Part shown: piece by piece, positions 1 through 64,000 of the stretch | Numbering within the stretch: the first letter of the stretch is position 1 | How the letters are laid out: every line of letters starts with the position of its first letter | Position numbers and translations under genes: made by a program | Notes under the pieces: model-generated | Database searches by the model: none | Told to the model about the DNA's origin: nothing | Seen by the model: the letters and a program-made list of their open reading frames with translations, nothing else | Assembly: GCA_041658985.1 (NCBI GenBank) | Contig: JBAZZC010000004.1 | Span: 20,221-84,220 of the forward strand | DNA from: Minisyncoccota bacterium | Lineage (GTDB): Bacteria > Patescibacteriota > Minisyncoccia > Phycocordibacterales > DATDWN01 | Direction: 5' to 3' | Length of the DNA: 64,000 nucleotides

Positions 1-1260
1 ATAAAATTAATTAAGGGTTCAAAAGATACAACCGAGGCACACAAAAACTTAATGGCTAAATTCAAGTTCTCTAGTATTCAGGCTACGGCTATTTTGGAAA
101 TGAAACTGTCTCGTCTTGCTGGGCTTGAGAGGAAGAAGATTGAAGACGAGCTAAAAACGATTCAGGAATTTATAGAGAAATGTAAAATAATCCTAGCTAA
201 TCCAAAGAAAATTCTCGGAATAATAAAAGATGAATGTAAAGAAATTAAAGAAAAGTATGGTGATGAGCGAAGAACAAGAATAATAAAAGGTGGAGTTCAG
301 GTTTTGTCGGTAGAAGATTTAATTCCGGATGAAGAAAACGCTTTGGTTTTGACTGCTGGTGGATATATTAAGCGCACAAATCCAGACGAATTTAGAAAAC
401 AAAAAAGAGGAGGTGTTGGAGTGGTTGATATGGACACAAAGGAAGAGGATTTTGTGACAAATCTTTTAATTACTTCAACACACAGCGATTTGCTTTTCTT
501 TACTGATAAAGGCAAGGCTTATCAAACAAAAATGTATGATATTCCAGAGGGACGTAGGGCTACTCGAGGTAAGTCGGTTATGAATTTCTTGCCCCTTTCA
601 GAGGGAGAGAAAATTACATCTATTTTGCCAATGCCAAAAGAGGTTAAGAAATCAGAAAGTTCTCTCATGATGGTTACAAAGCACGGCATTGCTAAAAAAG
701 TAGCTACAGCTAGTTTTCACGACGTTCGTATTTCAGGAATTATTGCCATAAAACTTGATGACGGTGATGCTCTCATTTCTGCAGGATTTACACACAAAAA
801 AGATACAGTAATTGTTATTACAGCCAAGGGACAATCAATACATTTCAAGGAATCAGATATTCGTGAGATGGGCAGAACAGCCATGGGAGTAAGAGGAATA
901 AAGCTTGGTAAAGGGGATGAGGTTATCACTGCCGAAACTGTCTCCCATGAATTGGATAATGGGACACTTATGGTTATTTCGGAAAACGGATATGGTAAGA
1001 GAACAGATATAGATGAGTACAAAGTCCAAAATAGAGGAGGAAGTGGAATAAAAACAGCTAAGGTGACACCAAAGACAGGTAAACTTATTTCGGCCAAACT
1101 TTTTGCTGGTGAAGATGCCGAGGTTGTAGCAATTTCTAAAAAATCTCAAGTCATCCGAGTAGACGCAAAAGAAATTTCCGTACTTGGTCGCCAGACTCAG
1201 GGTGTCCGAGTGATGAAGCTCCGCGAAGGGGATAGTATCGCCTCTCTCATCTGTCTCTAA
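1..1260 (+). CDS. gyrA: DNA gyrase subunit A, C-terminal part (5' end lies upstream of the window)
   Basis: Frame is open from nt 1. Motif FSSIQATAILEMKLSRLAGLERKKIEDEL is the classic GyrA QAxAILdMrLxrLTgLE segment, followed by beta-pinwheel repeats. Confidence 0.9.
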   Translation: MKLIKGSKDTTEAHKNLMAKFKFSSIQATAILEMKLSRLAGLERKKIEDELKTIQEFIEKCKIILANPKKILGIIKDECKEIKEKYGDERRTRIIKGGVQVLSVEDLIPDEENALVLTAGGYIKRTNPDEFRKQKRGGVGVVDMDTKEEDFVTNLLITSTHSDLLFFTDKGKAYQTKMYDIPEGRRATRGKSVMNFLPLSEGEKITSILPMPKEVKKSESSLMMVTKHGIAKKVATASFHDVRISGIIAIKLDDGDALISAGFTHKKDTVIVITAKGQSIHFKESDIREMGRTAMGVRGIKLGKGDEVITAETVSHELDNGTLMVISENGYGKRTDIDEYKVQNRGGSGIKTAKVTPKTGKLISAKLFAGEDAEVVAISKKSQVIRVDAKEISVLGRQTQGVRVMKLREGDSIASLICL

Positions 1261-1272
1261 TCAAAAATTTAT

Positions 1273-2151
1273 ATGAGTCTATCCGAAAATGGTTTAGCTA
1301 AGATCTTTAAACCAGATGACGATAAGAATCTGGGAAAACAGCGTACAGTCTATAATGTGGAAGGTCGTGAGGGTGTAGATTTTATAGTGAAAGAAAAACA
1401 GTCAGACGAAGAACTGTTAATTTTAAGATTCTTATCAGAATCTGGAATAACAGAAAGACTTCTTGCTTATGATGATAAAACTTTAGTTATTGAAAAAATA
1501 AAGGGTGAATTAATCTCAGATTATCTAAGGGGATTAATACAGAACCATTCTAAAAAGATTACTATCACCGAAAATGGAGAACCTAGTGAAGCTCACTCTA
1601 GATTTAGGATCGATTCTGTTGAACACAACTATTTACCAGAGGAAATTCTAGTAGAAGATTCTAAGATTAGAGAATTTTATGTGGATTATGTCTCTAAACT
1701 TATTTCTATGGCTCTTTTAGGAATTCACCATAATGATATTAAGTCCGACCATATTTTTTGTGAAAACGAAACAGGCAAAACTCGATTTATAGATTTTGGC
1801 CAGAGTTACACTGTAGGAGATAATCAGTACCAACCACTAGATAATTATGTCGAGTGGGGAGTTTATAATATTGCTCAAGGATTTATGCTTTTACAGCACC
1901 TAAGCCCATCCTATAGACAAATTTCTGAAAATATTCGAAGTAATAAATCTATAGAAAAATTGATAAAAGATTTATACGAACAGTTTATTGTTTTAAATAT
2001 GGATCTAAAAAGTAGGCTTATTTTTATATCTACTTGGATTCAAGGGGGTAATCTCTCGAGATTACTTATGGAGTGTTCTGTCCCGCCAGTGTTAGTTCCA
2101 GAGATTAGTTCTAGTATAGATACACTAATCTCTAAGATTCAGGCATCATAA
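1273..2151 (+). CDS. protein-kinase-like fold protein (atypical Ser/Thr kinase / Kdo-APH-like)
   Basis: Catalytic-loop-like HHNDIKSDHIF (HxDxKxxN) and DFG-like IDFGQS motifs. Family assignment is inference. Confidence 0.45.
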   Translation: MSLSENGLAKIFKPDDDKNLGKQRTVYNVEGREGVDFIVKEKQSDEELLILRFLSESGITERLLAYDDKTLVIEKIKGELISDYLRGLIQNHSKKITITENGEPSEAHSRFRIDSVEHNYLPEEILVEDSKIREFYVDYVSKLISMALLGIHHNDIKSDHIFCENETGKTRFIDFGQSYTVGDNQYQPLDNYVEWGVYNIAQGFMLLQHLSPSYRQISENIRSNKSIEKLIKDLYEQFIVLNMDLKSRLIFISTWIQGGNLSRLLMECSVPPVLVPEISSSIDTLISKIQAS

Positions 2152-2813
2152 TCGATGTCAAAACCTACTCTTGACATAAAATCGGATTCTTCAAAATCAT
2201 CTTTTTTGTTGTAATTTAATGTTTCCTCTTTGAATACATTTTTGTCTCCGAATAAATCCAACAATAAATCCTTTGTAACGATTGGTAGATTTCTTTCCTC
2301 CACATAGTCATTGTAGCTACTCCATTTATACTTTTCTGGGGATTTTACGATCCCATCCTTAACTGGATTCATGTGTATATATGCTGATGTCCACATGAGC
2401 TGAGCATCGTCTTCAATTATATTTGATTTAAATCTGTCCTGAAATAAATGTCCAACACGTTTATATTTTTTATTTATATACATCGAATAACTTATACAAA
2501 TACTGGACATTAATTTTGATAATGATTTGTCTTTACATTGTTCCACTATTAGATGAAAATGATTTGGCATTAAACAGAAAGAATGAATTTTAAAAGTGTT
2601 TATTCTACTAGGCTCTACTCTGATCCTTGAGTATGGCATGGTCAACATTTCGTTTTTCAATTCTTCCTGATTATATCCCAAAACTAAGGCAATTCTAAAA
2701 AGAAAAGCTTTATAATCTTGTTCATCAAAAAATATCCTTTCTTTGTTGTTTCCTCTGTTGTAAATATGAACAAATGATCCCTCTGCAAATTCTTTATATT
2801 TTTTATTATCCAT
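2139..2813 (-). CDS. IS200/IS605-family Y1 (HuH) transposase, REP-associated tyrosine transposase (RAYT)-like
   Basis: HuH motif FCLMPNHFHLIV and catalytic-Tyr region YIHMNPVKDGIV (Y..NPVxAGLV signature of PF01797). A perfect hairpin lies immediately 5' of the start codon. Confidence 0.8.
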   Translation of the reverse strand: MDNKKYKEFAEGSFVHIYNRGNNKERIFFDEQDYKAFLFRIALVLGYNQEELKNEMLTMPYSRIRVEPSRINTFKIHSFCLMPNHFHLIVEQCKDKSLSKLMSSICISYSMYINKKYKRVGHLFQDRFKSNIIEDDAQLMWTSAYIHMNPVKDGIVKSPEKYKWSSYNDYVEERNLPIVTKDLLLDLFGDKNVFKEETLNYNKKDDFEESDFMSRVGFDIDYDA

Positions 2814-2836
2814 TTTTTGTAAATATATTGATTGTA

Positions 2837-2888
2837 GCTGTCAAGTCGCGTTCTTGACATGATTATGTCAAGAACGCGACTTGACAGC
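2837..2888. repeat. perfect 24-bp-stem palindrome (GCTGTCAAGTCGCGTTCTTGACAT / loop GATT / ATGTCAAGAACGCGACTTGACAGC), REP-like hairpin next to the RAYT gene
   Basis: Read directly: 2837-2860 is the exact reverse complement of 2865-2888. Confidence 0.9.
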
Positions 2889-2924
2889 AAGGGGAATTGT
2901 CCACAGGTTTAATAATAAAATGTT

Positions 2925-3470
2925 TTGTACTATAATATAGTTATGTTTTCTGACCCAGTAAAAAATGTGGAGCAGTGTGGAATACAAGCGGGTATGGAGA
3001 TTGCTGATTTTGGTAGTGGCTCTGGACATTACAGTTTAGCGGCTGGCAAGGCCCTTATATCTACAGGCAGAGTTTATGCTGTTGATATTCAAAAGGATTT
3101 ATTGACTAAACTAAAAAATACAGCAACCCACGAGGGGGTTTATAATATAGAAGTTATTTGGGGCGATATAGAAAAGGTTGGTGGAACCAAACTTCGAGAC
3201 AATAGCATTGATTTAATATTTCTTTCTAACATTCTTTTTCAGGTTGACAGCAAGGAAAATGTAATTAAAGAAGTAAAACGGGTACTTAGGCAGAGTGGTC
3301 GGGTTTTAGTTATTGACTGGACTGACTCGTTTGGTGGTCTTGGCCCTAAATCAGAGGCAGTTTTTAAAAAGGAAATGGCCATAGATTTATTTGAAAAAAA
3401 TGGTTTTCATCTTGATAGGGAGATTTTAGCGGGAGCACACCACTATGGCTTAATATATAAAAAACTATGA
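2925..3470 (+). CDS. class I SAM-dependent methyltransferase
   Basis: Motif I EIADFGSGSGHYSL and acidic motif II YAVDIQ. Confidence 0.7.
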   Translation: MYYNIVMFSDPVKNVEQCGIQAGMEIADFGSGSGHYSLAAGKALISTGRVYAVDIQKDLLTKLKNTATHEGVYNIEVIWGDIEKVGGTKLRDNSIDLIFLSNILFQVDSKENVIKEVKRVLRQSGRVLVIDWTDSFGGLGPKSEAVFKKEMAIDLFEKNGFHLDREILAGAHHYGLIYKKL

Positions 3471-3605
3471 AAAAAATTCCATATTTGGCGCATTTTTTCG
3501 TTAAAACACAAAAAATAATTTTCAATGTACCACCAAGTACACCTCAAATTCTTTTTTGTGTTTTGCCTCAAACTGCATCCAAATCTGAAATTTTAAACAA
3601 TTTAT

Positions 3606-4889
3606 ATGAGTACTTTTAAAATCGCAGTTACAACTATTTTTGCTATATCTTTTGTCGTTGGAATTATTCTTTTTGCTCTTTCCAAGGGTGGGTCATCTGG
3701 ACAAACAGCAAATCTTGTCATTTGGGGGACTATTCCAAGTGAAACTTTCGATGTGGCCTATCAGGGCTCATCTCTAAAGACAAATAAACTTATAAAAATA
3801 ACCTACATAAAGAAAGATAGTTCTACTTTTAACAATGATTTTATTGAGGCCCTAGCTGAAGGTGTCGGTCCAGACATTGTTTTATTGCGTGATGATTATA
3901 TATATAAAAATCGCAATAAATTATTTACTATACCCTATAAAAATTATACAGAGAGAAATTTTAGAGACACTTTCATTGAGGGCGGGGAAGTATTTTTAAA
4001 TGTTGATGGGGTGATTGCCTTGCCTTTTATGGTGGACCCCATGGTTATGTATTGGAACAGAGACTTGTTTTCAAATAATGCCGTTTCGAGTCCACCACAA
4101 TATTGGGACCAAATATATAGTCTGATAGAAAAAACCACTCGTCGTGATACGGACGCCAACATCCTTAAAAGTACTATAGCTTTAGGTGAATGGAGTAATA
4201 TAACAAATGCAAAGGAGATTATCACAATGCTTCTTCTTCAAGCCGGAACTCCCATAACCAGTCGCAACGGTCAAGAAGTTATTTCAGTTTTAAACTCAAA
4301 ATTTGATTACCCAGTTATTCCTAGTCAAAGTGCTATAAATTTTTATACTCAATTTTCCAATCCAACATCTCCATCTTATACGTGGAATCGCTCACTACCA
4401 TCATCATTTAATCTATTTCTTTCTGGTAATTTAGCAACTTATATTGGTTTTGCCAGTGAAATCTTTTCTATTCAACAAAAAAATTCAAACCTGAATTTTG
4501 ACGTAACATATGTTCCACAGATTCGTGATGCAACAAGGAAAACGGTTTTTGGACGAATGCATGCCCTAGCTATTGTCAAACAATCCAAACAAATTGCCGG
4601 TGCCTATCTAGCTGTGAATGGTTTGACAGAAGCGGTGGCCATAAAGGAGTTAGAGACTTTGACGAATTTACCTCCAGTTCGGAGAGATTTGTTGGCTGAT
4701 AAACCAACAGATACTTTTCGTACAGTCTTTTATAACTCTGCACTCATCTCTCGTCTATGGATTGACCCTGACTCTGTGGGTAGTGAAAAGGTTTTTCGTG
4801 ATATGATAGAATTAATAACAAGTGGACAAGGAAGAGTAAGTGATGCTTTGGACCAGGCAGATATTGGACTTGGGGAGCTACTCAAGTAA
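3606..4889 (+). CDS. extracellular solute-binding protein (ABC SBP family 1-like), N-terminal membrane anchor
   Basis: N-terminal TM helix. NLVIWGT and ALPFMVDPMVMYWNRDLF resemble the MalE-type SBP_bac_1 core. Confidence 0.55.
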   Translation: MSTFKIAVTTIFAISFVVGIILFALSKGGSSGQTANLVIWGTIPSETFDVAYQGSSLKTNKLIKITYIKKDSSTFNNDFIEALAEGVGPDIVLLRDDYIYKNRNKLFTIPYKNYTERNFRDTFIEGGEVFLNVDGVIALPFMVDPMVMYWNRDLFSNNAVSSPPQYWDQIYSLIEKTTRRDTDANILKSTIALGEWSNITNAKEIITMLLLQAGTPITSRNGQEVISVLNSKFDYPVIPSQSAINFYTQFSNPTSPSYTWNRSLPSSFNLFLSGNLATYIGFASEIFSIQQKNSNLNFDVTYVPQIRDATRKTVFGRMHALAIVKQSKQIAGAYLAVNGLTEAVAIKELETLTNLPPVRRDLLADKPTDTFRTVFYNSALISRLWIDPDSVGSEKVFRDMIELITSGQGRVSDALDQADIGLGELLK

Positions 4890-4943
4890 TAAATAGTCAA
4901 TAAAGTTTATAAAGTCTATAAAGTCCATAAAGTCGTAAAGTAG

Positions 4944-5363
4944 ATGCCAATACAAAATATTAAAAAAATAAGTGCGTTTGTTTGGGTGATATTTTTATTT
5001 ACTCTGATTGTTTTACCTGTTTTTACATATTCGGCACCAAGTGAATCAACCGCTGGTAATACTGGTCTCACATACGATTGTGGGGATGGTCCGACTGCTG
5101 GTAATTGTGATTTTAATGACCTAATGGCAGCGGTTAAGAATGTTGTTAATAAAGGTACAATAATTACTCTTTCTCTTTCGGTTATTGTAATAGCTTGGGC
5201 TGGCTTTAAATATATGACTTCTGGTGATAATCCTGGAGAAAGAAAGAAAGCAAATGAGATGCTTTTGAAAGTTGTATATGGTATAGCTTTTATTATCGCT
5301 GCCTGGCTTATTGTTTCTTTGATATTACGAGGTCTTAAAGTAACAACCCCAATAGCTTTTTAA
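4944..5363 (+). CDS. small secreted two-TM protein, VirB2/TrbC-like pilin candidate (paralog 1 of 6)
   Basis: Signal peptide, then helix-(short charged loop GDNPGERKKANE)-helix. Topology and W/F-G motif are shared with the five downstream paralogs. Confidence 0.5.
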   Translation: MPIQNIKKISAFVWVIFLFTLIVLPVFTYSAPSESTAGNTGLTYDCGDGPTAGNCDFNDLMAAVKNVVNKGTIITLSLSVIVIAWAGFKYMTSGDNPGERKKANEMLLKVVYGIAFIIAAWLIVSLILRGLKVTTPIAF

Positions 5364-5374
5364 ATAATAAATAT

Positions 5375-5761
5375 ATGAATATGAACATGAATATAAATAT
5401 GTTAAAAAAAATATCAATACATGTGTTGCTTATAAGTCTGTTTATTCTTCCAGTGTTTGTCTTTGCAGACAATACCTCAATCCCAATTCGTATTACTAAT
5501 CCTTTTAAAGGAGGTGACAGTCTTTCTGAACTTATTACGACAGTGTTGAATAATGTGGTTATGCCAATAGCTGCTGTGGTTGTGGTTATTTGGATTGTTT
5601 GGGCTGGTTTTACATTTGTTATGGCCCAAGGTAATCCTAAAAAAATAGAAGAAGCCCAGCAGAGACTTTTATGGTCTCTTATTGGGGCTGGAATACTACT
5701 TGGAGCAGCTGGTATATCAGCCGTGGTACAAAACACAGTAGGAGCACTTATAGCCCCATAA
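5375..5761 (+). CDS. VirB2/TrbC-like pilin candidate (paralog 2)
   Basis: Signal peptide; VIWIVWAGFTFVMAQGNPKKIEEAQQRLLWSLIGAGILL (helix-loop-helix). Confidence 0.5.
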   Translation: MNMNMNINMLKKISIHVLLISLFILPVFVFADNTSIPIRITNPFKGGDSLSELITTVLNNVVMPIAAVVVVIWIVWAGFTFVMAQGNPKKIEEAQQRLLWSLIGAGILLGAAGISAVVQNTVGALIAP

Positions 5762-5763
5762 AC

Positions 5764-6144
5764 ATGAGAAAATCATACAAAATTCAATATTTAACCTTAC
5801 CTATATTTTTATTTCCCACCTTTGCTTTTGCTGATTTTTCTCTTGGTGTTAATACTCCTAGTAAATTTGGAGATTTTATCATATATCTCAAAAGCATAAC
5901 CGACCTGCTTATTCCTATACTTTCTGCACTTGCTTTTATTGTTTTTTTCTGGGGAGTATCAAAATTTATTCTTAATTCCAACAAACCAGAGGAGATAAAA
6001 AACGGCAGAAATTACATGATGTGGGGGATTTTGGTTTTATTTATCTTACTCACCTTTAAAACCATTATTGGTTTAGTTTCAAATGATTTAGGAATTGGAA
6101 GTAAAACCCCGAATCCAAACAATATATTATTACCAACACCATAA
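5764..6144 (+). CDS. VirB2/TrbC-like pilin candidate (paralog 3). The ORF-track entry 5671..6144 is an upstream over-extension.
   Basis: ATG at 5764 directly follows the stop of the previous gene. N-terminus MRKSYKIQYLTLPIFLFPTFAFA is a signal peptide; FFWGVSKFILNSNKPEE is the loop motif. Confidence 0.5.
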   Translation: MRKSYKIQYLTLPIFLFPTFAFADFSLGVNTPSKFGDFIIYLKSITDLLIPILSALAFIVFFWGVSKFILNSNKPEEIKNGRNYMMWGILVLFILLTFKTIIGLVSNDLGIGSKTPNPNNILLPTP

Positions 6145-6170
6145 TTTATTAATAAAAATATAAAAAATAT

Positions 6171-6509
6171 ATGAAAAAAATAAAAAACAATTTAATATAT
6201 ACTTCTCTTGGGCTTCTTCTTGTCCCAAATGTTTCTTTTGCTGCGTTATCAGGAATAAAAAGCCTACTTGGTGAAATTAAAAACCTTTTGACGAACGATA
6301 TTAGAATAATAGTGGTATCGCTTGCTTTTATTTATTTCTTCTGGGGGGTTGGACAGTTCATATTACATTCAGATGACCAGAAAGCTCGTGAAGAAGGAAA
6401 ACAAAAAATGATATGGGGGGTTGTTGCTTTGTTTGTAATTACGGCTATTGGTGGTATTTTGATTGCAATAGGCCAAGGTTTTGATATTCCTGTTAACACC
6501 AACTATTAG
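6171..6509 (+). CDS. VirB2/TrbC-like pilin candidate (paralog 4)
   Basis: FIYFFWGVGQFILHSDDQKAREEGKQKMIWGVVALFVI. Confidence 0.5.
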   Translation: MKKIKNNLIYTSLGLLLVPNVSFAALSGIKSLLGEIKNLLTNDIRIIVVSLAFIYFFWGVGQFILHSDDQKAREEGKQKMIWGVVALFVITAIGGILIAIGQGFDIPVNTNY

Positions 6510-6613
6510 CAAAATCATTTAACCCCTTGATTTATCCACAGTTCTTTGTTTATTTTTGCTTTTTGTATTATAATTCGGTTATTATACGTAATTTAATAGT
6601 AATTTAACAAAAT

Positions 6614-6955
6614 ATGAAAAAAGTTATTTATGGGTTAATGTCTTTCACTCCAGTATTAGCACTGGCTGCGGGCTTTACTGGTATAGGTGATTTGGTTACA
6701 CAATTACAAGCAGTTTTGGCTAAGGTTGTGCCATTACTCTTTGCTCTAGCCATTGTTTATTTCTTCTGGGGAGTCATCAAGTTTATTCGTTCAGCTGGTG
6801 ACCCAAAAGCAGCCGCAGAGGGAAAAAGCATTATGATATACGGTATTATTGCTATTGCTGTTATGGCTTCTATTTATGGACTTATTGGTTGGTTACAGAC
6901 AACATTTAATGTTTCTGGTGGTGGTACAATTTCTCTTCCAATTCTTCCACAATAA
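6614..6955 (+). CDS. VirB2/TrbC-like pilin candidate (paralog 5)
   Basis: VYFFWGVIKFIRSAGDPKAAAEGKSIMIYGIIAIAVM. Confidence 0.5.
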   Translation: MKKVIYGLMSFTPVLALAAGFTGIGDLVTQLQAVLAKVVPLLFALAIVYFFWGVIKFIRSAGDPKAAAEGKSIMIYGIIAIAVMASIYGLIGWLQTTFNVSGGGTISLPILPQ

Positions 6956-6991
6956 GCTTGTTTGTGGTTTTGATTATAACTATCACGTAGT

Positions 6992-7267
6992 ATGACCATT
7001 ATCCCTTTTCTTAATAAGGTTAGTGATTTAATTCTGAATCCTCTTATCCTACTTGCTTTTGGTTTGGCCTTTGTTTATTTCACCTATGGTGTAGTTAAAT
7101 TTCTAAGTCTTGATGCTGGGGATAAAAGCAGAAAAGAAGCTCAAGATGCAATACTGTGGGGGTTGGTTGGAATGGTAATTATGTTTTCTGTTTATGGAAT
7201 AATAAAATTTGTTTTGGCCAGTTTTGGCATAACAGCTCCTGACAATGCTATTATATTTCTGAGATAG
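6992..7267 (+). CDS. VirB2/TrbC-like pilin candidate (paralog 6)
   Basis: FVYFTYGVVKFLSLDAGDKSRKEAQDAILWGLVGMVIM. Confidence 0.5.
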   Translation: MTIIPFLNKVSDLILNPLILLAFGLAFVYFTYGVVKFLSLDAGDKSRKEAQDAILWGLVGMVIMFSVYGIIKFVLASFGITAPDNAIIFLR

Positions 7268-7281
7268 TCCTAAGAAAAGTT

Positions 7282-7317
7282 AAACCGCGTGCCCTCCTCC
7301 AGGGGGCGCGCGGTTTT
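7282..7317. terminator. bidirectional rho-independent terminator between the pilin array (+) and the GC-rich island genes (-)
   Basis: AAACCGCGTGCCCTCCTCCAGGGGGCGCGCGGTTTTG: GC-rich imperfect hairpin with flanking A/T runs on both sides. Confidence 0.7.
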
Positions 7318-7334
7318 GCGTACAATGTACAGTC

Positions 7335-7823
7335 TTACCTCGAGAAGGTCACGATGACCGGTCTCGATGTTCCAGATTGGATTTCTATCCACGGTTGTTC
7401 GGGGATTTCAACCGTCATTCCTGGGCCGTCAACGTATGGTCGGCCGACTGGGTCCCAGATGAGAATGGGTCCTTGTGGCTTCCCCTTCATTCCGGCCAGG
7501 TAGGGGACTCGGCAACTCCGGCCCACAATGGGGGCTGTGACGACGTAGGTCCCATCTATCTCTGGAGTACAGAGGTTTACGATTGTAGCCGGTCCGGTCG
7601 ACCAGCTCCAGCACCCCCTAACCAGGAACACCGTCGTCAGGATGCCAACGCCGACGAGTACCCAATTGAGCCATCCACTTCTTCTGGTTGTCGTCGTGGC
7701 CGTGGTACTGGGTGGTAGTGGTCCAAACGGCCTTGGGCTATGGTGTTGTCGTGACTTGAAGACCTTGACAACAACCACGAGAACCAGAAGGACCGCCAGA
7801 ATCACAACAAGGGTGATAAGCAC
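7335..7823 (-). CDS. membrane protein downstream of the SPFH gene, NfeD-like partner candidate
   Basis: Two TM helices plus a C-terminal beta-rich domain. The operon position after an SPFH gene suggests NfeD-like (inference). GC-rich. Confidence 0.35.
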   Translation of the reverse strand: MLITLVVILAVLLVLVVVVKVFKSRQHHSPRPFGPLPPSTTATTTTRRSGWLNWVLVGVGILTTVFLVRGCWSWSTGPATIVNLCTPEIDGTYVVTAPIVGRSCRVPYLAGMKGKPQGPILIWDPVGRPYVDGPGMTVEIPEQPWIEIQSGTSRPVIVTFSR

Positions 7824-7825
7824 GT

Positions 7826-8893
7826 TTACCCACCCTTCTTCCCGTCAGTGGGCAGAGGGAGCGTGACTGGCACCTGCCCACCACCCGTGACGTCTACTCG
7901 TGTAGTCAGTCCGGGCTGTGCTCGTGCCGCCAGGATGCGCGAGACTTGCTCTGCGGCGATGTTCGGGTTGACCCCCTGCTGCACCAACTCCGCAACCATT
8001 CGTGAGAACTGGGCGGCGTCTGCTTCCGCAAGTCGTATCCCAGCCTCTTGTCTGGCTGTGCTTGAGATGGTTAGGGCAGTGGCTTCGGCCGTTGCTTGAG
8101 CGATCTGTCCAGCACCCTCTAGCTGAGCCATCTTCTTGGCCTCGATGGCTTGACGGGTCTTCTCGTCAGCCGGGTCCCACCGTGAGATGGAGATTCCAGT
8201 GATTCTGGTTCCGACCTGCCTGACGAGTTCCTTGTTGAGTGGGCTGTCGGGGTCTTTCAACCCGTCCAGAATCCCTTGGACTTCTCCCTTGTCGATGTTG
8301 ATGAAGTCGTCGATGGTCAAGTCGTTAATGATGTCACCAACTGCTCCCTGAACGATTCCTCCTGCGTTTCCAAAGAAGTCTCCCTTCAGGCGAATAATCG
8401 GTGTTCCCGGCGTTACGACCACAGACTTGGTTCTGACTAGGACGTTGACCGACATGCCGTCCTTGAGCTCCACCTTCCACATGAGGTACGAACGGGGGAA
8501 GGTCTTTCGAAGGGTGTCCGTCCACTCCACGCCGAGATCGATGATCCACTTTTCGGCGGGAGCTTGATCATCCGGGTTTTCTTTTTCCCTGTGAATCGGA
8601 AACTTCAAGACAGACGAGATGCCAGGGATTCCTACCCACCACAAGCCGAGATGCTTGTTGAGGAAGGATTTCTCTTGGTTTCCGTCGACGAACAACCCAG
8701 AGTCGGTTTCTCCGTTGTCGTCGAGGTGTTCTCCACGCGCGTCGTGGATGATTTGTGCGAGGGACTCTCCCACCATCCTGAACTTAATGTTGTCCGTCTG
8801 GATACGGGTTAGCATACCCAGTTGGACGAGGAGAATGATCCCGACCACGGCAATTGCTAGGGTCAGGATCACAGACAGCAAAAAAGTAACCAC
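7826..8893 (-). CDS. SPFH/band-7 (stomatin/prohibitin/flotillin-like) domain membrane protein
   Basis: N-terminal TM, then an SPFH-like core (IINDLTIDDFINIDKGEVQG...) and an Ala/Gln-rich coiled-coil tail. Markedly GC-rich relative to its surroundings. Confidence 0.7.
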   Translation of the reverse strand: MVTFLLSVILTLAIAVVGIILLVQLGMLTRIQTDNIKFRMVGESLAQIIHDARGEHLDDNGETDSGLFVDGNQEKSFLNKHLGLWWVGIPGISSVLKFPIHREKENPDDQAPAEKWIIDLGVEWTDTLRKTFPRSYLMWKVELKDGMSVNVLVRTKSVVVTPGTPIIRLKGDFFGNAGGIVQGAVGDIINDLTIDDFINIDKGEVQGILDGLKDPDSPLNKELVRQVGTRITGISISRWDPADEKTRQAIEAKKMAQLEGAGQIAQATAEATALTISSTARQEAGIRLAEADAAQFSRMVAELVQQGVNPNIAAEQVSRILAARAQPGLTTRVDVTGGGQVPVTLPLPTDGKKGG

Positions 8894-9051
8894 TGTTCAC
8901 GCTCCTTATCGTCTTGTCTTCCAATCTAGAATTTCAAAGAACTCCCTCGGAACACCCGAAAGTAGTCCTTTTGGTCCTGAACGGATTTTATCATATAAAT
9001 ATGTAAAAGTCAATATAAAAACGGCCCAGTATGGAGTTGTTTTTGATGTTG

Positions 9052-9133
9052 TGAGTGCGAGAGGATTTGAACCTCCAAGAGTTACCTCATACGCTCCTGA
9101 AGCGTACGCGTATACCAATTCCGCCACGCACTC
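9052..9133 (-). tRNA. tRNA-Leu(CAG), type II with long variable arm
   Basis: Cloverleaf traced by hand. Acceptor GAGTGCG/CGCACTC, anticodon loop TTCAGGA, T-loop GGTTCAAATCC. Confidence 0.8.
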
Positions 9134-9290
9134 GATTTGTTGTTGTGGGTGAGGGGAGACTCGGTCACAACTCTCGTCTTTCATGAACTCAAGACGAGGT
9201 CGCGACCCCGACTCAGCTTCACTTCTGTCTTTCTCGTCTCCTACCAATTATTAATAAATCACCCCAGAAAGAAGTGATTTATTAATAATG

Positions 9291-9372
9291 TGGGTGAGGG
9301 GAGACTCGAACTCCCAAGCCTTACGGCACTAGTTCCTAAGACTAGCGTGTCTACCAATTGCACCACTCACCC
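9291..9372 (-). tRNA. tRNA-Leu(TAG), type II
   Basis: Acceptor GGGTGAG/CTCACCC, anticodon stem CTAGT with loop CTTAGGA, T-arm GGGAGTTCGAGTCTCCC. Confidence 0.8.
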
Positions 9373-9559
9373 AAAGAATACAAGATAACATGAATGCAGA
9401 ACTACGCCCAGTAGGGAATCGACCATTACATGGTCAGTACACCTTTTCTGTTTTTTGTTTCGCAGTCTCACAAAAAACTATCAAAGGTCTTCGATCCCTG
9501 ACGAAAGCCGTACCCACGGCTTTCTCTGGATGCAAAAAAATTATTTACATAATTTTTTG

Positions 9560-9632
9560 TGCGTCCAGCAGGGATCGAACCTGCGACCTTGTCCTTAAGA
9601 GGGACCTGCTCTACCAGCTGAGCTATGGGCGC
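9560..9632 (-). tRNA. tRNA-Lys(CTT)
   Basis: D-arm GCTCAGCTGGTAGAGC, anticodon loop CTCTTAA, T-arm GCAGGTTCGATCCCTGC. One C-A mismatch in the acceptor stem. Confidence 0.75.
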
Positions 9633-9669
9633 AATTTAAACATATTATCACAAAACAAAGTTTTGTTTG

Positions 9670-9754
9670 TGCCCGAGGCCGGAATCGAACCGGCATGACT
9701 GTTGAGGTCAAGGGATTTTAAGTCCCTCGTGTCTACCAATTTCACCACTCGGGC
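9670..9754 (-). tRNA. tRNA-Leu(TAA), type II
   Basis: Acceptor GCCCGAG/CTCGGGC, anticodon stem AGGGA with loop CTTAAAA, long variable arm, T-loop GGTTCGATTCC. Confidence 0.8.
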
Positions 9755-9787
9755 AAAGGTTTGTCAATGATACACAAATTTGTGTTG

Positions 9788-9859
9788 AGGCCTGGGTGGG
9801 ATTCGCACCCACGCATAAAGATTTTGCAGATCTTCGCCTTGCTTCTTGGCTACCAGGCC
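9788..9859 (-). tRNA. tRNA-Cys(GCA)
   Basis: Acceptor GGCCTGG/CCAGGCC with U73 discriminator (typical of tRNA-Cys). Anticodon stem AAGAT with loop CTGCAAA. T-arm GTGGG-TGCGAAT-CCCAC. Confidence 0.7.
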
Positions 9860-9866
9860 TTAAATT

Positions 9867-10190
9867 TTAACCTTGATTTAACAAGGCGTCAATTTTTTGT
9901 CGGTTTTTTTCTCCAGAGTCAATCTCAAAATTTATTTGAGGAATCCTGCCCAATCTCGAGTTTTCTTTAATGAATTGCTTGAACTCACTTCTTTTTCTCT
10001 GGGCGAACTCTAGGGCTGTTTTTTCAAAATTATCTGGAAAGACCGTAAAAAGAATAGTAGCATATTTTCCATCTCTCGTTAAATTGACTCTCGTTACGGT
10101 TATTAAAGAGGATTTGTTTCCATTTAACAATAAAAAACGCGCTCCTAGGTCGTGTAATATTTCTGCTTTTCTTTCGTTTTTTGTAGACAT
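9867..10190 (-). CDS. rbfA: ribosome-binding factor A
   Basis: Lies immediately downstream of infB with a 1-nt TAATG overlap, the conserved infB-rbfA order. The sequence fits the RbfA KH-like pattern (...LITVTRVNLTRDGKYATILFTV...). Confidence 0.65.
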   Translation of the reverse strand: MSTKNERKAEILHDLGARFLLLNGNKSSLITVTRVNLTRDGKYATILFTVFPDNFEKTALEFAQRKRSEFKQFIKENSRLGRIPQINFEIDSGEKNRQKIDALLNQG

Positions 10191-11743
10191 TATTTTTCTG
10201 TGATAATAAAACTTTCTAAATAATCTCCTGGTGCTATCTCGATGTTTGCTATGATCATAGTTCCGAATTCTCCGCTATCTACCTCAGTAGTTGCTACTTT
10301 TTGTTTTTGTAACTCACGAACCTTGCCATCTCCGATCATTGCATCACGACGAGTTATTTTTACTTGTGCTCCTATTGTGAAAACACCTTTCTCAATCCTG
10401 GCCCCAAGAATTTGTTTGTCCTTGACCTTACTAAATGTTTTTAAAACCCTTGCCAAACCTAAAGATTCCTCTACTTTTATTTTCGGTGTTCGTGTTGCCA
10501 ATGTTTCTTTTAACCATTCATTCATTTTGTAAATAATATCAAATGTTTTGACTTCAATTCCATCTCTTTCTGCTAAATTTTTTGCTGGGGAGTCAATTTT
10601 CACACTGAAGCCAATTATAATAGCTCGTTCTTTACCATTAGCCAGGCGTACATCATTTTCAGATATGGTTCCGATGCCAGATGATATAACACGGGCGGAG
10701 ACTCTTTCTGTGGTCATTTTTTTTATTTCAGACACAACGGCTTCTAAACTACTACCAGTATCTGCTTTTATAATGATTGGTATAAGGTGTATTAAAGATT
10801 CACCATCAACAATACTGTTATTGAGACCAATCTGCCCCATTCCTATTTTTTCTTTAGCCAGTGTAATTTTCTCTCTGGCTTCTTCTCGCGTCTTGTGTGT
10901 CTGAAAAGTGTTTCCAACAATAGGGAGCTCATCCCAACCAATAATCTTAACTGGACTTGGGAAAGAGGCCGAATCAATAGATTTTCCTAAAAAGTTTTCC
11001 ATCATGCGTATCGGGGCGGTAGCTGTTCCAGATGTAATAAACAGACCTTTTTCTATCGTTCCGTTTTTTATAATACAAGTTGCGGAAATTCCTTTTTGAA
11101 TGTCTCTGTTGCTTTCTATGACCATTCCTTCAGCCTGGAGAGACGGGTCTCCTGTTAAGTTTTCCATTTCCGCTACTAGAACAATCATATCAAGAAGTTC
11201 TGGAATACCATCACCTGTTTTTGATGAAAGACAGACAACAGGAATATCTCCACCATAACCCTCTAGGTAGATTTCGTTTTCAGCTAAATTTTGTTTTGTT
11301 TTTTCTATATTTGCTTCTGGTTTGTCTATTTTATTTATTGCTACCACAAATGGTGTTTTAGTTTCTTTTATACACGATAAAGCCTCAAGTGTTTGTGGTT
11401 TAACACCATCCTCGGCTGAAACTACCAACACCACAACATCAGCAATAGATGCTCCACGTTGTCTTATGCCACAAAACGCTTCATGTCCAGGAGTGTCTAA
11501 AAAAGTAATACTGTGTTTTTTTCCTTCTTTTGAAACATGCTTAACTTCATAAGCTGAAATGTGTTGAGTAATACCTCCAGCTTCCATAAGATCAGGCAAG
11601 GCCTGATTTTTTAAATTAGATAGCGGGGTTTTGCTTTTTTGATTTCTTATATAATGAAGCAGGGTTGATTTTCCGTGGTCAATATGACCCATTATTGCCA
11701 CAACGGGTCCACGCTCTATAAGATTTGAGTTCTGATTTTGCAT
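10190..11743 (-). CDS. infB: translation initiation factor IF-2 (short form)
   Basis: G-domain VVAIMGHIDHGKSTLL, DTPGHEAF, NKIDK, followed by C-terminal beta-barrel domains. Confidence 0.95.
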   Translation of the reverse strand: MQNQNSNLIERGPVVAIMGHIDHGKSTLLHYIRNQKSKTPLSNLKNQALPDLMEAGGITQHISAYEVKHVSKEGKKHSITFLDTPGHEAFCGIRQRGASIADVVVLVVSAEDGVKPQTLEALSCIKETKTPFVVAINKIDKPEANIEKTKQNLAENEIYLEGYGGDIPVVCLSSKTGDGIPELLDMIVLVAEMENLTGDPSLQAEGMVIESNRDIQKGISATCIIKNGTIEKGLFITSGTATAPIRMMENFLGKSIDSASFPSPVKIIGWDELPIVGNTFQTHKTREEAREKITLAKEKIGMGQIGLNNSIVDGESLIHLIPIIIKADTGSSLEAVVSEIKKMTTERVSARVISSGIGTISENDVRLANGKERAIIIGFSVKIDSPAKNLAERDGIEVKTFDIIYKMNEWLKETLATRTPKIKVEESLGLARVLKTFSKVKDKQILGARIEKGVFTIGAQVKITRRDAMIGDGKVRELQKQKVATTEVDSGEFGTMIIANIEIAPGDYLESFIITEK

Positions 11744-11751
11744 TGTGGTTT

Positions 11752-11884
11752 ATCCGCACACCAAATCTGTCATCGTTCTGGTTTATTGTACGGTTTTTGT
11801 GGTTATTTGAGGTTGGTAATAAAAACATAATTATAGATGAACATAACACAGAACAAAAACCAATGACAGAATTGGTGTGCGGAT
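11752..11884. mobile_element. family A miniature TIR element (ATCCGCACAC ends), between infB and the 11888 gene
   Basis: ATCCGCACACCAAATCTGTCAT at 11752 vs reverse complement of ATGACAGAATTGGTGTGCGGAT at 11863-11884 (22 bp, 1 mismatch). Confidence 0.55.
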
Positions 11885-11887
11885 GAA

Positions 11888-12376
11888 TTATTTTCCTAGA
11901 TTTTTTTTGGCTCCCCCAACTACCTCTTTTTCTTCGTCGGTTAATTCAAATGTACTTTCAAACTTTATAAGTGGCTTTGAAAAAACACTAACTCTGTCTC
12001 TGGAATATAGACTTGATAAAACAACCCCATCACCATTTTCACTTAAAAATGAGGTGGAAAAACTCTGGCTTCCTCCTTCACCTGTACCTTTGAATGGATT
12101 AAAGCGGATTGTTTCAACGGCCTGTATACTACGGTTTAAACGTTTTTCTAGGCCTATAAAATATTGGATTGATTCTCTTTGGAACTCATTCAACTTGTCT
12201 AAGTTCTCGTGAGCCGAAACGATTGAATCTTCAAGAGATTTTGCGTTTTTTCCTCGCAATAGTCTACCCATCTTTATTTCAAGCCACACAATCCACCCTA
12301 CAAGTATCACAATACAAGTTACTAAACCATATGTAATAAATTGAGGATCAGAAAGCATTTGATGATTATTACACAA
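11888..12376 (-). CDS. hypothetical membrane-anchored coiled-coil protein
   Basis: One TM helix and coiled-coil-like sequence. No recognised family. Confidence 0.35.
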   Translation of the reverse strand: MCNNHQMLSDPQFITYGLVTCIVILVGWIVWLEIKMGRLLRGKNAKSLEDSIVSAHENLDKLNEFQRESIQYFIGLEKRLNRSIQAVETIRFNPFKGTGEGGSQSFSTSFLSENGDGVVLSSLYSRDRVSVFSKPLIKFESTFELTDEEKEVVGGAKKNLGK

Positions 12377-12436
12377 ATTATTGTCTTTTGCAATGAAAAA
12401 TGTATAGTAGATTATGAAATTTCATAATAATAGGAG

Positions 12437-13639
12437 ATGAAAAGAAAAAAAGATAAAAGAAGAATATTTTTAGATTATGCCTCCATTACACCCATTGATA
12501 AAAAGGTTTTGGCAAAAATGGAAAGTATTCAAAAAATGACCTTTGCAAATCCATCTGCTTTGTATAGTGAGGCAATTGTTGCAAAAAATTTAATTAAAGA
12601 GGCTAGACAAAAAATAGTCACGATTATTCATGCTCAAAAAGATGAAATTATTTTTACAAGTGGGGGAACCGAGTCAAACAACCTGGCACTTCTTGGTATT
12701 TTTGAAAGTGTTCAAAGGTCTGACCTTAAGAATTCCAAAAGTCAGATCTTTTTGGGTAAACCCCACATTATTACGACAAAAATTGAACATCCGGCAGTTT
12801 TAGAGGTTTGTAAGGAAATTGAACGGCGAGAGGGAGAAGTTACTTATTTGCCGGTATCTTCTGATGGTCTTGTTTCTATAAAAAACATTCGAGAATCAAT
12901 CAAAAAGAACACAGTTCTCATAAGCATTGGATATGCAAATAACGAAATAGGCACAATACAACCAATTCATGATATGGGTAGGGTGATAAAAGACTACAGA
13001 CAAAAAAATAATACTAAGCTTCCGTATTTCCATACTGACGCTTGTCAGGCGGGGTTGTATTTGTCTCTTGATGTATTAAAACTTGGGGTTGATTTAATGA
13101 CTTTAGATGGAATTAAAATGTATGGTCCAAGAAGCTCGGGTATTTTATATGTAAAATCTGGTTTAGAGTTGTCGCCGATTATTTTTGGCGGTGGACAAGA
13201 AGGGGGACTGCGAAGCGGAACAGAAAATGTTGGAGTTTGTGTTGGACTGTCAACCACGCTTGAAATTGCAGAAAAAATTAAAGAAAAAGAATCCAAACGG
13301 CTGATGGCACTTCGTGATTATGCAATTAAAAATCTTTTAAAGATTTTTCCAAATTCTACACTAAACGGGTCAAGAGAATATCGTCTACCAAACAATATAA
13401 ATATCTGTTTCCCTGGTTTGGATGCAGAATTTGCGGTTATATCACTTGATGTTTTAGGAATTTCCGCCTCATACTCATCATCTTGTAGGACTCTAAAAGA
13501 AGACTCGTCTTCTTATGTTGTTGAAAATTTAGGTAAAAAAGATTGTAGTCAGTCGAGTCTTCGATTTACTCTCGGAAGAGAAAGCAAAAAAAGTGATATT
13601 GATACTTTAGTCACTGTCCTAAGAAAAATTGTGGTATAA
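12437..13639 (+). CDS. cysteine desulfurase family protein (class V aminotransferase, NifS/IscS-like)
   Basis: SD AGGAG 4 nt upstream of the start. FTSGGTESNNLAL, HTDACQAGL, and a Gly-rich PLP region. Confidence 0.8.
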   Translation: MKRKKDKRRIFLDYASITPIDKKVLAKMESIQKMTFANPSALYSEAIVAKNLIKEARQKIVTIIHAQKDEIIFTSGGTESNNLALLGIFESVQRSDLKNSKSQIFLGKPHIITTKIEHPAVLEVCKEIERREGEVTYLPVSSDGLVSIKNIRESIKKNTVLISIGYANNEIGTIQPIHDMGRVIKDYRQKNNTKLPYFHTDACQAGLYLSLDVLKLGVDLMTLDGIKMYGPRSSGILYVKSGLELSPIIFGGGQEGGLRSGTENVGVCVGLSTTLEIAEKIKEKESKRLMALRDYAIKNLLKIFPNSTLNGSREYRLPNNINICFPGLDAEFAVISLDVLGISASYSSSCRTLKEDSSSYVVENLGKKDCSQSSLRFTLGRESKKSDIDTLVTVLRKIVV

Positions 13640-13642
13640 TAT

Positions 13643-13777
13643 ATCCGCACACTAAATTTAGTATCGTTGCCTAGTGTTTTATCTAGATATTATTTATTAG
13701 TTATGTAATCGAGATAATATTTAGTGACAAATATTTAAAAGGCAACAAAAACACAATACTAAAATTAGTGTGTGGAT
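13643..13777. mobile_element. family A miniature TIR element, between the cysteine desulfurase gene and 13780
   Basis: ATCCGCACACTAAATTTAGTAT vs reverse complement of ATACTAAAATTAGTGTGTGGAT (22 bp, 2-3 mismatches). The right end GTGTGTGGATAAATG abuts the start codon of 13780. Confidence 0.55.
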
Positions 13778-13779
13778 AA

Positions 13780-14610
13780 ATGGAAGATTTAAATAAAAAT
13801 CAAATTATTTTATTGGTGCTTCTTATTAGTTTTGTCACATCTATAGCAACTGGTATTATGACCACCTCTCTTCTTCAGGAAGCGCCTCTTGAAGTAACTA
13901 GAAACATAAATCGTATTGTAGAGAAAACCATTGAAACGGTCACAATCCCGGGAGTTACTACGCCTAGTCAAAAAGAAATCACCACCGTTATTGTAAAAGA
14001 GGAGGACATGATAGTCAGTTCTATTGATAAAAATATAAAAAGTATTGTCCGTATAAATGAAAAGGATTCGGTTACTGGACTGGTTGGTTTTTATGGATTG
14101 GGTCTGGTTATAAATAAAGATGGAATTATTGCAGCAGACAAGAAGATAACAGTTGTTGGTAATACTTACACAGTAAAAATGAGTGACGGAAAAGAGTTTA
14201 GCCTGACACCCATTGGAATGGACAAACCGACCAACTTTATTTTATTTAAAGTCGTTTTACCTGAAAAAATCTCATACGTTTTTGTACCCACAATCTTTAG
14301 TGACAAAGAATTAAAGCTTGGACAAACGCTGACAAGCTTAGGGGGTGAATCAAATAACTCTGTATCGGTTGGCCGGGTTGTGTCTTTGGACACAAAAGAA
14401 TCTGGTACTGGAACGTCAACCATAAAATATATTACGAGCATTAATACCGACATTTCCGGAGGTAATCTTCTTTCTGGCAGTCCAATATTTAATCTTTCTG
14501 GTGACATTGTTGGTGTAAAACTTTCTTTTGATGCGTCAAAATCATTCACTCCCATCTCGGTTTTGAAGAAAGAATTAGGTATTCTCTTAGAAACTACCAA
14601 AACTCAATAA
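13780..14610 (+). CDS. membrane-anchored trypsin-like (S1C/HtrA-like) peptidase-domain protein, possibly degenerate
   Basis: N-terminal TM. TDISGGNLLSGSPIFNLSGDIVGV resembles the GNSGGPL...G.ViGi active-site region of S1C peptidases. Low confidence. Confidence 0.4.
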   Translation: MEDLNKNQIILLVLLISFVTSIATGIMTTSLLQEAPLEVTRNINRIVEKTIETVTIPGVTTPSQKEITTVIVKEEDMIVSSIDKNIKSIVRINEKDSVTGLVGFYGLGLVINKDGIIAADKKITVVGNTYTVKMSDGKEFSLTPIGMDKPTNFILFKVVLPEKISYVFVPTIFSDKELKLGQTLTSLGGESNNSVSVGRVVSLDTKESGTGTSTIKYITSINTDISGGNLLSGSPIFNLSGDIVGVKLSFDASKSFTPISVLKKELGILLETTKTQ

Positions 14611-14734
14611 TTTCTGGCACAGATTTATTTGACTTAGAGTAAAAATAGCTTATAATAAAGCCATCTCGGATTAATTATATATGTCCGTATTTTCTTTATA
14701 AACTTTATAACTTTTAACTTTATAACTGATTTTT

Positions 14735-17410
14735 ATGCCACCATTTGGTCATTTTACAACAAAAGCAAAAGAAGCTATCCGAAAAGCCCATGAGCTGGCT
14801 ATTGAACGTGGTCAAAATCACGTTAACTCCCTCCACCTTTTAACTGCTCTTATTTTACAAGAAGAGGGAATTGTCACTTCAATATTAGATAAGTTACAAA
14901 TTGATACAATTCTTTTGACGGACTCTCTTATAGAAGCCATAGAAGGTGCTGATGTCGGACAAACCATTTCTGCTTCATATCAAGTTTATCTTACACCAGA
15001 TTTAGCTTCTGTTATTGAAGCTTCCGTTAAACAAACCCCAGCTCTTCATGATGATTTCGTTTCAACCGAGCATCTTTTTCTAGCCTTAATTGAAGTTCCT
15101 GGTCCTGCCAGGGATTTACTCATAAAATTTAAAATAGAAAAAGATTCAGTTCTTCGTCTTATTGAAGAAATAAGAAATACAAAAACTGCTGATACGGAGA
15201 CACCAAAGAAATTTAAGTCACTTTCAAAATACACAAGAAATCTAACAAAACTTGCTGGGATGAATAAATTAGACCCAGTTATTGGAAGAGAAGATGAAAT
15301 TTCCCGTATCATCCAGATTCTTTCCCGTCGAACAAAAAATAATCCAATCTTAATAGGTGAAGCTGGAGTAGGAAAGACAGCTATAGCTGAAGGTTTGGCC
15401 ATTAGAATATCTATGGGAGAAGTACCGGAGTCTCTCAGAGATAAAGAATTGGTTTCTCTTGATTTAGGTCTTTTAGTGGCAGGAACAAAATATCGTGGGG
15501 AATTTGAAGAAAGGTTAAAAAATATTTTGAAAGAAATAGAAAAATCGGATGGCAAAATCATTTTGTTTGTTGATGAGATACATACAATTGTCGGGGCTGG
15601 TTCGGCCGAGGGGTCATTAGACGCATCAAATATGTTAAAACCAGCTTTAGCACGCGGGGAGTTACGAGCCATTGGAGCAACCACCCTTAAAGAATATCAA
15701 AAACATATTGAAAAAGACCCAGCTCTCTCAAGACGATTTCAACCAGTCTATGTTAATGAACCAGGTATAGAAGATGCTATTACTATTCTTCGAGGATTGA
15801 AGGAAAAATATGAACTTTATCACGGGGTTCGTATAACTGATGAGGCCATAGTCGCTGCTGTTAATCTTTCTAGCAGGTATATTACTGATAGGTTTTTACC
15901 AGATAAGGCTGTTGACCTTATCGATGAATCTGCTTCATATTTAAAAATTGCCTTAGAAAATAAACCAGTAGTGCTTCAGAATGCACATTCGAAAATTATA
16001 AAGCTTCAGATTGAACACGAAGCATTAAAAAAGGAGACAGACATGAAATCAAAGACCCGCTTAAAAGAAATAGAGAAAATTATTGCTGACTTAAAAGAAG
16101 AAACAAGCGAGATTGAATTAAAATGGAACAATGAAAAAGAAACAGTCAATGATATAAAGGCAATCAAAAAACAACTTGAAGAGCTTCGTCGTGAAGCAGA
16201 GATTGCAGAAGCCAAATCTGACCTCTCTTTAGCTGCAGAAATACGGTATGGCAAAATTCCAGCTCTGGAAAAAGATCTAGACAACAAATCAAAGAGATTA
16301 AAAAAACTTCAAAGTTCTCGAAGAATTCTGAAAGAAGAAATTACTGAAAATGATATCGCTACGATTGTGTCAAAGTGGACTGGTATTCCAGTGACAAGAA
16401 TGCTTGAAGAAGAAGCGGATAAATTAAATCGCATGGAAGACGTTTTACAAAAAACAATCGTAGGTCAAAAAGAGGCCGTTCAAAAAATATCCGACACAAT
16501 CAAAAGGAGTCGTGCTGGTATAGCTGACCCTCAGAGACCAATTGGCTCTTTTCTATTCTTGGGTCCAACTGGTGTAGGTAAAACTGAACTGACAAAATCT
16601 TTGGCTCAATTTATGTTTAATGATGAAAAAGCTCTGATTCGTATTGATATGTCTGAGTTTATGGAGAAACACAGTGTCTCAAAAATACTTGGTGCTCCTC
16701 CGGGATATGTTGGACATGAAGAAGGCGGAACAATAACTGAAATGGTACGTCATAGACCATATTCTGTCATATTATTTGATGAAATTGAGAAAGCTCATCC
16801 GGAAGTGTTTAATGTTTTGCTTCAGATTTTAGATAACGGGCGACTGACCGATGCTAAGGGTAGAGTGGTTAATTTTAGAAATACTGTGATTATTCTAACC
16901 TCAAATATTGGTTCGCAGTATATAGATAAAATGGAAAAAATTGGTTTTGCTTTTGAAAAAAGTGAAAAGGCAAGTTACGAGGAAGCTAAATCAAGAGTGA
17001 TGGATGCCTTGAAGGATCATTTTCGACCAGAGTTCCTTAATCGTTTGGATGACGTTATTGTTTTTGATATTTTAAGTCGTGACGCTATCGCTGAAATCGT
17101 AAAAATCCAAGTAGAAATTGTCACAGAAAGATTGGCTCAAAAAGAAATCAGACTAATACTTTCTCCAGCCGTATTGGAACATCTAGCAAAAGAAGGATAC
17201 AGCCCACAATATGGCGCTAGACCATTAAAGCGTCTAATACAGACAAAAATTTTAACACCAATAGCTTCTTTCATGGTTAGTAAAAAAATATCGAAAGGGG
17301 GTTCTATTTCTGTTGATATGAAGGGTACCGAGCTTGTCTTTAGTGTAAAAAAAGGTAAACATGATTCGTTTGTCTCACCGACCTTTGTTAATGATGGTAT
17401 CTTGGCATAG
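14735..17410 (+). CDS. clpB: ATP-dependent chaperone ClpB (two AAA+ modules with long middle coiled-coil)
   Basis: Clp_N repeats. Walker [16 protein letters not shown] and [15 protein letters not shown]. Long M-domain coiled coil around nt 15990-16330. Confidence 0.95.
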
Positions 17411-18991
17411 AATGATTTCTTGTGATAAAGTAATCTGGTTAATAGTATATGCGCCGGTCGGATAGCGGCTATTCCAGGGGACTGTAAATCCCCGGTCCAT
17501 AGGACATCGTTGGTTCGAGTCCAACCCGGCGCACCACGTAGGAAAAGTCAAAGAGTTTTGGTTCGCCTCGCTTCGCTCGGCGACTAATTTGTATTCAATT
17601 TTGGGGGTAAAAACGAATTCCCGATTTCGCAAAATATGGTTCGAGCCGATGTTTTTCAGAAATGTTGGCAATTCGGAAAGATTATTCTCTCCAACCAATT
17701 TCGCGGCTTGATTTAAGGACTTTACGAACTCACGAGCCGGTTCGAGCCAAGACAACCCTTTTTCCTCAAAGTCGGTTATTTTCTCTATTAAAGATATTTT
17801 CTGAGATAACAGACTTTGTTTTTTGGCGGCGTATTCCTCTGTGGATAAGGCGTCCGCTAAATAGATGTCTAACAATTTTTGGAGTTTTGCCTCAACCTGT
17901 GTTACTTGCTCTTTCAAAACGCTGATTTCACTTTGTGCGTCCTCTCTCGCTTTATCCTGTTCGCTATCCAACGCCGCCAAAACTTTCTCGGTGTCTTGGC
18001 TCGACAAAGAAACTTTTTGAAGATAAGAAGTGATTTGTTCGGTTAGTGCTTCTTCTCGGAGATAATGCTTTTCTTGGCAAGGGCCTTTCTTGTGAGTACA
18101 GCGATAATAGTTATGACCCTTTTGTCTTTCGGCAGTGATTGAACAATCGCACGAAGCGCATTTGAGAAGGCCAAGAAAAGCAAAATTATTTTTGTGAGAT
18201 TCCTGTACTTTGCCACGCTTGCTCATCACTTCTTGGCAAGTATCAAAAAGTTTCTTTGAAATTAACGGCTCGTGTTGTCCCTCAAAAATTTCCCCCTTCC
18301 ATTTCATTAGTCCAAGGTAAAAGACGTTTTGTAGATTTTTTTGAATGTTTGCGATAACAAGTGGTTTTCCGAGATTACCACGCAAATCGTGTTCCTTACA
18401 CCAATTTGCGAGAGAGTGAAGCGTAAATGCTCCGGTGGCGTACATTTCAAACAACCTCTTAACTTTCGGCGCTTTCTCGCTATCAATATCAATACCGCGA
18501 GTCTTTGGGTTATTGGTGTAGCCCACCGGAGCCCAGCCGGGCCAAACGCCGTTTCTGATTTTCTGTCGTAGTCCTCGCTTCACATTCTCTCGCAAATTAT
18601 CTACAAAATATTTTGATTGACCAAAAGCAATATTGAGCATGAATAATCCCTGTGGTGTAGGCTCAAACCAGAAGGTGGGAAATTTTAGAGAACGAATCAA
18701 ACCGCGATCTACAAAATGGATAATCTTTCCGCCGTCCACACTATTTCTTGCTAATCTATCGGGGTGCCAAGAAATAATCCCATCTGCTTTTCCTGATTCA
18801 AGAATTGCCAACATTTCTGCGAATTTAATTCGCCCGGGTTCTTTTGCGGTTTTGGCTTCCTGAAAGGAAGCGACAATTTCAAGTTTTTCTTTGGCGGCAT
18901 ACTCTTGCAACTCTACGAGTTGCGCTTCAATACTTAAAACCTGTCGGTCATCTTCTTCAGTAGATTTTCTTGCGTAAAGTATGTATTTCAT
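17375..18991 (-). CDS. large serine recombinase (resolvase/invertase catalytic domain + recombinase domain + zinc ribbon). The C-terminal ~95 codons of the ORF run through IR1 and the tRNA-Tyr antisense and may not be genuine.
   Basis: N-terminal [19 protein letters not shown] (serine recombinase catalytic Ser motif), a ...R...GR... region, and zinc-ribbon CASCDCS...YYRC. Start ATG at 18991. The 3' end of the ORF overlaps IR1-L (17531-17631) and the tRNA. Confidence 0.85.
17451..17536 (+). tRNA. tRNA-Tyr(GTA), type II (copy 1)
   Basis: Acceptor GCGCCGG/CCGGCGC, anticodon stem GGGGA with loop CTGTAAA, long variable arm, T-loop GGTTCGAGTCC, encoded CCA. Its last 6 nt begin IR1. Confidence 0.85.
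17531..17631. repeat. IR1-L: 101-bp perfect inverted repeat (partner 19035-19135), beginning inside the 3' end of tRNA-Tyr
   Basis: Compared base-by-base: 17531-17631 equals the reverse complement of 19035-19135 (101/101). Confidence 0.9.
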
Positions 18992-19007
18992 AAGTTTTAG
19001 AAATTAA

Positions 19008-19035
19008 GGATTAAAAAATTTTCTTCCCCCAAAAT
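19008..19035. repeat. IR3-L: 28-bp perfect inverted repeat (partner 19280-19307), located between the recombinase start codon and IR1-R
   Basis: GGATTAAAAAATTTTCTTCCCCCAAAAT vs reverse complement at 19280-19307. Confidence 0.85.
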
Positions 19036-19135
19036 GCGAAATCGGGAATTCGTTTTTACCCCCAAAATTGAATACAAATTAGTCGCCGAGCGAAGCGAGG
19101 CGAACCAAAACTCTTTGACTTTTCCTACGTGGTGC
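19035..19135. repeat. IR1-R: inverted partner of 17531-17631
   Basis: See IR1-L. Confidence 0.9.
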
Positions 19136-19227
19136 AGTATCCTTGAATTAGTCCGAACGCATTTCGCCGCCTGCGGCGGCGAGGAAGTCCCCCCGCAAAA
19201 ATTCGGAAAGGCGGCGGAGCCGCACCG
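19132..19227. repeat. IR2-L: 96-bp perfect inverted repeat (partner 20132-20227). Overlaps the end of IR1-R by 4 nt.
   Basis: 19132-19227 equals the reverse complement of 20132-20227. Confidence 0.9.
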
Positions 19228-19527
19228 ATCAAAACCGTAAAAGAACCCGGAGAAAAACATCGGCGCGAACCATATTTTAATTTTGGGGGAAGAAAATTTT
19301 TTAATCCATTCAGAACCCTCTAAAATGGCCCCAAATAAGGGCTTTTTTGATTGTTTCGATATGGCTTGACAGAAAGGTTTGGATATGCTATACTTAATGC
19401 AGTAAATTGAAGTAAGTTCTTTATCATTTTTGGTCAGCTTTCTTGCGACACAATAGCTTAGAAACCTTGTTTTTCTTAGTTGCTGTGTCGCAAGAATCCA
19501 ACAACCCACAACCCAAAGGAGACTGAC

Positions 19528-20004
19528 ATGATGACGACGCAACCGCGACTGACCAAGGGGCTGTTCGGGCACGAGTTTCGCTCTGCCAGCACCCTGTTCG
19601 GCATCCGGTGTGGACAGTGTCGCGGTCGCGACTTCGTTCACAACGGCGGCTGGTACAACAGGGACGGCGAGAAACTCGGCTGGGGCGATCTCGCACCGGC
19701 GGACTTCCTGAAGATCTCCAACGAGTTGGAGGATGGTGAGCTCTTCATCATTCTCTACGAGTCGGACTCTTTCTGGAACTTCGTCACCCGCCCGGGCATC
19801 ATCGGCAGCATGGCCGCCGTGAAGCCCGACGTGGAGGCGCCCGGCGTCGACTTCGTAGCGGAGAAATGCTGCTACATCGTCGCCAAGCACCGACTCTACT
19901 ACGTCGACCGGAACGGCTACTCGAAAGAGAAGACGTTCGATCGAGACGGGTTGCAGTTCACGGTGCTGACGCCCGAAGCCGCGAAGCAGCTCATCGCTTC
20001 GTAG
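19528..20004 (+). CDS. hypothetical GC-rich protein carried between the IR2 copies
   Basis: TTGACA-17-TATACT promoter at 19366-19394. 11-bp-stem hairpin in the leader at 19442-19494. SD AAGGAG 8 nt before ATGATG (MMTTQPRL...). No recognisable family. Confidence 0.45.
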   Translation: MMTTQPRLTKGLFGHEFRSASTLFGIRCGQCRGRDFVHNGGWYNRDGEKLGWGDLAPADFLKISNELEDGELFIILYESDSFWNFVTRPGIIGSMAAVKPDVEAPGVDFVAEKCCYIVAKHRLYYVDRNGYSKEKTFDRDGLQFTVLTPEAAKQLIAS

Positions 20005-20131
20005 CTCCGCCCGCCGCCAACCCAAACCAAGTTCGCCACCTCTTGATAAAAGGTGGCTTTCTTTTTGTCTGATTTTTTGATAAAATAAATTCATAATTGA
20101 ATGCCGCCAAAGAAAAACTTGAAATTGTCAG

Positions 20132-20227
20132 CGGTGCGGCTCCGCCGCCTTTCCGAATTTTTGCGGGGGGACTTCCTCGCCGCCGCAGGCGGCGAAATGC
20201 GTTCGGACTAATTCAAGGATACTGCAC
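20132..20227. repeat. IR2-R: inverted partner of 19132-19227. It is immediately preceded (20101-20129) by a 29-bp inverted copy of recombinase-gene codons 31-40 (18872-18900).
   Basis: Direct comparison; see findings. Confidence 0.9.
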
Positions 20228-20348
20228 AAATAACTCCTGCAAGGGAGTTTTTGTATTTTATAAGATTGCACTTGAGTTATATTTATGATATATAAGTAAA
20301 TAGAGTGACGAGTTTAGTAGTAACCAAGTCGTCAAGGGGAAATCACAT

Positions 20349-21620
20349 ATGTCAACAATCCACGAAGAGTTAAAGGCCCGGGGCTTTGTCCAGCAGGAAA
20401 CTGCACCGGTGCAGGTCTTTCATCCAACAACTCACGAGTTGCTGGAGACTTTGTCGCTGAAGAATCTACTCAACAATAGTAGGATTACCTACTATGTCGG
20501 TTTTGACCCGACAGCGGACAGTTTGCACATCGGCCATCTTTTGCCGATCATGGCCATGACTCATCTGCAGAGAGCCGGCCACACGCCGATCGCTATCATT
20601 GGTGGCGGGACCACTATGATTGGTGACCCGAGTGGTAAGACTGAGACAAGGCAAATGCTCTCGAAAGAGGTCATTGCCTCAAACGGACAACGGCTTTTGG
20701 CACAGCTGAAACACTACCTTGACTTCGGTCAGGGCAAGGGATTGTTCGTTAACAATGCTGAGTGGCTTTTGCCACTTAACTACATTGAATTTCTCCGCGA
20801 CATCGGGAAACACTTCCGTGTCAACGAGATGGTTCGTACAACGGCGTACGCAGAACGACTTGCACGTGAGGAAGGATTGTCCTTCATCGAGTTCAACTAC
20901 CAACTGCTTCAAGCGTACGACTTTCTCGTTCTGTACGAAAAGTACGGATGCACGGTGCAGATGGGGGGGGACGACCAGTGGAGTAACATCCTTGCCGGAA
21001 TTGACCTCATCCGGAAGGTCAAACAAGGAAACGCCCACGCCTTGACATTCCCGCTTCTTACCACGGCGAGTGGCAAGAAGATGGGAAAGACCGAATCGGG
21101 GGCCGTTTGGCTTGATTCGGCCAAGACCTCACCCTACGAGTACTACCAGTACTGGATTAACACCGAGGACGGAGATGTTGAAAAGTTCCTGAAACTCTTC
21201 ACCTTTCTGCCCTTGGAGAAAATCACGGAACTGTGTGCTCGTGGAGGTCAACACCTCCGTACCGCCAAAGAAGCCCTTGCCTTTGAGACGACGAAGATCA
21301 CCCATGGCGAGGTAGAGGCAATCAAGGCCCAGAATGTTTCAAGGGAGTTGTTCAGTGGTAAGGGGAGTGAAGCATCTCACCTTCCGAGCACGGCCATCTC
21401 CCAGACCGAAGTGGACAAACTCCGACTCGTTGAAGTTCTTGTTAGGGTGGGCTTAAGCTCTTCAAAGACCGAGGCGGGGAAGCTCATCACTAGTGGTGGG
21501 GTCTATGCCAATGGTGAGAGGGTAATCGACGCCAAAGTCATGCTGTCCGAACTTCTCGTGGACGGCACAGTTCTTTTGCGGAAGGGACAGAAAACCTTTC
21601 ACAAAGTAGTCGTTGGGTAA
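20349..21620 (+). CDS. tyrS: tyrosine--tRNA ligase
   Basis: Class I HIGH motif (DPTADSLHIGHLLPIMAM) and KMSKS-type KMGKT. C-terminal S4-like domain. GC-richer than surrounding AT-rich genes. Confidence 0.95.
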   Translation: MSTIHEELKARGFVQQETAPVQVFHPTTHELLETLSLKNLLNNSRITYYVGFDPTADSLHIGHLLPIMAMTHLQRAGHTPIAIIGGGTTMIGDPSGKTETRQMLSKEVIASNGQRLLAQLKHYLDFGQGKGLFVNNAEWLLPLNYIEFLRDIGKHFRVNEMVRTTAYAERLAREEGLSFIEFNYQLLQAYDFLVLYEKYGCTVQMGGDDQWSNILAGIDLIRKVKQGNAHALTFPLLTTASGKKMGKTESGAVWLDSAKTSPYEYYQYWINTEDGDVEKFLKLFTFLPLEKITELCARGGQHLRTAKEALAFETTKITHGEVEAIKAQNVSRELFSGKGSEASHLPSTAISQTEVDKLRLVEVLVRVGLSSSKTEAGKLITSGGVYANGERVIDAKVMLSELLVDGTVLLRKGQKTFHKVVVG

Positions 21621-21626
21621 CGAAGT

Positions 21627-21712
21627 GGGTAGGTGCCCGAGCGGTCAAAGGGGACTGTCTGTAAAACAGTTGGCCTAGGCCTACAGAGGTTCAAATCCTC
21701 TCCTACCCACCA
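21627..21712 (+). tRNA. tRNA-Tyr(GTA), type II (copy 2), 6 nt after the tyrS stop
   Basis: Acceptor GGGTAGG/CCTACCC, anticodon stem ACTGT with loop CTGTAAA, long variable arm GGCCTAGGCC, T-loop GGTTCAAATCC, encoded CCA. Confidence 0.85.
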
Positions 21713-21750
21713 ACTTCCAAAGACTACTAACGAAGTAAGTCTCGAGGACG

Positions 21751-21795
21751 GGAGGACAGAATCATCGCGCGAGCGATGGGGATGTCCTCCTTTTT
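21751..21795 (+). terminator. rho-independent terminator after tRNA-Tyr copy 2
   Basis: GGAGGACA ... TGTCCTCC stem followed by TTTTT. Confidence 0.6.
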
Positions 21796-21908
21796 AGTAA
21801 AAATATTTAATACACCTTATTTATATATGATTGTTAGATGTTATAATCTTTCTGTATATTAATAGTTCAACAATCTCTTAGATATTATCAAAACAAAAGA
21901 GAATTACT

Positions 21909-22517
21909 ATGAAAAAGAAAATGTTTATTCTTGACATTGCTACCTTTGGACATGAAGCGGCTCTTATGTTTATACAAAGACAAGGATGGTTATTGAAAGA
22001 TGTCGAGATTGTTTTTTGTGGGTCACACGGGAGTCTACTTGAACGTTTTGTCACAGAACCATTCTCCTATGCAACTGTACCACTCCGAAACTCTTCCGCT
22101 GGTGAGTATACGGAGGTAACAATTCCTCTTGCAAAATTTCGAGGGGAGGGACATAAACTACTAGAACGAGATCAATTTGATCTCCCAATCAATCTTTTTC
22201 TTCTAGTTTCTCCTAGTGTTAATCAAGTCGATGAACTTGAATGTGTTATGTCACATGAGAAAGCGCTCAAAGAGTGTGGTCAATATCTTGATTCTATCGG
22301 CATTACACAGGATAAGCGCTCAGAGGTTAAGTCAACCGGCGAGTCTGCAAGACTTGTGTCTGAACTCGGCCTTGGTGCATTAGTGGGGGCTGTTGCACCA
22401 AAGATAGCCACCAAGGTTTATAATCTCAAAGTTTTAGCTGAAAACATTCAAGACGACCCGAACAACAAGACCATATTTGTACTTCTCCAGAACCAATTGA
22501 CTATGAAACTAAAATAG
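21909..22517 (+). CDS. prephenate dehydratase (PDT) domain protein, without ACT domain
   Basis: SHEKALKECGQYL (PDT sHpQAlaQC signature) and GALVGAVAPKIATKVYNLKVLAENIQDDPNNKTIFVLL (AAIas...yGL.iL...IqD..nN.TRF). Confidence 0.65.
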   Translation: MKKKMFILDIATFGHEAALMFIQRQGWLLKDVEIVFCGSHGSLLERFVTEPFSYATVPLRNSSAGEYTEVTIPLAKFRGEGHKLLERDQFDLPINLFLLVSPSVNQVDELECVMSHEKALKECGQYLDSIGITQDKRSEVKSTGESARLVSELGLGALVGAVAPKIATKVYNLKVLAENIQDDPNNKTIFVLLQNQLTMKLK

Positions 22518-22572
22518 AATAAGCTCTAAATAGAGCCGAAACCCTCGGCCAAGAACCAGACAGGAGTGTATT

Positions 22573-23136
22573 ATGAAACTGGCGGTACTGTTAGCTGGTC
22601 TACCTGGGTCGGGTAAGACAACGATCTGTCGGCACATGGCTGAAATGCCCAAGGTGTGTCATGTTGATGTTGACCACTATAAGAGGCACAGAGCTGATCC
22701 AAAGAAAGTGACAAAAGAAGTGGACTCGCCGGAACTCCGACTGCTCTACTGTCGGGATGCTCTGAACGAGGCCTTCTGTCACTTTGATGCTGGGGCATCG
22801 GCTGTTGTGATGGATGAAGTATATCCCTACCACTCAGTTCGTGCTCAATTGGAAGCGCTCTGTGCGGAAAGGCAAGTGCAAGTGTTGTGGGTTGAGGTAC
22901 GGTCCTTGTGTGGTACGGCGGTGAAACGTCTTTCTACACCAAGACCAGGACACCTCCTCACACCAGAGTGTGCCGCGGAGATTCACCGCATGTGTGCGGC
23001 TATCTTCGAGGCGTTTCCTGCCGGTTGTCAGAATCACGTCATTATCAACAACGAAGATGGTGCCGACATCAATCGGTTGGTGACTGGTCTCATGGGGGTT
23101 GTCAACAAAAACCCTCAAGTCATCAGTTGTGGCTAG
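22573..23136 (+). CDS. P-loop NTPase/kinase (AAA_33 / zeta-toxin-like small kinase), GC-rich
   Basis: Walker A GLPGSGKTT near the N-terminus, ~185 aa. SD CAGGAG upstream. Confidence 0.55.
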   Translation: MKLAVLLAGLPGSGKTTICRHMAEMPKVCHVDVDHYKRHRADPKKVTKEVDSPELRLLYCRDALNEAFCHFDAGASAVVMDEVYPYHSVRAQLEALCAERQVQVLWVEVRSLCGTAVKRLSTPRPGHLLTPECAAEIHRMCAAIFEAFPAGCQNHVIINNEDGADINRLVTGLMGVVNKNPQVISCG

Positions 23137-23158
23137 GGAAGAAGTCTTGGGGCACGTT

Positions 23159-23190
23159 GTAACAGACGTGCCCCTCTTTTGTTGTCTGTA
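23159..23190 (+). terminator. rho-independent terminator closing the GC-rich block
   Basis: GGGGCACG ttgtaacaga CGTGCCCC + TCTTTT. Confidence 0.65.
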
Positions 23191-23242
23191 TCTTATGTAG
23201 TATTATACGGTATAATAAATGCTTATTTAATAAACACTACCC

Positions 23243-24025
23243 ATGACTAAAAACAATTTAATAGTTAAAATTATGATTCAGTCTGCACGGAAGGCTGGAA
23301 AAATACTGAAATTAGCGTTTGAAAGTAGCTCTTCAAAAGAAGTAAATAAGGGCAAGGGCAATTACGACGTGTTTTCTAAGGCAGACACCGATTCTGAAAA
23401 TATAATTATTAAAATTTTGACCTCCAAATTACCAAAGATAAGTATTTTAAGTGAGGAAAGGGGGTTTATTGATCGTAAATCGTCCGATACAATTATAATT
23501 GACCCACTTGATGGCAGTAGTAATTTTTTGCTGGGCATACCTCACTTTTCCGTATCATTAGTTTATATTAGTGGTGGCGAAATTGTTTCTTCGGTAGTTT
23601 ATAATCCAATCTTAGACAAAATGTATTTTGCAGAAAAAGAAAATGGGGCTTTTCTTAATAGTAAAAAATTGAAGATACAAACTAAAAGAGATTCGTCATA
23701 TATCACAGTGAATTTTAGCCATAATACCAAATGGAAAGAAAAAAGAAAGTTTTTTGATTGGGCCTATAAATCTGGTTTTAGTCGCGTTATGAACAATTGG
23801 TCACCTAACTTAGATTTTTGTTTACTTGCTGAAAGTAAGGTTGATGCGGTTGTATCGCTTGGTAGTTTAATCTATGATTTTGCCCCAGGTTATTTGATTG
23901 CCAAAGAGAGTGGTTGTATTGAATTTCCATCAATAAAAAAGATTAAAGTAACTGCCGATGGCACCAAACAGTTTGTCATTGCTAATAAGAAATCGCTATT
24001 GGCAAAAATACAGGTTATGGTATAA
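23243..24025 (+). CDS. inositol monophosphatase family protein (SuhB/IMPase-like)
   Basis: IIDPLDGSSNFLLGIPHFSVSLV (DPLDGT.NF..G.P.F.VSIA motif). Confidence 0.8.
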   Translation: MTKNNLIVKIMIQSARKAGKILKLAFESSSSKEVNKGKGNYDVFSKADTDSENIIIKILTSKLPKISILSEERGFIDRKSSDTIIIDPLDGSSNFLLGIPHFSVSLVYISGGEIVSSVVYNPILDKMYFAEKENGAFLNSKKLKIQTKRDSSYITVNFSHNTKWKEKRKFFDWAYKSGFSRVMNNWSPNLDFCLLAESKVDAVVSLGSLIYDFAPGYLIAKESGCIEFPSIKKIKVTADGTKQFVIANKKSLLAKIQVMV

Positions 24026-24055
24026 TATATTTAGTTATAAAATCTAACCACTAAC

Positions 24056-24964
24056 ATGACAAAACAAACTAAAAGTTATTTATCAATAGTTGGTCTTTTG
24101 TATTGTTCAGTTATTCTTGGAACTCACTATATTGTAACCAAACAAATATCCTCATATGTTGATGCTTCAATGCTGACTGCCTATAGATTTTTGATTGCGG
24201 CAATACCTTTGTATATTTATATACTTTATATCAAAAAAAATCCTTTCCAGAACATAAAGCCCGGAGTAATCCTGGGCTTTTTCCTTTGGTTAGTATTTAT
24301 TTTGATAGTAACGGGTTTAAAATATACATCGGCAATTAACACTGGGTTCATCAGTGGGATGTTTTTTGTCTTTGTGCCTCTCGTAAACTATCTGGCATTT
24401 AAAAAGCATCTTAAGTTATTTCTGATGCCGGTGATTATTCTTTCTATTATAGGTTTATATCTTTTGACGGGGGGATTGAGCGCTCTTGGTTTGGGTGACA
24501 TACTAATTCTTTTTTCAGCAGTCTTTACCGCCATTCACTTAGTTCTAGTTGGGCATTATTCAAAGGAAGGTCTTGACCCTGTAGTTGTTTGTTTTCAACA
24601 GTTTGCGGTAGTAGCCTTGCTTAGTGTCGTGTTTGCTTTTTTGACAAATAAATTTGATATCTTTGTTCCGGTTTCCCAAATTGGACCACTGTTATTTTTG
24701 GGGATATTACCTACACTTTCTGTGTTTTTTGTCCAAATGGTTTCTCTAAAATATGCATCTGAAATTACAGGGGCTGTATTATTGTCTCTTCAACCAGGTT
24801 TTGCAGCATTCTTTTCTTATTGGCTGGGAGGAGAGAGATTTACAACGCTTCAATTATTGGGAGGAGTCTTATTGTTTTTTTCTGCGATTATATACTCTTT
24901 TTTGACACAAGGAAAAAAGAACATTGAAAAGTCAGATGGTCAAAAAATAGACAGTATAGATTAA
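24056..24964 (+). CDS. EamA/DMT-family 10-TM transporter
   Basis: Two repeated ~5-TM halves rich in Gly/Leu/Phe. Family assignment by topology only. Confidence 0.55.
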   Translation: MTKQTKSYLSIVGLLYCSVILGTHYIVTKQISSYVDASMLTAYRFLIAAIPLYIYILYIKKNPFQNIKPGVILGFFLWLVFILIVTGLKYTSAINTGFISGMFFVFVPLVNYLAFKKHLKLFLMPVIILSIIGLYLLTGGLSALGLGDILILFSAVFTAIHLVLVGHYSKEGLDPVVVCFQQFAVVALLSVVFAFLTNKFDIFVPVSQIGPLLFLGILPTLSVFFVQMVSLKYASEITGAVLLSLQPGFAAFFSYWLGGERFTTLQLLGGVLLFFSAIIYSFLTQGKKNIEKSDGQKIDSID

Positions 24965-24992
24965 AATATAATTCTGTAACCCACCAAATCCA

Positions 24993-26492
24993 ATGACAAC
25001 AATCACTTTTAAGATTCCAGGGTTATCTAAAAAATTTATTTTTAAATCTCCTAGAGTAACATCTCCCTTTTATAAAAAAAAGTGTCGTTTAGAAATTGCC
25101 AAGCATCTTCCACCTACACATTTAGCCTTACACGCTTGTTTGTTGAGAAAAAATAATAAAGGAACTCTTTTAATTGGTCCTACGCAATCTGGTAAATCTA
25201 CAATGGCAAAGTTATTAGTTGATGTTGGTTATCAAATTATAGCGAATGATTTTGTTGCGGTGACTTATAAAAAAGGTCAATTATGGGCGAGTGATATCAA
25301 TTATGAAATAAATAATAAATTTCTATTACCTATAAGTGTGGATTATATTTTTACTCTTGATCCAAAAAATAAACTGGATATTAGTCGTATGACGAAGTCT
25401 GAGTTTGATAAGTTTTATACTAGGACGTTATCCCCAATACCCGAAAAATTTACAAAGTTGTTAATAGAAAAACCTGTCTATCATCATCTTTTTAGAAGAC
25501 ACGTTTGCTTGGGTAATAGAAAAGATCCAGAAAAATGGATGAGGAGTATTAAATATGTATTGTCTATTCATCTTGGTAATCGTGTGGGAATTTTTGGACT
25601 AGGTGCTATTGGTCAAGGTGTTGCTAATTTATTAATTGACCATCCCGGTTTAACAGAGTTACATTTATACACTCGCGATAAATCTAAACTTTCTTCTTTT
25701 GTTTTAGATCTAAAAAGTGCTAATCCTAAAATGACAGTTGTTGGTCACAACACGACGGAAGAATTTTTTGCTAATTGTGACATTGTCATTCTTTGTTTTA
25801 GAGACAGCGGGTCGTTAACAAGTGTTTCTGGAACCGAGGAACGTGTGGCAAGATTATTTCCACATGCTCGTATTGTTTGGGATATCAGTCGTGTCATTCG
25901 GAAATGTGCTTTTTCTGGAGTATTTTTAATGGTTTCTAATCCTGTAGATATTCTAAGTTCGGCTTTGTATGAATTTTCTTGGCTTGATGACAGTGGAAAG
26001 AAGGATAATAACGGGATATTTTCGAATCAAATATATGGTGTTGGTCTAGGACTTGACTATAATCGTCTTTTAGTTATCAAGACAGGGGTTAAATATGAAG
26101 TAGTTGGACCACATGGTGATAATCTTCAATTGGCTAAAATTAATAATGGTGTTCTTGTTCCTGCAATTGATAAAGAATTGCTTTCTTCTGTTTTGGATTA
26201 TTCAAAAAAGATTCGTGTTGGATGTTCTCGTACAATTGAGGGGCCAACTCATGAAATACAAAAAATTATATCTGTGCTTATATCTGGTAAGGGAATATTA
26301 CGGGCATCAGGATTATATTCATCTGACATGTTTCTTGGTAATATCTGGAATATCAAAAAATTAATTCCTGAAGTTAAATTTTCATTTAATAAAAAATTAA
26401 AAGATACTTTAGATTCAGTATCAATAAAACAAACAGATATATTATATTTAACGGAAAAGGAATTACTCAATGATGTATTTAAACGGAAATAA
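24993..26492 (+). CDS. fusion protein: N-terminal HPr-kinase-like P-loop domain + C-terminal L-lactate/malate dehydrogenase-like domain
   Basis: N-terminus GTLLIGPTQSGKSTMAKLLVDVGYQIIANDFVAV (HprK C-domain pattern G..G.SG.GKS..AL.Li..G..lvADD.V). C-terminus VGIFGLGAIGQGVANLL (Rossmann), NPVDILS, GVGLGLDYNR, VVGPHGDN (LDH/MDH signatures). Confidence 0.6.
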   Translation: MTTITFKIPGLSKKFIFKSPRVTSPFYKKKCRLEIAKHLPPTHLALHACLLRKNNKGTLLIGPTQSGKSTMAKLLVDVGYQIIANDFVAVTYKKGQLWASDINYEINNKFLLPISVDYIFTLDPKNKLDISRMTKSEFDKFYTRTLSPIPEKFTKLLIEKPVYHHLFRRHVCLGNRKDPEKWMRSIKYVLSIHLGNRVGIFGLGAIGQGVANLLIDHPGLTELHLYTRDKSKLSSFVLDLKSANPKMTVVGHNTTEEFFANCDIVILCFRDSGSLTSVSGTEERVARLFPHARIVWDISRVIRKCAFSGVFLMVSNPVDILSSALYEFSWLDDSGKKDNNGIFSNQIYGVGLGLDYNRLLVIKTGVKYEVVGPHGDNLQLAKINNGVLVPAIDKELLSSVLDYSKKIRVGCSRTIEGPTHEIQKIISVLISGKGILRASGLYSSDMFLGNIWNIKKLIPEVKFSFNKKLKDTLDSVSIKQTDILYLTEKELLNDVFKRK

Positions 26493-26506
26493 TAATTTTA
26501 GTTTTT

Positions 26507-27703
26507 GTGTGTTATTATGTTTTTATGCAGAAAGATATAAACAGAAAAGGATTACGAACTTGGATAGAAATAGACAAAAAAGCTTTAAAATATAATTACG
26601 GAGTATTACAGGGTATGTTACCAAAAAATGTAAAGCTCATGTCCGTGGTTAAATCCAATGCTTATGGTCACGGTCTTGTTGATTTTTCTCTTGAAGCTCA
26701 ACAACTTGGTATAGATTGGTTTGGTGTAGACTCAATTGTTGAGGCAATTGCTTTGCGGGAGGCAGGTATTACAAAACCTATACTTGTGTTGGGATATACG
26801 CTTCCGGAGATGCTAATAAGGGCCGTAAAACACAATATTAGTATCACTGTTTCAACATTTGAGTTACTTGAAAATATTTCTAAAATGTCTTTTTCAACTA
26901 AAATTAAAGTTCATATAAAAGTTGATACGGGGATGCACAGACAGGGTTTTCAAGAGGACGAAATTGAGAAGGTGGTTGTGAGACTTAAAGAACTTAAATC
27001 GAAGGTTGAAGTTGAGGGTTTGTTTACACATTTTGCTGGTGTAAAAAACTCTAAATTTTCAGAACTTACAAATAAACAACTCCAATCTTTTAAGCTTTGG
27101 GTAGATAAATTTAAAAAAGAAAAATTTACCCCAATTATTCATGCTGGAGCATCAAGTGTGGTTTTCATATTTCCGGAGGCCTATTTTGATATGGTTAGAG
27201 TTGGGATTGCTCAATATGGATTGTGGCCGTCTAAAGATGTAAAAAGACTCACAAAACAAAAAACGAAGTCCCGTAGTGAGCTTTGCTCTACTACTGGGAT
27301 AAAACTGAAGCCAATATTACAATGGAAAACTCTTGTTGGAGAAATAAAAAAAGTACCAAAGGGTAACCGAGTTGGTTATGACTTTACCGAAGAGTTTAAG
27401 AAAAATTCTACTATCGCTGTTTGTCCTATTGGTTATTGGCATGGATATCCAAGAAGTCTTTCCAGTGTTGGTAATGTGCTTGTGAGAGGTAAACGGGCCA
27501 AGGTGTTGGGTAGGGTTTCAATGGACATGATTGTTGTAGATGTTTCAAATATTTCAAAAGTTAAAGTGAGGGATGAAGTCACCTTGATTGGCTCCGGTGG
27601 TAAGGGGATTGTTTCGGCCGAAGAAGTGGCAGATTTGGCCGGTGCATCTCTCTACGAGATAGTTACACGTATTAACCCCCTCATAAAAAGGGTATACTTT
27701 TAA
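26507..27703 (+). CDS. alr: alanine racemase
   Basis: PLP-lysine motif VVKSNAYGHG and two-domain length. The likely true start is the internal Met at ~26522. Confidence 0.9.
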   Translation: MCYYVFMQKDINRKGLRTWIEIDKKALKYNYGVLQGMLPKNVKLMSVVKSNAYGHGLVDFSLEAQQLGIDWFGVDSIVEAIALREAGITKPILVLGYTLPEMLIRAVKHNISITVSTFELLENISKMSFSTKIKVHIKVDTGMHRQGFQEDEIEKVVVRLKELKSKVEVEGLFTHFAGVKNSKFSELTNKQLQSFKLWVDKFKKEKFTPIIHAGASSVVFIFPEAYFDMVRVGIAQYGLWPSKDVKRLTKQKTKSRSELCSTTGIKLKPILQWKTLVGEIKKVPKGNRVGYDFTEEFKKNSTIAVCPIGYWHGYPRSLSSVGNVLVRGKRAKVLGRVSMDMIVVDVSNISKVKVRDEVTLIGSGGKGIVSAEEVADLAGASLYEIVTRINPLIKRVYF

Positions 27704-27705
27704 GG

Positions 27706-27897
27706 TTGCAACATTTATACTTTTCAAGTATAGTATTGCCTATGTCACAAGATAGATTAATACAGCTAAAAAACAAGGAGTCCAAGGAGGTTTATTGGAC
27801 GTCAAAAAACAAAAAGAAAGTTGAGCGTAAAATAGAGCTCAAGAAATATAGTAAAAAACTTCGAAAGAGGGTTACGTTCAAAGAAGCTAAAAAATAA
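27706..27897 (+). CDS. small basic hypothetical protein
   Basis: 63-aa Lys-rich ORF followed by terminator 27910-27930. Confidence 0.3.
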   Translation: MQHLYFSSIVLPMSQDRLIQLKNKESKEVYWTSKNKKKVERKIELKKYSKKLRKRVTFKEAKK

Positions 27898-27909
27898 TAA
27901 ACAAAAATT

Positions 27910-27930
27910 CGCCAGATGGGCGATTTTTTG
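27910..27930 (+). terminator. rho-independent terminator
   Basis: CGCCAGATGGGCG + ATTTTTTG. Confidence 0.6.
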
Positions 27931-27947
27931 ATATATTTGTTTTTATT

Positions 27948-28018
27948 GGGCCTATAGTTCAGTGGTAGAATTTTCCTCTCCAAAAGGAAAGACCGGGGTT
28001 CGAATCCTCGTGGGCCCG
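27948..28018 (+). tRNA. tRNA-Trp(CCA)
   Basis: Acceptor GGGCCTA/TGGGCCC, anticodon stem TTCCT with loop CTCCAAA, T-loop GGTTCGAATCC. Confidence 0.8.
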
Positions 28019-28926
28019 CAAAAGACACCAACTTCTTTATCTATATTCTTTGTTTTGTTTGGTGTGAACCACTTAATTTTTTTATCTCTCTTGAACCAAG
28101 TCATTTGGCGTTTTGCATAGTGCCAAATTTCTACTTCTAATCGTGTAAAGAATTCCTTTTTTGTTAACTTTTTTTGTAGAAGAAATGCTAAATATCTATA
28201 TTCCAATCCAAGCTCACACATTCTTTTCCACGACAAGCCGTTTTTATGTAAACTTATCGCTTCTCGTATCATCCCAGCATTTACACGAGCAATCAGACGG
28301 TTGTGAATTTTCTCCCTTAATTTTTTATCTGGTAATACTAACCCAATTTGAAGTATGTCAAAGATGCCCTTTGACACAGATTTTAAAGGCGGGACAGAAC
28401 CAATAGCCGTGGCTATTTCTATTGCTCGTATTAGTCTTGCTCTGTTTTTTATGTCTATGTTTGAAAACCGTCTTAGGTCTAGCTTTGCTAATATTTTTTG
28501 TAGATTTTCCAAACTGTTTTTTCCTAGCTTTTTTCGCAGTATTTTGTTTGGTGGTACTTCTGGTAAAACCACACTTTCTACTATTGATTGTATATAAAAT
28601 CCTGTGCCACCACATATAATTGGCAGTTTACCTTGCTCATGGATTTCTTTAATTATTTTCTCGGTTTGTTCTTTCCACTCTGCGATTGTAAAAGTTTTTT
28701 TGGGAGAAACCACATCAAGCATGTGGTGGGGAATACCCAGCATTTCTTTTTTTGTGATTTTACCTGTTCCAAGGTCTAATCTCTTATAAACCTGTCTTGA
28801 ATCAGCAGAAACAACCTCACCATTAAATTTTTTAGCAAGTTTGACCGCTAGACCACTTTTTCCTGTAGCAGTAGGCCCGAGGATTACCAAGATTTTATTA
28901 CGTTTTTTTGTTGATTTTTGAGTCAT
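27952..28926 (-). CDS. miaA: tRNA dimethylallyltransferase
   Basis: ILVILGPTATGKS P-loop, DSRQVYKRLDLGTGK. The C-terminal ORF extension overlaps tRNA-Trp on the opposite strand, so the true stop may be earlier. Confidence 0.85.
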   Translation of the reverse strand: MTQKSTKKRNKILVILGPTATGKSGLAVKLAKKFNGEVVSADSRQVYKRLDLGTGKITKKEMLGIPHHMLDVVSPKKTFTIAEWKEQTEKIIKEIHEQGKLPIICGGTGFYIQSIVESVVLPEVPPNKILRKKLGKNSLENLQKILAKLDLRRFSNIDIKNRARLIRAIEIATAIGSVPPLKSVSKGIFDILQIGLVLPDKKLREKIHNRLIARVNAGMIREAISLHKNGLSWKRMCELGLEYRYLAFLLQKKLTKKEFFTRLEVEIWHYAKRQMTWFKRDKKIKWFTPNKTKNIDKEVGVFCGPTRIRTPVFPFGEENSTTEL

Positions 28927-28948
28927 TTTCAGTTACTATAACACACAA

Positions 28949-29035
28949 GCCGAGGTGATGAAATTGGTATACATGCGACACTCAAAATGTCGTGGGCGCA
29001 AGTCCGTGAGGGTTCAAGTCCCTCCCTCGGCACCA
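28949..29035 (+). tRNA. tRNA-Leu(CAA), type II
   Basis: Acceptor GCCGAGG/CCTCGGC, anticodon stem CGACA with loop CTCAAAA, long variable arm, T-loop GGTTCAAGTCC, encoded CCA. Confidence 0.8.
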
Positions 29036-29613
29036 TGCTAAAAAGAGTAAGTAGTGATAAAAAGCTACATGCTTATATTGTTGGTTTGGTTCTCGGTGAC
29101 GGAAATTTGTCTAATCCAAATGGTCGTGCAGTGAGACTTAGAATCACTTGTGACAAAAAGTATCCTGAACTTCACCGATATATTCTTTCTTCTTTGCAAA
29201 AATTTTTGCCAGACAACAAGGTCTTTATATCTTACCGTAAAAATTGTTTAGATGTAACATGCTACTCAAATATGTTAGAAAAATTGCTTGGCTGGAAAGC
29301 AAAAGGTGGTTCAAAGTATGCTCAAATGGTTGAGATTCCAAAATGGATTTTGAGAAATAAAATATATACAAAAGAATGTCTAAGAGGAATTATTCAGACA
29401 GATGGTTCTATTTATAAAGACAGAGGTTATTTAATGGTAAATATCACTAGCAGTATCCCTTCTCTTGCTGAAAGTGTTGTTTTAGGAATAAAAAGTATTG
29501 GTTATAAACCAAATATACAACCCCATCAAGATCCTAGAAAAATTAAATACACAATAAGAATTTCAAAAAACACTCAAAAGTTTATTGATGACATTGGGGT
29601 GTGGAAAAGATAG
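29036..29613 (+). CDS. LAGLIDADG homing endonuclease (two-motif), starting at the first nt after tRNA-Leu(CAA)
   Basis: Motifs YIVGLVLGDGNLS and LRGIIQTDGSIY. ATG at 29036 directly abuts the tRNA CCA end. The ORF-track entry 28987.. is an upstream extension through the tRNA. Confidence 0.7.
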
Positions 29614-29624
29614 TTTTATTTTAC

Positions 29625-31079
29625 CTAAAAATCAATTTTTAAATTTTTTCTTAACTCTTCTCCATCAGAATAATGAATCTGATATCCGTCCATAATTTGA
29701 TATTGTTCAGGACCTTTTCCGGCCAATAACACAATATCATTAGGTCTAGCCATAGCGCAGGCTTTAGCCACTGCTTTTTCCCGGTCAGCGATACATTGAT
29801 AATTTTTTTGAGGCAGGTCTTTTACAATGTCTTGTAAAATATGTTCTGGGTCTTCGCTTCTGGGATTATCGGATGAAAAGAAAACGTAGTCGGATAAAGA
29901 ACAAGCAATAGAGCCCATGGGTTCTCTTTTTGTTAAATCACGCTCACCTCCACATCCAACTACCGTAATAATTTTTCCATTTTTTGTTTTTATCTTAATA
30001 AGTGTTTCTAAAACATTTTGTAGGGCGTCTGGTGTATGAGCATAATCAATCACACCGTAAACGCCAGAATTTGATTTTAAAAATTCTAACCTTCCAGCTG
30101 GAGCAGAAAGTGAAGAAATTAAGGGTATAATCTTATCAACTGATATTCCAAGAAGAACGGCTGATTCAAATATCCCTAAAAAATTAGATGCATTATATTT
30201 TCCAATAAGTTTGGTGTGCACTTCTTTCCCGTTTATTAAAATTGTTTGACCATTGATAGATTGGGCCATTATTTTACCAACAAAATCAGCATCAGATTTT
30301 TCTTTCAAGGAGAAAAAATATTTTTTTGCCAAAGTATTACGAAGTAGGTACTGAGCTCTTTCATCATCGCCGTTTCCAAGAGCAAAAGCCGTTTCTGGCA
30401 ATCTATCAAAAAATTGTTTTTTTGCTTTAGCATATTCATCCAAGGTTTTGTGATAATCAAGGTGGTCATGTGTAAGATTTGTAAATATAGCACCAGCAAA
30501 ATGTAAGCCGTCTATACGTCTCTGGTTTATGGCGTGCGAGGAACATTCCATAAAGGTGTAAGTGCAACCTTTTGATACGGCAGAGGCTAAAAGTGAGGCA
30601 ATACTAACCGGGTCCGGGGTTGTTTGAAAGGTCTCATAAATCTCATCATCAATCTTGTTTTCAATTGTGGAGATTAGTGCACAGTGAAATCCTAATTGAC
30701 GAAATAAATTAAAAAGTAGAGTGGCTATGGTAGTTTTCCCGTTTGTTCCAGTTACTCCTACTAAACGTAATTTTTGTGACGGGTTGTCGTAAAAGTTATT
30801 AGCCATTATCGCCAGAGCGGAACGAGCATTTTTGACGTGTATATAAACAATTCCAGTTTTTTTGTTCTTGTGTTCCGTTTCGTGAACAATAGCTATGGCT
30901 CCTTTTTGTATGGCCTCATCTATAAACTGATTGCCGTCTTTCGTGGTTCCTTTGATGGCCACAAAAAGAGATTGATCTAATGTTTTTCGTGAATTAAAAT
31001 TAATTGAAAAGACAGAAGTTGTGTTGTCCCCGATAATATTTACTATCTCCACACCAACAAGTAATTTCGAGATTTCCAT
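29625..31079 (-). CDS. murE: UDP-N-acetylmuramoyl-L-alanyl-D-glutamate--2,6-diaminopimelate ligase
   Basis: Mur ligase VGVTGTNGKTTIATLL and DYAHTPDAL. Confidence 0.85.
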   Translation of the reverse strand: MEISKLLVGVEIVNIIGDNTTSVFSINFNSRKTLDQSLFVAIKGTTKDGNQFIDEAIQKGAIAIVHETEHKNKKTGIVYIHVKNARSALAIMANNFYDNPSQKLRLVGVTGTNGKTTIATLLFNLFRQLGFHCALISTIENKIDDEIYETFQTTPDPVSIASLLASAVSKGCTYTFMECSSHAINQRRIDGLHFAGAIFTNLTHDHLDYHKTLDEYAKAKKQFFDRLPETAFALGNGDDERAQYLLRNTLAKKYFFSLKEKSDADFVGKIMAQSINGQTILINGKEVHTKLIGKYNASNFLGIFESAVLLGISVDKIIPLISSLSAPAGRLEFLKSNSGVYGVIDYAHTPDALQNVLETLIKIKTKNGKIITVVGCGGERDLTKREPMGSIACSLSDYVFFSSDNPRSEDPEHILQDIVKDLPQKNYQCIADREKAVAKACAMARPNDIVLLAGKGPEQYQIMDGYQIHYSDGEELRKNLKIDF

Positions 31080-31080
31080 C

Positions 31081-32412
31081 TTAAGAATTATTAAGTAAAG
31101 TTACATCCGCCCCAATAGTATTTAGTCTTTTGGCTATGTTTTCATAACCGCGATTAATTGAATAAACATTTCGCAAAATTGATGTGCCCTTAGCTCCTAA
31201 CATTGCTACGAGAACAATCGTGGCTGGGCGCAGAGCTGGTGGACAAATAACCTGGTTTCCTTTTAATTCAGTTGGACCAGTAACCAAGACCCTGTGTTGG
31301 TCAGCTAGAACAATATTTGCTCCAAGTCGATTAAGCTCTGTGAAATAAATTGCTCGGTTTTCCCACATCCAATCATGAATAAGTGTTGTGCCTTTTGCTT
31401 GGGTAGTTATTGGCACAAAGAACGGCAGATTGTCCGAATTTATTCCTGGGTATGCTGACGCATGCACCTTGTCATTTAAGGCATTCAATTTAGACGGATA
31501 GGCCGTGATATCACACAGTCTGGTATGCTTATTTTTAGCTAAGTATATTTTTGATTTATGGTATTTTAGGCCCATTTTTTCTAGTTTTAATAACTCAAGA
31601 GAAAGAAAATCAATTGGGCATCTTGTGATTAATAATTTGGAGTTTGTGACAATAGCCGATGCAATAAACATCATGGATTCAGTAGGGTCTTCACTGTTGT
31701 AATATTCAACTGGTGTATTTATTTCTTTTACTCCATGTATTACAAGTGTAGAGGTGCCAATACCATCTATTTTTACTCCACATTTTTCCAAGAAAAAACA
31801 GACCTCTTGGACTTGATAGTTGGGTGGGGTGAACCGAAGTGTGGTAATGCCTGGAATCAATGCTGAAGCGATTAATAGGTTTTCTGTGGCCGTATCGCTG
31901 GCCTCATACAAAACAATATCAGCTGGTTTTAATTTTTTGCACTTAATTTGATGAACTGCTTCTTTGGTAACAATTTTTACACCAAAAGATTCAAGTCCGT
32001 ATCTGTGAGCGGCAATAGTTCTCTGTCCCATTTTGCATCCACCGGCATGTGGAAGCTCAAAACTATTTTTAAAATGTATTAAAGCTCCAATCATCATTAA
32101 GACAGAGCGAATACGAGAAGAAGAGTTATTGTCCATCTTTTTTAGATTGAATTTTTTAGGTGGTATAATTTTTACCGAGTTATGTTTTATCCATTCAACT
32201 TTTACGCCAATACTTTCAAATATCTCAATAATTCGGGATATTTCTTCTATCCGAGGAATTCCATGAAGTACTGTAATTTGTTTATTTAAAAGAGATGCGC
32301 AGAATAGACCAAGAGCACCGTTTTTAGATGTGTTTGTTTGTATGGTACCGGAAAGTTTTCTACCACCCACTATTTTGAAATCGTCAGTATCGTTTTTTGG
32401 TTTACTTTTCAT
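31081..32412 (-). CDS. murA: UDP-N-acetylglucosamine 1-carboxyvinyltransferase
   Basis: EPSP-synthase fold. KISGTIQ..KNGALGLFCASLL, and the active-site loop HAGGCKMGQRTIAAH containing the MurA Cys. Confidence 0.9.
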   Translation of the reverse strand: MKSKPKNDTDDFKIVGGRKLSGTIQTNTSKNGALGLFCASLLNKQITVLHGIPRIEEISRIIEIFESIGVKVEWIKHNSVKIIPPKKFNLKKMDNNSSSRIRSVLMMIGALIHFKNSFELPHAGGCKMGQRTIAAHRYGLESFGVKIVTKEAVHQIKCKKLKPADIVLYEASDTATENLLIASALIPGITTLRFTPPNYQVQEVCFFLEKCGVKIDGIGTSTLVIHGVKEINTPVEYYNSEDPTESMMFIASAIVTNSKLLITRCPIDFLSLELLKLEKMGLKYHKSKIYLAKNKHTRLCDITAYPSKLNALNDKVHASAYPGINSDNLPFFVPITTQAKGTTLIHDWMWENRAIYFTELNRLGANIVLADQHRVLVTGPTELKGNQVICPPALRPATIVLVAMLGAKGTSILRNVYSINRGYENIAKRLNTIGADVTLLNNS

Positions 32413-32520
32413 AGTGGGATTATAACATATTTTATGTTTATCAAATTTGTGATAAACTAGAGATGTCGTTCTTGTATTTTCTTTATAACTTTTTACCTTA
32501 TAACTTTATAACTAATTTTC

Positions 32521-33564
32521 ATGTCACAGTTTTATAATGATTCAATTTTTTGGATTGATGTAGAAAAAATACACCCGAACCCTTTTCAACCAAGAAGGGA
32601 ATTTGACCAGGCCCAACTTCAAAGTCTGTCTGATTCAATTCGCCAATACGGAGTGCTTCAGGCCCTCGTTGTTACCCGCAAAGAAGTTCCTAAAGAGGAC
32701 GGTGGTCTTGCCGTTGAATATGAATTAATAGCAGGAGAGAGACGTCTACGAGCGGCTAAGATGGCTGGTCTTTCACAGGTGCCAGTTCTTATAAAAGTTG
32801 GTGATGAGGAAAACGATTTGATGAAACTAGAGCTTGCTATTATAGAAAACATTCAACGTGAAGATTTAAATCCAGTAGATCGCTCTCGTGCTTTTCAGCG
32901 TTTGATAGATGAGTTTGGTTTTAAACACGTAGAAATTGCAAAAAAAGTTGGCAAGAGCCGGGAGTACGTTTCTAACTCAGTTCGTCTGCTATCTTTACCT
33001 TCGGAAATCTTAGACGCATTATCACAGGGTAAAATTTCTGAGGGTCATGCAAGACCTCTCATGATGCTTGGTGACAGGTTGGATGAGCAGATGACTTTGT
33101 TTAAAGAAATAATGTTTAAAAAATTGACGGTGCGAGAAGCCGAAGCTATTGGTCGTCGCGTTGCCTATGATAAAATTCGCAAAAAGGGAGCCACTCTTGA
33201 CCCAGAAACCCAAGAATTAGAGGAAAAACTAACAGAAACATTAGGTACAAGAGTTTCCATAGAAAAACGAGAAAACGGTGGGAAGATTTTAATAGATTTT
33301 TTCTCTGCAGATGATTTACGGGACATTCTTACACTTCTTGAAACTAACAAGGCGAAATCTCCAACCGAAAGATTGGACAAACATATAGAGAAAAATCCCG
33401 TTCCACCAAAAAATGAATTTATTCCTAATTATGTCAGAGACCCAGGGTTAGCAGATTTGACCGTAGAGGATCTGAATGGTTTAGACGACAGAACTCCAGA
33501 ACAAAAAAATCAGGATGAAAATAGCGAGGAGGAAATTTACTCAATCAAAAACTTCAGTATCTAG
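32521..33564 (+). CDS. parB: ParB/Spo0J-family partition protein
   Basis: ParB N-domain IHPNPFQPRREF, GERRLRAAKMAGL, and an HTH region. Confidence 0.85.
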   Translation: MSQFYNDSIFWIDVEKIHPNPFQPRREFDQAQLQSLSDSIRQYGVLQALVVTRKEVPKEDGGLAVEYELIAGERRLRAAKMAGLSQVPVLIKVGDEENDLMKLELAIIENIQREDLNPVDRSRAFQRLIDEFGFKHVEIAKKVGKSREYVSNSVRLLSLPSEILDALSQGKISEGHARPLMMLGDRLDEQMTLFKEIMFKKLTVREAEAIGRRVAYDKIRKKGATLDPETQELEEKLTETLGTRVSIEKRENGGKILIDFFSADDLRDILTLLETNKAKSPTERLDKHIEKNPVPPKNEFIPNYVRDPGLADLTVEDLNGLDDRTPEQKNQDENSEEEIYSIKNFSI

Positions 33565-33566
33565 CT

Positions 33567-35081
33567 TTATTTTTTGTTTCTTTCTAGAAAATTATTAATT
33601 CTTCTTCTTGCTATAGTTGTTTTACAGTCCTCAAGCCATTTGATACTTGGCTTTGAATTTTTCTTAGTCTCTATCTCTACTCGGTCTCCATTCTGGAGAA
33701 TCGTTTCGATTGAAACAAACTTGCCGTTTACTTTAGCGCCAGACATGTGATCACCTACATCTGTGTGTATTGCATATGCAAAATCAATAACTGAAGAATT
33801 TTTTGGCAAATCTATAACATCTCCGATTGGTGTGAAGACAAAAATCCTTTCCTCAAAAAAGTCACTTTTTACCTCCTCAATAAAACGTTCGCCGGCTTCT
33901 TTTTGGTACTCAACAAGCTCTTTTACCCAGTTTGGAACATCATCCGAAATATTATGGTTGTTTGGGTTTTTACTATTACTTTTCTGTGGCAGAATTTTTG
34001 TGACCCACAAAAGATTTGGATTGGTTACCTTTTTTACACTTTCCTTATATGACAAATGAGAAGCAATACCATACTCCGCTTCTTTATGCATCTCTTCTGT
34101 TCTAATCTGAACCTCAATAATACCTCCATCGCCAGAAAATATGGTTGTGTGTAATGATCTATACCCGTTTATTTTTGGGGAAGCGATATAGTCTTTTATT
34201 CTCTCTGGTAGCGGTCTCCAAGCACCATGAATTATTCCAAGAACCCTATAACAATCAGAGACTTCTGGTACAGTTATACGCATAGCTGAAATATCGTAAA
34301 TAGTTTCGACATTACCTTTGTATTTTTGTAATTTTTTATATAGTGAATACAACCCCTTTACTCTATGGTCAATTTTAAAACTTGTTATATTATTTTTGGC
34401 TAATTCTTTTTTAACTAGTTTCTCAAATTTTTCTAAATATCTTTCCTGCTCTTCTCTTTTTGCATTAAGTAGCTCTTTGGTTTTTTTGTGGTCTTCTTTA
34501 TAAACATAAGCAAAAGCCAAATCTTCCAATTCTCTTTGGAGTTTTTTTATACCAAGACGACTGGCGATAGAGGCGTATATTTCTAAAGTTTCTATTGCTA
34601 TTCTTAATTGTTTTTCTTGTGAGACATATTCCAATGTTTGCATATTGTGTAATCTGTCACAGAGCTTGACGATAAGCACTCTAATATCCTGCGACATTGC
34701 AATGAACAGTTTACGCAAACTCTCGTTGTATCTTTGGGTACCACGATATTTTATTTCTCCAAGTTTTGTTACTCCGTCTACCAGAAACAATATTTCTTCG
34801 CCAAATTCCTTTTTTATTTCCTCTGGTTGTGTCTTGGTGTCTTCTAGTAAATCATGCAAAAAGCCGACCGAGATGGTAGTTGCGGTCATTCCAAGCTCGG
34901 CGATATTTTTTGCTGTGGCAAATAGGTGAGTTATATATTCGTCCCCACTATTTCTCTTTTGTCCTCTGTGAGCATTCTCGGCGAAACTGTAGGCTTTCTG
35001 TATAAGCCCGATGTCAGCCTCCGTTGGGTTCTGCATGAGGGAAATTATCTCTTTTATGTCCTTCATATTCGGATTATACAT
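33567..35081 (-). CDS. bifunctional (p)ppGpp synthetase/hydrolase, RelA/SpoT family
   Basis: HD domain HRGQKRNSGDEYITHL...HDLLEDT. Synthetase domain with YRSLHTTI. Confidence 0.9.
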   Translation of the reverse strand: MYNPNMKDIKEIISLMQNPTEADIGLIQKAYSFAENAHRGQKRNSGDEYITHLFATAKNIAELGMTATTISVGFLHDLLEDTKTQPEEIKKEFGEEILFLVDGVTKLGEIKYRGTQRYNESLRKLFIAMSQDIRVLIVKLCDRLHNMQTLEYVSQEKQLRIAIETLEIYASIASRLGIKKLQRELEDLAFAYVYKEDHKKTKELLNAKREEQERYLEKFEKLVKKELAKNNITSFKIDHRVKGLYSLYKKLQKYKGNVETIYDISAMRITVPEVSDCYRVLGIIHGAWRPLPERIKDYIASPKINGYRSLHTTIFSGDGGIIEVQIRTEEMHKEAEYGIASHLSYKESVKKVTNPNLLWVTKILPQKSNSKNPNNHNISDDVPNWVKELVEYQKEAGERFIEEVKSDFFEERIFVFTPIGDVIDLPKNSSVIDFAYAIHTDVGDHMSGAKVNGKFVSIETILQNGDRVEIETKKNSKPSIKWLEDCKTTIARRRINNFLERNKK

Positions 35082-35175
35082 TAAAACACATTAAAGTGAA
35101 GATGTTGTTGACTTTTTGTTTAAATTACATTATTACTTTGTTTAGAGGGCAGGGTTTTGCCCGGGGAGGTTTCCA

Positions 35176-35442
35176 GTGTTATTGTTAGAAGATTACACAA
35201 CCCTACTCAGATGGACCCTCTTGGTTAAGGGTGTTATCTGGATGGTCGTTTTCACGGCCATCATCATGGTTTGCGTCGGCTGGAGGCCGTGGCACAGGTG
35301 TGTTCACTGCCAGAGTCGGCTCGTCTTTTGGCGGGACAAGATGACCACCATCATGACGTGTAGTGTTATTGAATACCACCAAAGAGGTTGGTGGAGGTGT
35401 CTTTGGTGCTGGAAACGAGAAATCAACTTCCGGCCCCAATGA
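35176..35442 (+). CDS. GC-rich small Cys/Trp-rich hypothetical protein. It is uncertain which strand is coding; the minus-strand ORF 35203..35445 is Pro-rich.
   Basis: ~360-bp GC-rich block between rel and topA. The plus-strand ORF is followed by an 11-bp-stem hairpin plus T-run at 35451-35517. Confidence 0.25.
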   Translation: MLLLEDYTTLLRWTLLVKGVIWMVVFTAIIMVCVGWRPWHRCVHCQSRLVFWRDKMTTIMTCSVIEYHQRGWWRCLWCWKREINFRPQ

Positions 35443-35515
35443 CACTCCCAGGCCTCAACAGAAAAGAACTTCGCGCTTCGTGCACGGGGTCCTCATACTG
35501 TTGAGGCCTTTTCTG

Positions 35516-37831
35516 TTACTTATTAATTTTTCCCGCCTCATCGGCGGGTCGCCGAGGAGGCGACTTCTTAAACCCACGTTTCTTTTTTTCTTGAGCAAAA
35601 ATTTCTAATGCACGGGGGAGTTCTATCGTATAAACATCATCTTCTTTTAACGAGCGAAAATCTTTTTGGTGGACAATATATGGTCCAAACATTCCGATAT
35701 TAGCTGTTATCTTTTCTCCAGTATCTGGATGAACACCTAATACTCGGGGAAGTGTAAGATAGGTCAAAGCATCTTGGAGGGTTACGGTAGAGAGATCTTT
35801 TCCTTTTGGAATCGAAGCCATTTTAGGTTTAACGGCTTTAGTTGAACCTTTTCTCCCAGTACCAGAGCGAAGCTCGGTACGGGACTTCGCTTTAGCTCTT
35901 TCTCCCACTTGAACATATGGTCCGTATTTTCCAATCAAAATGTAAATAGGTAATCCGGTTTCTGGGTCTGTTCCGATTGGTTCTTCCTTTTTTATTTCCT
36001 GTCCATCCATAGTCAGTGCTCCCTGACATTCTGGATATTTAGCACAAGACAAGAATTTTCCTCCACGAGAAAGTTTAATTATCATAGGTCCCTGACAGAC
36101 AGGACATTTCATTTTTGCGTCTGCATCACCAAGATTATTTACTTTATCTATTTTGTCTTTGCTTTTTACATCAGCTAAGAATGGTTTATAAAAAGTCTTT
36201 AGGGTTTTTACATATTCTTCTTTTCCGTTGGCGATGAGGTCAAGCTTGTCTTCCATTTCAGCAGTGAAACTATCACTTATATAGTTAGCAAAATTGGCTT
36301 CAAGAAAACTTGAAACCACATCACCAGTATCGGTTGGTACTAGGGCTTTATTTATTTTGTCTACATAACCCCTGTCTTCCAGAGTTCCAATAATAGAAGC
36401 ATATGTACTAGGTCTTCCGATTCCTCTCTTTTCTAATTCTTTAACAAGCCCTGCCTCAGAATATCTTCCTGGAGGTTCGGTTTGTTTTTCTTCGGTTGAA
36501 ACTTTCTTGAGCCCCAATTTCTCACCGACAGAGACTTTTGGTAATTCAACATCATCTCCTCGAGAGGCGGGGTCACCCAAAAGCCACCCAGGAAATTTTA
36601 TTTGTGAACCAGTTATAGAAAAATCTGGCATATCACTACCTTTAACGTTTGTGGTGATTTTTGTGCGTAATGTCATCGCATCCTTCATTTGTGATGATAC
36701 TGTTCGTCTCCAAATTAATTCATAAAGTTTTTTTTGTTCGTCATTTATTCCAGCATGCTCAACATTAAAATGGGTAGGGCGAATAGCTTCGTGGGCTTCC
36801 TGGGCATTTTTGCTTTTTGTCGCAAATTTTCTAATTTGTAAAAATTCTTTTCCGTATTTACTTTCAACAACTTGTGCTATTTGAGCTATAGCCACAGCGC
36901 TTAAATTTGTTGAATCTGTACGCATGTACGTAATATATCCTGCTTCATATAGTTTTTGGGCAATACCCATAGTTCTTGAAGGTGAAAATCCAAGGCGAGA
37001 ACTAGCGGTTTGTTGAAGTGTTGAGGTAATAAAGGGTGCTCTGGGAGATTTCTTTACGTCCATTTCTTTAACATCTTTTACGAACCATTTATTTTCTTTT
37101 CCACCTTTTTCGGCAGTTTCAACAATCTGCTCAACCTCTTTTTTGTCTGTAGGTTCAACCTCGCAGACCACCGTAAATTGACCAGACCCGCCTCCTTGGC
37201 GGGTCGCCGAAGAGGCGACATCTGCCGAGATAACCCAAAAAGCATGAGATTTAAAAGCACGAATTTCCCTTTCTCTCTCCATTATGATTCGGAGAGCGGG
37301 GGACTGAACTCTGCCTGCAGAAAGTCCATATCGAATTTTTTTCCAGATAAGTCCGGATAAATCATATCCAACAAGTCGGTCCAATACACGTCGCGCTTCC
37401 TGTGCTTGTCTCAAATTCTGATCTATGTCTCTGGGATGTTCTAATGCTTCCCGTATTGCTTCTTCTGTAATTTCAACATATGAAACCCTCTTCACTTTCG
37501 ACTTTCGACTTTCGACTTTCGACTTGCCGAAATCATTACCTATGATTTCGGCAATGTGCCAAGCGATAGCTTCACCCTCACGGTCGGGGTCGGTAGCAAG
37601 TAGTATTTCATCTGCCTTTTTTGAAAGAGATTTAATTTCATTAACCACCTTTTCTTTTCCTTTTGATATTTCGTAATGGGGAATAAAACCACCATCTATA
37701 TCAATGGCTTTTTTGTTCGATTTTGGTAAATCACGAATATGACCAACAGAAGCAACAACGGTGTACTCACCATCAAGATATTTTGAAATTGTCTTTGCTT
37801 TTGCTGGAGACTCTACAATAAGTAACTTCAT
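35516..37831 (-). CDS. topA: DNA topoisomerase I
   Basis: Toprim MKLLIVESPAKAKTI, catalytic-Tyr region, C-terminal zinc ribbons (CPVCQGPM...). Contains two in-frame GC-rich palindromic insertions and a 7-bp x4 tandem repeat. Confidence 0.95.
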   Translation of the reverse strand: MKLLIVESPAKAKTISKYLDGEYTVVASVGHIRDLPKSNKKAIDIDGGFIPHYEISKGKEKVVNEIKSLSKKADEILLATDPDREGEAIAWHIAEIIGNDFGKSKVESRKSKVKRVSYVEITEEAIREALEHPRDIDQNLRQAQEARRVLDRLVGYDLSGLIWKKIRYGLSAGRVQSPALRIIMEREREIRAFKSHAFWVISADVASSATRQGGGSGQFTVVCEVEPTDKKEVEQIVETAEKGGKENKWFVKDVKEMDVKKSPRAPFITSTLQQTASSRLGFSPSRTMGIAQKLYEAGYITYMRTDSTNLSAVAIAQIAQVVESKYGKEFLQIRKFATKSKNAQEAHEAIRPTHFNVEHAGINDEQKKLYELIWRRTVSSQMKDAMTLRTKITTNVKGSDMPDFSITGSQIKFPGWLLGDPASRGDDVELPKVSVGEKLGLKKVSTEEKQTEPPGRYSEAGLVKELEKRGIGRPSTYASIIGTLEDRGYVDKINKALVPTDTGDVVSSFLEANFANYISDSFTAEMEDKLDLIANGKEEYVKTLKTFYKPFLADVKSKDKIDKVNNLGDADAKMKCPVCQGPMIIKLSRGGKFLSCAKYPECQGALTMDGQEIKKEEPIGTDPETGLPIYILIGKYGPYVQVGERAKAKSRTELRSGTGRKGSTKAVKPKMASIPKGKDLSTVTLQDALTYLTLPRVLGVHPDTGEKITANIGMFGPYIVHQKDFRSLKEDDVYTIELPRALEIFAQEKKKRGFKKSPPRRPADEAGKINK

Positions 37832-37985
37832 TTGAATTTAATATACGAATATACGAATAATACGAATTTACGAATGGCTACGAATAAAATCATAACATAA
37901 TTACATTATTCGCATACATTTGTATCATTCGTACGATGTTCGTATCCGTAGTATTACCTCAAAAAATAATTTTGTCCAATTTTAA

Positions 37986-38030
37986 TAAAAACGAAATCCG
38001 CCGAGCGCGACGAATCTCGTCGGTCGGCGG
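37986..38030 (-). terminator. rho-independent terminator for the GC-rich gene 38043..38324
   Basis: Minus strand: CCGCCGACCGACGAGATTCGTCGCGCTCGGCGG followed by ATTTCGTTTTT. Confidence 0.65.
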
Positions 38031-38042
38031 GGCTTACCACTT

Positions 38043-38324
38043 TCAGTGAATTGTGTCTGGTGGGGACGGAATCTCGGCGTCGTCGATGATGATTGCCGAA
38101 CACGTCCAACTGTTGGGGTTCACATCACTTTCCAGGATGTAGAACTCCTTACCTTTGAACGTTAACGGCAGAGCCTTGAGAACCCTGTGGTCATAGCCAC
38201 ATTCCTCAGGTTCCCTCGTCTCGACAACCGTTCCCGCAGACAGACTGAGCTCCGTGTGGTGTAGGAGCTGGGTTCCTTCTCGTCTCTTGAGAACCCGAAG
38301 TCTCTTGTTGACCCTGATTTTCAT
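38043..38324 (-). CDS. hypothetical GC-rich small protein (93 aa)
   Basis: SD AGGAGGT 6 nt before the ATG. Own terminator. GC content clearly above the flanks. Confidence 0.45.
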   Translation of the reverse strand: MKIRVNKRLRVLKRREGTQLLHHTELSLSAGTVVETREPEECGYDHRVLKALPLTFKGKEFYILESDVNPNSWTCSAIIIDDAEIPSPPDTIH

Positions 38325-38380
38325 TCGTACCTCCTGTTTTTAAGTTATCACTTTTTTCTAATTTTGCAACCATTCATGGC

Positions 38381-39235
38381 TCATTTCAAATGTATTTCTC
38401 CCATAACTTCCTCAATAAGATTTTTTATTTCCATCGTGGCGATAATTGTTTGTGTTACATAAACCGGTTTGCCAAGTCGGCGAATTATTTCGTCCCGAGA
38501 AAGTGGTTCATTTAATATATTTATAACTTCATGTTCGTCGCTTGAACACTGCGAGTAATCTCTTTTTTGAAATAGGTCTTCGTGCGGATTGAGTCCAAGT
38601 GCTGAAACGATATCACTTGATTGTGTTATGGGCGTTGCACCAAGACGTAGAAGCATATGTGGTCCTTCGGATGTTTTAGAAAAAATGGAATTAGGAACTG
38701 TGAAAACATCACGATTGTATTCCGTGGCGTATTTTGATGTGATGAGTGTTCCAGACTGAAGCCCAGCTTCAATTACAAGAGTTGCATTACTCATTCCTGC
38801 AATGATTCTGTTTCGTTGAGGTGGACTCCATGGTGTTGTTATAAAATCATCCTTGAATTCAGAAATCAATGCGCCACCTTTTTCAATTATTTGTTTTCCG
38901 AGTTCGCGATTGGTTGACGGATATAAAACTTTTTCTCCAAGTCCAGACGGTAATACTGCGACAGTTGGGAGTCCGGTACGCAAGGCTGAATGGTGTCCGA
39001 TCGCATCCATACCAAGTGCTAACCCAGATACAATAGTAATGGAATATCCTCGCAGACCCTCAATAAGTTTTTCACAAACCGCTTTTCCATACTCACTGTA
39101 TTTTCGCGAACCCACAACGGCGAGATATTTCTCTGTCTGTGGCAATTCACCAATAATCCGCATTGATTCCGGCGGGTCGTTTATTTCAAGTAGTAGAGGA
39201 GGAAAATCTTTCTTTTTCAAATCTTGAATTTGCAT
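38381..39235 (-). CDS. dprA: DNA-processing protein DprA (SMF family)
   Basis: LAVVGSRKYSEYGK ... IVSGLALGMDAIGHHSAL Rossmann-like DprA core. Confidence 0.85.
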   Translation of the reverse strand: MQIQDLKKKDFPPLLLEINDPPESMRIIGELPQTEKYLAVVGSRKYSEYGKAVCEKLIEGLRGYSITIVSGLALGMDAIGHHSALRTGLPTVAVLPSGLGEKVLYPSTNRELGKQIIEKGGALISEFKDDFITTPWSPPQRNRIIAGMSNATLVIEAGLQSGTLITSKYATEYNRDVFTVPNSIFSKTSEGPHMLLRLGATPITQSSDIVSALGLNPHEDLFQKRDYSQCSSDEHEVINILNEPLSRDEIIRRLGKPVYVTQTIIATMEIKNLIEEVMGEIHLK

Positions 39236-39354
39236 TATTTTAGTATATCAATATGTATGTAATTTGTAATGGATTGTGATTGACAATTTATGCAACAAGT
39301 ATAATCTAAAAAAAGATTTATGTTTTTTGGCCACCTGTAACTCGGAGGTTTCTA

Positions 39355-39698
39355 TGAAAATGGTTCTTGTGTGCGTGCTCGCTCTTTGCTTTGTTGCTTG
39401 TGAACATCACAGTGTGACGACATTCAATGCTGTGATTTCCGACCTCCGGGTAACGGGGTCGTTGGCCTTAGGAGAAACGGTGGAAACTGTAAGTGCATGC
39501 GGGTTTTCTGCCAAGGGTGAGGGTCGCACACTCATCTTCAGAACTACCAACTACGCGTTGGAGTGTTCTCTTTTGAAGAATGGGGACATGATACAAATCA
39601 CGAAGGTGGTAACAACTTCGCCTGGGGGTGAAGGTGTTCGTTACCACTGGTATGTGGGGGAGAAGCACGACAGTCTCTATCCGGAGACGGTTCGTTGA
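39355..39698 (+). CDS. GC-rich small lipoprotein (lipobox LCFVAC)
   Basis: SD GGAGG 7 nt before ATG at 39355. Signal peptide MKMVLVCVLALCFVAC. Terminator at 39724-39768. Confidence 0.45.
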
Positions 39699-39789
39699 CT
39701 TTCTCGGCGTGTGTTTGGGTTTTCGGCCATGGATTAGCAGTCCGTGGCCGTTTCTTTTCATATTATATTGATTTTGATACTATATATAC

Positions 39790-41061
39790 ATGTTAGACAT
39801 AAAATTTATTCGAGAGAATAAGGATCTCATATCTGCTGGAGCAGAGAAAAAACATATTAAATTTGATGTTAATGCTTTACTTACTGCTGACGATAAACGC
39901 AAGGAACTTTTAGTGACTATTGAGAACAAAAGAGCAGAACAGAATGTGGTTAGTGAGAAAATGGTCAGAACAAATAACCAATCAGAAAAAGACCAAATGA
40001 TTTTGGAGATGAAAGGACTTAAAGAAGAACTACAGAAGGAAGAAGAAGAATTAAAAAAGGTGATGCACGAATGGCAAACCCTAATGATTTCAGTGCCAAA
40101 CATTCCAGATATGTCTGTGCCAGATGGAAACAGTGATAAAGATAATAAGGAAGTAAAAGTTTGGGGAGAAATTCCAAAATTTGATTTTAATCCCAAGGAC
40201 CACATTGAACTTATGCAAGACTTAGGAATGCGTGATATTGAGCGTGGAGTCAAAGTTGCTGGGTTTAGAGGGTATATTCTGAAAGGAGATGGGGCGAGGT
40301 TACAATTTGCTCTCTGGCGATTTGTTCAAGATTTTTTTATGAAAAAAGGAGGATTTACTCCAATGATTGTACCTTCACTTATAAAACGAGAGGCGTTTTT
40401 AGGAACAGGATATATTCCACAGGGAGAGGAGGACTTGTATAAAACACAAGATGGGGAGTATCTTTCTGGTACTGCAGAGGTTGCAATGATGTCGTATTAC
40501 ATGGGAGAGGTTTTAGAAAAAAAAGATTTACCAATAAAAATGTTAGGGTTTTCTTCCGCCTTTCGTCGTGAGGCAGGAGCACACGGAAAAGATACGCGGG
40601 GTATTTTGAGAGTTCATGAGTTTTATAAATTTGAGCAGGTAGTATTATGTGAAGCCTCTCATACTGAATCAGTAAAATATCATGAAGAAATAGAGAGGAA
40701 CACAGAGGAGATTATGGAAACACTAGGTTTGCCTTACCACGTTGTTATTAATTGTGCTGGAGATTTGGGCCTTGGGCAGGTTAAAAAATATGATATTGAG
40801 GCGTGGCTTCCATCAGAAAATACATATCGTGAGACTGGTTCGGCTTCTTATTTTCATGATTTTCAAACACGCAGACTTAATATTCGTTATAGGGACAACG
40901 ATGGTAAAATGAAATTTGTTCACTCGCTTAATAACACCGCTCTCTCTGGTCGTCCTCTTATTATGATAGTAGAAAACTATCAAAATGAAGATGGAAGTAT
41001 ACGAATTCCGGACGTACTTCAGCCCTACATGGGAGGACAGCAAATTATTTCGAAGAAATAA
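39790..41061 (+). CDS. serS: serine--tRNA ligase
   Basis: N-terminal coiled-coil arm (MLDIKFIRENKDLI...) and class II motifs (FRREAGAHGKDTRGILRVHEF, GSASYFHDFQ). Confidence 0.95.
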   Translation: MLDIKFIRENKDLISAGAEKKHIKFDVNALLTADDKRKELLVTIENKRAEQNVVSEKMVRTNNQSEKDQMILEMKGLKEELQKEEEELKKVMHEWQTLMISVPNIPDMSVPDGNSDKDNKEVKVWGEIPKFDFNPKDHIELMQDLGMRDIERGVKVAGFRGYILKGDGARLQFALWRFVQDFFMKKGGFTPMIVPSLIKREAFLGTGYIPQGEEDLYKTQDGEYLSGTAEVAMMSYYMGEVLEKKDLPIKMLGFSSAFRREAGAHGKDTRGILRVHEFYKFEQVVLCEASHTESVKYHEEIERNTEEIMETLGLPYHVVINCAGDLGLGQVKKYDIEAWLPSENTYRETGSASYFHDFQTRRLNIRYRDNDGKMKFVHSLNNTALSGRPLIMIVENYQNEDGSIRIPDVLQPYMGGQQIISKK

Positions 41062-41183
41062 TTTGAATTTCTAATTTTTAATTCCTAATTTCTAAATAAG
41101 CACCAATAAACAATGAATGAGTTGGGGATTGGGTTTTGGAATTTAATTAGTAATTAGAAATTAGGTCAATTAGAAATTTTTAT
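41062..41183. mobile_element. miniature inverted-repeat element, family B (AATTTCTAATT-type TIRs), no ORF
   Basis: Left arm GAATTTCTAATTTTTAATTCCTAATTTCTAAATAAG. Right arm AATTAGTAATTAGAAATTAGGTCAATTAGAAATTTTT (approximate reverse complement). Related copy at 42043-42495. Confidence 0.5.
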
Positions 41184-41184
41184 T

Positions 41185-42042
41185 ATGATTGTCACCAAGT
41201 CTCTTTCACACGGAGAGTATTTAAGAAAAAGGAGAAATAAAAAACTCTGGAAGTTTAGTATTGCTCTTTTTTTAGTCATTTTAATTATCGGGCTTACTTC
41301 ATATCTTTCACACAGGTCAGAGGTTCGTATCTCAAAAGTTGAATTAAACGGTGGAATTTTGGTAACACAAGCCGATTTAGAATCTAAAACCCTTGAATAC
41401 ATGTACGGTTCACATTTTTGGTTATTTCCAAGAAACAATGCTTTTTGGTATCCACATGGTGGTCTAGAGAAATATTTAAAGGAGACCTTTAAAAGAATTG
41501 ATGCTATAGATATCAGTCGGAAAGGTTTGCAGACTTTGGTGATAGACATCAAGGAACGAAAGCCGTTTGCTCTTTGGTGTAATAGTCCTTCAGTCTCTAC
41601 AACTACTCCAATCACGGAGAATGGTGCGGAGGATTGTTATTTCCTAGACCAAAATAGTACTATTTTTGCCAAAGCCCCGACCTTTTCAGGTGACGCATAT
41701 TTTAAATATTATGGAATCTTATCAGAATCGGAGTTGTCACCTATAGGCAAGGAATATATGGCAAGCACTACCGAATTTACTGCAATTTCAAATTTTGTTT
41801 CAAGTGTAAAAGAGCTCTCAATAAGGCCGTTATATTTGATAGCAAAAAGTGATGATGAATTTTCTCTTGTTGTCTCTGGTAAGGGTGAGATTTATTTTAA
41901 TTTAAAGGAGCCTTTATCTATTACCAGCCAGAATCTTAAAGCACTTTTACGTACCCCAACTTTTGCCAGTACGACGGGTGATTTGCCGGTGGAGTATATA
42001 GACCTTCGCTATGGCAATAAGTTGTTTTATAAACTCAAATAG
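41185..42042 (+). CDS. FtsQ/DivIB-like cell-division protein (TM + POTRA-like domain)
   Basis: Single N-terminal TM, then ISKVELNGGILVTQADLES (POTRA-like). Family assignment tentative. Confidence 0.5.
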   Translation: MIVTKSLSHGEYLRKRRNKKLWKFSIALFLVILIIGLTSYLSHRSEVRISKVELNGGILVTQADLESKTLEYMYGSHFWLFPRNNAFWYPHGGLEKYLKETFKRIDAIDISRKGLQTLVIDIKERKPFALWCNSPSVSTTTPITENGAEDCYFLDQNSTIFAKAPTFSGDAYFKYYGILSESELSPIGKEYMASTTEFTAISNFVSSVKELSIRPLYLIAKSDDEFSLVVSGKGEIYFNLKEPLSITSQNLKALLRTPTFASTTGDLPVEYIDLRYGNKLFYKLK

Positions 42043-42495
42043 AATTTCTAATTACTAATTTCTAATTACTAAATAAATCCCAATGATCAAAAACCAAAAG
42101 TTTGATTTGGAAGAACGAAGTGCAAAATTTGGGGAGGATGTAATTAAATTTTGTAGAGACTTGCCGAAAGATGAAATAACAAGACCAATAATTAATCAAC
42201 TGGTAAAATGTAGTACGAGTGTTGGGGCTAATTATTGTGAAGCAGATGATGCTGAATCTAAGAAGGATTTTAAACACAAGATTGGTATTTGTAAGAAAGA
42301 AGCAAGAGAATCAAAACATTTTTTGAGAATGTCTGTAATTGCAGTACCCGAAGTTAAGGAAAGAGCAAAAATTTTGTGGGTTGAGGCAAAAGAGCTAAAT
42401 TTGATATTTAATGCTATATATAATAAGTGTTGACTTGGTAATTGGTGCTTGGTTATTGTTTAGAAATTAGGTCAATTAGTAATTAGAAATTTTTA
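42043..42495. mobile_element. family B TIR element carrying a four-helix-bundle (23S rRNA IVS protein family) gene
   Basis: Left arm GAATTTCTAATTACTAATTTCTAATTACTAAATAA. Right arm TAGAAATTAGGTCAATTAGTAATTAGAAATTTTTA (approximate reverse complement). Encloses ORF 42083..42433. Confidence 0.5.
42083..42433 (+). CDS. four-helix-bundle protein (TIGR02436 / 23S rRNA intervening-sequence protein family)
   Basis: KCSTSVGANYCEADDAESKKDFKHKIGICKKEARESKHFLRM matches the rSatSIpANIAEG...kdf...l.iA.GS..E family pattern. Confidence 0.7.
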   Translation: MIKNQKFDLEERSAKFGEDVIKFCRDLPKDEITRPIINQLVKCSTSVGANYCEADDAESKKDFKHKIGICKKEARESKHFLRMSVIAVPEVKERAKILWVEAKELNLIFNAIYNKC

Positions 42496-42515
42496 CGTAT
42501 TCGTATATTAACTTT

Positions 42516-43541
42516 ATGACTTTTTGGAATAAGTTAAAAAAACCATTTTTTGTTCTTGCACCCATGGCAGATGTAACTGACCCAGCCTTTCGGCGTATTA
42601 TTGCCAAGTATGGAAAACCAGATGTTTTGTGGACGGAGTTTGTTTCGGCTGATGGTTTGTTTATGGGGGGATATGATGCATTAGTCAAAGATCTGGCTTT
42701 TAGTGAAGAAGAGAGACCAATCGTGGCACAATTTTTTACTTCAAAACCAGAAATAATGGAGAGGGCGGCCAAACTTGCAGTGGAGCTTGGGTTTGATGGT
42801 ATTGATATAAATATGGGCTGTCCCGACAAGAGTATAGAAAAGCAAAGTGCTGGGGCAAAACTTATGACCAACCCAAAGCTAGCTCAAGAAATTATTTTGT
42901 CTGCCATGAAGGGGGCGGGGGATTTGCCTGTTAGTGTAAAGACACGAATTGGTTGGAATAAAAATGAACTTGAGACTTGGTTGCCTGCTCTTTTAGAAAC
43001 AAATCCTGCTGCTATTACTGTCCACGCACGGACCCGCAAGGAACTGTCTCTTGTGCCGGCAAGATGGGAACATGTGAAGCGAGCTGTTGAGATTAGAGAT
43101 AATTTTATTAATTCACAGGGAGAAAAAAGTAAGACTTTAATTATTGGAAATGGTGATGTAAAAGATTTAGATGATGCAAAAGCTAAAGCCGAGGAGACTG
43201 GTTGTGATGGAGTTATGCTTGGACGTGCTATTTTTGGTAATCCATGGTTATTTGCCAATTTGTCCCATGCGAAGCATGGTAGACAAATTGAGCATCCCGC
43301 CGAAGCCTTGGCGAAGGTGGATATTTCCATTGAAGATAAATTAAAAGTGCTGGTAGAACATACAAAATTATTTGAAAAATTACTTCCGCAAAAAAGTTTT
43401 GCGGTTATGAAAAAACATTACAAAGCGTATGTGACAGGATGGCATACAGCAAAAGAATTACGAATGAAATTGATGGAAGCAGGAAATACAAACGAAGTTG
43501 AGCAGGTTGTGGATAACTATTTAGAAAATAGCTTAAAATAA
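42516..43541 (+). CDS. tRNA-dihydrouridine synthase
   Basis: FVLAPMADVTDPAFRRIIAKYG (Dus lAPMaGvTD..FR), TIM-barrel FMN-binding motifs, catalytic Cys region NMGCP. Confidence 0.9.
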   Translation: MTFWNKLKKPFFVLAPMADVTDPAFRRIIAKYGKPDVLWTEFVSADGLFMGGYDALVKDLAFSEEERPIVAQFFTSKPEIMERAAKLAVELGFDGIDINMGCPDKSIEKQSAGAKLMTNPKLAQEIILSAMKGAGDLPVSVKTRIGWNKNELETWLPALLETNPAAITVHARTRKELSLVPARWEHVKRAVEIRDNFINSQGEKSKTLIIGNGDVKDLDDAKAKAEETGCDGVMLGRAIFGNPWLFANLSHAKHGRQIEHPAEALAKVDISIEDKLKVLVEHTKLFEKLLPQKSFAVMKKHYKAYVTGWHTAKELRMKLMEAGNTNEVEQVVDNYLENSLK

Positions 43542-43580
43542 GGATATTTTCATATTAAAAAATAAGGCATATTTTATTGC

Positions 43581-43972
43581 TTGACTTATCCTATGGTTAT
43601 GCTATACTTAGCCTCGGAACCCTGGGGCGTCGAGTCGGAGAGTTGAGGTTGGCCAAAGGGCCGAGTTTCTCCGCGCGAATGAACGCGCCGGGCTTCCATG
43701 TGGTATACTTAATTCATCGATGGCCGGGCCGCTGCGACGACAATGCAACGACCTGGCAAAGCGGACCAACTCTGGCGGTTGCCAGAAAGGAGGAGTGCCT
43801 ACGCACCCGAGAAGAATGCATTGATACACCCCGCCAAGGGAAGTCCAGTGCAGGTCCTCGGGCTAGAACACACCAAGCTCTTTTATGGCCCGCGGTGGCC
43901 TAGAGCCACCGCGGGTTACCATAACGCCCTTGGACGTAAGACGCAGATTTGCGCAGTCGTAGGGCGTTTTTT
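43581..43972 (+). ncRNA. GC-rich putative structured RNA 1 (~360 nt), identity unknown
   Basis: TTGACT-16-TATACT promoter at 43581-43608. Strongly GC-rich body with no SD or coherent ORF. 3' stem ACGCCCT...AGGGCGT + TTTTTT at 43925-43972. Confidence 0.45.
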
Positions 43973-44010
43973 CATATCTAAAAAGAAAAAGTGAAAACTT
44001 TTTAAAATGC

Positions 44011-44270
44011 TTGACATATTTTGGTAGTATGATAACTTACTTATTAGACGACGAAGCTCGAGAGGGGTTGAAGTGGTATAACCCATAGACCCATCTCTGG
44101 CCTTTGCGAGGGGCTCACGCCATGACGACGCCGGACTAAAAAGGCGCACCACGGCGGGTGGACCATCCAAACAAATGAATCTCGGTTTATTCCGAGCTTC
44201 AGCACACTGAGTTGGATGGCCACCCCCCAAGCCAAGCACCGAGGTCCACCTGCGGACCGAGGTGTTTTTT
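44011..44270 (+). ncRNA. GC-rich putative structured RNA 2 (~225 nt), identity unknown, immediately upstream of dnaX
   Basis: TTGACA -35 box at 44011. GC-rich body. Terminal hairpin GGTCC-acctgc-GGACC region + TTTTTT at 44240-44270. Confidence 0.4.
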
Positions 44271-44312
44271 CGTATACAAAAAGAAAACGAAATAAGTTAT
44301 ACTGTTATAACT

Positions 44313-45383
44313 ATGAGCGAGACACTATATAGAAAATACCGTCCCCACAAATTCTCCGACGTAATCGGGCAAGACCATATCGTTAAAGTTCTAGAAGCAG
44401 AGGTGAAATCTGGCGACATTTCTCACGCCTATCTTTTTGCAGGAACTCGCGGGACGGGGAAAACTTCTGTGGCAAGAATTTTTGCATCTGGCATTGGCAC
44501 ATCCGCAAATGATATTTATGAAATTGATGCCGCATCAAATACAAGTGTAGATGATGTTCGGGCATTGAACGAATCAGTTTTTACTCTACCTTTTGAATCA
44601 AAATATAAAGTTTACATTTTGGACGAAGTCCACATGCTCTCCAAGTCTGCTTCAAACGCCCTGCTCAAGACTTTGGAAGAACCACCGGCACATGTTGTTT
44701 TTATTCTTGCCACAACAGAGACACACAAGATACCACAGACTGTTTTGTCTCGCTGTGAAGTCTACACATTTAAAAAACCAAGTCAGGAGGTCTTGAAAAA
44801 AATGTCTCAAACTGTGGCAAAGAAGGAAGGATTTGTGCTAGACGACTCATCGGCAGAACTAGTTGCAATTTTGGGTGACGGCTCCTTCCGTGATACACAA
44901 GGGATTGTCCAAAAAGTGCTTGCGTATTCAAAAGACCCCAGTACTAGAGCAGAGCTCAGTACGGGGCACAGCAAGAAAATTTCTGAAGACGAGGTTCGTC
45001 TCGTTACGGGTGCGCCATCGGTGGAGCTTGTTCATGGTGTTGTTTCAGCCATGGCTGAAAAGGATTTGACCAAAGGTCTGGAAAATGTAAAAAAGGCAGT
45101 TGAACAAAATATAGACATGTCTGTCTTTCTGAAATTAATCTTGCACACAGTCAGAGCGGTCTTGCTTGTTAGATTCGGGGCAGGGCATTTGGTCAAAGAC
45201 GAACTATCAGAAAAAGAATTTGCTTTTGTAAGTGATTTTGCTCTAAATCCCGAAGTTGGTGAAGTCTTCTCATCCCAGACACTCATTGAACTTCTGACTG
45301 CCTACGAGAAAACAACTGGGGCGTATATACCGCAGTTACCACTTGAATTGGCTCTAGTAAAGCTTATTGGTGAAAACAAATAA
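44313..45383 (+). CDS. dnaX: DNA polymerase III subunit gamma/tau (short form)
   Basis: YRKYRPHKFSDVIGQDHIVKVLEAEV, Walker A AGTRGTGKTS, SRC sensor motif SRCEVYTF. Start taken at the Met of MSETLYRKY; the ORF track starts at 44262 inside the RNA-2 terminator. Confidence 0.85.
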   Translation: MSETLYRKYRPHKFSDVIGQDHIVKVLEAEVKSGDISHAYLFAGTRGTGKTSVARIFASGIGTSANDIYEIDAASNTSVDDVRALNESVFTLPFESKYKVYILDEVHMLSKSASNALLKTLEEPPAHVVFILATTETHKIPQTVLSRCEVYTFKKPSQEVLKKMSQTVAKKEGFVLDDSSAELVAILGDGSFRDTQGIVQKVLAYSKDPSTRAELSTGHSKKISEDEVRLVTGAPSVELVHGVVSAMAEKDLTKGLENVKKAVEQNIDMSVFLKLILHTVRAVLLVRFGAGHLVKDELSEKEFAFVSDFALNPEVGEVFSSQTLIELLTAYEKTTGAYIPQLPLELALVKLIGENK

Positions 45384-45389
45384 AACAAA

Positions 45390-45827
45390 ATGTTCTTTGT
45401 TAAAGATTTTACAAGAAATTCTTGGGTGGTAAAAGTCTGGAAAGAAGGGAGGCATTTTGATTTATGGCACGTTAACCATTTTCTGGCCGGTATTTTATTG
45501 GGTTGTTTGGTTATATTTTTAAAATTAGAATTCTGGATAGGTTTTGTTGCGTCAGTTGTTTTGATGTTGGCCTGGGAGGTGTTTGAGCTTGTCACAGAAA
45601 TAGAGGAAACGAGGTTTAATATGGTCTTTGATGTTGTTTTCAGTGTTTTTTCTTATTTCTTGACTCTTTTCTTGGCAAAAAATTATTTATCATCATTAAG
45701 TCTTCTCGTCTTGTTTTACGTGTCACTCATTATGTTTGCTATTCTTGAACTCTGGGGTTATTGGGCTTATAAAAATAGAGGTTTAAATAGAATAAAAAAT
45801 AAAAGAGAAACTGTTAGTAGGGAATAA
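45390..45827 (+). CDS. hypothetical 4-TM membrane protein
   Basis: Hydrophobic segments only. Confidence 0.35.
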   Translation: MFFVKDFTRNSWVVKVWKEGRHFDLWHVNHFLAGILLGCLVIFLKLEFWIGFVASVVLMLAWEVFELVTEIEETRFNMVFDVVFSVFSYFLTLFLAKNYLSSLSLLVLFYVSLIMFAILELWGYWAYKNRGLNRIKNKRETVSRE

Positions 45828-45884
45828 CCAAAGTTGTCCACATCATGTCGAACATAGGTTATGATATAATTATCTATATAATCT

Positions 45885-46574
45885 ATGTTCTCAAACAATA
45901 TTAAAAAAGAAAAGGCCGTTACTCTCCGAAAAGAAGGTAAGTCGTACTCGGAGATTTTAAAAGAAGTCTCTGTCGCAAAGTCTACACTTTCAGAATGGTT
46001 ACATAGTGTAGGTTTATCTAAAAAGCAATTTCAAAGATTAACTGCCAAGAAATTGGAAGCGTCCAAACGTGGTGGTTTGGTAAAACATCAACAGAGACTA
46101 CAAAGAGTACAAAAAATACATGAGGTGGCGTTAAAAGATATAACAAATATTTCAAAACGCGAGTTATGGCTTATTGGAATAGCGTTGTACTGGGCAGAAG
46201 GAACAAAAGAAAAGGATTCACACCCGGGACCAGGTATTAGTTTCAACAATTCTGACCCCAGAATGATTAAAGTATTTATTAAATGGTTAGTAGAATCATG
46301 TCGAGTTAATAAAGACAGAATTGGTTGTGAGATATATATTCATGAAAATAGTAAAAACGGTGTTGATGAAGTAAGAAAATACTGGTCTAAAATAACAGGT
46401 TTTCATGTAAAAAAATTTAACAAAGTCTATTTTAAAACAAATAAGTTAAAAACTAACAGAAAAAATATTGGGAGCTTGTATTATGGGCTATTACGGGTTA
46501 AAGTAAGTGCTAGTTCTAGTTTACTTCGGCAAATAGCTGGGTGGACAGAAGCAATAGTTAGAGGTATTAAATGA
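45885..46574 (+). CDS. HTH + degenerate LAGLIDADG-like endonuclease-domain protein (putative), ending 6 nt before tRNA-Gln
   Basis: N-terminal HTH (GKSYSEILKEVSVAKSTLSEWL). WLIGIALYWAEGTK resembles a single LAGLIDADG motif. Low confidence. Confidence 0.3.
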   Translation: MFSNNIKKEKAVTLRKEGKSYSEILKEVSVAKSTLSEWLHSVGLSKKQFQRLTAKKLEASKRGGLVKHQQRLQRVQKIHEVALKDITNISKRELWLIGIALYWAEGTKEKDSHPGPGISFNNSDPRMIKVFIKWLVESCRVNKDRIGCEIYIHENSKNGVDEVRKYWSKITGFHVKKFNKVYFKTNKLKTNRKNIGSLYYGLLRVKVSASSSLLRQIAGWTEAIVRGIK

Positions 46575-46580
46575 AATATT

Positions 46581-46654
46581 TGGGGGATCGTCTAATGGTA
46601 GGACATTTGGTTTTGGTCCAAAGAATCGGGGTTCGAGCCCCTGTCCCCCAGCCA
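46581..46654 (+). tRNA. tRNA-Gln(TTG)
   Basis: Acceptor TGGGGGA/TCCCCCA, anticodon stem TTTGG with loop TTTTGGT, T-loop GGTTCGAGCCC, encoded CCA. Confidence 0.75.
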
Positions 46655-46742
46655 ACTCGTGCGTCGCTCGAGTCGCGTCAGTGCTACTAAACCAATAGTT
46701 TGCATAGAGCGATATTTTAGCAACGGCGATATAATTAACAAT

Positions 46743-47027
46743 ATGAAAAATATAATAGGTATTGTAGTTGTGGTGGCTCTTATTTTTGGAGTTTATATTT
46801 TCTTGAAAGGAGATGAATATATTGGGTTTTATTATCCGGATGCAAATAACTTAACAAATGATATACAAAGTAATACCGTTTTTAATTCTTTAGAATCTTG
46901 TCGTGACTGGGTGGGTGAACAAATGTCTAAATACAATCCAAATGGTTCTGGATATGATTACGAATGTGGGAAGAATTGTGACACATCTGGTGGAAAACCT
47001 TATATTTGCGAGGAAACATTAGAGTAG
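46743..47027 (+). CDS. small membrane-anchored Cys-containing hypothetical protein
   Basis: MKNIIGIVVVVALIFGVYIF signal-anchor. The ORF-track start 46659 runs through upstream debris. Confidence 0.3.
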   Translation: MKNIIGIVVVVALIFGVYIFLKGDEYIGFYYPDANNLTNDIQSNTVFNSLESCRDWVGEQMSKYNPNGSGYDYECGKNCDTSGGKPYICEETLE

Positions 47028-47046
47028 AATATTTTTACAGACCAAA

Positions 47047-47736
47047 ATGGGAACTACAACTTCACCAATATTAACTTCTATAACAATTAGTGATTGGGTA
47101 CTAATATTTACAACAATATTACTTGCCTCGGTTGCTTTTATTGCTCCATATGTTATAGAGAGATGGAAGTATACATTTTACTCGGCTAAATTAAGGTTTA
47201 GATTTAATCATTTTCCGCCAGATTGCCACAAGACAGAGATGAGGGGAACTGGTATAAGTTATCCTGTTTATTATTTCAGATTTAGAATAGAAAATATTGG
47301 AAAAATTCAAGCAGAACAATGTGAGGCTGTTTTAGAAAGAATTTGGAAAGAAAATAGTGCTGGTGATTTAAAAGAATGGGCTGGATTTTCCCCAGTATCG
47401 TTAAAGTGGAGTGGTACTGCTGATAGTAAATATTTCACGGTTCAACCTGGGAGAGAATTTTTCTGTGACATTGGTCATATTTCTCAACCATCTCATGAGC
47501 CGGAATCGATATATTATGCGATTAAGGAAGAACAAAAACAACAAAACAAATTCTTTTTTGAGTTGCCGACAAGACATTACTCTCAATGGGATTGTTTAAT
47601 TCCAGGGAAGTATCAAGTGCAAATATCAATGTATAGTAAAAATGCTAAAAAGGTCAGTAAAAAGTTTGGAATAGTATGGTCTGGAGTGTGGAAAAACGAA
47701 GAACTAGAAATGCTTAATGAATTAGTAATTTCTTAA
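47047..47736 (+). CDS. hypothetical membrane-anchored protein
   Basis: N-terminal TM. No family recognised. Confidence 0.3.
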   Translation: MGTTTSPILTSITISDWVLIFTTILLASVAFIAPYVIERWKYTFYSAKLRFRFNHFPPDCHKTEMRGTGISYPVYYFRFRIENIGKIQAEQCEAVLERIWKENSAGDLKEWAGFSPVSLKWSGTADSKYFTVQPGREFFCDIGHISQPSHEPESIYYAIKEEQKQQNKFFFELPTRHYSQWDCLIPGKYQVQISMYSKNAKKVSKKFGIVWSGVWKNEELEMLNELVIS

Positions 47737-47856
47737 GTGCTCGAGTGCCGTCGGACATACTTTCCAAAAAGTGTTAAAATGACCTTATAGAGCAATGCCA
47801 ACCACGGTTCTAACTCGAGTCGGGCAGCTTAATAATTGATGATTTAGTAAATAATA

Positions 47857-48417
47857 ATGACTAATTACTCAAATAGGTTAGTTCAAAAGGTCCAAAGTGC
47901 TTTAACTAAGAGTATTAGTGAAGGGTCTGTTTTGTATACCCTTGTCATGCTAAGTAAGGCAATTCAAGATTCCTGCGATGATCATACTATTAAATTTCCA
48001 GTCATTTATTTCTATCGAGATTGGATTGTTCATACAAGTCTTGATTATAATAAACAATTAAAAAAATTTTTTGAAAAGTGGGACAATATAATTGAGGGCA
48101 TAAAAAATGGTGGTGATAAACAAAATTTCACTGGGGCCAGTTTAAACTCTCTTGAGATTTCAAAACTATTTACTGAGATGGAAACTTTAGGAATCACCAT
48201 TGGCTTTGAACAAAAAGGGGAATTTGTGATTGCTTTAGTTAATAATCTTATTGATGCGCCACTTCGTTGGAAGGGGAAACATATTAAAGAGTTTAGGTTT
48301 ACTTATGATGTAGAAAGGAAGAAATCTTCCTCGTCCTACATTTGTCACATGCAAATACAACACATAACCAATCTATGGTTCAATGGACCAGAGTTACATT
48401 TTTTGACTTCTCAATAG
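47857..48417 (+). CDS. hypothetical protein
   Basis: No family recognised. Confidence 0.3.
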   Translation: MTNYSNRLVQKVQSALTKSISEGSVLYTLVMLSKAIQDSCDDHTIKFPVIYFYRDWIVHTSLDYNKQLKKFFEKWDNIIEGIKNGGDKQNFTGASLNSLEISKLFTEMETLGITIGFEQKGEFVIALVNNLIDAPLRWKGKHIKEFRFTYDVERKKSSSSYICHMQIQHITNLWFNGPELHFLTSQ

Positions 48418-48481
48418 TGCTTGTTCCAAGGTCATACCAGACGGCCAGCAAATTTAATTTTAGATTTGATATAATAAAGTT

Positions 48482-48853
48482 ATGACCATTGAATGGAATA
48501 AAGTAACAAGACTTTCGCAGATTGTGGCAATTATACTTTTTGTTGCGGTATTTTTCTGTGGATTTTTAATCGGGAGAAAATTTGAAAATAAATCTGTTTT
48601 AGGGGAAGCAATAAATAACGTAAAGTTTGCTTGTGTAGACGACAAAACGATATCTGCCAGCTTTTATAAAAATTTCGTGCACATTAAAACAGACGAACTA
48701 GGTTCGGTTTATCTACCGCAGACAATTTCTGCTTCAGGCGCTCGGTATGCAAATTCCAACGAGTCTATAGTTTTTTGGAATAAAGCTGATACAGCCTTCA
48801 TTACCGAGGGTGACCCCAATACTCCTACCTACGAGGATTGTGTGATTATTTAA
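48482..48853 (+). CDS. MliC-like (membrane-bound lysozyme inhibitor of C-type lysozyme) domain protein
   Basis: N-terminal TM, paired Cys (FACVDD ... EDCVII) and the family-typical SASGARY motif. Confidence 0.5.
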   Translation: MTIEWNKVTRLSQIVAIILFVAVFFCGFLIGRKFENKSVLGEAINNVKFACVDDKTISASFYKNFVHIKTDELGSVYLPQTISASGARYANSNESIVFWNKADTAFITEGDPNTPTYEDCVII

Positions 48854-49779
48854 TAAAAATGAATACAGTAGTAGTAACTAGTTATACGGAACCAGACCTT
48901 GATGGCTACTCATGTGCAGTGGCCTATACAGAATTTTTAAATAAAACTGGTACTCCAGCAGTTATGCGAATATTTGGAGAACCCCATATTGAAGCAACTT
49001 ATTTGGTTAAAAAATTTGGATTGAAAATAGAAGAAGACAAAACAGCTGATTTGGAAAAAATAATTCTAGTAGATGCCAGTGAATTACGTGACCTAGATAA
49101 ATTTGTTCGGCCTGAAAATGTTATTGAGGTTATAGACCACAGGAAAGTAAACGATGCCGAGCTTTTCACAAACGCAAAGATTCAAATTGAATTTGTTGGT
49201 TCTGCTGCTACGCTAATTGCAGAGAAGTTTTATAAACAAAACATTAATATTTCGGTTTCTTCCGCCACATTACTTTATGGAGCGATTGTGTCAAACACCC
49301 TTAACTTTCGAGCAAAAGTCACGACTGACCGTGATAGACAAATGGCAGAATGGCTCAACCAAAAACTAGGACTCACCCAGGAATTTATTGATGATATGTT
49401 CCGTGCAAAATCAGATGTCTCTGGAGAAAAATTAGCCCAAAGAATTGAGGCTGATTTTGCTTGGTTTAAATTCGGAAAACATAAGATTGGCTGTGCTCAA
49501 CTAGAGATAATAGACGTGAAGTCGTTGGTTAATAGTCGTAAAGCAAAGATTCTTCAGATACTAGAGGACCTCAAGGCAAAAGATGGATTAGATATGATAT
49601 TTATGTCATTTATAGACCTCGGCGAAGGATTTAACGCTTTCATTACGGGAGACCTAGAAATGCAGCGAGTTTTAAGTGAAATTTTAAATATTCAATTTAA
49701 AGATGATTTGGCATTCAGACCAAGCCTTATTATGCGAAAAGAAATAGCCCCATTACTAAAAGAAAAATTACAACAATAA
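48838..49779 (+). CDS. DHH-family phosphoesterase, family-II (Mn-dependent) inorganic pyrophosphatase-like
   Basis: N-terminal VVVTSYTEPDLDGYSCAVAY, DHH-like VIEVIDHRKV, ~310 aa as in PpaC. Confidence 0.6.
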   Translation: MCDYLIKMNTVVVTSYTEPDLDGYSCAVAYTEFLNKTGTPAVMRIFGEPHIEATYLVKKFGLKIEEDKTADLEKIILVDASELRDLDKFVRPENVIEVIDHRKVNDAELFTNAKIQIEFVGSAATLIAEKFYKQNINISVSSATLLYGAIVSNTLNFRAKVTTDRDRQMAEWLNQKLGLTQEFIDDMFRAKSDVSGEKLAQRIEADFAWFKFGKHKIGCAQLEIIDVKSLVNSRKAKILQILEDLKAKDGLDMIFMSFIDLGEGFNAFITGDLEMQRVLSEILNIQFKDDLAFRPSLIMRKEIAPLLKEKLQQ

Positions 49780-50023
49780 ATGATTATTCGGAATTTTAAA
49801 AAAGAGGACAGGGAAGGGGTAAAAACATGAAAAAATTAAATTTTACAAATCTTGCAGTTTTTGTTCTCTTTTTTGGTATAGCTCTTATTGAGGCCATCCA
49901 AAAAAGCAACTGGCTAGAAGCTTCACTTTTTGCTGCTCTCGGAGTTTTATCTCTCTGGGTTGATTTTCAAAAGAAGTAGAGAGTCCATACAAGTTCGTGA
50001 TTTTTTGCTATAATTAAGAACAA

Positions 50024-50590
50024 ATGCAAAAAGATGACGAACAACTTATTTCAGCCTACCTAGAAGGAGACGACCATGCTCTCACCGTACTTGTCGACCG
50101 CTATCTCAAAGATGCATATAATTTTGCTCTTAAACTCACAAATGATAAGCATATCGCTGAAGATATTACCCAAGAGTCTTTTATGAAAGCTTGGAAGAAT
50201 ATACGAAAGTTTATTTCCGGCAACAGTTTTCGTGGCTGGCTTTTCCGTATCATTTACAATACATCAATTGATTACCTTAGAAAAACAAAAGAGTTGCCAT
50301 TTTCTAATTTTGAAAACTCTGAAGGTCACAATCTATTAGTAGAGACTCTCACTGACAAGGAACCTCTTCAAGATGAACTCTTGGCACAGGCAGAAAATGT
50401 AAGATATCTAGAAAATTTTTTAAGTCAACTTAATCCTCGATATCGCGAGGTATTAACACTCCGACATACGAGCAATATGACTTTTGATGAAATAGGAAAA
50501 GTACTTAAAAAACCGATTCATACGGTAAAAAGTCAATATCGCAGAGGTCTGGCTTCTTTACGACGATTGCTAGATATTCAGACGGCATAA
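50024..50590 (+). CDS. ECF-type sigma-70 family RNA polymerase sigma factor
   Basis: Region 2 (ITQESFMKAWKNIRKF...) and region 4 HTH (LTLRHTSNMTFDEIGKVLKKPIHTVKSQYRRGL). Confidence 0.85.
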   Translation: MQKDDEQLISAYLEGDDHALTVLVDRYLKDAYNFALKLTNDKHIAEDITQESFMKAWKNIRKFISGNSFRGWLFRIIYNTSIDYLRKTKELPFSNFENSEGHNLLVETLTDKEPLQDELLAQAENVRYLENFLSQLNPRYREVLTLRHTSNMTFDEIGKVLKKPIHTVKSQYRRGLASLRRLLDIQTA

Positions 50591-50608
50591 TTAAAACATT
50601 ACGAAAGC

Positions 50609-50640
50609 AATAGGGTGCACCAAAATGCACCCTATTTTCG
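50609..50640 (+). terminator. rho-independent terminator after the sigma factor gene
   Basis: AATAGGGTGCA ccaaaa TGCACCCTATT + TTCG/T-rich. Confidence 0.6.
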
Positions 50641-51028
50641 TATATATGTTATGGATAAACTGAGACCATCAAGAGAACTTAGAGAAAAAATACTTTTTTC
50701 AATTAAAAAAGAGGAAGTTTATCGTGCAAAAATGTATTTTTTTATGTCTATTACCATAGGACTTGCTTCTATTTTTGGTTTGTTTTTCTCGGTCAGATAT
50801 ATGGTTCAGGAATTTTACCAGTCTAGTTTTGGAAGTTTTATATCTATCATTTTCTCTGACCCTAATATGGCAATTTACTACTGGAAGGAATTATCCCTGT
50901 CTCTATTAGAAACATTACCAATATTGGGAATAACGGTCTCATTAATAGCAATGTATACTCTTCTGGTTTCTGTCCGAACATTAGTAAAAAACATAAGAGG
51001 AGGGTTAATTTTGTCTTTTAACAATTAA
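50615..51028 (+). CDS. putative membrane anti-sigma factor (by position)
   Basis: Small protein with TM segments directly after the ECF sigma gene. Inference from gene order. Confidence 0.35.
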   Translation: MHQNAPYFRIYVMDKLRPSRELREKILFSIKKEEVYRAKMYFFMSITIGLASIFGLFFSVRYMVQEFYQSSFGSFISIIFSDPNMAIYYWKELSLSLLETLPILGITVSLIAMYTLLVSVRTLVKNIRGGLILSFNN

Positions 51029-51033
51029 ATAAT

Positions 51034-51164
51034 ATGAATCCCGTTAGAAATCACCAGGTTTGTTTATGAGAATAATGAATTATCATGAAATACTTAATTA
51101 TTAACAAATATTATTAAATAACTACGGAAAGGCTTTAGCAAAAAGCTTTCCTATTTCTAACGGG
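51034..51164 (+). promoter_or_regulatory. conserved stem-forming 5' leader, copy 1 (arms ATGAATCCCGTTAGAAAT / ATTTCTAACGGG abutting the start codon)
   Basis: The 12-nt arms are perfectly complementary. The same arms occur at 55408-55514. A third copy at 58048-58153 carries a compensatory change. Confidence 0.55.
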
Positions 51165-51635
51165 ATGAATATAAAAAATTTTATACAATCGAGAGTCTTT
51201 CGGGGTATCCTAATCGGTCTTGTAATAGCAATTGTTGCTCTTGTTATCTTCCAAGCAGGTATTGCTGTGGGATATAGAAAAGCGACGTTTGGTCATCGTT
51301 TGGGTGATAATTTTGAGCGAAATTTTAAAGACCCAAGAGGGGGAAATTTTGGCTTTAGGGGTGTTCCAGGAGGAATGGATATGCCGAGCGGTTATGGGGC
51401 TACCGGAAAAATAGTAAGTATTGCATTGCCACTTATTGTTGTCGCTGGACCAGATAATCTTGAAAAGACGTTGGTAATAAATGAAGATACTGAAATTCGT
51501 GAATTTCGCAATAGTATAACAAAGGATAAACTCCAGGTCGGGAATTTTATTGTTGTTTTGGGTACTCCGAATGATAAAGGACAAATAGAGGCTAAGCTTA
51601 TTCGTTTGGCTCCGATGCCAAAAAATGATTTATAG
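51165..51635 (+). CDS. small membrane-anchored Gly-rich protein with C-terminal beta domain (paralog A)
   Basis: N-terminal TM, GGNFGFRGVPGG, C-terminal beta-rich domain. Paralogous architecture to 55515..55952. Confidence 0.45.
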   Translation: MNIKNFIQSRVFRGILIGLVIAIVALVIFQAGIAVGYRKATFGHRLGDNFERNFKDPRGGNFGFRGVPGGMDMPSGYGATGKIVSIALPLIVVAGPDNLEKTLVINEDTEIREFRNSITKDKLQVGNFIVVLGTPNDKGQIEAKLIRLAPMPKNDL

Positions 51636-51652
51636 TCTAATACAAAAACATA

Positions 51653-53419
51653 ATGAAAAATTTTATTTCACACATAAGTTTCAAAAAAGTTTCTGCTTAT
51701 GCAAAATTACACAAAATTATAAGTATTATCATTATCCTCGTAATCGTTGGGGGTGGTTACTTAATTTACAAAACATTTACATCTTCTAGTGCTAGTGTGA
51801 GTTATGTTCTAGGCACAGTAGAGAAAACAACCATTGTTTCTTCTGTGTCTGCAAGCGGTCAAGTTTCGACCGTAAATCAGATTGATATTAAACCAAAAGC
51901 CTCGGGGGATGTTACTTGGGTTGGTGTAAAAGCCGGAGACGCGGTTCGTGCTGGTCAAGCACTGGCATATATTGATGCCACGAATGCCAAACAAACTATT
52001 GCTGATGCGGAAAGCTCGCTTGCAGAAGCAAAATTACAATATCAAAAAGATTCTGCCCAAGCACCGATTGATTATGAAAAATCGCTTGAAGCACTTGATG
52101 ATGCAAAAAAAAGTCTAGACACTACTTACAACGATACATACAATACTGTTTCTAATGCCTATCTTGATTTGCCGGGGGTGGTTACTGGTATGCAAAATAT
52201 TTTATATGGGTATACTCTAAGTGGTCAGGGTCAATGGAATATTGATGTACTTAAGAATACTGGTTCAAACAACTTAAATTCAGGGATACAAACATTTGCA
52301 GATATTGCCGAAAGAGATTATAAAATAGCTCGCACAAAATACGACCAAGCGGTATTGGATTTTAAAGTATTAACTCGCTATTCACCCACTTCCGGCCTCG
52401 AAAAGTTATTGAATTCATCTGTTGATACCACCACAGCTATAGCACAAGCATTGCAGAGTGAATTAAATGTTTTAGACGCAGTAGTTGATGATGCAACAAT
52501 ACGTAACATAATGGTGAACTCATTGATCACGACTATGCGCACAAATGCTCGCAGTTACCTTTCAACAGTTAACAGTAATTTAAGTGCATTACTTAATCAA
52601 CAAAAGTCACTTGATACTACAAAAAAGACTATTCGTGACAGTGAACGTAATATAGAGATATATAAAATTGGTAATGAAAGTGGAAGTAATCCTATAAGTC
52701 TTCAATCAAGTGCGGGGTCAATAGCAAATCAAGAACGTAATTTGCAAGAGCTCAAAAATAATCTTTCATATTACACAGTCACTGCGCCTTTCGCTGGTAC
52801 AATTGCATCCGTGAATCTTAAAAAGTTTGATACCGTTTCAACTGGAAGTAACGTAGTAACACTTATTACTACTCAAAAGATTGCTCAACTCTCTCTTAAT
52901 GAAGTAGATGCAACAAAAATTAGCCTAGGAGACAAGGCTACACTTACATTTGATGCTATAGAAAATTTTACTCTGACTGGTGAGGTTATTGAAATTGATG
53001 CGGTAGGAACAGTCAGTCAGGGGGTTGTGTCATACAAAGTGAAAATTGGATTTGATAGTCAGGATGAACGTATTAAATCTGGTATGACCGTAAACAGTTC
53101 TATTCAAACTGATGTTAAACAGGATGTCTTAGCGGTTTCATCAAGTAGTATAAAAACACAAAACGGCGTAACTTATGTTCAGGTATTCAATCCAGCATTA
53201 GCAGAGACCGGAGGGACAACGGGGGTGGTTTCTACTATTTCACCAACACAGATTGAGGTAAAAACTGGTATATCTGATGACACAAAAGTGGAAATTTTGG
53301 AAGGATTGAAAGAGGGAGAACAAATTGTGACACGTACTATTTCAGGGACAGCAACAGCAAACACAACGACTTCTGGTAACGCAAGAACCGGACTTGGTGG
53401 AACAGGAATTCGTTTCTAA
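51653..53419 (+). CDS. HlyD/MacA-family periplasmic adaptor (membrane fusion protein)
   Basis: N-terminal TM, biotinyl-lipoyl-like hairpin (VSASGQV...IDIKPKASGDV), long coiled coil, beta-barrel C-terminus. Confidence 0.65.
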   Translation: MKNFISHISFKKVSAYAKLHKIISIIIILVIVGGGYLIYKTFTSSSASVSYVLGTVEKTTIVSSVSASGQVSTVNQIDIKPKASGDVTWVGVKAGDAVRAGQALAYIDATNAKQTIADAESSLAEAKLQYQKDSAQAPIDYEKSLEALDDAKKSLDTTYNDTYNTVSNAYLDLPGVVTGMQNILYGYTLSGQGQWNIDVLKNTGSNNLNSGIQTFADIAERDYKIARTKYDQAVLDFKVLTRYSPTSGLEKLLNSSVDTTTAIAQALQSELNVLDAVVDDATIRNIMVNSLITTMRTNARSYLSTVNSNLSALLNQQKSLDTTKKTIRDSERNIEIYKIGNESGSNPISLQSSAGSIANQERNLQELKNNLSYYTVTAPFAGTIASVNLKKFDTVSTGSNVVTLITTQKIAQLSLNEVDATKISLGDKATLTFDAIENFTLTGEVIEIDAVGTVSQGVVSYKVKIGFDSQDERIKSGMTVNSSIQTDVKQDVLAVSSSSIKTQNGVTYVQVFNPALAETGGTTGVVSTISPTQIEVKTGISDDTKVEILEGLKEGEQIVTRTISGTATANTTTSGNARTGLGGTGIRF

Positions 53420-53431
53420 ATTTTCTATAGC

Positions 53432-54145
53432 ATGATTGAAATTAAAGATATAACAAAAACATATGGTTCTGGTGATGCAAAGCTTCAGGCTCTAAAAGGA
53501 GTTACTTTTACTATTGAGGATGGTGAATTTGTGGCAATTATGGGACCATCGGGTTCTGGTAAATCAACTCTCATGCATATTCTCGGTTGTCTTGATACAC
53601 CAACCTTGGGAACATATTTTCTTGATAGTAAAGATGTGTCTGTTCAAACGGACGAAGAGTTGGCTGAAATTCATCGACTTCATATTGGTTTTGTTTTTCA
53701 ATCTTTTAATTTGTTACCACGTACGACTGTTATGCGTAATGTGATGTTACCTCTTGTCTATGCAGGTGTAGACGAAGAAGAAAGAGAAAATAGGTCAATA
53801 AAAGCACTATTGGCATCTGGAATGACAGAATCACATTTTGCCCATATGAGTAATGAGTTATCTGGTGGACAGATTCAGCGTGTTGCTATTGCGAGAGCAC
53901 TTGTGAACGACCCCTCACTTATTCTTGCTGATGAGCCTACGGGAAATCTGGATACGAAGACTGGAGAAATTGTTCTCGGCACTTTTCAAAAACTAAACAA
54001 AGAACATGGTCGTACTGTTATTTTAATTACACATGAGCATGAAGTGGCCGAGTATGCTGAACGCATTATTACGATACGGGATGGTGTCATAGTCTCCGAC
54101 TCTAAATCACATTCACGTAAACATTATAAACACGATGAAATTTAA
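53432..54145 (+). CDS. ABC transporter ATP-binding protein (MacB/LolD/FtsE-like)
   Basis: Walker A GPSGSGKST, signature LSGGQIQR, Walker B ILADEPTGNLD. Confidence 0.9.
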   Translation: MIEIKDITKTYGSGDAKLQALKGVTFTIEDGEFVAIMGPSGSGKSTLMHILGCLDTPTLGTYFLDSKDVSVQTDEELAEIHRLHIGFVFQSFNLLPRTTVMRNVMLPLVYAGVDEEERENRSIKALLASGMTESHFAHMSNELSGGQIQRVAIARALVNDPSLILADEPTGNLDTKTGEIVLGTFQKLNKEHGRTVILITHEHEVAEYAERIITIRDGVIVSDSKSHSRKHYKHDEI

Positions 54146-55358
54146 AGATATCATTCAGGAAACATATTCAGCATTATCTGCCAACAAAGTTCGGTCTGGG
54201 TTAACCATGCTCGGTATTATAATAGGTATTTCATCAGTAATTGCCATGGTTAGTATTGGTACTGGTGCATCTAAAACAATATCATCTTCAATTGAGTCAC
54301 TTGGCTCAAATTTAATTCAAGTGACACCTGGAGCACAGCGTCAACAGGGTTTTGGTGCAAGTGGTGGCCGTGGGAATGCTAAAACTTTGACCAATGAAGA
54401 TGCCGATGCTATTGCAACACAAATTACAGATGTAGAGGCCGTTGCTTCTCAAGTTTCTGGTCGGTATCAGATTACGGCAAAGGGTACAAATACCAATACA
54501 ACGGTAAACGGTGTCACATCAAATTATCCTCAAATTCGTAATATAGAAATAGCCGACGGGTCGTTCATTTCTGATACCCAAAATAATTCAGCGTCAAAAG
54601 TGGCAGTACTTGGGCCTACGACACTTATTGATTTATTTGGAGAGGGGACAAGTGCTGTAGGACAGTCAATTCGCATTAACGGAATGGAATTCAAAGTTAT
54701 TGGCGTTACAGTTTCAAAGGGCGGGTCGGGTTTTCAAAACCAAGATGATGTGGTTTTTATTCCAACAAAAAGTGCACAAAGATATCTCTCAGGTGACCAA
54801 TATCTCTCAACTATTGCTGTACAAGCTACAGCACCTGAGGTAATGTCACAAGTACAAGCAGATATTACTGCATTGCTTTTAAGTCGGCACAAAATCTCAG
54901 ATTCTACTTTAGCTGATTTCAGCGTGCAAAATCAAAACGATATTTTAGGAGCAGCATCTAGCATCACATCTACACTTACCTATCTTCTGGCCGCAATTGG
55001 AGGTATTTCTCTTTTGGTCGGGGGTATCGGTATTATGAATATGATGCTCACGACCGTGACAGAACGCACAAGAGAAATTGGACTACGCAAAGCGATTGGT
55101 GCGCGCAAAAAAGATATCTCAATTCAGTTTTTGGCAGAAGCGATTACCTTGACAGTTATTGGTGGAATTATAGGTATTGCATTAGGTTGGTTGATTTCAT
55201 TTGTCGTGAATTGGACGGGTCTTGTGACAACAAGTGTTTCACTTTCGTCAGTTGTTCTTGCTTTTGGGGTGTCAGCCGTTGTTGGTATCGTGTTTGGGTA
55301 TTACCCCGCACGTCGTGCATCAATGCTTAACCCTATTGAGGCATTAAGGTACGAATAG
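54135..55358 (+). CDS. ABC transporter permease, FtsX/MacB-type (TM1 - periplasmic domain - 3 TM)
   Basis: MacB_PCD-like periplasmic domain and C-terminal FtsX domain (ERTREIGLRKAIGARK motif). Confidence 0.85.
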   Translation: MKFKDIIQETYSALSANKVRSGLTMLGIIIGISSVIAMVSIGTGASKTISSSIESLGSNLIQVTPGAQRQQGFGASGGRGNAKTLTNEDADAIATQITDVEAVASQVSGRYQITAKGTNTNTTVNGVTSNYPQIRNIEIADGSFISDTQNNSASKVAVLGPTTLIDLFGEGTSAVGQSIRINGMEFKVIGVTVSKGGSGFQNQDDVVFIPTKSAQRYLSGDQYLSTIAVQATAPEVMSQVQADITALLLSRHKISDSTLADFSVQNQNDILGAASSITSTLTYLLAAIGGISLLVGGIGIMNMMLTTVTERTREIGLRKAIGARKKDISIQFLAEAITLTVIGGIIGIALGWLISFVVNWTGLVTTSVSLSSVVLAFGVSAVVGIVFGYYPARRASMLNPIEALRYE

Positions 55359-55407
55359 GAAGTTAGTTATAAAGTTTATAAAGTAAATTACAAAAATAAT
55401 TAAAAAA

Positions 55408-55514
55408 ATGAATCCCGTTAGAAATAACGGAGATCAAAAGTGCCATTATCAGATACATTAAATAATTAAATGTAGGAATCAAAACAAAATAATGATCTCC
55501 TATTTCTAAACGGG
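55408..55514 (+). promoter_or_regulatory. conserved stem-forming 5' leader, copy 2
   Basis: Arms ATGAATCCCGTTAGAAAT ... ATTTCTAAACGGG, then ATG of 55515. The internal hairpin GGAGATCA...TGATCTCC differs from copy 1's GGAAAGGCTTT...AAGCTTTCC. Confidence 0.55.
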
Positions 55515-55952
55515 ATGAAGAATAAAACAACAATAGTTGTCGTAGTATTAATTTTAATTGGGGCATCATTTTATGGTGGAGTGGTGTATGGCAAAAGGAC
55601 TCTTCCTACTCGAGGACAATTTACTAACAGTCAATTTACGGGAAATGTAAGTGGTGCAAGAGGTACTGGTATGAGAGGAAATATAAATGGTGGATTTACG
55701 GCAGGTGAAATTATTTCTAAAGACGCCACAAGTATAACTATAAAAATGCAAGACGGTAGTACTAAAATTGTTTTAGTTGCTACTAGTACACAAGTAATGA
55801 AATCATCAGCCGGTTCTTTGGGGGACCTAACGACCGGTACAAATGTAACTATTACCGGTACTGCAAACAGTGACGGAAGTCTTACTGCTCAAAATGTGCA
55901 AATTCGTCCTGCAGGGCTTGCACCAATTGGCGGTATGAGAGCAACTCGATAA
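55515..55952 (+). CDS. small membrane-anchored Gly-rich protein with C-terminal beta domain (paralog B)
   Basis: N-terminal TM, Gly-rich linker, beta-rich C-terminus. Confidence 0.45.
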   Translation: MKNKTTIVVVVLILIGASFYGGVVYGKRTLPTRGQFTNSQFTGNVSGARGTGMRGNINGGFTAGEIISKDATSITIKMQDGSTKIVLVATSTQVMKSSAGSLGDLTTGTNVTITGTANSDGSLTAQNVQIRPAGLAPIGGMRATR

Positions 55953-56056
55953 ACTTATAAAGAACAGTAGTTGACCCACAATATCAACTTGACTTATTTT
56001 TAATATTGTGTAACAATATCGTTTGGTAAATCCGCCACAGCAGAAGGAGATTCGTC

Positions 56057-56509
56057 ATGCGTATCGCCACAGTGTTCGTCGCTCTCGCCCTGCTCGTCGG
56101 TTTGGTTGGGTTTGTTAGTGCTCAGCCACCGACGACGATGGTCGTCGGATACGAGGCCGAGCTGGTCAACCTGACCTCACTCGGCCTTATCTGGCCTGGC
56201 GTTGATGAGCCTTGTGGGCCATACTTTCGGTTCAATGGTGTTCCGAAGGGAGCTGGTAAGATTGGAACGTTGGTTCTCGTCGCATCGTCCATCGGCAAGG
56301 ACGGTATGAGGGAGGCCCTGGTTCCCATGTTGGGGACGGACAAGTTCCAGCTCCGGATGACTACGGGGCTTAAGGTCCCGAGGATCAAGATTCTCCGGCG
56401 TGGAGGCCCGGTGCTTCCATGGATTGAAATTTCCATCAGTCCGGCAGACTATAGACAGGCGCCGTGCCTGTCCCACGTGGCGGTCTTGGGCAGTGTCCCT
56501 GCCCACTGA
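56057..56509 (+). CDS. GC-rich secreted hypothetical protein
   Basis: SD GAAGGAG 8 nt upstream. Signal peptide MRIATVFVALALLVGLVGFVSA. GC-rich hairpin/T-rich region after the stop. Confidence 0.45.
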   Translation: MRIATVFVALALLVGLVGFVSAQPPTTMVVGYEAELVNLTSLGLIWPGVDEPCGPYFRFNGVPKGAGKIGTLVLVASSIGKDGMREALVPMLGTDKFQLRMTTGLKVPRIKILRRGGPVLPWIEISISPADYRQAPCLSHVAVLGSVPAH

Positions 56510-56615
56510 CGACCCGTTCGTTCGTGTTCCAGGCCCTGGGGGTTCGCTCCCCGGGGTCTTTCGTTTATAAATTTTCAACTCAACAGGTCTTTTGATTTGT
56601 GATATTATTTAATAC

Positions 56616-56903
56616 ATGAAAGATGAAAATGAAAAACAGGTGGGCCTAGATATTCTCAAACATATTGAAGAACTGTCTAACCAAATAAACAATTTTATGT
56701 CTATTAGGACGAGGTCAGTTTTTAGGCGATATCCTCTGACTTTTATGCTTCTAATTCTTGTCGGGGTAGTGGCTGTGAGCGAAGGCTTGAAAGATATAAT
56801 CACTCACATTTCCTTTTTTGCTGGTCATCCCTGGAAGTTATTTTTTGTGGGACTTATCATCCTCGTTATCACTGGAACTCTTTATAAAAAATTAGATAAA
56901 TAA
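56616..56903 (+). CDS. small 2-TM membrane protein
   Basis: Hydrophobicity only. Confidence 0.3.
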   Translation: MKDENEKQVGLDILKHIEELSNQINNFMSIRTRSVFRRYPLTFMLLILVGVVAVSEGLKDIITHISFFAGHPWKLFFVGLIILVITGTLYKKLDK

Positions 56904-56909
56904 ATTATT

Positions 56910-57227
56910 ATGAAAAACTTAATCATAAAAAATGCTTTTATGAACGCTGTCATGACAATTGGCTATATCGTAATCGTATCTTTGTTTTTATTTTATGTGC
57001 CAAAATCTTTTGACTCAGCGGGCGACAACGTGATACTTGTTCCAATCTTAATGTTGTCTCTTTTGGTATTTTCAGTCGCTATAGTTGGCGTATCTATTTT
57101 TGGTCGGCCTATTATATGGTATTTAGATGGTAAAAGGACAGAAGCTGTTCACCTGCTTGCCTATACATTAGGAATATTTTTTATTATAGCAATTCTCTTA
57201 TTTCTGACACTATTTTTTATTTTATGA
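56910..57227 (+). CDS. small 3-TM membrane protein
   Basis: Hydrophobicity only. Confidence 0.3.
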   Translation: MKNLIIKNAFMNAVMTIGYIVIVSLFLFYVPKSFDSAGDNVILVPILMLSLLVFSVAIVGVSIFGRPIIWYLDGKRTEAVHLLAYTLGIFFIIAILLFLTLFFIL

Positions 57228-57880
57228 AACTACTGTTAACATCTGGAGGAATTACAAATAAATCAATTACTGACGCACTATTTGAATTGGTAGGTAAAAG
57301 GCCAGAGGATACTTCACTTGTTTTTGTTCCTACTGCTTCAAATGTAGAAATGGGAGACAAGGGGTGGCTTATAAATGATTTAATTAATTTGAAAAAATTA
57401 AACTTGAAGTCAATAAATATTGCTGACATTTCTGCTGTGGGTAAGGATGTTTGGTTGCCACAATTTGAAGAAGCTGACATTTTGTTCTTTGAAGGTGGAG
57501 ACGAATATACTCTTATGGAATGGATAAATAAGTCTGGACTGAAGGAGCTATTGCCGGAATTGTTGAAAACAAAAGTCTATGTTGGTTTGAGCGCAGGCAC
57601 TATGGTGACAAATCCGGATTTATCTTTTGAAATATCACAATCCTTATATGACGAAGATTTTGATAGGTCAGAAGACATGCTAGGTCTTAATTATGTAGAT
57701 TTTTATTTTCTGCCACACCTTAACTCTCAATATTTTTCAAAATTGCGAGAGGAAAATATCAAGAAAATAGTAGAAAAAATACCAAAAAAAATTTATGCTA
57801 TGGATGATGATGGGGCCCTGAAGATTGTGGACGGTAAGGTTGAAATTATAAGTGAGGGAAAATACTTAATTTTTAATTAA
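57224..57880 (+). CDS. peptidase E-like (S51 family / class I glutamine-amidotransferase-like fold)
   Basis: MKLLLTSGGITNK (S51 lLlTSGG start). The Ser-containing motif GLSAGTMV could be the nucleophile elbow. Length ~218 aa. Confidence 0.5.
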   Translation: MKLLLTSGGITNKSITDALFELVGKRPEDTSLVFVPTASNVEMGDKGWLINDLINLKKLNLKSINIADISAVGKDVWLPQFEEADILFFEGGDEYTLMEWINKSGLKELLPELLKTKVYVGLSAGTMVTNPDLSFEISQSLYDEDFDRSEDMLGLNYVDFYFLPHLNSQYFSKLREENIKKIVEKIPKKIYAMDDDGALKIVDGKVEIISEGKYLIFN

Positions 57881-58047
57881 AAAACATGCTATCAAAAGTC
57901 TCTAATCTGACACCTATAGAATCGGAGTTTATAAGAATTACCCAAACTCATTTGATAAAGAGATAAAATTGATAGAACTAAATAAATAAAAAATAGTATG
58001 ACAGCTTTCCGTTTTAGTGGTATTAGTATATACTTTTACATACCTGT

Positions 58048-58153
58048 CCCGTTAGAAGTTGTAGAGAGTTAATAGGGATAGGTATTCATTATAAAAATAA
58101 TTTAAGTAATTTATCACAAGGTATATTATTTTGTGAATTTTACTTCTAATGGG
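58048..58153 (+). promoter_or_regulatory. conserved stem-forming 5' leader, copy 3 (arms CCCGTTAGAAGT / ACTTCTAATGGG)
   Basis: Relative to copies 1 and 2, A>G in the 5' arm is matched by T>C in the 3' arm, which preserves pairing. One G.U wobble. Confidence 0.5.
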
Positions 58154-58264
58154 ATGGCAAAAAGAGCAGCAACAAACACAAAAAACAAAACATCTCGTTC
58201 GCACAAGACAAAAAAGCGACTTGAAATAAAACGACTTAGACTTCTTGCAAAACGTAAGAAGTAG
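58154..58264 (+). CDS. tiny highly basic peptide (36 aa, MAKRAATNTKNKTSRSHKTKKRLEIKRLRLLAKRKK), ribosomal-protein-like composition. Not in the ORF track.
   Basis: ATG directly after the leader's 3' arm. 37 codons. Composition resembles small r-proteins, but no family assigned. Confidence 0.3.
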   Translation: MAKRAATNTKNKTSRSHKTKKRLEIKRLRLLAKRKK

Positions 58265-58307
58265 TAGCCTTTAAAGATGTCTTTTAGAATGATATAATAT
58301 TGGCATT

Positions 58308-58499
58308 ATGAATAACAAAACAATCGTTCTCTTTTTATTAATATTAATAGTTCTTTTAGGGGCATTTTATCTGTATCGCAAAACCCTAGCACCAACTGGG
58401 CCTGTAGCTTGTACACAAGAAGCAAAAATTTGTCCTGACGGTTCTGCGGTTGGACGCACGGGTCCAAATTGCGAGTTTGCCCCATGTCCTAGTATATAA
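58308..58499 (+). CDS. small secreted Cys-containing hypothetical protein
   Basis: Signal-anchor plus four Cys. Confidence 0.3.
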   Translation: MNNKTIVLFLLILIVLLGAFYLYRKTLAPTGPVACTQEAKICPDGSAVGRTGPNCEFAPCPSI

Positions 58500-58521
58500 A
58501 AGAAAATAAAGTTTTTGAGAC

Positions 58522-59499
58522 CTATCTCTTAAAATGGGTTTTTATGTATTCCTCGGTTTCACTCATGGAAAATGGTTGAGTGGAATTACCAATACGAGCA
58601 AAAAACTCTTCTCTTTTGTCGCCATTTTTTAAGTATGCTGGTTTATGTCCATTCTGAACAGAGACAATACAAACATCTTTTTCATTTACATTATCAAAGT
58701 TTATTTTTATATATTTTGTAAACTGCAAACCAATCATTGTCTTTACAAGCATAGTCAAATGATTTTCAAAACCATCACGATTTTTCTTTGGTAATACCTT
58801 ATAATCGTTTTCTAGTCCGATTACTTCTCCATCGTCATTTACTCCAATGAGAAGTGTTCCACCATCCGCATTTAAGAAACCTACAACTGACTTTACTATG
58901 ACTTTCTCCAACTCTTTATTAACCTCGTTTTTTCTTGTATCAAAACGAAGGGTTTCCTTAAACTCTAACTTATATCCCTCATCTCGTTTTAACAGAGTTT
59001 GTAAATTTAAAGGTGAGGTATTTTTAGGAGAGTTTTGGGTTATTTGTTTTATTATTTCCGTATATTCTTCAAAATTAGGTATATCTTTCAATTTTGTAAT
59101 TTTACCATCTTGATGCTCAAGTATTATAGTGGCATGTTTTATTCTACGGGCAATCGGTGATTGATGTGTTTCCACAGATATAATGTCATTAAGGTTTATA
59201 TATTTTTTGCGTTGAAATAAAATACCTGATTTTCTAATAATCTCCTTTTCTCCAATTTCAAAATATGAAAAATACCAATCAAGAAAAAGAGTAACTAGAT
59301 ATGTCAATTGAAACAAAGAAGAAACAATTAAAATAAAAAGGTCATAGCGAACATAATGGTCTATACTCAATCCTCTGAAAAGCACCTCATAATTTGCTAG
59401 ATAAGAAATAGCAATGAGAAAAATAACAGCGACAATTTCCATTAGGAAAACCTCCTTCAAAAAAGCCATAGGTCCTTGTTTGATAATAACTCTGCCCAT
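58522..59499 (-). CDS. membrane protein with bPH_2 (bacterial PH-like) domain and C-terminal AlbA_2/Schlafen-like putative DNA-binding domain
   Basis: N-terminal TM helices + YdbT-like PH region. C-terminus KETLRFDTRKNEVNKELEKVIVKSVVGFLNADGGTLLIGVNDDGEVIGL matches the AlbA_2 pattern. Confidence 0.5.
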   Translation of the reverse strand: MGRVIIKQGPMAFLKEVFLMEIVAVIFLIAISYLANYEVLFRGLSIDHYVRYDLFILIVSSLFQLTYLVTLFLDWYFSYFEIGEKEIIRKSGILFQRKKYINLNDIISVETHQSPIARRIKHATIILEHQDGKITKLKDIPNFEEYTEIIKQITQNSPKNTSPLNLQTLLKRDEGYKLEFKETLRFDTRKNEVNKELEKVIVKSVVGFLNADGGTLLIGVNDDGEVIGLENDYKVLPKKNRDGFENHLTMLVKTMIGLQFTKYIKINFDNVNEKDVCIVSVQNGHKPAYLKNGDKREEFFARIGNSTQPFSMSETEEYIKTHFKR

Positions 59500-59502
59500 T
59501 TT

Positions 59503-59734
59503 ATCCGCACACTAACTCTCATTTTGGGTTAGTGTATTTTTTATTATTAATTTTAATCTACTTCTAACTCGACTCATATATTCTAACACTTTTTTCTTTC
59601 CTTATATATCTAACCCTTTTGTTATGTTTTATAACTTTCTAATCTTGGGGGATTGAACTTATGTCGCTTATTTTAACTTTAATTTTCTATTATGTGGGTA
59701 TAAAACATAACGAAATGAGAGTTAGTGTGCGGAT
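59503..59734. mobile_element. family A miniature TIR element (non-autonomous, ~230 bp)
   Basis: ATCCGCACACTAACTCTCATTT at 59503-59524. Reverse complement AAATGAGAGTTAGTGTGCGGAT at 59713-59734. No ORF inside. Confidence 0.6.
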
Positions 59735-59794
59735 GAATTTTAACACAAAATTTTCAAGCAAGTTGACAAGATAAAAAAATGTTAAAATAGAGGA

Positions 59795-60964
59795 ATGACT
59801 CCTTTAGCTGTAAAAATTAGACCTACAAATCTCGATGATTTTGTTGGCCAGAAACATCTAGTGGGCGAAGGAAAGCCCCTACGTGTTGCCATAGAAAAGA
59901 AACATCTCTTTTCCTTTATCTTATGGGGTCCTCCTGGAGTGGGTAAAACCACTTTGGCTAGAATTTATGCCAAAGCTATTAATGCCGATTTTTACGAACT
60001 TTCGGCTGTTTCTGCCGGGAAAGATGATATAAGAAAGATATTGGTTTCAGAGAAAGAAAAAACAAAAGTTTTGTTTCTTGATGAGATTCATCGTTTTAAT
60101 AAATCACAACAGGATTTTCTTTTACCCTTTGTTGAGTCCGGTGAGATGCTTCTTGTCGGTGCTACAACAGAAAATCCGAGTTTTGAGGTTATTTCGCCTC
60201 TCCTTTCACGTTGTAGGATTTTTGTTTTAAATGATTTTTCTCCCGAAGAAATGGGGGAGATTCTTGATCGAGTACAAACCGCCTCTTCGGCGGTCCGCCG
60301 AGGAGGCGGAAAAGAAGCCAAAATAAAAATAGATAAAGAGTCAAAAGGGTGGCTTATTAGAATGGCCAACGGTGATGCTAGGCAAGCCATATCGCTTTTG
60401 GAAGCCACCATTGGTTTGTATGGAAAAATTAGTGTTGAAAATTTGAAACAAGCCCTACAATCAAAATTTTTAAGGTACGATAAGGTTGGTGATGAGCATT
60501 ACAATACTATAAGCGCCTTTATTAAAAGTATGCGTGCTAGTCAGCCTGATGCTGCGCTCTATTATATGTGCAGAATGATTGATGCTGGTGAGGACCCAAA
60601 ATTTATTGCTCGTCGTATGGTGGTTTTTGCCAGTGAGGATATTGGCCTTGCTCAGCCAACGGCTCTTGTTGTAGCTAATGCTGTTTTTCGGGCCGTGGAA
60701 ACTATAGGATTGCCTGAATGTGCCGAGAATTTGGCACACGGGGTTGTCTATTTAGCGCAGGCCAAAAAAGACCGTTCAGCTTACAATGCTTACTTGGAGG
60801 CCATGGAAGATGTAAAAAAATATGGTAACCTCCTTATACCTTTAAAAATAAGAAACGCCCCAACTAAGCTCATGAAGGATTTGGATTACGGAAAAGGCTA
60901 TGAGCAATATACCAAAGAGGATTTATTACCAGAAAAGTTAAAGAACAAAAAATACTTAAAATAA
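59795..60964 (+). CDS. rarA: replication-associated recombination protein A (MgsA/RarA AAA+ ATPase)
   Basis: LWGPPGVGKTTLARIYA, sensor motifs, C-terminal MgsA-specific helical domain. Contains the in-frame GC-rich palindrome at 60279-60309. Confidence 0.9.
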   Translation: MTPLAVKIRPTNLDDFVGQKHLVGEGKPLRVAIEKKHLFSFILWGPPGVGKTTLARIYAKAINADFYELSAVSAGKDDIRKILVSEKEKTKVLFLDEIHRFNKSQQDFLLPFVESGEMLLVGATTENPSFEVISPLLSRCRIFVLNDFSPEEMGEILDRVQTASSAVRRGGGKEAKIKIDKESKGWLIRMANGDARQAISLLEATIGLYGKISVENLKQALQSKFLRYDKVGDEHYNTISAFIKSMRASQPDAALYYMCRMIDAGEDPKFIARRMVVFASEDIGLAQPTALVVANAVFRAVETIGLPECAENLAHGVVYLAQAKKDRSAYNAYLEAMEDVKKYGNLLIPLKIRNAPTKLMKDLDYGKGYEQYTKEDLLPEKLKNKKYLK

Positions 60965-61026
60965 TTTATATTGTTGACAAAAAGGCTGTAGCTGATAATC
61001 TAATTTTGGAGCGGGAAGGAGTTTAC

Positions 61027-61275
61027 ATGCCAAAAACAAGTATGAAGGACGACAAGCCTTTCCACGAGTCCATTGTGGATGCGATTGGAGAAGCATCAAG
61101 CACTGACCTTCACTGTCTCGGTCGTCTGATCAAGGCGACAGCCATCCCAAAGGGTCATGACCAGATTCTTACAGCGTGGGAGGGACATGCCAGGCCAATC
61201 CTGGGTTCTATGGACCTCGGGGTCCCGGAAGCGCTTCGTCTTAAGAAGCGACGAGCCGAACGTGGCGACGGCTAA
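61027..61275 (+). CDS. GC-rich small hypothetical protein (~82 aa)
   Basis: SD GGAAGGAG before ATG at 61027. Terminator hairpin at 61288-61325. Confidence 0.4.
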   Translation: MPKTSMKDDKPFHESIVDAIGEASSTDLHCLGRLIKATAIPKGHDQILTAWEGHARPILGSMDLGVPEALRLKKRRAERGDG

Positions 61276-61351
61276 AGGCCTGTGGGAAAGCCCGCGATAT
61301 CATCGCGCTCCCACGGGCTTTTTCACACTCAAAAACTTTATGTTATAATTC

Positions 61352-61653
61352 ATCCGCACACTAACTCTCATTTCGTTATGTTTTATGTATATGTGATCAA
61401 AAGTAAAAAGTTTGATAATCTATACATTGGTTCTACTAATAGTCTTAGAGAAAGACTCATAAAACATAACAAAGGACTAGTTAAATCAACAAAAAAGAAT
61501 AAACCATATGTGCTAATATATTATGAAGCGTATAAGATAGAATCAGATGCGCGAAGGAGGGAAAAAATGTTAAAATATAGAGGTCAAGCAAGAAATCAAT
61601 TAAAATTAAGAATAAAAGACACACTAGCGCAAAATGAGAGTTAGTGTGCGGAT
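61352..61653. mobile_element. family A TIR element (22-bp TIR ATCCGCACACTAACTCTCATTT) carrying a GIY-YIG nuclease gene
   Basis: Left TIR 61352-61373. Right TIR 61632-61653 is an exact reverse complement. The GIY-YIG stop codon lies inside the right TIR. Confidence 0.65.
61378..61644 (+). CDS. GIY-YIG nuclease family protein (URI domain, ~88 aa)
   Basis: MFYVYVIKSKKFDNLYIGSTNSLRERLIKHN gives the GIY...YIG motifs, plus a conserved Arg and Glu downstream. Confidence 0.8.
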   Translation: MFYVYVIKSKKFDNLYIGSTNSLRERLIKHNKGLVKSTKKNKPYVLIYYEAYKIESDARRREKMLKYRGQARNQLKLRIKDTLAQNES

Positions 61654-61655
61654 AA

Positions 61656-62689
61656 ATGTGGATAAAGATATATTACAAAAATATTTTTTTATTGGATTGT
61701 TGTTTTTAGTATCTGTTCTCATATTTTTTATTTTTCTACCTTTTATAGAAGTAATAATTTTGTCAGCTATTTTTGCTGTTATTTTAAGTCCATTACATAA
61801 AAGGCTCACAAGGTTACTTGCTGGTAGAAGCGGAATCTCGGCCTTTGTTGTAATTTTACTCTTTGCCGTTATTATAATTGTTCCAGTATTTTTATTAACC
61901 GTTCAAATACTTGATGAATCAAAAAATTTGTATATACAACTAACCAGCCAAACAGAATTAAATTATGCGCATCAGATAACCTACGTAATAGAAAAACCGA
62001 TTCAAAGATTTTATCCAGGATTTTCGTTTGATATTGGAGCGGTTATTGGGGTTGGTACGGATTTAATTATAAGTCACTTAAGTTCTATTGTTTCCAGTGT
62101 GTTTAATATAGTTACAGGTATTATCCTTATGTTCATTTCGCTTTATTTCTTTTTACGAGACGGCTCAAAGTTCAAGAAAGTTCTTGTTGTTCTAAGTCCG
62201 ATGAATAATGAATATGATGAACGTATATTTAGTAAAATCAAACAAACTGTCCTCTCAACCGTAAAGGGTGTCTTATTTATTGCTATTATTCAAGGTCTTC
62301 TTGCTGGTATTGGTATGAAAATTTTTGGTGTTCCAAATGCCACTTTGTGGGGAAGTGTTTCAGCCGTTGCTTCTCTTGTGCCAGGTCTTGGGACGGCTAT
62401 CATTTTTATTCCAGCCGTATCATATATGTTTATCATCGGTAACGTTCCCTTTGCAATCGGACTATTGCTTTGGGGTATCTTGATTGTCGGTCTGGTAGAT
62501 AATTTTCTTGGGCCATATTTATATTCTCGCGGAAGTGAAATTCATCAATTAATTATGCTTTTTGCCGTACTTGGTGGCATTGGTCTTTTTGGTCCGGTAG
62601 GATTTATTTTTGGTCCGATTATTATTGCTCTGTTTTTTACTCTAATTGAAATATATCAAACTCTTATTTTGAAGAAGAATTTAGAATAA
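61656..62689 (+). CDS. AI-2E family transporter (PerM/UPF0118-like)
   Basis: 8-TM profile with GLVDNFLGPYLYSRGSEIHQLIMLFAVLGGIGLFGPVGFIFGPII, typical of the family. Start chosen at the ATG at 61656 just after the TIR. Confidence 0.7.
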
Positions 62690-62695
62690 AAAGAC

Positions 62696-62716
62696 AGGAG
62701 GGCCCTAAGGCCCCCC
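62696..62716 (-). terminator. rho-independent terminator (minus strand)
   Basis: Minus strand reads GGGGGCCTTAGGGCCC then TCCTGTCTTTTTA. Confidence 0.5.
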
Positions 62717-62734
62717 GTGAAGAAGTTGCGTGGG

Positions 62735-62839
62735 TCAGAACCTGACCCGTCCGTCCCACGTAAGTGGGCGGTTGTGCCGAACGACAGCGGCGACGGTAAT
62801 TCCGAGAATGATAGCACCGAAGAACCAGAATCGCTTCAC
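62735..62839 (-). CDS. tiny hydrophobic peptide (34 aa), GC-rich. Not in the ORF track.
   Basis: SD GAGAGGAGAAG before a GTG start. Single TM-like peptide VKRFWFFGAIILGITVAAVV... Confidence 0.25.
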   Translation of the reverse strand: MKRFWFFGAIILGITVAAVVRHNRPLTWDGRVRF

Positions 62840-63154
62840 GGCTTCTCCTCTCTCTGGTCAACCCGCACGGCTGACACAGTCTATTGTTAGTAAAACACAC
62901 ACAAGATAAATCTGTCAAAAAAAATGGGGATTAATCCGAACACCAAATTTGGCATCGTTGCATCGTGTTTTAATATGTGTAAGTTGTGTTGCTATGTGAT
63001 AGGACATGAGGTTATATAAAAATGTTTAACAAGCAACAAAAACACAATGCCAAAATTGGTGTGCGGATAAACGACGAACCGGCGGACTTGCGTCTGCCGG
63101 TGTGAAGGGGATTAACTCCCTTCATGTTTCTAGCTCGACATGTGCCGAGCCGTA

Positions 63155-63361
63155 CTAAGGGAACTTGAAGTCTGACTCGTCCGCCCACTTTCGGGTGGTG
63201 GGTGGAGTCTCGACCGCCGGCGGGTGTTCCTTCTGATATCTGGTCGCCTCGTTGATGAAGTGGCGAACAGCCACAATCCATCCGAGTGCGACCAGAATCA
63301 TAAACACGAAACCGATGACTTGGTTCCACGGAATCTCGTGAACAAATCTAATTGCGAGCAT
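63155..63361 (-). CDS. GC-rich small membrane protein (~68 aa)
   Basis: SD GAGGAAGG 7 nt before the ATG at 63361 (MLAIRFVHEIPW...). One TM helix. The ORF-track entry extends further upstream. Confidence 0.4.
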   Translation of the reverse strand: MLAIRFVHEIPWNQVIGFVFMILVALGWIVAVRHFINEATRYQKEHPPAVETPPTTRKWADESDFKFP

Positions 63362-63423
63362 GGGCACCTTCCTCTCTTCAGTAAGTAAAACACAACACGA
63401 TTTTATTTGCAAAATTTTATACG

Positions 63424-63454
63424 AAAAAGACCGGCAGGTTTTGAGGCCTGCCGG
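63424..63454 (-). terminator. rho-independent terminator (minus strand)
   Basis: Minus strand reads CCGGCAGGCCTCAAAACCTGCCGG + TCTTTTTCG. Confidence 0.6.
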
Positions 63455-63502
63455 CCGGGAGGATGACCCTCCCTACCAGATTACAGTCTGGTCACTGGTA
63501 CG

Positions 63503-63892
63503 CTACTGAACCGGAGCTGTCCACCCGCGCCACGGATTGGTCCAGAAGGACCACATGGCACGGAATGGGTAGGTGATGACCCGAACGGTCATTTCCCCGA
63601 TTCCCATCGGTGCGGTTGGCGAGGTGGCCGACGGAGCCGGCGTGGTTGTGGGTGGCGCTGGATTCGGCTGCAAGACAACGGTAATCTTGTTGGCCAGCAA
63701 CAAACTGATCCTGTTGATGCACCCATCCAGATACCGGGCCTCGTGCCCGCCGTTGCTCGCCCAGACCATCTGACCCTTCTCCAGCCAAACCACTTCGAAA
63801 GTGTGTCGGCTCCTGATCTCGTTTACGTACCACCCAGCCTCTACCAGCGGTTCACGGTGGACCTGGAGGAGCTTGGCATCTCGGGAGGACAT
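63503..63892 (-). CDS. GC-rich hypothetical protein (129 aa). A further minus-strand gene appears to run off the window end.
   Basis: SD GGGGGAAAG before the ATG at 63892. Pro/Thr-rich linker. No family recognised. Confidence 0.4.
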   Translation of the reverse strand: MSSRDAKLLQVHREPLVEAGWYVNEIRSRHTFEVVWLEKGQMVWASNGGHEARYLDGCINRISLLLANKITVVLQPNPAPPTTTPAPSATSPTAPMGIGEMTVRVITYPFRAMWSFWTNPWRGWTAPVQ

Positions 63893-64000
63893 CTTTCCCC
63901 CGAGTGGGGGGAAGCGCTGGATGTTGATGTAGTCTGGAACGGTCCAGACAACCCCGTTGATGACGCATCGCTCATAGCCGTAGTATGGTTCTTTGGCATC

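Follow-up and report, generated by a model that had tools for sequence, protein, structure and literature searches.

Six divergent T4SS_pilin-family genes form a conserved, fixed-order array behind a solute-binding-like gene in Paceibacteria

Divergent pilin-like genes arranged in tandem could be interchangeable variants of one surface protein or distinct parts of a single structure. What T4SSs and their unusual pilin arrays do for CPR/Patescibacteria is a standing question, and they are essential in the sole species tested genetically. Here, the question is raised by six small genes in a 64-kb stretch of DNA (the window), which a preliminary description had taken to be diversifying VirB2/TrbC-like paralogues behind a repeat-rich upstream region. 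The locus comprises the following features.

3606-4889, + strand: membrane-anchored solute-binding-protein (SBP)-like gene, the conserved first gene of the operon; 427 aa; PF13416 SBP_bac_8, 51.6 bits
4895-4941, + strand: 9-bp tandem repeat ATAAAGTCN, about five copies (TRF period 9, 4.4-5.4 copies)
4944-5363, + strand: P1, 139 aa; signal peptide; two-cysteine insert in the mature N-terminus
5375-5761, + strand: P2, 128 aa; the most TrbC/VirB2-like copy; start ambiguous (5375, 5381 or 5399)
5764-6144, + strand: P3, 126 aa; the mechanical ORF begins at 5671
6171-6509, + strand: P4, 112 aa; the fastest-evolving copy
6532-6540, + strand: TTATCCACA, identical to the DnaA-box consensus and separated by 5 nt from the -35 element that follows
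6546-6574, + strand: predicted sigma-70-type internal promoter for P5-P6 (TTGTTT, 17 nt, TATAAT)
6614-6955, + strand: P5, 113 aa; the most constrained copy
6992-7267, + strand: P6, 91 aa; pilin-like paralogue without a signal peptide
7282-7316, unstranded: GC-rich hairpin (15-bp stem, -32.1 kcal/mol, z = -4.4) between a preceding A-run and a following T-run

The ORF calls confirmed six consecutive small genes on the + strand at 4944-7267 (P1-P6). In Pfam HMM searches, all of them reached the PF18895 (T4SS_pilin) gathering cut-off of 26.6 bits, with scores of 39.1, 35.3, 29.4, 37.4, 36.3 and 26.6 bits from P1 to P6; the last lies exactly at the cut-off. With all six at or above it, the family match goes far beyond chance. 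P2 also passed PF04956 (TrbC/VirB2; 30.9 bits against a gathering cut-off of 27.9 bits), with P1 (20.6 bits) and P4 (12.6 bits) falling below this threshold and P3, P5 and P6 giving no match to the model. These searches support the pilin-family part of the assignment made beforehand, and NCBI annotates gene 1 as "pilin" and gene 2 as "TrbC/VirB2 family protein". The FFWGV, VWAGF and FTYGV motifs and the charged loop were likewise found in the array proteins. The preliminary description had given all six a signal peptide. By hydropathy scan, an N-terminal signal-like segment followed by two hydrophobic helices is present in P1, P2, P4 and P5 (cleavage was assessed by eye and hydropathy), while the corresponding segment of P3, MRKSYKIQYLTLPIFLFPTFAFA, falls under the scan threshold. 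The claim is wrong for P6, which has its two hydrophobic helices and no leader; its orthologues all begin M(L)TI(I/V)PFLN..., leaderless in every genome compared. With this one exception, the hydropathy scan, the orthologues and an AF2 model of P5 (a signal helix, then long helices at 24-59 and 64-97; pLDDT 76.5) agree on a leader and a two-helix hydrophobic hairpin. A non-pilin holin or phage family had been named beforehand as the alternative; a PHROGs search of the array proteins matched neither, and with zero matches this identity was dropped. At the level of sequence, P1-P6 are members of the Pfam T4SS_pilin family, a VirB2/TrbC-like family.

The array is of an already published kind and adds no new kind of system. 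It fits the pattern of patescibacterial VirB2-like arrays, which consist of at least two tandem PF18895/PF04956 genes with low inter-copy identity; pairwise identities among the six genes are 16-33%, in agreement with the strong divergence noted before, and the placement in Patescibacteria is taken from the related loci. A survey of Patescibacteria counted 441 VirB2-like arrays, each with 2-11 genes, across 383 assemblies (Quinonero-Coronel et al. 2025, PMC12102498), with the same Pfam families and tandem layout as P1-P6 and a mean intra-array identity of ~25%. The survey arrays were most abundant in Microgenomatia and Saccharimonadia and were read as possible host-adaptation variation (PMC12102498). 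In Southlakia epibionticum ML1 (Saccharimonadia), the six genes SEML1_0014-0019 are all essential for epibiotic growth (Wang et al. 2023, PMC10633639). That array and P1-P6 share six tandem, same-strand, divergent PF18895 genes in a CPR bacterium; the ML1 genes encode 100-185 aa, and some copies also touch PF04956. The ML1 array, however, adjoins T4SS genes (VirB4, PrgI, VirB6-like) in a divergent arrangement close to the replication origin and lacks an SBP gene, whereas P1-P6 are coupled to an SBP-like gene and have no T4SS gene in the window or, in relatives, closer than 10 kb.

Among known pilins, Agrobacterium VirB2, RP4 TrbC and F TraA likewise combine a leader with a two-helix hairpin and a short polar loop, but their genes are single-copy, lie beside virB1 and virB3-virB4, and belong to diderm bacteria. 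The T4SSs of Bartonella and Anaplasma also have several tandem VirB2-like genes, which are thought to serve antigenic variation (as cited in PMC12102498); for P1-P6, by contrast, the evidence favours old, fixed, co-expressed subunits. Within NCBIfam, five of the six genes matched NF045849 best (Mbov_0395 family, a pilin-like conjugal transfer protein of Mycoplasma ICEs; E 7e-10 to 2e-4), with scores of 20.9-38.5 bits that all lie below the model cut-off of 40 bits. Proteins of this family are small, two-helix members of a monoderm conjugation system and are encoded as single copies on a mobile element, unlike the chromosomal array described here, which sits amid housekeeping genes.

We then compared related loci, collected with a single-protein query. 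Thirty-one Paceibacteria loci carry an array of 4-7 genes at the same chromosomal site, in the shared order gyrA, methyltransferase, SBP, array, rbfA-infB; the copy number varies from lineage to lineage, and duplications have affected positions 3-5. When at least 18 six-gene loci were compared, 1557 of 1836 best matches in another such locus fell at the query's own position; for positions 1 and 2 the figure was 100%. Positional orthologues are 42-51% identical, as against ~30% between paralogues, and each array position has a sequence signature of its own; P3, for example, best matches position 3 in the relatives L002-L017, and the position-1 orthologue has at least two cysteines in 14 of 14 loci. 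Overall dN/dS for the array is 0.04-0.23. In comparison with the relative L033, P5 (96.5% identity) has a dN/dS of 0.044, equal to that of gyrA and the SBP-like gene (0.038), the flanking housekeeping genes have 0.04, and P1-P4 have 0.12-0.23 (P1, 0.18; P4, 0.23 at 78.5% identity). Conservation is 50-80% in the helices and loop, versus 15-61% in the exposed termini (15-42% for the termini of P1-P5). Intact ORFs are kept in the 31 loci, and database homologues amount to 711 hits. Taken together, these comparisons indicate that the six copies are ancient, fixed-order and individually conserved subunits under purifying selection. The idea of diversifying paralogues and surface variation put forward in the preliminary description is not supported by this positional orthology, these position signatures and these dN/dS values; recent or recombining copies, positive selection and independent switching, the marks of antigenic variation, do not fit its positional orthology, its dN/dS and the close spacing of P1-P4. 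In the same way, fixed positional orthology and purifying selection set the Paceibacteria array apart from the interpretation offered in the survey (PMC12102498).

The SBP-like gene, the product of which has distant MalE-like matches in the PDB, lies immediately upstream of the array in 24 loci. In most loci its stop codon either overlaps the P1 start or lies 1-11 nt away from it; among the 27 loci with a measurable gap, 20 show at most 6 nt or an overlap. A search for an ABC importer permease in the scanned ORFs of the window, and in the conserved or larger unclustered ORFs beside the related arrays, gave no hit. In the window, the spacer between the SBP-like gene and P1 is filled by the 9-bp tandem repeat, the existence of which was confirmed by TRF and which is identical in an independent assembly of the contig. 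Among the genomes compared, the repeat is confined to this one: in L002 the gap is 2 nt, and in L033 it is occupied by 86 nt of unrelated sequence with a single ATAAAGTA last before the ATG. As these closest relatives lack it, we rejected the repeat as a regulatory feature of the system, and with it the repeat-rich upstream region as a part of the design. TRF also reported a hexamer repeat at 5373-5401, an (ATGAAY)n tract that contains the P2 start, and P2 entries in databases come in three lengths (128, 126 and 120 aa). A copy-number polymorphism of this tract was rejected, since a second assembly is 100% identical over 15.8 kb; because the assemblies are identical, the differences in length reflect the choice of start codon alone.

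Within the array, P1-P4 are spaced 2-26 nt apart, and similarly tightly in relatives. The gap before P5 measures 76-121 nt and is conserved across loci. An alignment of 15 loci identified here a putative sigma-70-type promoter, with a conserved -35 TTG and a -10 TAnAAT (five invariant positions), which reads TATAAT in 14 of the 15; a consensus scan had missed it because its -35 element matches at just 3 of 6 positions. The 9-mer TTATCCACA upstream of it equals the DnaA-box consensus established in E. coli and B. subtilis, and not in CPR bacteria. The sequence TATCCACA is invariant across the 15 aligned loci, the exact 9-mer occurs at the same site in 19 loci, and the core ATCCACA precedes the P5-like gene in 28 of 34. 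The distance from the end of the 9-mer to the -35 element is conserved and all but fixed, at 5-6 nt in the aligned loci, and the window contains five exact copies where 0.64 are expected. DnaA may bind at this putative box ahead of P5-P6. Housekeeping-level constraint together with a promoter of its own makes P5 a candidate major subunit. By analogy, and not by homology, the major and minor operons of type IV pili also have one conserved, likely strongly expressed subunit with its own promoter alongside several co-transcribed, faster-evolving paralogues. The fold and machinery of type IV pili are nevertheless unrelated, and P1-P6 lack both a class III signal peptide and a PilD site. The survey makes no mention of SBP coupling or of a promoter motif (PMC12102498), and in the literature checked on these arrays we found no report of an SBP gene adjacent to gene 1, a promoter with a DnaA-box 9-mer before genes 5-6, a leaderless gene 6 or a genome-specific 9-bp repeat.

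If P1-P6 are pilins, which machinery would assemble them? Neither the 64-kb window nor the DNA up to 10 kb from the array in any of 31 loci contained a gene for VirB4, VirB6, VirD4 or PrgI. Table S1 of PMC12102498 lists two genomes with the orthologous array (L004 and L022) as VirB4-positive, and T4SS pilin genes are among the top-expressed unknown genes in cultured Paceibacterales (PMC10936435). Comparisons with canonical pilins gave little. The family profile retrieved no solved pilin from PDB sequences, and a Foldseek search of the PDB with the P5 model returned generic helical hairpins only (best E 0.68), a short hairpin being a weak query. Likewise, hhalign against eight annotated plasmid VirB2/TrbC proteins (an Agrobacterium-type profile) gave probabilities of 3.7% for the family and 2.0% for the P2 orthologues; P2 is collinear with the VirB2 profile over 58 columns, at a level that is not significant. 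To our knowledge, no pilus has been seen and filament polymerisation has been shown for none of the CPR T4SSs, and monoderm T4SSs normally lack pilins. P1-P6 may nonetheless form a pilus.

On balance, it seems probable that the locus is a Zambryskibacteria-like Paceibacteria chromosomal operon, encoding six sub-functionalised T4SS-pilin paralogues that are assembled by a T4SS encoded elsewhere. P1-P5 would be exported by Sec, lose their leaders and lodge as helical hairpins in the membrane, both termini facing outward, with P6 inserting without a leader. P5, possibly with P6, would be the major building block, and P1-P4 minor or accessory subunits co-produced with the SBP-like protein; their predicted exposed N- and C-terminal segments evolve fastest. 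A VirB4-type T4SS from elsewhere in the genome would then build these subunits into a channel or a pilus-like structure where the bacterium touches its host cell, a proposal that draws on the essential six-gene array of the same family in S. epibionticum as precedent.

Could the six copies instead be cassettes, alternative pilins that the cell exchanges or expresses differentially to vary its antigens or switch its host range, as the analogy with the VirB2 paralogues of Bartonella and Anaplasma also suggests (PMC12102498)? The low identity within the array (16-33%), the 3-6-fold faster evolution of P1-P4 relative to flanking genes, the shifting copy number (4-7 between lineages, with duplications at positions 3-5) and the concentration of variability in the exposed termini would all suit such a role. 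The copies, however, are old and hold fixed positions with one-to-one orthologues across genomes, they keep position-specific features (the two cysteines of P1, the leaderless P6), and their gene-wide dN/dS is far below 1. Moreover, P1-P4 lie only 2-26 nt apart and are probably co-transcribed, which argues against independent switching, and neither near-identical segments nor recombination repeats were found, the repeats present being genome-specific or start-codon artefacts. We consider variation cassettes very unlikely. The suggestion that the ORFs arose by chance in an AT-rich spacer, or are what remains there of decayed genes, has nothing but their small size in its favour; it is refuted by scores at or above a curated HMM cut-off for all six, by intact frames in 31 loci and 711 database hits, and by dN/dS well below 1, and is left with next to no probability.

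A different possibility, which we regard as rather unlikely, is that the products form a non-pilus, fixed hetero-oligomeric complex (6 x 2 = 12 helices) with the SBP-like protein, for example for the uptake of host compounds, acting independently of a T4SS or solely as a membrane-embedded part of one. It would account for an orphan SBP gene that adjoins or overlaps P1 in most loci and for the lack of ABC permease and T4SS genes among the scanned window and flanking ORFs; six fixed, conserved paralogues also suggest that the stoichiometry is set, the closest NCBIfam model is one from ICEs of wall-less Mycoplasma, and similarity to canonical VirB2 is not significant. Against it, P2 passes the TrbC/VirB2 model, S. 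epibionticum places the same family inside a T4SS cluster without an SBP gene, the predicted leader cleavage and the variability of the exposed termini are in keeping with secreted or assembled subunits, and a separate, probably stronger promoter for P5-P6 argues for unequal stoichiometry. More speculative, and in our view distinctly improbable, is a Paceibacteria-specific surface apparatus for the uptake of host molecules, in which the six hairpin paralogues would make a heteromeric filament or channel with the ligand-binding SBP-like protein at its base or tip and DnaA would gate P5/P6 synthesis. If true, P5 and P6 would be made in step with the epibiont's replication cycle, and the apparatus might work without a classical T4SS cluster nearby.

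In Paceibacteria, the array is a deeply conserved set of six distinct subunits rather than a variation device. It stands physically apart from T4SS genes in the regions scanned and is coupled to an orphan solute-binding-like gene. These features, together with the conserved internal promoter and its DnaA-box-like motif, make stoichiometry, regulation and a possible connection with uptake accessible to testing in the recently cultivable Paceibacteria.

At its 3' end, the array is closed by the hairpin at 7282-7316, which has a 15-bp stem and A-run/T-run flanks; the preliminary description had taken it for a bidirectional terminator. A simple terminator scan did not flag it. This predicted intrinsic terminator is common to the array and to the convergent gene at 7335-7823 (- strand). 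The stem-loop is identical in L033, and almost all related loci have a comparable hairpin, with differing sequence, 3' of their final pilin gene. The GC content jumps at 7.3 kb, near the array end; an assembly chimera as its cause was rejected, as the junction recurs in an independent assembly and in relatives.

We compared the array of six pilin-like genes (P1-P6) with orthologous arrays in related genomes. The nearest related loci come from metagenome-assembled genomes of Zambryskibacteria and other Paceibacteria (Parcubacteria), and ENA contig ERZ27249449:k141_935943 (86,289 bp) is identical to the window. Features in the array region are as follows:

3606-4889, + strand, solute-binding-protein-like (SBP-like) gene; PF13416 match, distantly MalE-like, N-terminal membrane anchor
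4895-4941, 9-bp tandem repeat (Tandem Repeats Finder)
4944-5363, + strand, P1, ORF
5375-5761, + strand, P2, ORF
5764-6144, + strand, P3, from a signal-like start MRKSYK at 5764 (mechanical ORF from 5671)
6171-6509, + strand, P4, ORF
6532-6540, the 9-mer TTATCCACA, upstream of P5
6546-6551, TTGnnn element
6569-6574, TATAAT
6614-6955, + strand, P5, ORF
6992-7267, + strand, P6, ORF
7282-7316, hairpin with a 15-bp stem (-32.1 kcal/mol, z = -4.4)

ORF calls bore out the six forward-strand genes and their strong divergence (pairwise identity 16-33%), and the pilin-family assignment of the preliminary description proved right: all six reach the gathering score of the Pfam family PF18895 "T4SS_pilin" (26.6-39.1 bits, cut-off 26.6), and P2 also passes that of PF04956 TrbC/VirB2 (30.9, cut-off 27.9). 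In the NCBI annotation P1 is a "pilin", P2 a "TrbC/VirB2 family protein" and the upstream gene an "extracellular solute-binding protein". The signal peptide and two-helix layout ascribed to all six holds in part; a hydropathy scan found an N-terminal signal-like segment and two hydrophobic helices in P1, P2, P4 and P5, with a weaker leader in P3 and two helices only, without a signal peptide, in P6. A hexamer repeat, (ATGAAY)n at 5373-5401, encodes MNMNMNINM at the 5' end of P2, which has three in-frame ATGs and appears in public records with 128, 126 and 120 aa; start-codon choice explains these values, and length polymorphism was rejected.

A profile built from the six window proteins identified 4-7 tandem same-strand genes, mostly six, in 31 related loci, and the array occupies the same housekeeping neighbourhood in every one. 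Upstream lie pth, S1, an MBL-fold gene, gyrA, a methyltransferase gene and the SBP-like gene; downstream are two GC-rich genes (in closer relatives), then tRNAs, rbfA, infB, DUF4446, a cysteine desulfurase, a protease and ClpB. For every pilin gene of the window, the best match in another array sits at the equivalent position. Among 18 six-gene loci this was so in 1557 of 1836 between-locus comparisons (100% for positions 1 and 2, 87-91% for 5 and 6, 65% for 3 and 4), with a mean identity of 42-51% at the same position versus about 30% across positions. Positions also carry signatures: the first protein always has two cysteines, located within its extended mature N-terminus, the fifth never has a cysteine, and the sixth is leaderless throughout and invariably begins M(L)TI(I/V)PFLN. 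In the comparison with L033, a close relative, gyrA, the methyltransferase and the SBP gene have a dN/dS of 0.04, P5 of 0.044, P6 of 0.17 and P1-P4 of 0.12-0.23. Conservation within the orthogroups is 50-80% in both helices and in the loop, while the mature N-terminus and C-tail mostly reach 15-42% in P1-P5; better-conserved ends are the P2 C-tail (51%) and the P6 N-terminus (61%).

Such fixed positional orthology, low dN/dS and variable ends, read from sequence comparison, are the pattern of ancient, apparently sub-functionalised subunits kept in fixed order under purifying selection, with faster-evolving, presumably exposed ends. The six had been suggested to be diversifying paralogs. A reading as recently diversifying copies or switchable cassettes does not fit the positional orthology, the position signatures and the dN/dS values of 0.04-0.23, and is not supported.

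Between gyrA and the methyltransferase gene (1273-2813) the window has two inserted genes, both absent here in most relatives: one is a 292-aa ORF that weakly matches protein kinases, the other encodes an IS200/Y1 transposase (2139-2813, - strand).

The array is genuine and well described, and belongs to an already known kind. Among Patescibacteria assemblies that contain VirB4, 1,948 were reported to have VirB2-like pilins, located near virB4 in 1,135 of them, and 441 arrays of 2-11 pilin genes at about 25% identity were reported as well (PMC12102498). Six PF18895 genes of Southlakia epibionticum (SEML1_0014-0019) adjoin T4SS genes, and all six are essential (PMC10633639). A 2025 review describes the CPR system as the only monoderm T4SS with pilins, the pilus itself not yet having been shown, and T4SS pilin genes rank with the most strongly expressed genes of unknown function in cultured Paceibacterales. 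This locus adds positional orthology, SBP coupling, an internal promoter with a DnaA-box-like motif and a leaderless sixth gene; we found no mention of these four points in PMC12102498, the Southlakia study, the review or the cultured-Paceibacterales study, and nothing in PMC12102498 on solute-binding, ABC or promoter.

No VirB4, VirB6, VirD4, PrgI or relaxase genes were found in the 64-kb window, nor, out to 10 kb around related arrays, among the conserved or the larger unclustered genes. Two genomes with orthologous arrays, Zambryskibacteria RIFOXYD1_FULL_40_13 and Parcubacteria Athens0714_16, are VirB4-positive in Table S1 of PMC12102498. The VirB2 label rests on the Pfam models and on matches to NF045849, a Mycoplasma ICE pilin-like family, which five of the six genes give below threshold. 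The family profile retrieved no solved pilins from the PDB; the AF2 model of P5 (pLDDT 76.5, helices 24-59 and 64-97) retrieved generic hairpins only and no pilin structure; and hhalign against eight annotated VirB2/TrbC proteins gave no significant match, with the P2 alignment collinear across the whole hairpin. A phage or holin family was sought as the alternative, and none matches. PF18895 membership is thus shown, a remote homology to canonical VirB2 is plausible, and formation of a pilus is inferred.

Two more distant Paceibacteria, one represented by a complete chromosome of 617 kb, carry another, longer PF18895-domain gene (L024 19486-20261, L025 20007-20279; 258+ aa, Cys-rich N-terminus as in P1) some 9.5 kb downstream from the array, at the limit of the locus compared; it might be the start of a T4SS cluster there.

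In most loci the SBP-like gene either stops 1-11 nt short of P1 or runs 4 nt into it. The 9-bp repeat noted upstream of the array is present, and the 54-nt SBP-P1 spacer that it makes up occurs in this genome only among the loci compared: the gap is 2 nt in the related locus L002, and L033 (SBP protein 96% identical) has 86 nt of unrelated spacer with a single ATAAAGTA at its end before the ATG. Having no counterpart in these two, the repeat looks like a local expansion of a few bases before the start codon and not a system-wide regulatory feature, so that the reading as a repeat-rich upstream region is not upheld.

P1-P4 are spaced by 2-26 nt, and P5 follows after a conserved gap of 76-121 nt. 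In an alignment of this gap from 15 loci, TATCCACA is invariant, present in the window as the full 9-mer TTATCCACA, and the TTGnnn element, 5-6 nt 3' of TTATCCACA, and the TATAAT, 17 nt further on, are conserved. We take TTATCCACA to be the consensus DnaA box, a consensus from E. coli and B. subtilis and not from CPR bacteria. An exact copy sits at this point in 19 loci, as the sole copy within the locus in 13, and more distant loci, including one from Wolfebacteria, have a one-mismatch form (core ATCCACA) upstream of the P5-like gene. Downstream of the final pilin gene, nearly all loci have a GC-rich hairpin between A- and T-runs, varying in sequence, in keeping with the terminator proposed to close the array. 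Spacing, gap motifs and terminal hairpin together suggest a unit SBP-P1-P2-P3-P4, then the DnaA-box-like motif and a predicted promoter ahead of P5-P6, then a predicted terminator.

The window has five exact TTATCCACA copies versus 0.64 expected. The other four (13771-13779, 17840-17848, 43508-43516 and 61657-61665, all - strand) are not conserved in relatives, unlike the copy before P5; one adjoins the start codon of a trypsin-like protease gene at 13780.

A two-gene island convergent to the array (7335-8893, - strand) extends up to tRNA-Leu(cag) at 9051-9133 and encodes two proteins: a Pro/Thr-rich membrane protein of 162 aa, which matched no family, and an SPFH/Band_7-like protein of 355 aa. 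The GC content of the island is 56%, and its GC3 is 0.61-0.66 versus 0.20-0.31 in all neighbouring genes; dS against L033 is 1.33 for its first gene and about 0.5 for flanking genes. Both families recur at the same place, GC-rich (41-59% versus 33-39%), in about 16 related loci, so an assembly chimera was rejected and the island is, by composition, a conserved anomaly. A second GC-rich block (17375-23136, 47-51% GC) contains a large serine recombinase (17375-18991, - strand), an unknown 365-aa ORF, tyrS (GC3 0.62), prephenate dehydratase and a small kinase-like ATPase, and is bracketed by tRNA-Tyr(gta) at 17451-17536 and 21627-21712. The block resembles an element that inserted at tRNA-Tyr and has a tyrosyl-tRNA synthetase of its own. 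A LAGLIDADG-type homing-endonuclease-like ORF (28987-29613) starts in or right after tRNA-Leu(caa) at 28949-29035, and in several relatives a 214-aa ORF family (cluster C16) lies close to the tRNA cluster that follows the array downstream.

Follow-up and report, generated by a model that had tools for sequence, protein, structure and literature searches.

Bacteria commonly carry small palindromic repeats, and for most families of these we know of no mobilising enzyme. Classical bacterial MITEs include the Correia elements of Neisseria, which duplicate TA, and the enterobacterial ERIC/IRU sequences. The IS200/IS605 elements are single-strand transposons with an HUH/Y1 TnpA, subterminal hairpins and a fixed orientation to a target motif, and the attC sites of integrons are strand-specific imperfect palindromes of 57–141 bp with an RYYYAAC/GTTRRRY core. 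GIY-YIG enzymes hydrolyse DNA; to our knowledge none carries out strand transfer and none is a transposase. Nor do we know of an assigned function for the UPF0213 proteins, or of any that is flanked by repeats. In PMC2817692 and PMC3733652, the REP/RAYT system consists of short hairpin-forming intergenic repeats and a cognate gene flanked by the same repeats, and the titles of PDB entries 6sei and 7cq4 describe SLX1 as cutting branched and hairpin-like DNA. Full-text searches of the literature found no account of bacterial GIY-YIG genes that lie within inverted repeats or are tied to MITE/REP-like repeats; the only near match was PMC12455944, in which GIY-YIG genes are counted among the genes that have passed horizontally from Patescibacteria.

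The repeats flagged in this stretch by the earlier note are copies of a mobile DNA element, hairpin-forming and common among the ultra-small Patescibacteria. In the window, that is, the whole stretch of 64,000 nucleotides analysed, we found five paired copies (c1–c5) with inverted ends of 22–25 bp whose first bases are ATCCGCACAC. With up to one mismatch, ATCCGCACAC or its counterpart GTGTGCGGAT occurs 11 times, against an expectation of 1.67 ± 1.27, and none of 100 shuffles reached this count. The earlier note had listed four full copies and a solo right end; the four pairs stand at their coordinates, while the supposed solo end at 63059–63068 has a partner at 62934–62943 (ATCCGAACAC, one mismatch), giving a fifth full copy of 135 bp. 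Its description of 22-bp inverted ends sharing an outer 10-mer was borne out, since the arms are 22–25 nt long, are 92–96% complementary and conserve the outer 10 bp (ATCCGCACAC), and the inner halves vary between copies yet match within each copy. A right-end block of about 40 bp, also described there, is common to c2 and c5 and can be recognised loosely in c1.

The non-coding copy c1 (11752–11884, minus strand, 133 bp) lies between the stop codon of a DUF4446 gene (11888–11890) and the start codon of infB (11743–11741), and its flanks read on the minus strand as (AATAAT)-TC-ATCC...GGAT-AA-ACCACA-ATG(infB). An ORF that had been placed at 11877 proved to be a shadow ORF, the real gene being DUF4446 on the minus strand at 11888–12376, with its stop codon abutting c1. 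Copy c2 (13643–13777, plus strand, 135 bp, non-coding) is preceded by TGGTATAAT (13632–13640), which overlaps the stop codon of a cysteine desulfurase gene, and is followed by AA and the ATG of a protease gene at 13780. The start codons of infB (11743) and of the protease gene (13780) thus sit beside element ends as previously noted, and a start codon (ATG 59499, minus strand) likewise adjoins the left end of c3. Copy c3 (59503–59734, minus strand, 232 bp) is a decayed GIY-YIG element whose pseudogene carries internal deletions, with flanks that read on the minus strand as TGTTAAAAT(59745–59737)-TC-element-AAA-ATG(59499). Copy c4 (61352–61653, plus strand, 302 bp) is a full-length element filled by a GIY-YIG ORF; ahead of it stands a promoter, TTCACA-16-TGTTATAAT, with its last base at 61349, and on its 3' side AAAT precedes GTG 61658 of an AI-2E transporter gene. 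The ATG at 61656 that had been taken as the start of this gene is out of frame, and GTG 61658 (the 343-aa NCBI model) or ATG 61634 serves instead; ATG 61634 is also an example of gene callers running ORFs into the arms. The last copy, c5 (62934–63068, plus strand, 135 bp), is non-coding and has ATCCGAACAC in its left arm. Non-coding copies in the window span 133–232 bp and the full-length form about 300 bp. Across 226 columns c3 and c4 are 80.5% identical, and c3, as an internally deleted c4-like copy with relics of the ORF, links the full-length and derivative forms.

Although 61352–61653 had been described as a non-coding miniature, it contains a stand-alone ORF of 88 aa (61379–61644, plus strand, MFYVYV...AQNES*), which matches the Pfam GIY-YIG family PF01541 with 53.2 bits (cut-off 22.6, E=3.7e-14). 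The ORF starts 5 nt past the left arm and runs into the right arm, which contains its final four codons and the stop. An identical protein in a Paceibacterota MAG is annotated as 'GIY-YIG nuclease family protein', and the GIY-YIG catalytic residues Y3, Y5, Y16, G18, R26, N31 and E62 are invariant. The AF2 model (pLDDT 93) has the topology E-E-H-E-H, and the 88-aa protein shows the motifs, the conserved Arg, Glu and Asn and the beta-beta-alpha-beta-alpha core of the GIY-YIG superfamily. It consists of the catalytic domain and one long helix, without a DNA-binding module. Sequence searches of the PDB returned the UPF0213 protein BH0048 (1zg2, E=5.8e-9), 1ywl (1.9e-6) and SLX1 (3e-3). Foldseek ranks 1–10 were occupied by BH0048, Slx1 chains and EF2693, with the Slx1 nuclease domain ahead of I-TevI and UvrC in the fold search, while the intron-endonuclease model TIGR01453 scored 19.3 bits, below its cut-off of 56. 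Judged by its closest sequences and by its predicted fold, the nuclease most resembles the UPF0213 / SLX1-like (URI) clade.

Exact matches to the head pair numbered 83 in GTDB species genomes, and 71 of them had complementary arms, at least 22 of these in one Paceibacterota MAG; all of these sequences are metagenome assemblies, in which repeats can be mis-assembled. The copies occupy many unrelated, non-homologous loci, and their neighbours include housekeeping genes such as infB. An ordinary promoter motif lacking paired inverted partners, which the earlier note had named as the reading that would refute it, is excluded. Other genomes likewise contain elements with these arms and this ORF. 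Among 52 non-redundant metagenomic homologues of the nuclease, 37 lie between arms of 13 nt or more, the units measuring 288–350 bp, whereas a crude arm search detected no arms at the remaining 15. The head sequence shifts jointly in ORF-bearing and miniature copies, both being of the CCCC(C)ACAC type in a Cloacimonetes MAG, and from genome to genome the ORF-bearing units keep a conserved arm type of their own. The flanks of 70 copies, about 600 kb in all, contain no arm pair that encloses any other gene.

Comparison with related strains showed that four of the five copies in the window (c1, c3, c4 and c5) are missing at the same site in close relatives, with flanks 86–96% identical. Together with the many copies in many Patescibacteria genomes, this empty-site polymorphism confirmed that the elements are mobile units, as the earlier note had proposed. 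The c1 site is empty in L102 and L103 and in six more distant relatives, and since the gap sequence is kept in those six genomes, the empty state is ancestral. The c3 site is empty in L106 and L107, and the c4 and c5 sites are both empty in L105. At the c2 site, strain L104 carries an element of a different family. A further candidate empty site, between L020 and L035, was too divergent for the junctions to be placed, and L083 looks chimeric, as can happen when repeats join unrelated loci in metagenome assembly.

None of the four filled/empty comparisons revealed a target duplication; instead, 4–21 bp of target had been replaced, in the stretch between a -10 box and a start codon. Nor did examination of every border, with alternative element boundaries, yield a consistent target-site duplication, which the earlier note had suggested looking for. 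Filled and empty alleles differ by 4–14% in their flanks, so that insertion followed by later trimming may account for the missing target bases. Insertions favour the gap of a few nucleotides that leads from a -10 box, or from an upstream stop codon, to the next start codon, with the polarity ...AAT-NN/ATCC...GGAT/AAA-(0–10 nt)-ATG (slashes mark the element ends). Of 73 copies, 22 are preceded by a -10 box at a distance of 2 nt and 47 are followed by a start codon within 2–13 nt. The body lies either way round relative to this flank polarity (34:35), and its polar flanks (NN at one end, AAA at the other) come with the element whichever way the body lies. Inheritance of the flanks from a donor copy was considered and rejected, as the left dinucleotide varies (TC, TA, AA, AC, AT) within one genome and one subfamily. 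Replacement guided by homology or microhomology was also considered: left junctions do fall after AAT or GAT, while right junctions have nothing in common (c1 keeps ACCACA before the ATG). The suggestion that the elements donate promoters did not hold, because the -10 box, (TGn)TAnAAT, already exists in empty alleles and, in filled ones, stands 2 nt beyond the element end that faces away from the start codon. The element's own contribution downstream is a predicted long hairpin leader and 2–3 A residues before the start codon.

The co-variation of inner halves reported by the earlier note was upheld on a larger set. In 20 aligned copies, 98% of the cells of stem S1 are paired, 8 of its 22 stem pairs carry compensatory changes, double changes number 34, and G-U pairs occur in only 3 of 540 cells. 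In c2, S1 pairs 13643–13664 with 13756–13777, and two further modules follow, S2 (GTTGCC 13666–13671 with GGCAAC 13741–13746) and S3 (GTGTTTT 13674–13680 with AAAACAC 13748–13754). S2 and S3 co-vary, one arm carrying them in swapped order relative to the other. Matches of 5 nt or longer were present for S2 and S3 in 80% and 94% of elements, compared with 37% and 46% in cross-paired controls, as measured by script, MAFFT having set two subfamilies out of register for S3. Because of the swapped order, one and the same bulged hairpin can form from either DNA strand. A pseudoknot with simultaneous S2 and S3 was rejected, its linkers of 0–3 nt being too short, and we infer that the two are alternative helices that would give both strands one shape. 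The scarcity of G-U pairs, the swapped modules and the 34:35 body orientation suggest that the constraint on the arms acts at the level of DNA, on both strands. Predicted folding is highly stable, with z-scores from -5.4 to -9.0. In Rfam scans by gathering score and by E-value only tRNAs reached threshold, the elements matching plant miRNA hairpins below threshold only.

Mobility is shown by the filled and empty alleles; a role for the enzyme and a mechanism we infer. We think it rather probable that the element is a hairpin transposon mobilised by a structure-specific GIY-YIG nuclease, with its miniature derivatives moved in trans. Each DNA strand would fold into an identical bulged hairpin, or the duplex would extrude a cruciform, and the nuclease, if structure-specific like SLX1, would cut the hairpin base beside GGAT. 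Host repair or ligation would then join the released or copied hairpin 3' of a RAT motif, which could be supplied by the -10 box TAnAAT, by a stop-codon context or by the GGAT end of another element. As we know of no strand-transferring GIY-YIG enzyme, the joining step would need another partner. Non-coding copies would be mobilised in trans, and since the 135-bp copies differ from ORF-bearing ones in their inner arm halves, this would rely on the outer 10 bp and the shape. After insertion the host promoter would read into the element, so that the downstream mRNA would gain a 5' hairpin leader, which would be tolerated; transcription is predicted to start in the first bases of the element, with G5 of ATCCGCAC as a candidate. 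Against this nuclease model count the presence of a catalytic domain only, the 15 of 52 ORFs without arms, the differing inner halves, and the polar flanks that are independent of body orientation. More tentatively, and with rather more doubt than conviction, we suggest that the elements may form a new class of prokaryotic transposon, whose sole protein, an SLX1-like GIY-YIG nuclease of about 85 aa, would recognise a bulged hairpin or cruciform and cut at its base, the chemistry of mobilisation lying outside the DDE, HUH, serine, tyrosine and Cas1 types.

An alternative is an ordinary MITE family moved by a conventional (DDE or HUH) transposase encoded elsewhere, the GIY-YIG gene being a passenger or a homing-endonuclease-like secondary parasite of one sub-lineage. 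Incomplete Patescibacteria MAGs could hide such a transposase, GIY-YIG enzymes are not known transposases, and both the undetected arms at 15 of 52 homologous ORFs and the inner halves of the 135-bp copies, unlike those of ORF-bearing copies, agree with it. We nevertheless consider this unlikely, in view of the target-site duplication seen in none of four filled/empty comparisons and of the roughly 600 kb flanking 70 copies, in which no arm pair encloses any other gene. The ORF, moreover, fills the unit from 5 nt past the left arm to a stop inside the right arm instead of sitting in the loop, head variants co-vary between miniature and ORF-bearing copies, and the arm type of the latter is conserved across genomes, which is unexpected for homing into resident miniatures. 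Nor are these classical MITEs: they lack a target-site duplication, and the full-length partner encodes a GIY-YIG nuclease, which is not a known transposase.

The position at start codons might instead reflect function, if the elements were structured RNA modules (5' leaders, processing or stabiliser hairpins, or small RNAs) kept for regulation and spread by duplication. Where a -10 box precedes the element by 2 nt, as in 22 of 73 copies, transcription would be expected to begin in its first bases, and the very stable folds and the start codon within 2–13 nt in 47 of 73 copies fit such a role. Yet the body lies either way round relative to transcription, G-U pairs are nearly absent, one form encodes a nuclease and no Rfam family was matched; the elements also precede unrelated genes, follow stop codons within operons, and come and go between close strains with the gene unchanged, so that we regard this explanation as improbable. 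A further possibility is that the inverted repeats are recombination sites and the body of about 90 bp flips to control the downstream gene, and the window contains a serine recombinase gene (17375–18991) in addition to short segments between inverted repeats with two equally frequent body orientations relative to the flanking gene. That recombinase, though, is of the large integrase type beside tRNA-Tyr, dozens of copies stand ahead of housekeeping genes such as infB, and the presence/absence polymorphism concerns the whole element. On reading the sequences we found in the body no promoter-like hexamer suitably spaced from the start codon, and orthologous copies between assemblies, in a small sample of mostly identical contigs, all had the same orientation. 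We consider such an invertible switch extremely improbable.

The hairpin transposon with its own nuclease, our preferred reading, offers a candidate enzyme that lies physically inside the element and, at 88 aa, is easily synthesised and tested. If the nuclease is the mobilising enzyme, a UPF0213-like clade would gain a function and transposition a new catalytic type. If the elements do form a new class, this function would be the first for a clade of the UPF0213 family, and insertion would favour the short melted or exposed stretch that separates the -10 box of a leaderless gene from its start codon. The streamlined genomes of Patescibacteria seem to put up with dozens of insertions, each placed precisely between a promoter and a start codon, a tolerance that bears on leaderless-gene expression and genome evolution in this large uncultured group. 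The elements are also relevant to annotation, where ORFs are extended into the arms, and to metagenome assembly, where repeats can join unrelated loci.

Among known systems, the elements resemble Correia and ERIC/IRU sequences in being intergenic, strain-variable, many-copy units of 100–300 bp with terminal inverted repeats, and they too would be co-transcribed with their neighbours as long hairpins. They differ in that target nucleotides are replaced, without duplication, and that each copy shows its own co-variation of the inner arm halves; unlike in a classical MITE, the only gene found between these ends encodes a GIY-YIG nuclease and not a DDE transposase. With IS200/IS605 they share the lack of target duplication, polar insertion by a short motif, a hairpin as the presumed recognised structure and very small size, but they have terminal inverted repeats and both body orientations, and no HUH protein was found. 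I-TevI and the T4 Seg and Mob enzymes have the same catalytic domain and are likewise selfish genes between host genes with filled and empty alleles; as with GIY-YIG homing genes, there is no target duplication and flanking nucleotides are replaceable, as expected for break repair. In contrast to the I-TevI type, however, the present protein has 88 aa and no DNA-binding domain, long inverted repeats bound its gene and miniature derivatives exist; dozens of non-homologous sites per genome mean that homing via flanking homology cannot give the pattern. SLX1 and the bacterial UPF0213 proteins BH0048 and EF2693 are the closest sequence and fold relatives of the encoded protein, although SLX1 itself comes from eukaryotes, where it acts in repair, has a RING domain and is partnered by SLX4. 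REP/REPIN-RAYT systems, too, combine many-copy non-coding hairpins with a cognate nuclease or transposase gene flanked by the repeats, and recognition of a single-stranded hairpin is the presumed basis in both. Here the protein is GIY-YIG and not HUH/Y1 (Pfam finds GIY-YIG only), the units measure 133–139 bp with arms of 22–25 bp against 20–40 bp for REPs, the heads are ATCC/ACCC...CACAC and not GTAG or CGTC, and the nuclease gene is contained in one element, whereas the RAYT gene lies between REPs. Like attC sites, finally, the elements are conserved only at their outer ends, have co-varying inner halves, lie between a stop and the next start codon and would fold as single strands with asymmetric bulges; unlike attC, they have the core ATCCGCACAC...GTGTGCGGAT, stand among housekeeping genes instead of in a cassette array, and can form the same structure from both strands.

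The conserved outer 10-mer of the element arms, ATCCGCACAC, and its complement match the window 11 times with at most one mismatch, against an expectation of 1.67 ± 1.27 from dinucleotide-preserving shuffles, none of which (n = 100) reached 11. Ten of these matches form five convergent pairs. Copy c1 (11752-11884) lies between the DUF4446 stop codon and the infB start codon, c2 (13643-13777) between the cysteine desulfurase stop codon and the ATG of a trypsin-like protease gene, and c3 (59503-59734) between two divergent genes, adjoining the ATG at 59499. The ORF-bearing c4 (61352-61653) is upstream of the AI-2E transporter gene, and c5 (62934-63068) follows that gene, before a GC-rich stretch. 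The earlier note had counted four pairs and a solo right end; the four pairs are present as paired units, but the solo end is partnered by a left arm with one mismatch to the head, ATCCGAACAC, and is therefore the right arm of c5. The arms of the five copies are 22-25 nt long and 92-96% complementary, and their inner halves match within each copy and differ from copy to copy. Single-strand folds of the 135-bp copies were predicted at -45 to -54 kcal/mol on the plus strand (z -5.4 to -9.0 versus shuffles), with z of -5.8 to -6.9 on the minus strand. Two coding assignments next to the elements were also revised: the proposed ORF at 11877 is an antisense shadow of the DUF4446 gene (minus strand, 11888-12376, Pfam), and the AI-2E gene starts in frame not at ATG 61656 but at GTG 61658 (343-aa NCBI model) or ATG 61634. 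GC-rich stretches flanking the AI-2E gene (61006-61340, 62690-62930 and 63072-63500), conserved in strain L105, contain hairpins and weak ORFs; none, including the one after c5, has a Pfam or Rfam match, and they could correspond to RNAs or small proteins that have escaped annotation.

Four of the five sites are empty in contigs of related strains with flanks 86-96% identical. The c1 site reads AATAAT/TTTACATGGACTTAATTTATT/ACCACAATG when empty and AATAAT/TC-element-AA/ACCACAATG when filled; the c3 site, TGTTAAAAT/AGACCT/ATGGGC and TGTTAAAAT/TC-element-AAA/ATGGGC; the ORF-bearing c4 site, TGTTATAAT/TTATTTAT/TGTGGA and TGTTATAAT/TC-element-AAA/TGTGGA; and the c5 site, GTGGAT/AGAT/GACGAACC and GGGGAT/TA-element-AAAC/GACGAACC. 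Six genomes at a greater distance keep the short empty spacer of c1, which makes the empty state the ancestral one at that site. Since related strains lack the element at these four sites (c1, c3, c4 and c5), the elements are insertion polymorphisms, which bears out the earlier suggestion of mobile units. The target-site duplications expected at their borders were absent from all four filled/empty comparisons; instead, 4-21 bp of target had been replaced. The c2 site of related strain L104 (about 415-552) holds an unrelated palindromic element with ATCCCGTTAGAAAT arms, which represents a second family. The window has a copy of that family too (51038-51166), fitting precisely into the interval from a TGA stop (51026-51028) to the ATG at 51165.

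The window carries further repeats. A gene for a large serine recombinase (17375-18991, minus strand) lies among perfect inverted repeats of 101-103 nt (17531-17631/19035-19135 and 19132-19234/20125-20227), with two tRNA-Tyr genes nearby; the region as a whole (17375-20227 and 21627-21712) has the appearance of an integrated element or of a rearrangement. A small ORF of the 23S-rRNA-intervening-sequence family (42083-42433) sits in 16-18 bp inverted repeats (AATTTCTAATTACTAATT); this unit, 42043-42491 (also 41079-41164), is another small gene in inverted repeats between host genes. At 2837-2888, an intergenic gap contains GCTGTCAAGTCGCGTTCTTGACAT, a perfect palindrome whose 24-nt arms enclose a loop of 4 nt.

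Copy c4 is filled almost wholly by an 88-aa ORF (61379-61644) that starts 5 nt past the left arm, ends within the right arm and encodes a GIY-YIG catalytic domain (Pfam E = 3.7e-14). On the opposite strand, c3 aligns to c4 over its full length (80.5% identity over 226 columns, with ~70 nt of internal deletions) and retains recognisable ORF relics (MFY..., IKHNK, ...LKLIIKNTLTQNES and stop); this makes c3 a full-length element that has decayed, so that the window contains one direct deletion derivative of the GIY-YIG form. In our reading, the inner segments of the 135-bp copies (left CGTTGC...GTGTTTT; right AAAAACAC) also resemble the first codons and the last 30 nt of the ORF.

One pass over 185,579 species genomes with the pattern ATCCGCACAC-N(100-130)-GTGTGCGGAT revealed 78 loci containing 83 matches, in 71 of which complementarity extends to at least 9 of the next 12 positions; 8 matches, in high-GC genomes, are plain chance. 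True copies occur in MAGs labelled Paceibacterota, Zambryskibacteria, Taylorbacteria, Moraniibacteriota, 'Saccharibacteria' and others, with at least 22 in a single Paceibacterota MAG. The genome to which the window belongs is itself a Zambryskibacteria-like member of the Paceibacterota. The same head with long complementary arms was also seen in MAGs labelled Babeliaceae (L006), Bdellovibrionales/Moraniibacteriota (L042/L059) and Alphaproteobacteria (L078), which could reflect horizontal spread or mis-binning. In the flanks of the scanned copies, the GIY-YIG ORF was the only gene found enclosed by an arm pair. The same arms and ORF recur in other Patescibacteria (loci L050 and L079; frameshifted in L063), where the last residues, ...AQNES, are likewise encoded by the right arm, and one population has the same ORF-bearing element at at least two different loci. 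Set against L079 and L050, the metagenome contig L083 has the left flank known from the CorA locus and the right flank known from the DUF1003 locus on either side of the GIY-YIG element; either copies have recombined or the assembly has collapsed at the repeat. Of 600 stretches matched in a metagenome scan, 557 were confirmed to contain relatives of the protein. The best 80 loci gave 52 non-redundant intact ORFs with sufficient flank; inverted arms with 13 or more matched nt enclose 37 of them, in units of 288-350 bp, and for 34 of these 37 the stop codon falls in the right end or no more than 25 nt away. The heads differ by lineage (ATCCGCACAC, ACCCGCACAC, (A)CCCCCACAC, ATCCACACAC, CCCAGCAC, ACCCTGCAC), and in a Cloacimonetes MAG the upstream arm of the ORF and a neighbouring miniature, non-coding copy both have a head of the CCCC(C)ACAC type. 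The elements are thus a multi-copy, strain-polymorphic family whose full-length form carries a GIY-YIG gene.

For the ORF, 596 homologues were detected, mostly of exactly 88 aa, with Y3, Y5, Y16, G18, R26, N31 and E62 invariant. The family profile matches UPF0213 proteins BH0048 (5.8e-9) and EF2693 (1.9e-6), both solved structures with no function assigned, followed by SLX1 (3e-3), a structure-specific endonuclease of branched DNA. The AlphaFold model (pLDDT 93) has a GIY-YIG core and then one long helix. Foldseek against the PDB ranked BH0048 and the Slx1 nuclease domain (TM about 0.6, rmsd 2.3 Å, 29-30% identity) above I-TevI and UvrC, and the protein scored far under the cut-off of the intron-endonuclease model TIGR01453.

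Across 20 aligned copies, 98% of cells in the outer stem S1 (22 bp) and the short inner helix S2 (5 bp) are paired. Eight S1 pairs have changed on both sides (34 cells), a covariation matched by none of 500 shuffles, and only 3 of 540 cells are G-U pairs. Reading inward, the left arm runs S1-S2-(2-5 nt)-S3, S3 being a second inner module, and the complement of the right arm runs S1-S3-(0-3 nt)-S2. Among 77 elements, 80% have an exact match of 5 nt or more for S2 and 94% have one for S3, compared with 37% and 46% when arms of different elements were cross-paired; co-varying versions include GTTGC, GTCCTG, GTCTTGCT and GTTAC for S2 and GTGTTTTT, GTCTC, GCTTTTT and TATTTTG for S3. The linkers are so short that the S2 and S3 helices presumably cannot form at once, and owing to the swapped order the top strand (via S2) and the bottom strand (via S3) can fold into the same predicted shape: a stem of 22 bp leads into an asymmetric internal loop (1x9, the 9 nt being 3') and then a helix of 5-8 bp. 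The near-absence of G-U pairs fits folding of both strands, because a G-U pair is an A-C mismatch on the opposite strand; so do the occurrence of the body in either orientation relative to the polar flanks (34:35) and the lack of in-situ inversion among the orthologous pairs compared. The arm constraints act on both strands.

The flanks themselves are polar. AAA adjoins exactly one end in 73 of 83 non-redundant copies, and these read A (48 of 73), A (58), T (71), W, M, then ATCC...GGAT, then AAA. The AAT ends a TAnnnT hexamer at -8 to -3 in 22 of the 73, 14 of them with a TG extension; TAA directly adjoins the element in 17 and was the stop codon of the upstream gene in the cases checked. An ATG follows 2-13 nt past the AAA side in 47 copies and past the other side in 11. 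For many genes in this genome TGnTAnAAT lies only 6-9 nt ahead of the ATG (in the window at 48467, 50006, 58290 and 59780, plus strand, and 32427, minus strand), an indication that many mRNAs here are leaderless or nearly so, and the elements sit exactly in that gap. Insertion is polar, between promoter or stop codon and start codon, without duplication and with removal of some target nucleotides; whichever way the body lies, the inserted DNA carries AA(A) next to the start codon and, at its promoter-facing end, two nucleotides that vary. Element-element junctions with a 1-3 nt spacer are frequent (GGAT-AC-ATCC and similar), GGAT precedes the c5 site as well, and we infer a left junction 'two nucleotides after RAT'. 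Within 59.3-63.3 kb, the highest-ranking promoter-like site (TTCACA-16-TATAAT, with TG) stops 2 nt short of c4, and its box is also present in the empty allele; contrary to the earlier proposal of promoter donation, the elements therefore do not bring the promoter. Judging from normal promoter spacing, transcription would start around G5 of ATCCGCAC and read through the hairpin. ORF-bearing copies depart from the either-way body orientation: the ORF points to the AAA side in c3, c4, L050 and L079 (four Paceibacterota copies) and in many metagenomic copies, and is therefore downstream of the external promoter.

We interpret the family as a mobile palindromic repeat with a cognate nuclease. The nuclease would recognise the hairpin or cruciform and cut at the hairpin base; the hairpin of either strand might be moved, so that a random body orientation would be expected, joining would fall to host functions, and miniature copies could be mobilised in trans. 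With no duplication and no known transposase, the elements are not classical MITEs, and a conventional MITE family with an unseen transposase is an unlikely explanation, given the missing duplication, the lack of any other arm-enclosed gene in the flanks scanned and the way in which the ORF fills the unit. A functional RNA leader is improbable given the indifferent body orientation, the lack of G-U pairs and the presence or absence of copies between close strains. An inverton, in which the arms would serve to flip the body, is more improbable still: there is no internal promoter, and orthologous copies give no support.

Lacking a DNA-binding domain and present at many non-homologous sites, the mobile repeat with its nuclease is no I-TevI-type homing endonuclease gene. 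An IS200/IS605 element and an attC site were each rejected as its identity. No description of GIY-YIG-bearing mobile hairpin elements was found in the literature searched, and a categorically new transposon class is possible, if somewhat doubtful. Closest in working is the REPIN-RAYT system, since both combine hairpin repeats with a cognate nuclease gene flanked by the repeats; however, the protein here is GIY-YIG rather than HUH, the head is neither GTAG nor CGTC, and the unit size differs.

Follow-up and report, generated by a model that had tools for sequence, protein, structure and literature searches.

Serine recombinase sites placed between divergent genes are well known from Tn3 and gamma-delta, in which the res site lies in the divergent tnpA-tnpR promoter region and binding could repress both genes. 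An attP lying within a gene is known from SSV-type archaeal integrases and from the integration-dependent immunity of mycobacteriophages. Patescibacteria have tiny genomes with few recognised mobile elements, and competence pili are common among them. For large serine recombinases (LSRs), pairings of attP with attL or attR, as well as of attP with attP, were described as unproductive without further factors (PMC3783163). The locus described here, found in a Patescibacteria contig of which a stretch of 64,000 nucleotides was analysed (the window), joins an LSR gene to a putative second recombination site between divergent genes and to a crossover site at the end of the recombinase reading frame.

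A compact integrative element at tRNA genes of Patescibacteria

The element occupies 2.7 kb of the window (17531-20227) at the 3′ end of a tRNA-Tyr gene, is flanked on both sides by a GCAC repeat and contains an LSR gene and one cargo gene. It represents one copy of a compact type of integrative element with a wide distribution among Patescibacteria, where its relatives measure 2.3-3.9 kb. The repeat mosaic recurs in more than 50 independent assemblies of this group, at 16 kinds of tRNA and with a different cargo every time between the same blocks. These assemblies, which span 68-90% nucleotide identity, were made in separate projects and with MEGAHIT, SPAdes or IDBA. In species-representative genomes 271 loci of the family were found, and several single MAGs carry two to three copies. 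About 50 loci could be aligned collinearly, and 53 unique cores were analysed. A search of IMG/VR for carriage by phages found no family member, and a full-text literature search found no description of the element, which is apparently new to the literature. The first-pass annotation was right to suggest a complex integrated element at tRNA-Tyr as an alternative, given the defined ends, the GCAC repeat and a family whose targets are tRNA gene 3′ ends.

The conserved part of the recombinase gene comprises 487 codons (17532-18991, minus strand) and encodes a resolvase-type catalytic domain (Pfam Resolvase, PF00239, E = 5e-22) followed by the C-terminal domains Recombinase (PF07508) and Zn_ribbon_recom (PF13408). 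A phmmer search matched the A118 integrase C-terminal domain chains 6dnw and 4kis. The recombinase, for which the first-pass annotation had named missing catalytic residues as a refuting case, is intact; Y6-A7-R8-K9-S10-T11, with the catalytic S10, and D78-R79-L80-A81-R82 are invariant among 21 sequences. The best 120 homologues share 77-92% identity, and every one with a named source belongs to Patescibacteria. As had been noticed before, the entire reading frame (18991 to 17375, 538 aa) crosses both IR1 and the antisense tRNA. Once the element has integrated, the antisense tRNA supplies the final recombinase residues, and in the joined or flipped form block Q does so. This variation is confined to the non-conserved part past W486-C487. 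That block Q might encode the end of the recombinase in the circular form was also considered, but this was rejected as codon periodicity is absent, though the frame is often open.

The integration target is the tRNA-Tyr(gta) gene at 17451-17536 on the plus strand (ARAGORN; Rfam tRNA, 51.7 bits), which represents the attB side and whose final bases GCACCA come from the element end. The GCAC core at the tRNA-side junction (17531-17534) is a direct repeat of 20224-20227. When the ends of 30 elements were aligned, the tRNA side read TGGTGC directly before the tRNA and the other side host sequence ending in (T)G directly before GTGCAGTAT, and most elements carry (T)GGTGC at both ends. The crossover would lie within TGGTGC, i.e., the GCACCA of the tRNA. 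In the relatives the 3′ end of the recombinase gene always adjoins the 3′ end of an opposite-strand tRNA; counted by element end, 32 of 44 right ends do so, with 16 anticodon species. A short core (GCAC) at both junctions is what conservative integration by a serine integrase would leave behind, and a circular form of the element would be integrated by its LSR into tRNA gene 3′ ends. Compared with the Q side (GAAT-TAGTC-CGAAC), the tRNA side (GAAT-CGAAC) has its CGAAC motif 5 bp closer to the crossover, while the position of GAAT is equal in both (one arm only, compared by eye). The same 5-bp shift between attB and attP was described for the LI integrase (PMC3783163).

The left end of the element is formed by block Q (IR2-R, 20132-20227, minus strand), which starts with GTGCAGTATCC and holds the GCAC core at 20224-20227. 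The right end is block B (IR1-L, 17531-17631, minus strand), which ends with CCTACGTGGTGC and codes for the conserved final 33 residues of the recombinase. Beyond the left end, 20228-20249 on the plus strand (AAATAACTCCTGCAAGGGAGTTTTT) forms a terminator-like hairpin ahead of tyrS (20349-21620) and would be the former attB flank, i.e., host sequence once located downstream of tRNA-Tyr. A second tRNA-Tyr (21627-21712) was considered as the other end of an island and rejected, as the two tRNA genes are unrelated copies with 73% column identity and the element stops at 20227.

Repeat architecture and the cargo slot

The inverted repeats reported in the first-pass annotation were all recovered: IR1 (17531-17631 and 19035-19135, 101/101), IR2 (19132-19227 and 20132-20227, 96/96, or 103 nt at 97%), IR3 (19008-19035 and 19280-19307, 28/28) and a recombinase fragment (18872-18900 and 20101-20129, 29/29), with junctions that abut or overlap by 1-4 nt. 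Four further pairs had been missed, namely 17631-17657 with 19252-19278 (26/27), 18834-18854 with 19230-19250 (20/21), 17657-17674 with 18802-18819 (18/18) and 17674-17685 with 18720-18731 (12/12), as well as two local palindromes within the recombinase gene (18855-18871 and 18819-18833). As a gauge of chance matches, inverted matches of this region to the rest of the 64-kb window did not exceed 14 nt. The contig is a MEGAHIT k141 assembly, in which bubble merging could mask a few differences between arms; in relatives assembled with SPAdes and IDBA, the arms likewise show 98-100% identity.

Read in recombinase orientation and with a minus sign for inverted copies, the layout from host to tRNA is Q, -H, cargo, -i, -C, -G, -Q, -B, i, recombinase (R1, H, R2, G, R3, D, R4, -D, C, B). 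Contrary to what had been proposed, the element is not flanked by perfect terminal inverted repeats of about 100 bp, since neither end is an inverted copy of the other. Both recur in inverted form at a single internal site, where the partners lie adjacent at 19035-19227. IR1 (B/-B) and IR2 (Q/-Q) consist of the two element ends together with one inverted copy of their joint inside the element. This copy (B then Q on the plus strand) consists of IR1-R (19035-19135) and IR2-L (19132-19227), which overlap on GTGC, and is kept in relatives. Located in the divergent region between recombinase gene and cargo, it has the make-up of a second attP-like site. The joined arrangement B-Q-(-H) in locus L091 corresponds to a circle or tandem joint.

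The shorter blocks all involve the recombinase gene or its leader. Block i (19008-19035, minus strand) is the recombinase 5′ leader and block C (17631-17657, minus strand) covers codons ~445-453, while block -D with a 12-nt extension (17657-17685, minus strand) finds its partners at 18802-18819 and 18720-18731, so that both arms are coding. Codons 31-63 form a fully self-complementary hub (18802-18900, minus strand), which is composed of H (18872-18900), palindrome R2 (18855-18871), G (18834-18854), palindrome R3 (18819-18833) and D (18802-18819). On the plus strand, sense copies of G (19230-19250), C (19252-19278) and i (19280-19307) abut each other at 19230-19307, and a sense copy of H (recombinase codons 31-40) is found at 20101-20129. 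The block order as a whole, and the order and spacing of the G, C and i copies, are identical in three relatives (L002, L004 and L007). The cargo module looks like an inverted miniature of the recombinase module, an origin suggested by block order only. This would account for the short repeats, because the cargo circle (G, C, i, cargo, H) follows the order of the recombinase module (i, R1, H, R2, G, R3, D, R4, -D, C). In the making of the miniature, the stem-loops R2, R3 and D-R4-D would have been lost and the first 30 codons swapped for the cargo gene.

The variable cargo cassette of the window (19308-20100, plus strand) contains a promoter sequence TTGACA-17-TATACT (19366-19394, consensus scan), a palindrome (19440-19496), an ORF of 158 aa with a GC of 0.62 (19528-20004) and a terminator-like hairpin (20035-20066). 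A Pfam search with the 158-aa ORF gave no match. Its 139 homologues are unannotated; a few of them come from Patescibacteria and related candidate phyla, and most are located on short contigs. In relatives the slot holds unrelated genes of 430-1645 bp with a GC of 0.30-0.56, always between -H and -i. These are often promoter-less, and some have metabolic functions, for example SAICAR synthetase, dihydroorotate dehydrogenase and methyltransferases. Over the B/Q joint a promoter-like sequence TTGACT-17-TATCCT faces the cargo (19115-19143, plus strand; consensus scan, 9/12 matches), and the family consensus at this joint keeps TTG, TTCC and TGGTGCAGTAT. It appears possible that 19115-19143 functions as a promoter. 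The internal attP-like copy would probably double as a promoter for the cargo and, upstream of the gene for the recombinase, as a site to which this enzyme binds, roles which are proposed from consensus matches and position. A small ORF at 19034-19240 was rejected as a candidate gene, as its ATG is not conserved across the family.

Co-evolution of the repeat arms and its possible causes

For every block, pairing within elements was higher than pairing with shuffled partners, and none of 300 shuffles was as high. B arms are 95% complementary within elements and 75% after shuffling (53 elements), with at least two pair types at 61 of 101 positions. Likewise, Q arms share 94% identity within elements compared to a median of 75.5% between elements. 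Their length varies from 84 to 126 nt, and indels are mirrored in both arms, which implies that copying between arms occurs. The hub at 18802-18900 reaches a pairing of 0.965 within elements and 0.755 with shuffled partners. The short blocks exist in several matched haplotypes each. The -D haplotypes beginning with GAATTGCC and GAAATGAC each come with a matching partner, whereby residues change in both parts of the protein. The R2 stem covaries as GCTTCC/GGAAGC, GCCTCG/CGAGGC and GCCTCT/AGAGGC, and the protein changes from SFQ to SLC. The two hairpins and the 18-nt repeat with arms 1.1 kb apart are a clear case of complementarity overriding the recombinase protein sequence. Mismatches between arms are symmetric (G.T 151, A.C 179; both rarer than other mismatches), also in R2 (TG 5, CA 5), and a test for RNA wobble revealed no G.T excess on either strand. 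Such symmetry speaks for a process at the level of DNA and against pairing of RNA. In locus L002 the 101-nt B arms differ by 17 mismatches while the short blocks are perfect, which is the opposite of what length-dependent conversion would predict. A model in which the arms are identical at insertion and decay together with age, similar to LTRs, was rejected, as the correlation is weak (rho 0.43) and L002 contradicts it.

As a counterpoint to copying, it was observed that R2, R3 and D/-D stay complementary despite amino-acid changes, which resembles selection for a folded single strand.

Overall, we consider it probable, with fair but by no means full confidence, that this is an integrative element whose arms are matched mainly by copying at the DNA level and which undergoes occasional homologous inversion, without any programmed multi-site switch. 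The arms would be matched mainly via gene conversion or template switching between them, and they would now and then let the recombinase module invert by homologous recombination. As B is duplicated, both orientations leave the recombinase gene intact. To our knowledge, gene conversion between inverted blocks of 18-29 nt that lie 0.4-1.6 kb apart is not established as efficient. About a one-in-four chance is left, in our view, to the explanation that single-strand structure itself is the function, i.e., that the repeats are selected since one strand of the element folds, either as recombinase mRNA with its leader or as ssDNA. In the mRNA version -i:i would act as an anti-RBS pairing, R2 and R3 as hairpins, and the long-range pairs D:-D, C:-C and B:-B would close the ORF. 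The R2 covariation that overrides the protein, the joint change of two distant protein segments by D/-D, the pairing of each nucleotide of 18802-18900 with zero-length linkers and the perfect short blocks of L002 beside its diverged B arms all speak for such a fold, as do three internally nested sets that emerge from the block order, {C,G,D} (a three-way junction), {H,i} and {Q,B}. However, these sets are mutually exclusive and can therefore not all form simultaneously, a G:U wobble excess is absent, and perfect 100-bp helices with mirrored indels of 12-30 nt favour copying over stepwise compensation. Clearly less probable is a bolder version, in which the mirror architecture is the working part of a new mode of mobility via a folded single strand. 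There, a single strand, for example DNA taken up via competence pili, would fold on internal splints, with the joined ends (B.Q) matched by -Q-B, the recombinase module's ends by -i-C and the cargo module's ends by H-R2-G; the intragenic hairpins would belong to the same fold. The element ends would thereby meet and a duplex attP would be offered to the recombinase. If true, this mode would parallel, for a serine recombinase, the folded single-stranded sites of CTX phage and of integron attC, and it would account for a fast spread among Patescibacteria lineages.

The first-pass annotation favoured a shufflon-like or serial-inversion locus. Inversion at IR1 indeed occurs in nature, as three relatives from other samples (L088, L090 and L094) carry the recombinase module flipped between the IR1 arms with an intact gene. 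A programmed multi-site inversion, in which the recombinase would flip segments bounded by inverted repeats and thereby switch expression or recombinase isoforms (an IR1 flip, for example, would put the gene downstream of the tRNA promoter with a Q-encoded tail), is nevertheless improbable, and only slightly less so than the folding mode of mobility. In its favour, the internal attP-like site is oriented opposite to both ends, and a crossover with one of them would yield exactly these isomers, and many contigs of relatives, including k141 assemblies, begin at the H boundary. For the other repeats the sole rearrangement product is the degenerate L038, which an H/-H inversion followed by a Q-Q deletion would explain and which was the only hit when H-inverted isomers were sought among the fetched loci. 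However, none of about 38 evaluable species-representative loci is flipped, and the flipped tail, with the recombinase reading into Q, is present in 2 of 120 protein clusters. The seven repeat pairs (B, Q, H, i, C, G, D) are unrelated in sequence and do not share a common recombination site. As flipped copies are rare and such a site is missing, the locus is probably not a shufflon. Moreover, the att pairings required are those unproductive for LSRs without further factors (PMC3783163), a flip at H, G or D would take away the catalytic N-terminus, and the lack of codon periodicity in Q makes an alternative tail unlikely as a selected protein segment. Least credible of all, and close to negligible, is that chimeric inverted junctions or collapsed repeats from assembly or amplification, or an unmaintained neutral scar, explain the mosaic. 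The contig does stem from short reads assembled with MEGAHIT, junction overlaps of 1-4 nt resemble template-switch chimeras, and three related contigs (L089, L091 and L093) may be chimeric. Yet a mosaic with lineage-specific matched arms recurs in more than 50 assemblies from varied projects and assemblers, which rules out an artefact of MEGAHIT or amplification and with it the artefact case that the first-pass annotation had kept in view; the arms are also shorter than the final k of 141, and the concerted changes exclude a scar without maintenance.

Relevance and relation to known systems

The element would represent a very common single-gene shuttle of metabolic and surface genes between Patescibacteria lineages. 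The family targets many tRNA genes and breaks up metagenome assemblies, and it accounts for the variable-length 'recombinase' ORFs that enter tRNA genes in Patescibacteria MAGs. For genome engineering, the enzyme could be of interest as a compact LSR whose target (tRNA T-arm plus GCACCA) is broadly conserved and whose element offers natural slots for cargo exchange.

With the phage-type large serine integrases (A118/LI, phiC31, Bxb1) the element shares the resolvase, recombinase and zinc-ribbon domains, a short common core at both junctions and a 5-bp offset of the zinc-ribbon-type motif towards the crossover in the target, compared with the element site. Unlike these, it is only 2.3-3.9 kb in size, lacks phage and conjugation genes, has a variable cargo as its sole other gene, with no recombination directionality factor recognised in the element, uses many tRNA targets, has its crossover inside the 3′ end of the integrase ORF and contains a second, inverted attP-like copy internally. 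As in Tn3 and gamma-delta, a serine-recombinase site lies between divergently transcribed genes; here, however, it is a copy of the full LSR integration site with a putative regulatory role, and the element is not a replicative transposon. Integration alters the 3′ end of an element gene as in the attP-in-gene systems of SSV-type viruses and mycobacteriophages, but only the tail past W486-C487 changes and Q lacks a coding signature. Hin-type segments and shufflons also have inverted repeats around a recombinase gene segment, and both IR1 orientations exist in nature, whereas the enzyme of the element is a large instead of a small serine recombinase, its arms measure ~100 bp instead of ~26-bp sites, its seven repeat pairs are unrelated and one orientation is overwhelmingly dominant. 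The element also departs from IS elements and transposons with terminal inverted repeats, as neither of its termini is an inverted copy of the other. Finally, a single highly variable, often promoter-less gene in a fixed slot is reminiscent of integrons and other single-gene cassettes, but instead of attC, a tyrosine integrase and an array, the element has a slot that is bounded by inverted pieces of its own recombinase gene.

An integrated recombinase element at tRNA-Tyr

The locus at 17531-20227 is an integrated recombinase element which belongs to a large, conserved family. Its 538-aa ORF on the minus strand contains Resolvase, Recombinase and zinc-ribbon domains, which identifies the product as a large serine recombinase, and is related to the A118 integrase. 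The catalytic motif, whose possible absence had been raised in the first-pass annotation, is intact, and, as had been noted there, the ORF continues through IR1 and the antisense strand of tRNA-Tyr, a genuine tRNA gene (51.7 bits). The best 120 homologues exhibit 77-92% identity, and all of those with a source name are from Patescibacteria. Protein conservation stops exactly at ...FPTWC, the end of the left IR1 arm, beyond which the tails diverge into xGxDSN-like strings, i.e., tRNA 3′ ends translated antisense. In six fetched contexts the gene terminates at the 3′ end of a tRNA (Leu, Arg or Tyr) encoded on the opposite strand. Family-specific peptide patterns yielded 271 loci in GTDB species representatives, 80 of which were fetched. 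Altogether 32 of 44 detectable element ends adjoin tRNAs (16 anticodon species), and several MAGs contain two or three copies. No family member was found in IMG/VR. A full-text literature search yielded no account of such an element, which weakly suggests that elements of this kind are new to the literature.

The MAGs that contain some of the copies (contigs L011, L012, L032, L045, L056, L063, L076 and L082) bear the labels Spirochaetia, Omnitrophota, Gammaproteobacteria or Latescibacterota, which probably reflects binning contamination rather than a broader range of hosts. Contig L002 contains a second, degenerate copy (7881-9832; 75% identity) without an intact recombinase call, in inverted orientation on the opposite side of a small tRNA cluster.

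The aligned ends of 30 elements (2322-3910 bp) read host..(T)G|GTGCAGTATTCTTG ... TTCCTACGTGGTGC|tRNA-antisense. In the window, GCAC is present at each junction of the element, and the presumed displaced host flank, AAATAACTCCTGCAAGGGAGTTTTT, is a terminator-like hairpin followed by tyrS. Past the core, the consensus is CCggGGtgGGAATCGAACC on the tRNA side and AGTATTCTTGAATTAGTCCGAAC on the element side, which is formed by IR2 (block Q). GAAT occupies the same position on both sides, and CGAAC lies 5 bp closer to the crossover in the tRNA. As the same 5-bp relation has been described between the attB and attP half-sites of the LI integrase (PMC3783163), the joined ends B.Q (B being IR1) can be taken to represent attP, and attB would be the 3′ end of the tRNA. 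Judged from these sequences, integration would proceed between the B.Q joint and the tRNA 3′ end, and the empty tRNA-Tyr site would read ...CCCGGCGCAC|AAATAACTCC.

Directly beyond the element, the region 20228-23136 has a GC content of 0.47-0.55 (genome: ~0.35). Besides tyrS and a second tRNA-Tyr (21627-21712) that is unrelated to the first, it encodes prephenate dehydratase and an AAA_33 kinase. Possibly this region is an island acquired earlier at the tRNA-Tyr that the element occupies, with its own tRNA/synthetase pair. Another block (7000-9050; GC 0.52), with minus-strand ORFs of 355 and 162 aa, adjoins tRNA-Leu(cag) (9051-9133, minus strand) on its 3′ side, where it borders a cluster of five tRNAs, and may likewise have been inserted at a tRNA. 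GC is also raised (0.44-0.54) at 63001-64000, 43001-45000 and 56001-57000, and none of these patches matched an Rfam family at the gathering score.

The repeat mosaic and its cargo slot

The window originates from an 86-kb MEGAHIT contig (GC ~0.35). All four inverted repeats of the first-pass annotation could be read from it as exact: IR1 (17531-17631 and 19035-19135; 101 nt), IR2 (19132-19227 and 20132-20227; 96 nt, or 103 nt at 97%), block i, formerly IR3 (19008-19035 and 19280-19307; 28 nt), and block H, the recombinase fragment (18872-18900 and 20101-20129; 29 nt). Four additional inverted pairs are part of the same system, namely block C (17631-17657 and 19252-19278), block G (18834-18854 and 19230-19250), D/-D (17657-17674 and 18802-18819) and an extension of the latter (17674-17685 and 18720-18731), and two palindromes lie within the recombinase gene (R2, 18855-18871; R3, 18819-18833). 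For comparison with the chance level, inverted matches between the element region and the remaining window are at most 14 nt long.

In recombinase orientation the blocks are ordered Q -H [cargo] -i -C -G -Q -B i R1 H R2 G R3 D R4 -D C B, the minus sign marking inverted copies and R1 to R4 segments of the recombinase gene. The order is identical in three relatives (L002, L004 and L007), and about 50 loci are collinear from -i up to the tRNA junction; the mosaic is an inherited architecture, which is kept matched. As the B.Q joint reappears, in reverse complement, as -Q-B, IR1 and IR2 are not the terminal inverted repeats they had been taken for, but the two ends plus a single internal inverted copy of their joint. 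Likewise, the recombinase module's ends, when joined, have their reverse complement in -i-C. If each module is closed into a circle, the block order of the cargo module (G C i cargo H) matches that of the recombinase module (i R1 H R2 G R3 D R4 -D C). The cargo module is an inverted miniature of the latter, without the two palindromes (R2, R3) or the D-R4-D stem-loop, and has the cargo in place of R1, the first 30 codons. This suggests that the mosaic began as a copy of the recombinase module that was inverted and had its hairpins deleted.

The cargo slot varies in length (430-1645 bp) and GC content (0.30-0.56) and holds unrelated genes, including those for an HD hydrolase, methyltransferases, dihydroorotate dehydrogenase, NAD(P)H-hydrate dehydratase, SAICAR synthetase, an asparaginase fragment, an HNH protein and proteins that, from hydrophobic stretches seen by eye at their N-termini, are predicted to be secreted or anchored in the membrane. 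The 158-aa cargo of the window has no Pfam match and 139 homologues, all without annotation, a few of them from Patescibacteria and related candidate phyla. Between its promoter and start codon, an imperfect 25-nt palindrome (84%; 19440-19496), particular to this cassette, resembles an operator or leader hairpin.

Inversion between the arms

Tails reading from B into Q were present in two of 120 protein clusters, and the contig of one of these (L088) is an IR1-flipped isomer. A scan of JGI metagenomes for the C-B-Q pattern yielded seven loci: L090 is flipped, L094 is a complete copy in the flipped state whose intact gene lies between Q...-B and B|tRNA-like, L091 exhibits the order B-Q-(-H) expected for a circle or tandem joint, and the remaining ones are degenerate. 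The best account of L038 is that H and -H recombined to invert the segment between them and that a Q-Q deletion came afterwards. None of the ~38 evaluable GTDB loci is flipped, and a search for an H-inverted isomer found none. Inversion between the ~100-bp arms thus does occur but is rare. The idea of a shufflon-like or serial-inversion locus is weakly supported: IR1-flipped copies exist but are rare, and the repeat pairs share no site common to all. By the established rules for large serine recombinases, neither attL nor attR would be an expected partner for an attP-like site (PMC3783163).

Two contigs from different projects (L089, 1-4377; L093, 1-2030) contain B-Q 3′ of the recombinase module as well as -Q-B ahead of it, and in L089 the cargo on the second side is a different one. 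Nesting of elements, recombination or chimeric assembly may have produced these two contigs. Many relatives' contigs start 7-26 nt upstream of H, or inside -Q/-B (L022, L029, L034, L037, L042, L071). Some of them come from k141 assemblies, whose graph should not be interrupted by a repeat of 29 nt on its own, a hint that these populations are structurally heterogeneous at H.

Concerted evolution of the arms

Pairing was analyzed in 53 unique cores with a median pairwise distance of 0.25 in the gene body. The B arms are 95% complementary, with at least two Watson-Crick pair types at 61 of 101 positions. For every block, pairing with the own partner exceeded pairing with the partner from another element (own vs. 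shuffled: B, 0.95 vs. 0.75; G, 0.96 vs. 0.885; R2, 0.965 vs. 0.755), and none of 300 shuffles reached the observed value. The Q arms are 84 to 126 nt long and 94% identical within elements, compared to a median of 75.5% between elements, and their indels are identical in both arms, which requires copying. The arms thus appear to be maintained mainly through copying at the DNA level.

A serious rival explanation is that a functional single-strand fold, of RNA or ssDNA, maintains the repeats. The 18-29-nt blocks and the intragenic hairpins stay complementary even at the expense of the protein. The short blocks occur in several haplotypes, each with a matching partner; the R2 stem varies as GCTTCC/GGAAGC, GCCTCG/CGAGGC and GCCTCT/AGAGGC, changing SFQ to SLC. 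D and -D lie 1.1 kb from each other, each within coding sequence, and co-vary (AEMLAI/ELPTFL vs. AEMLSL/EMTTFL), by which the distant residues ~58-63 and ~440-445 are altered jointly. The pairs fall into three nested sets, {Q,B}, {C,G,D} and {H,i}, each of which excludes the others. Against pairing as RNA, the wobble signature is absent from the 53 cores, G.T (151) and A.C (179) mismatches being equally rare.

Alongside copying at the DNA level as the preferred reading for the arms, the internal attP-like copy would act as the cargo promoter (TTGACT-17-TATCCT, 19115-19143) and would possibly serve as an operator too. In Tn3-type elements, res can act as an operator, and the putative operator role of the internal attP-like copy may be likened to it.
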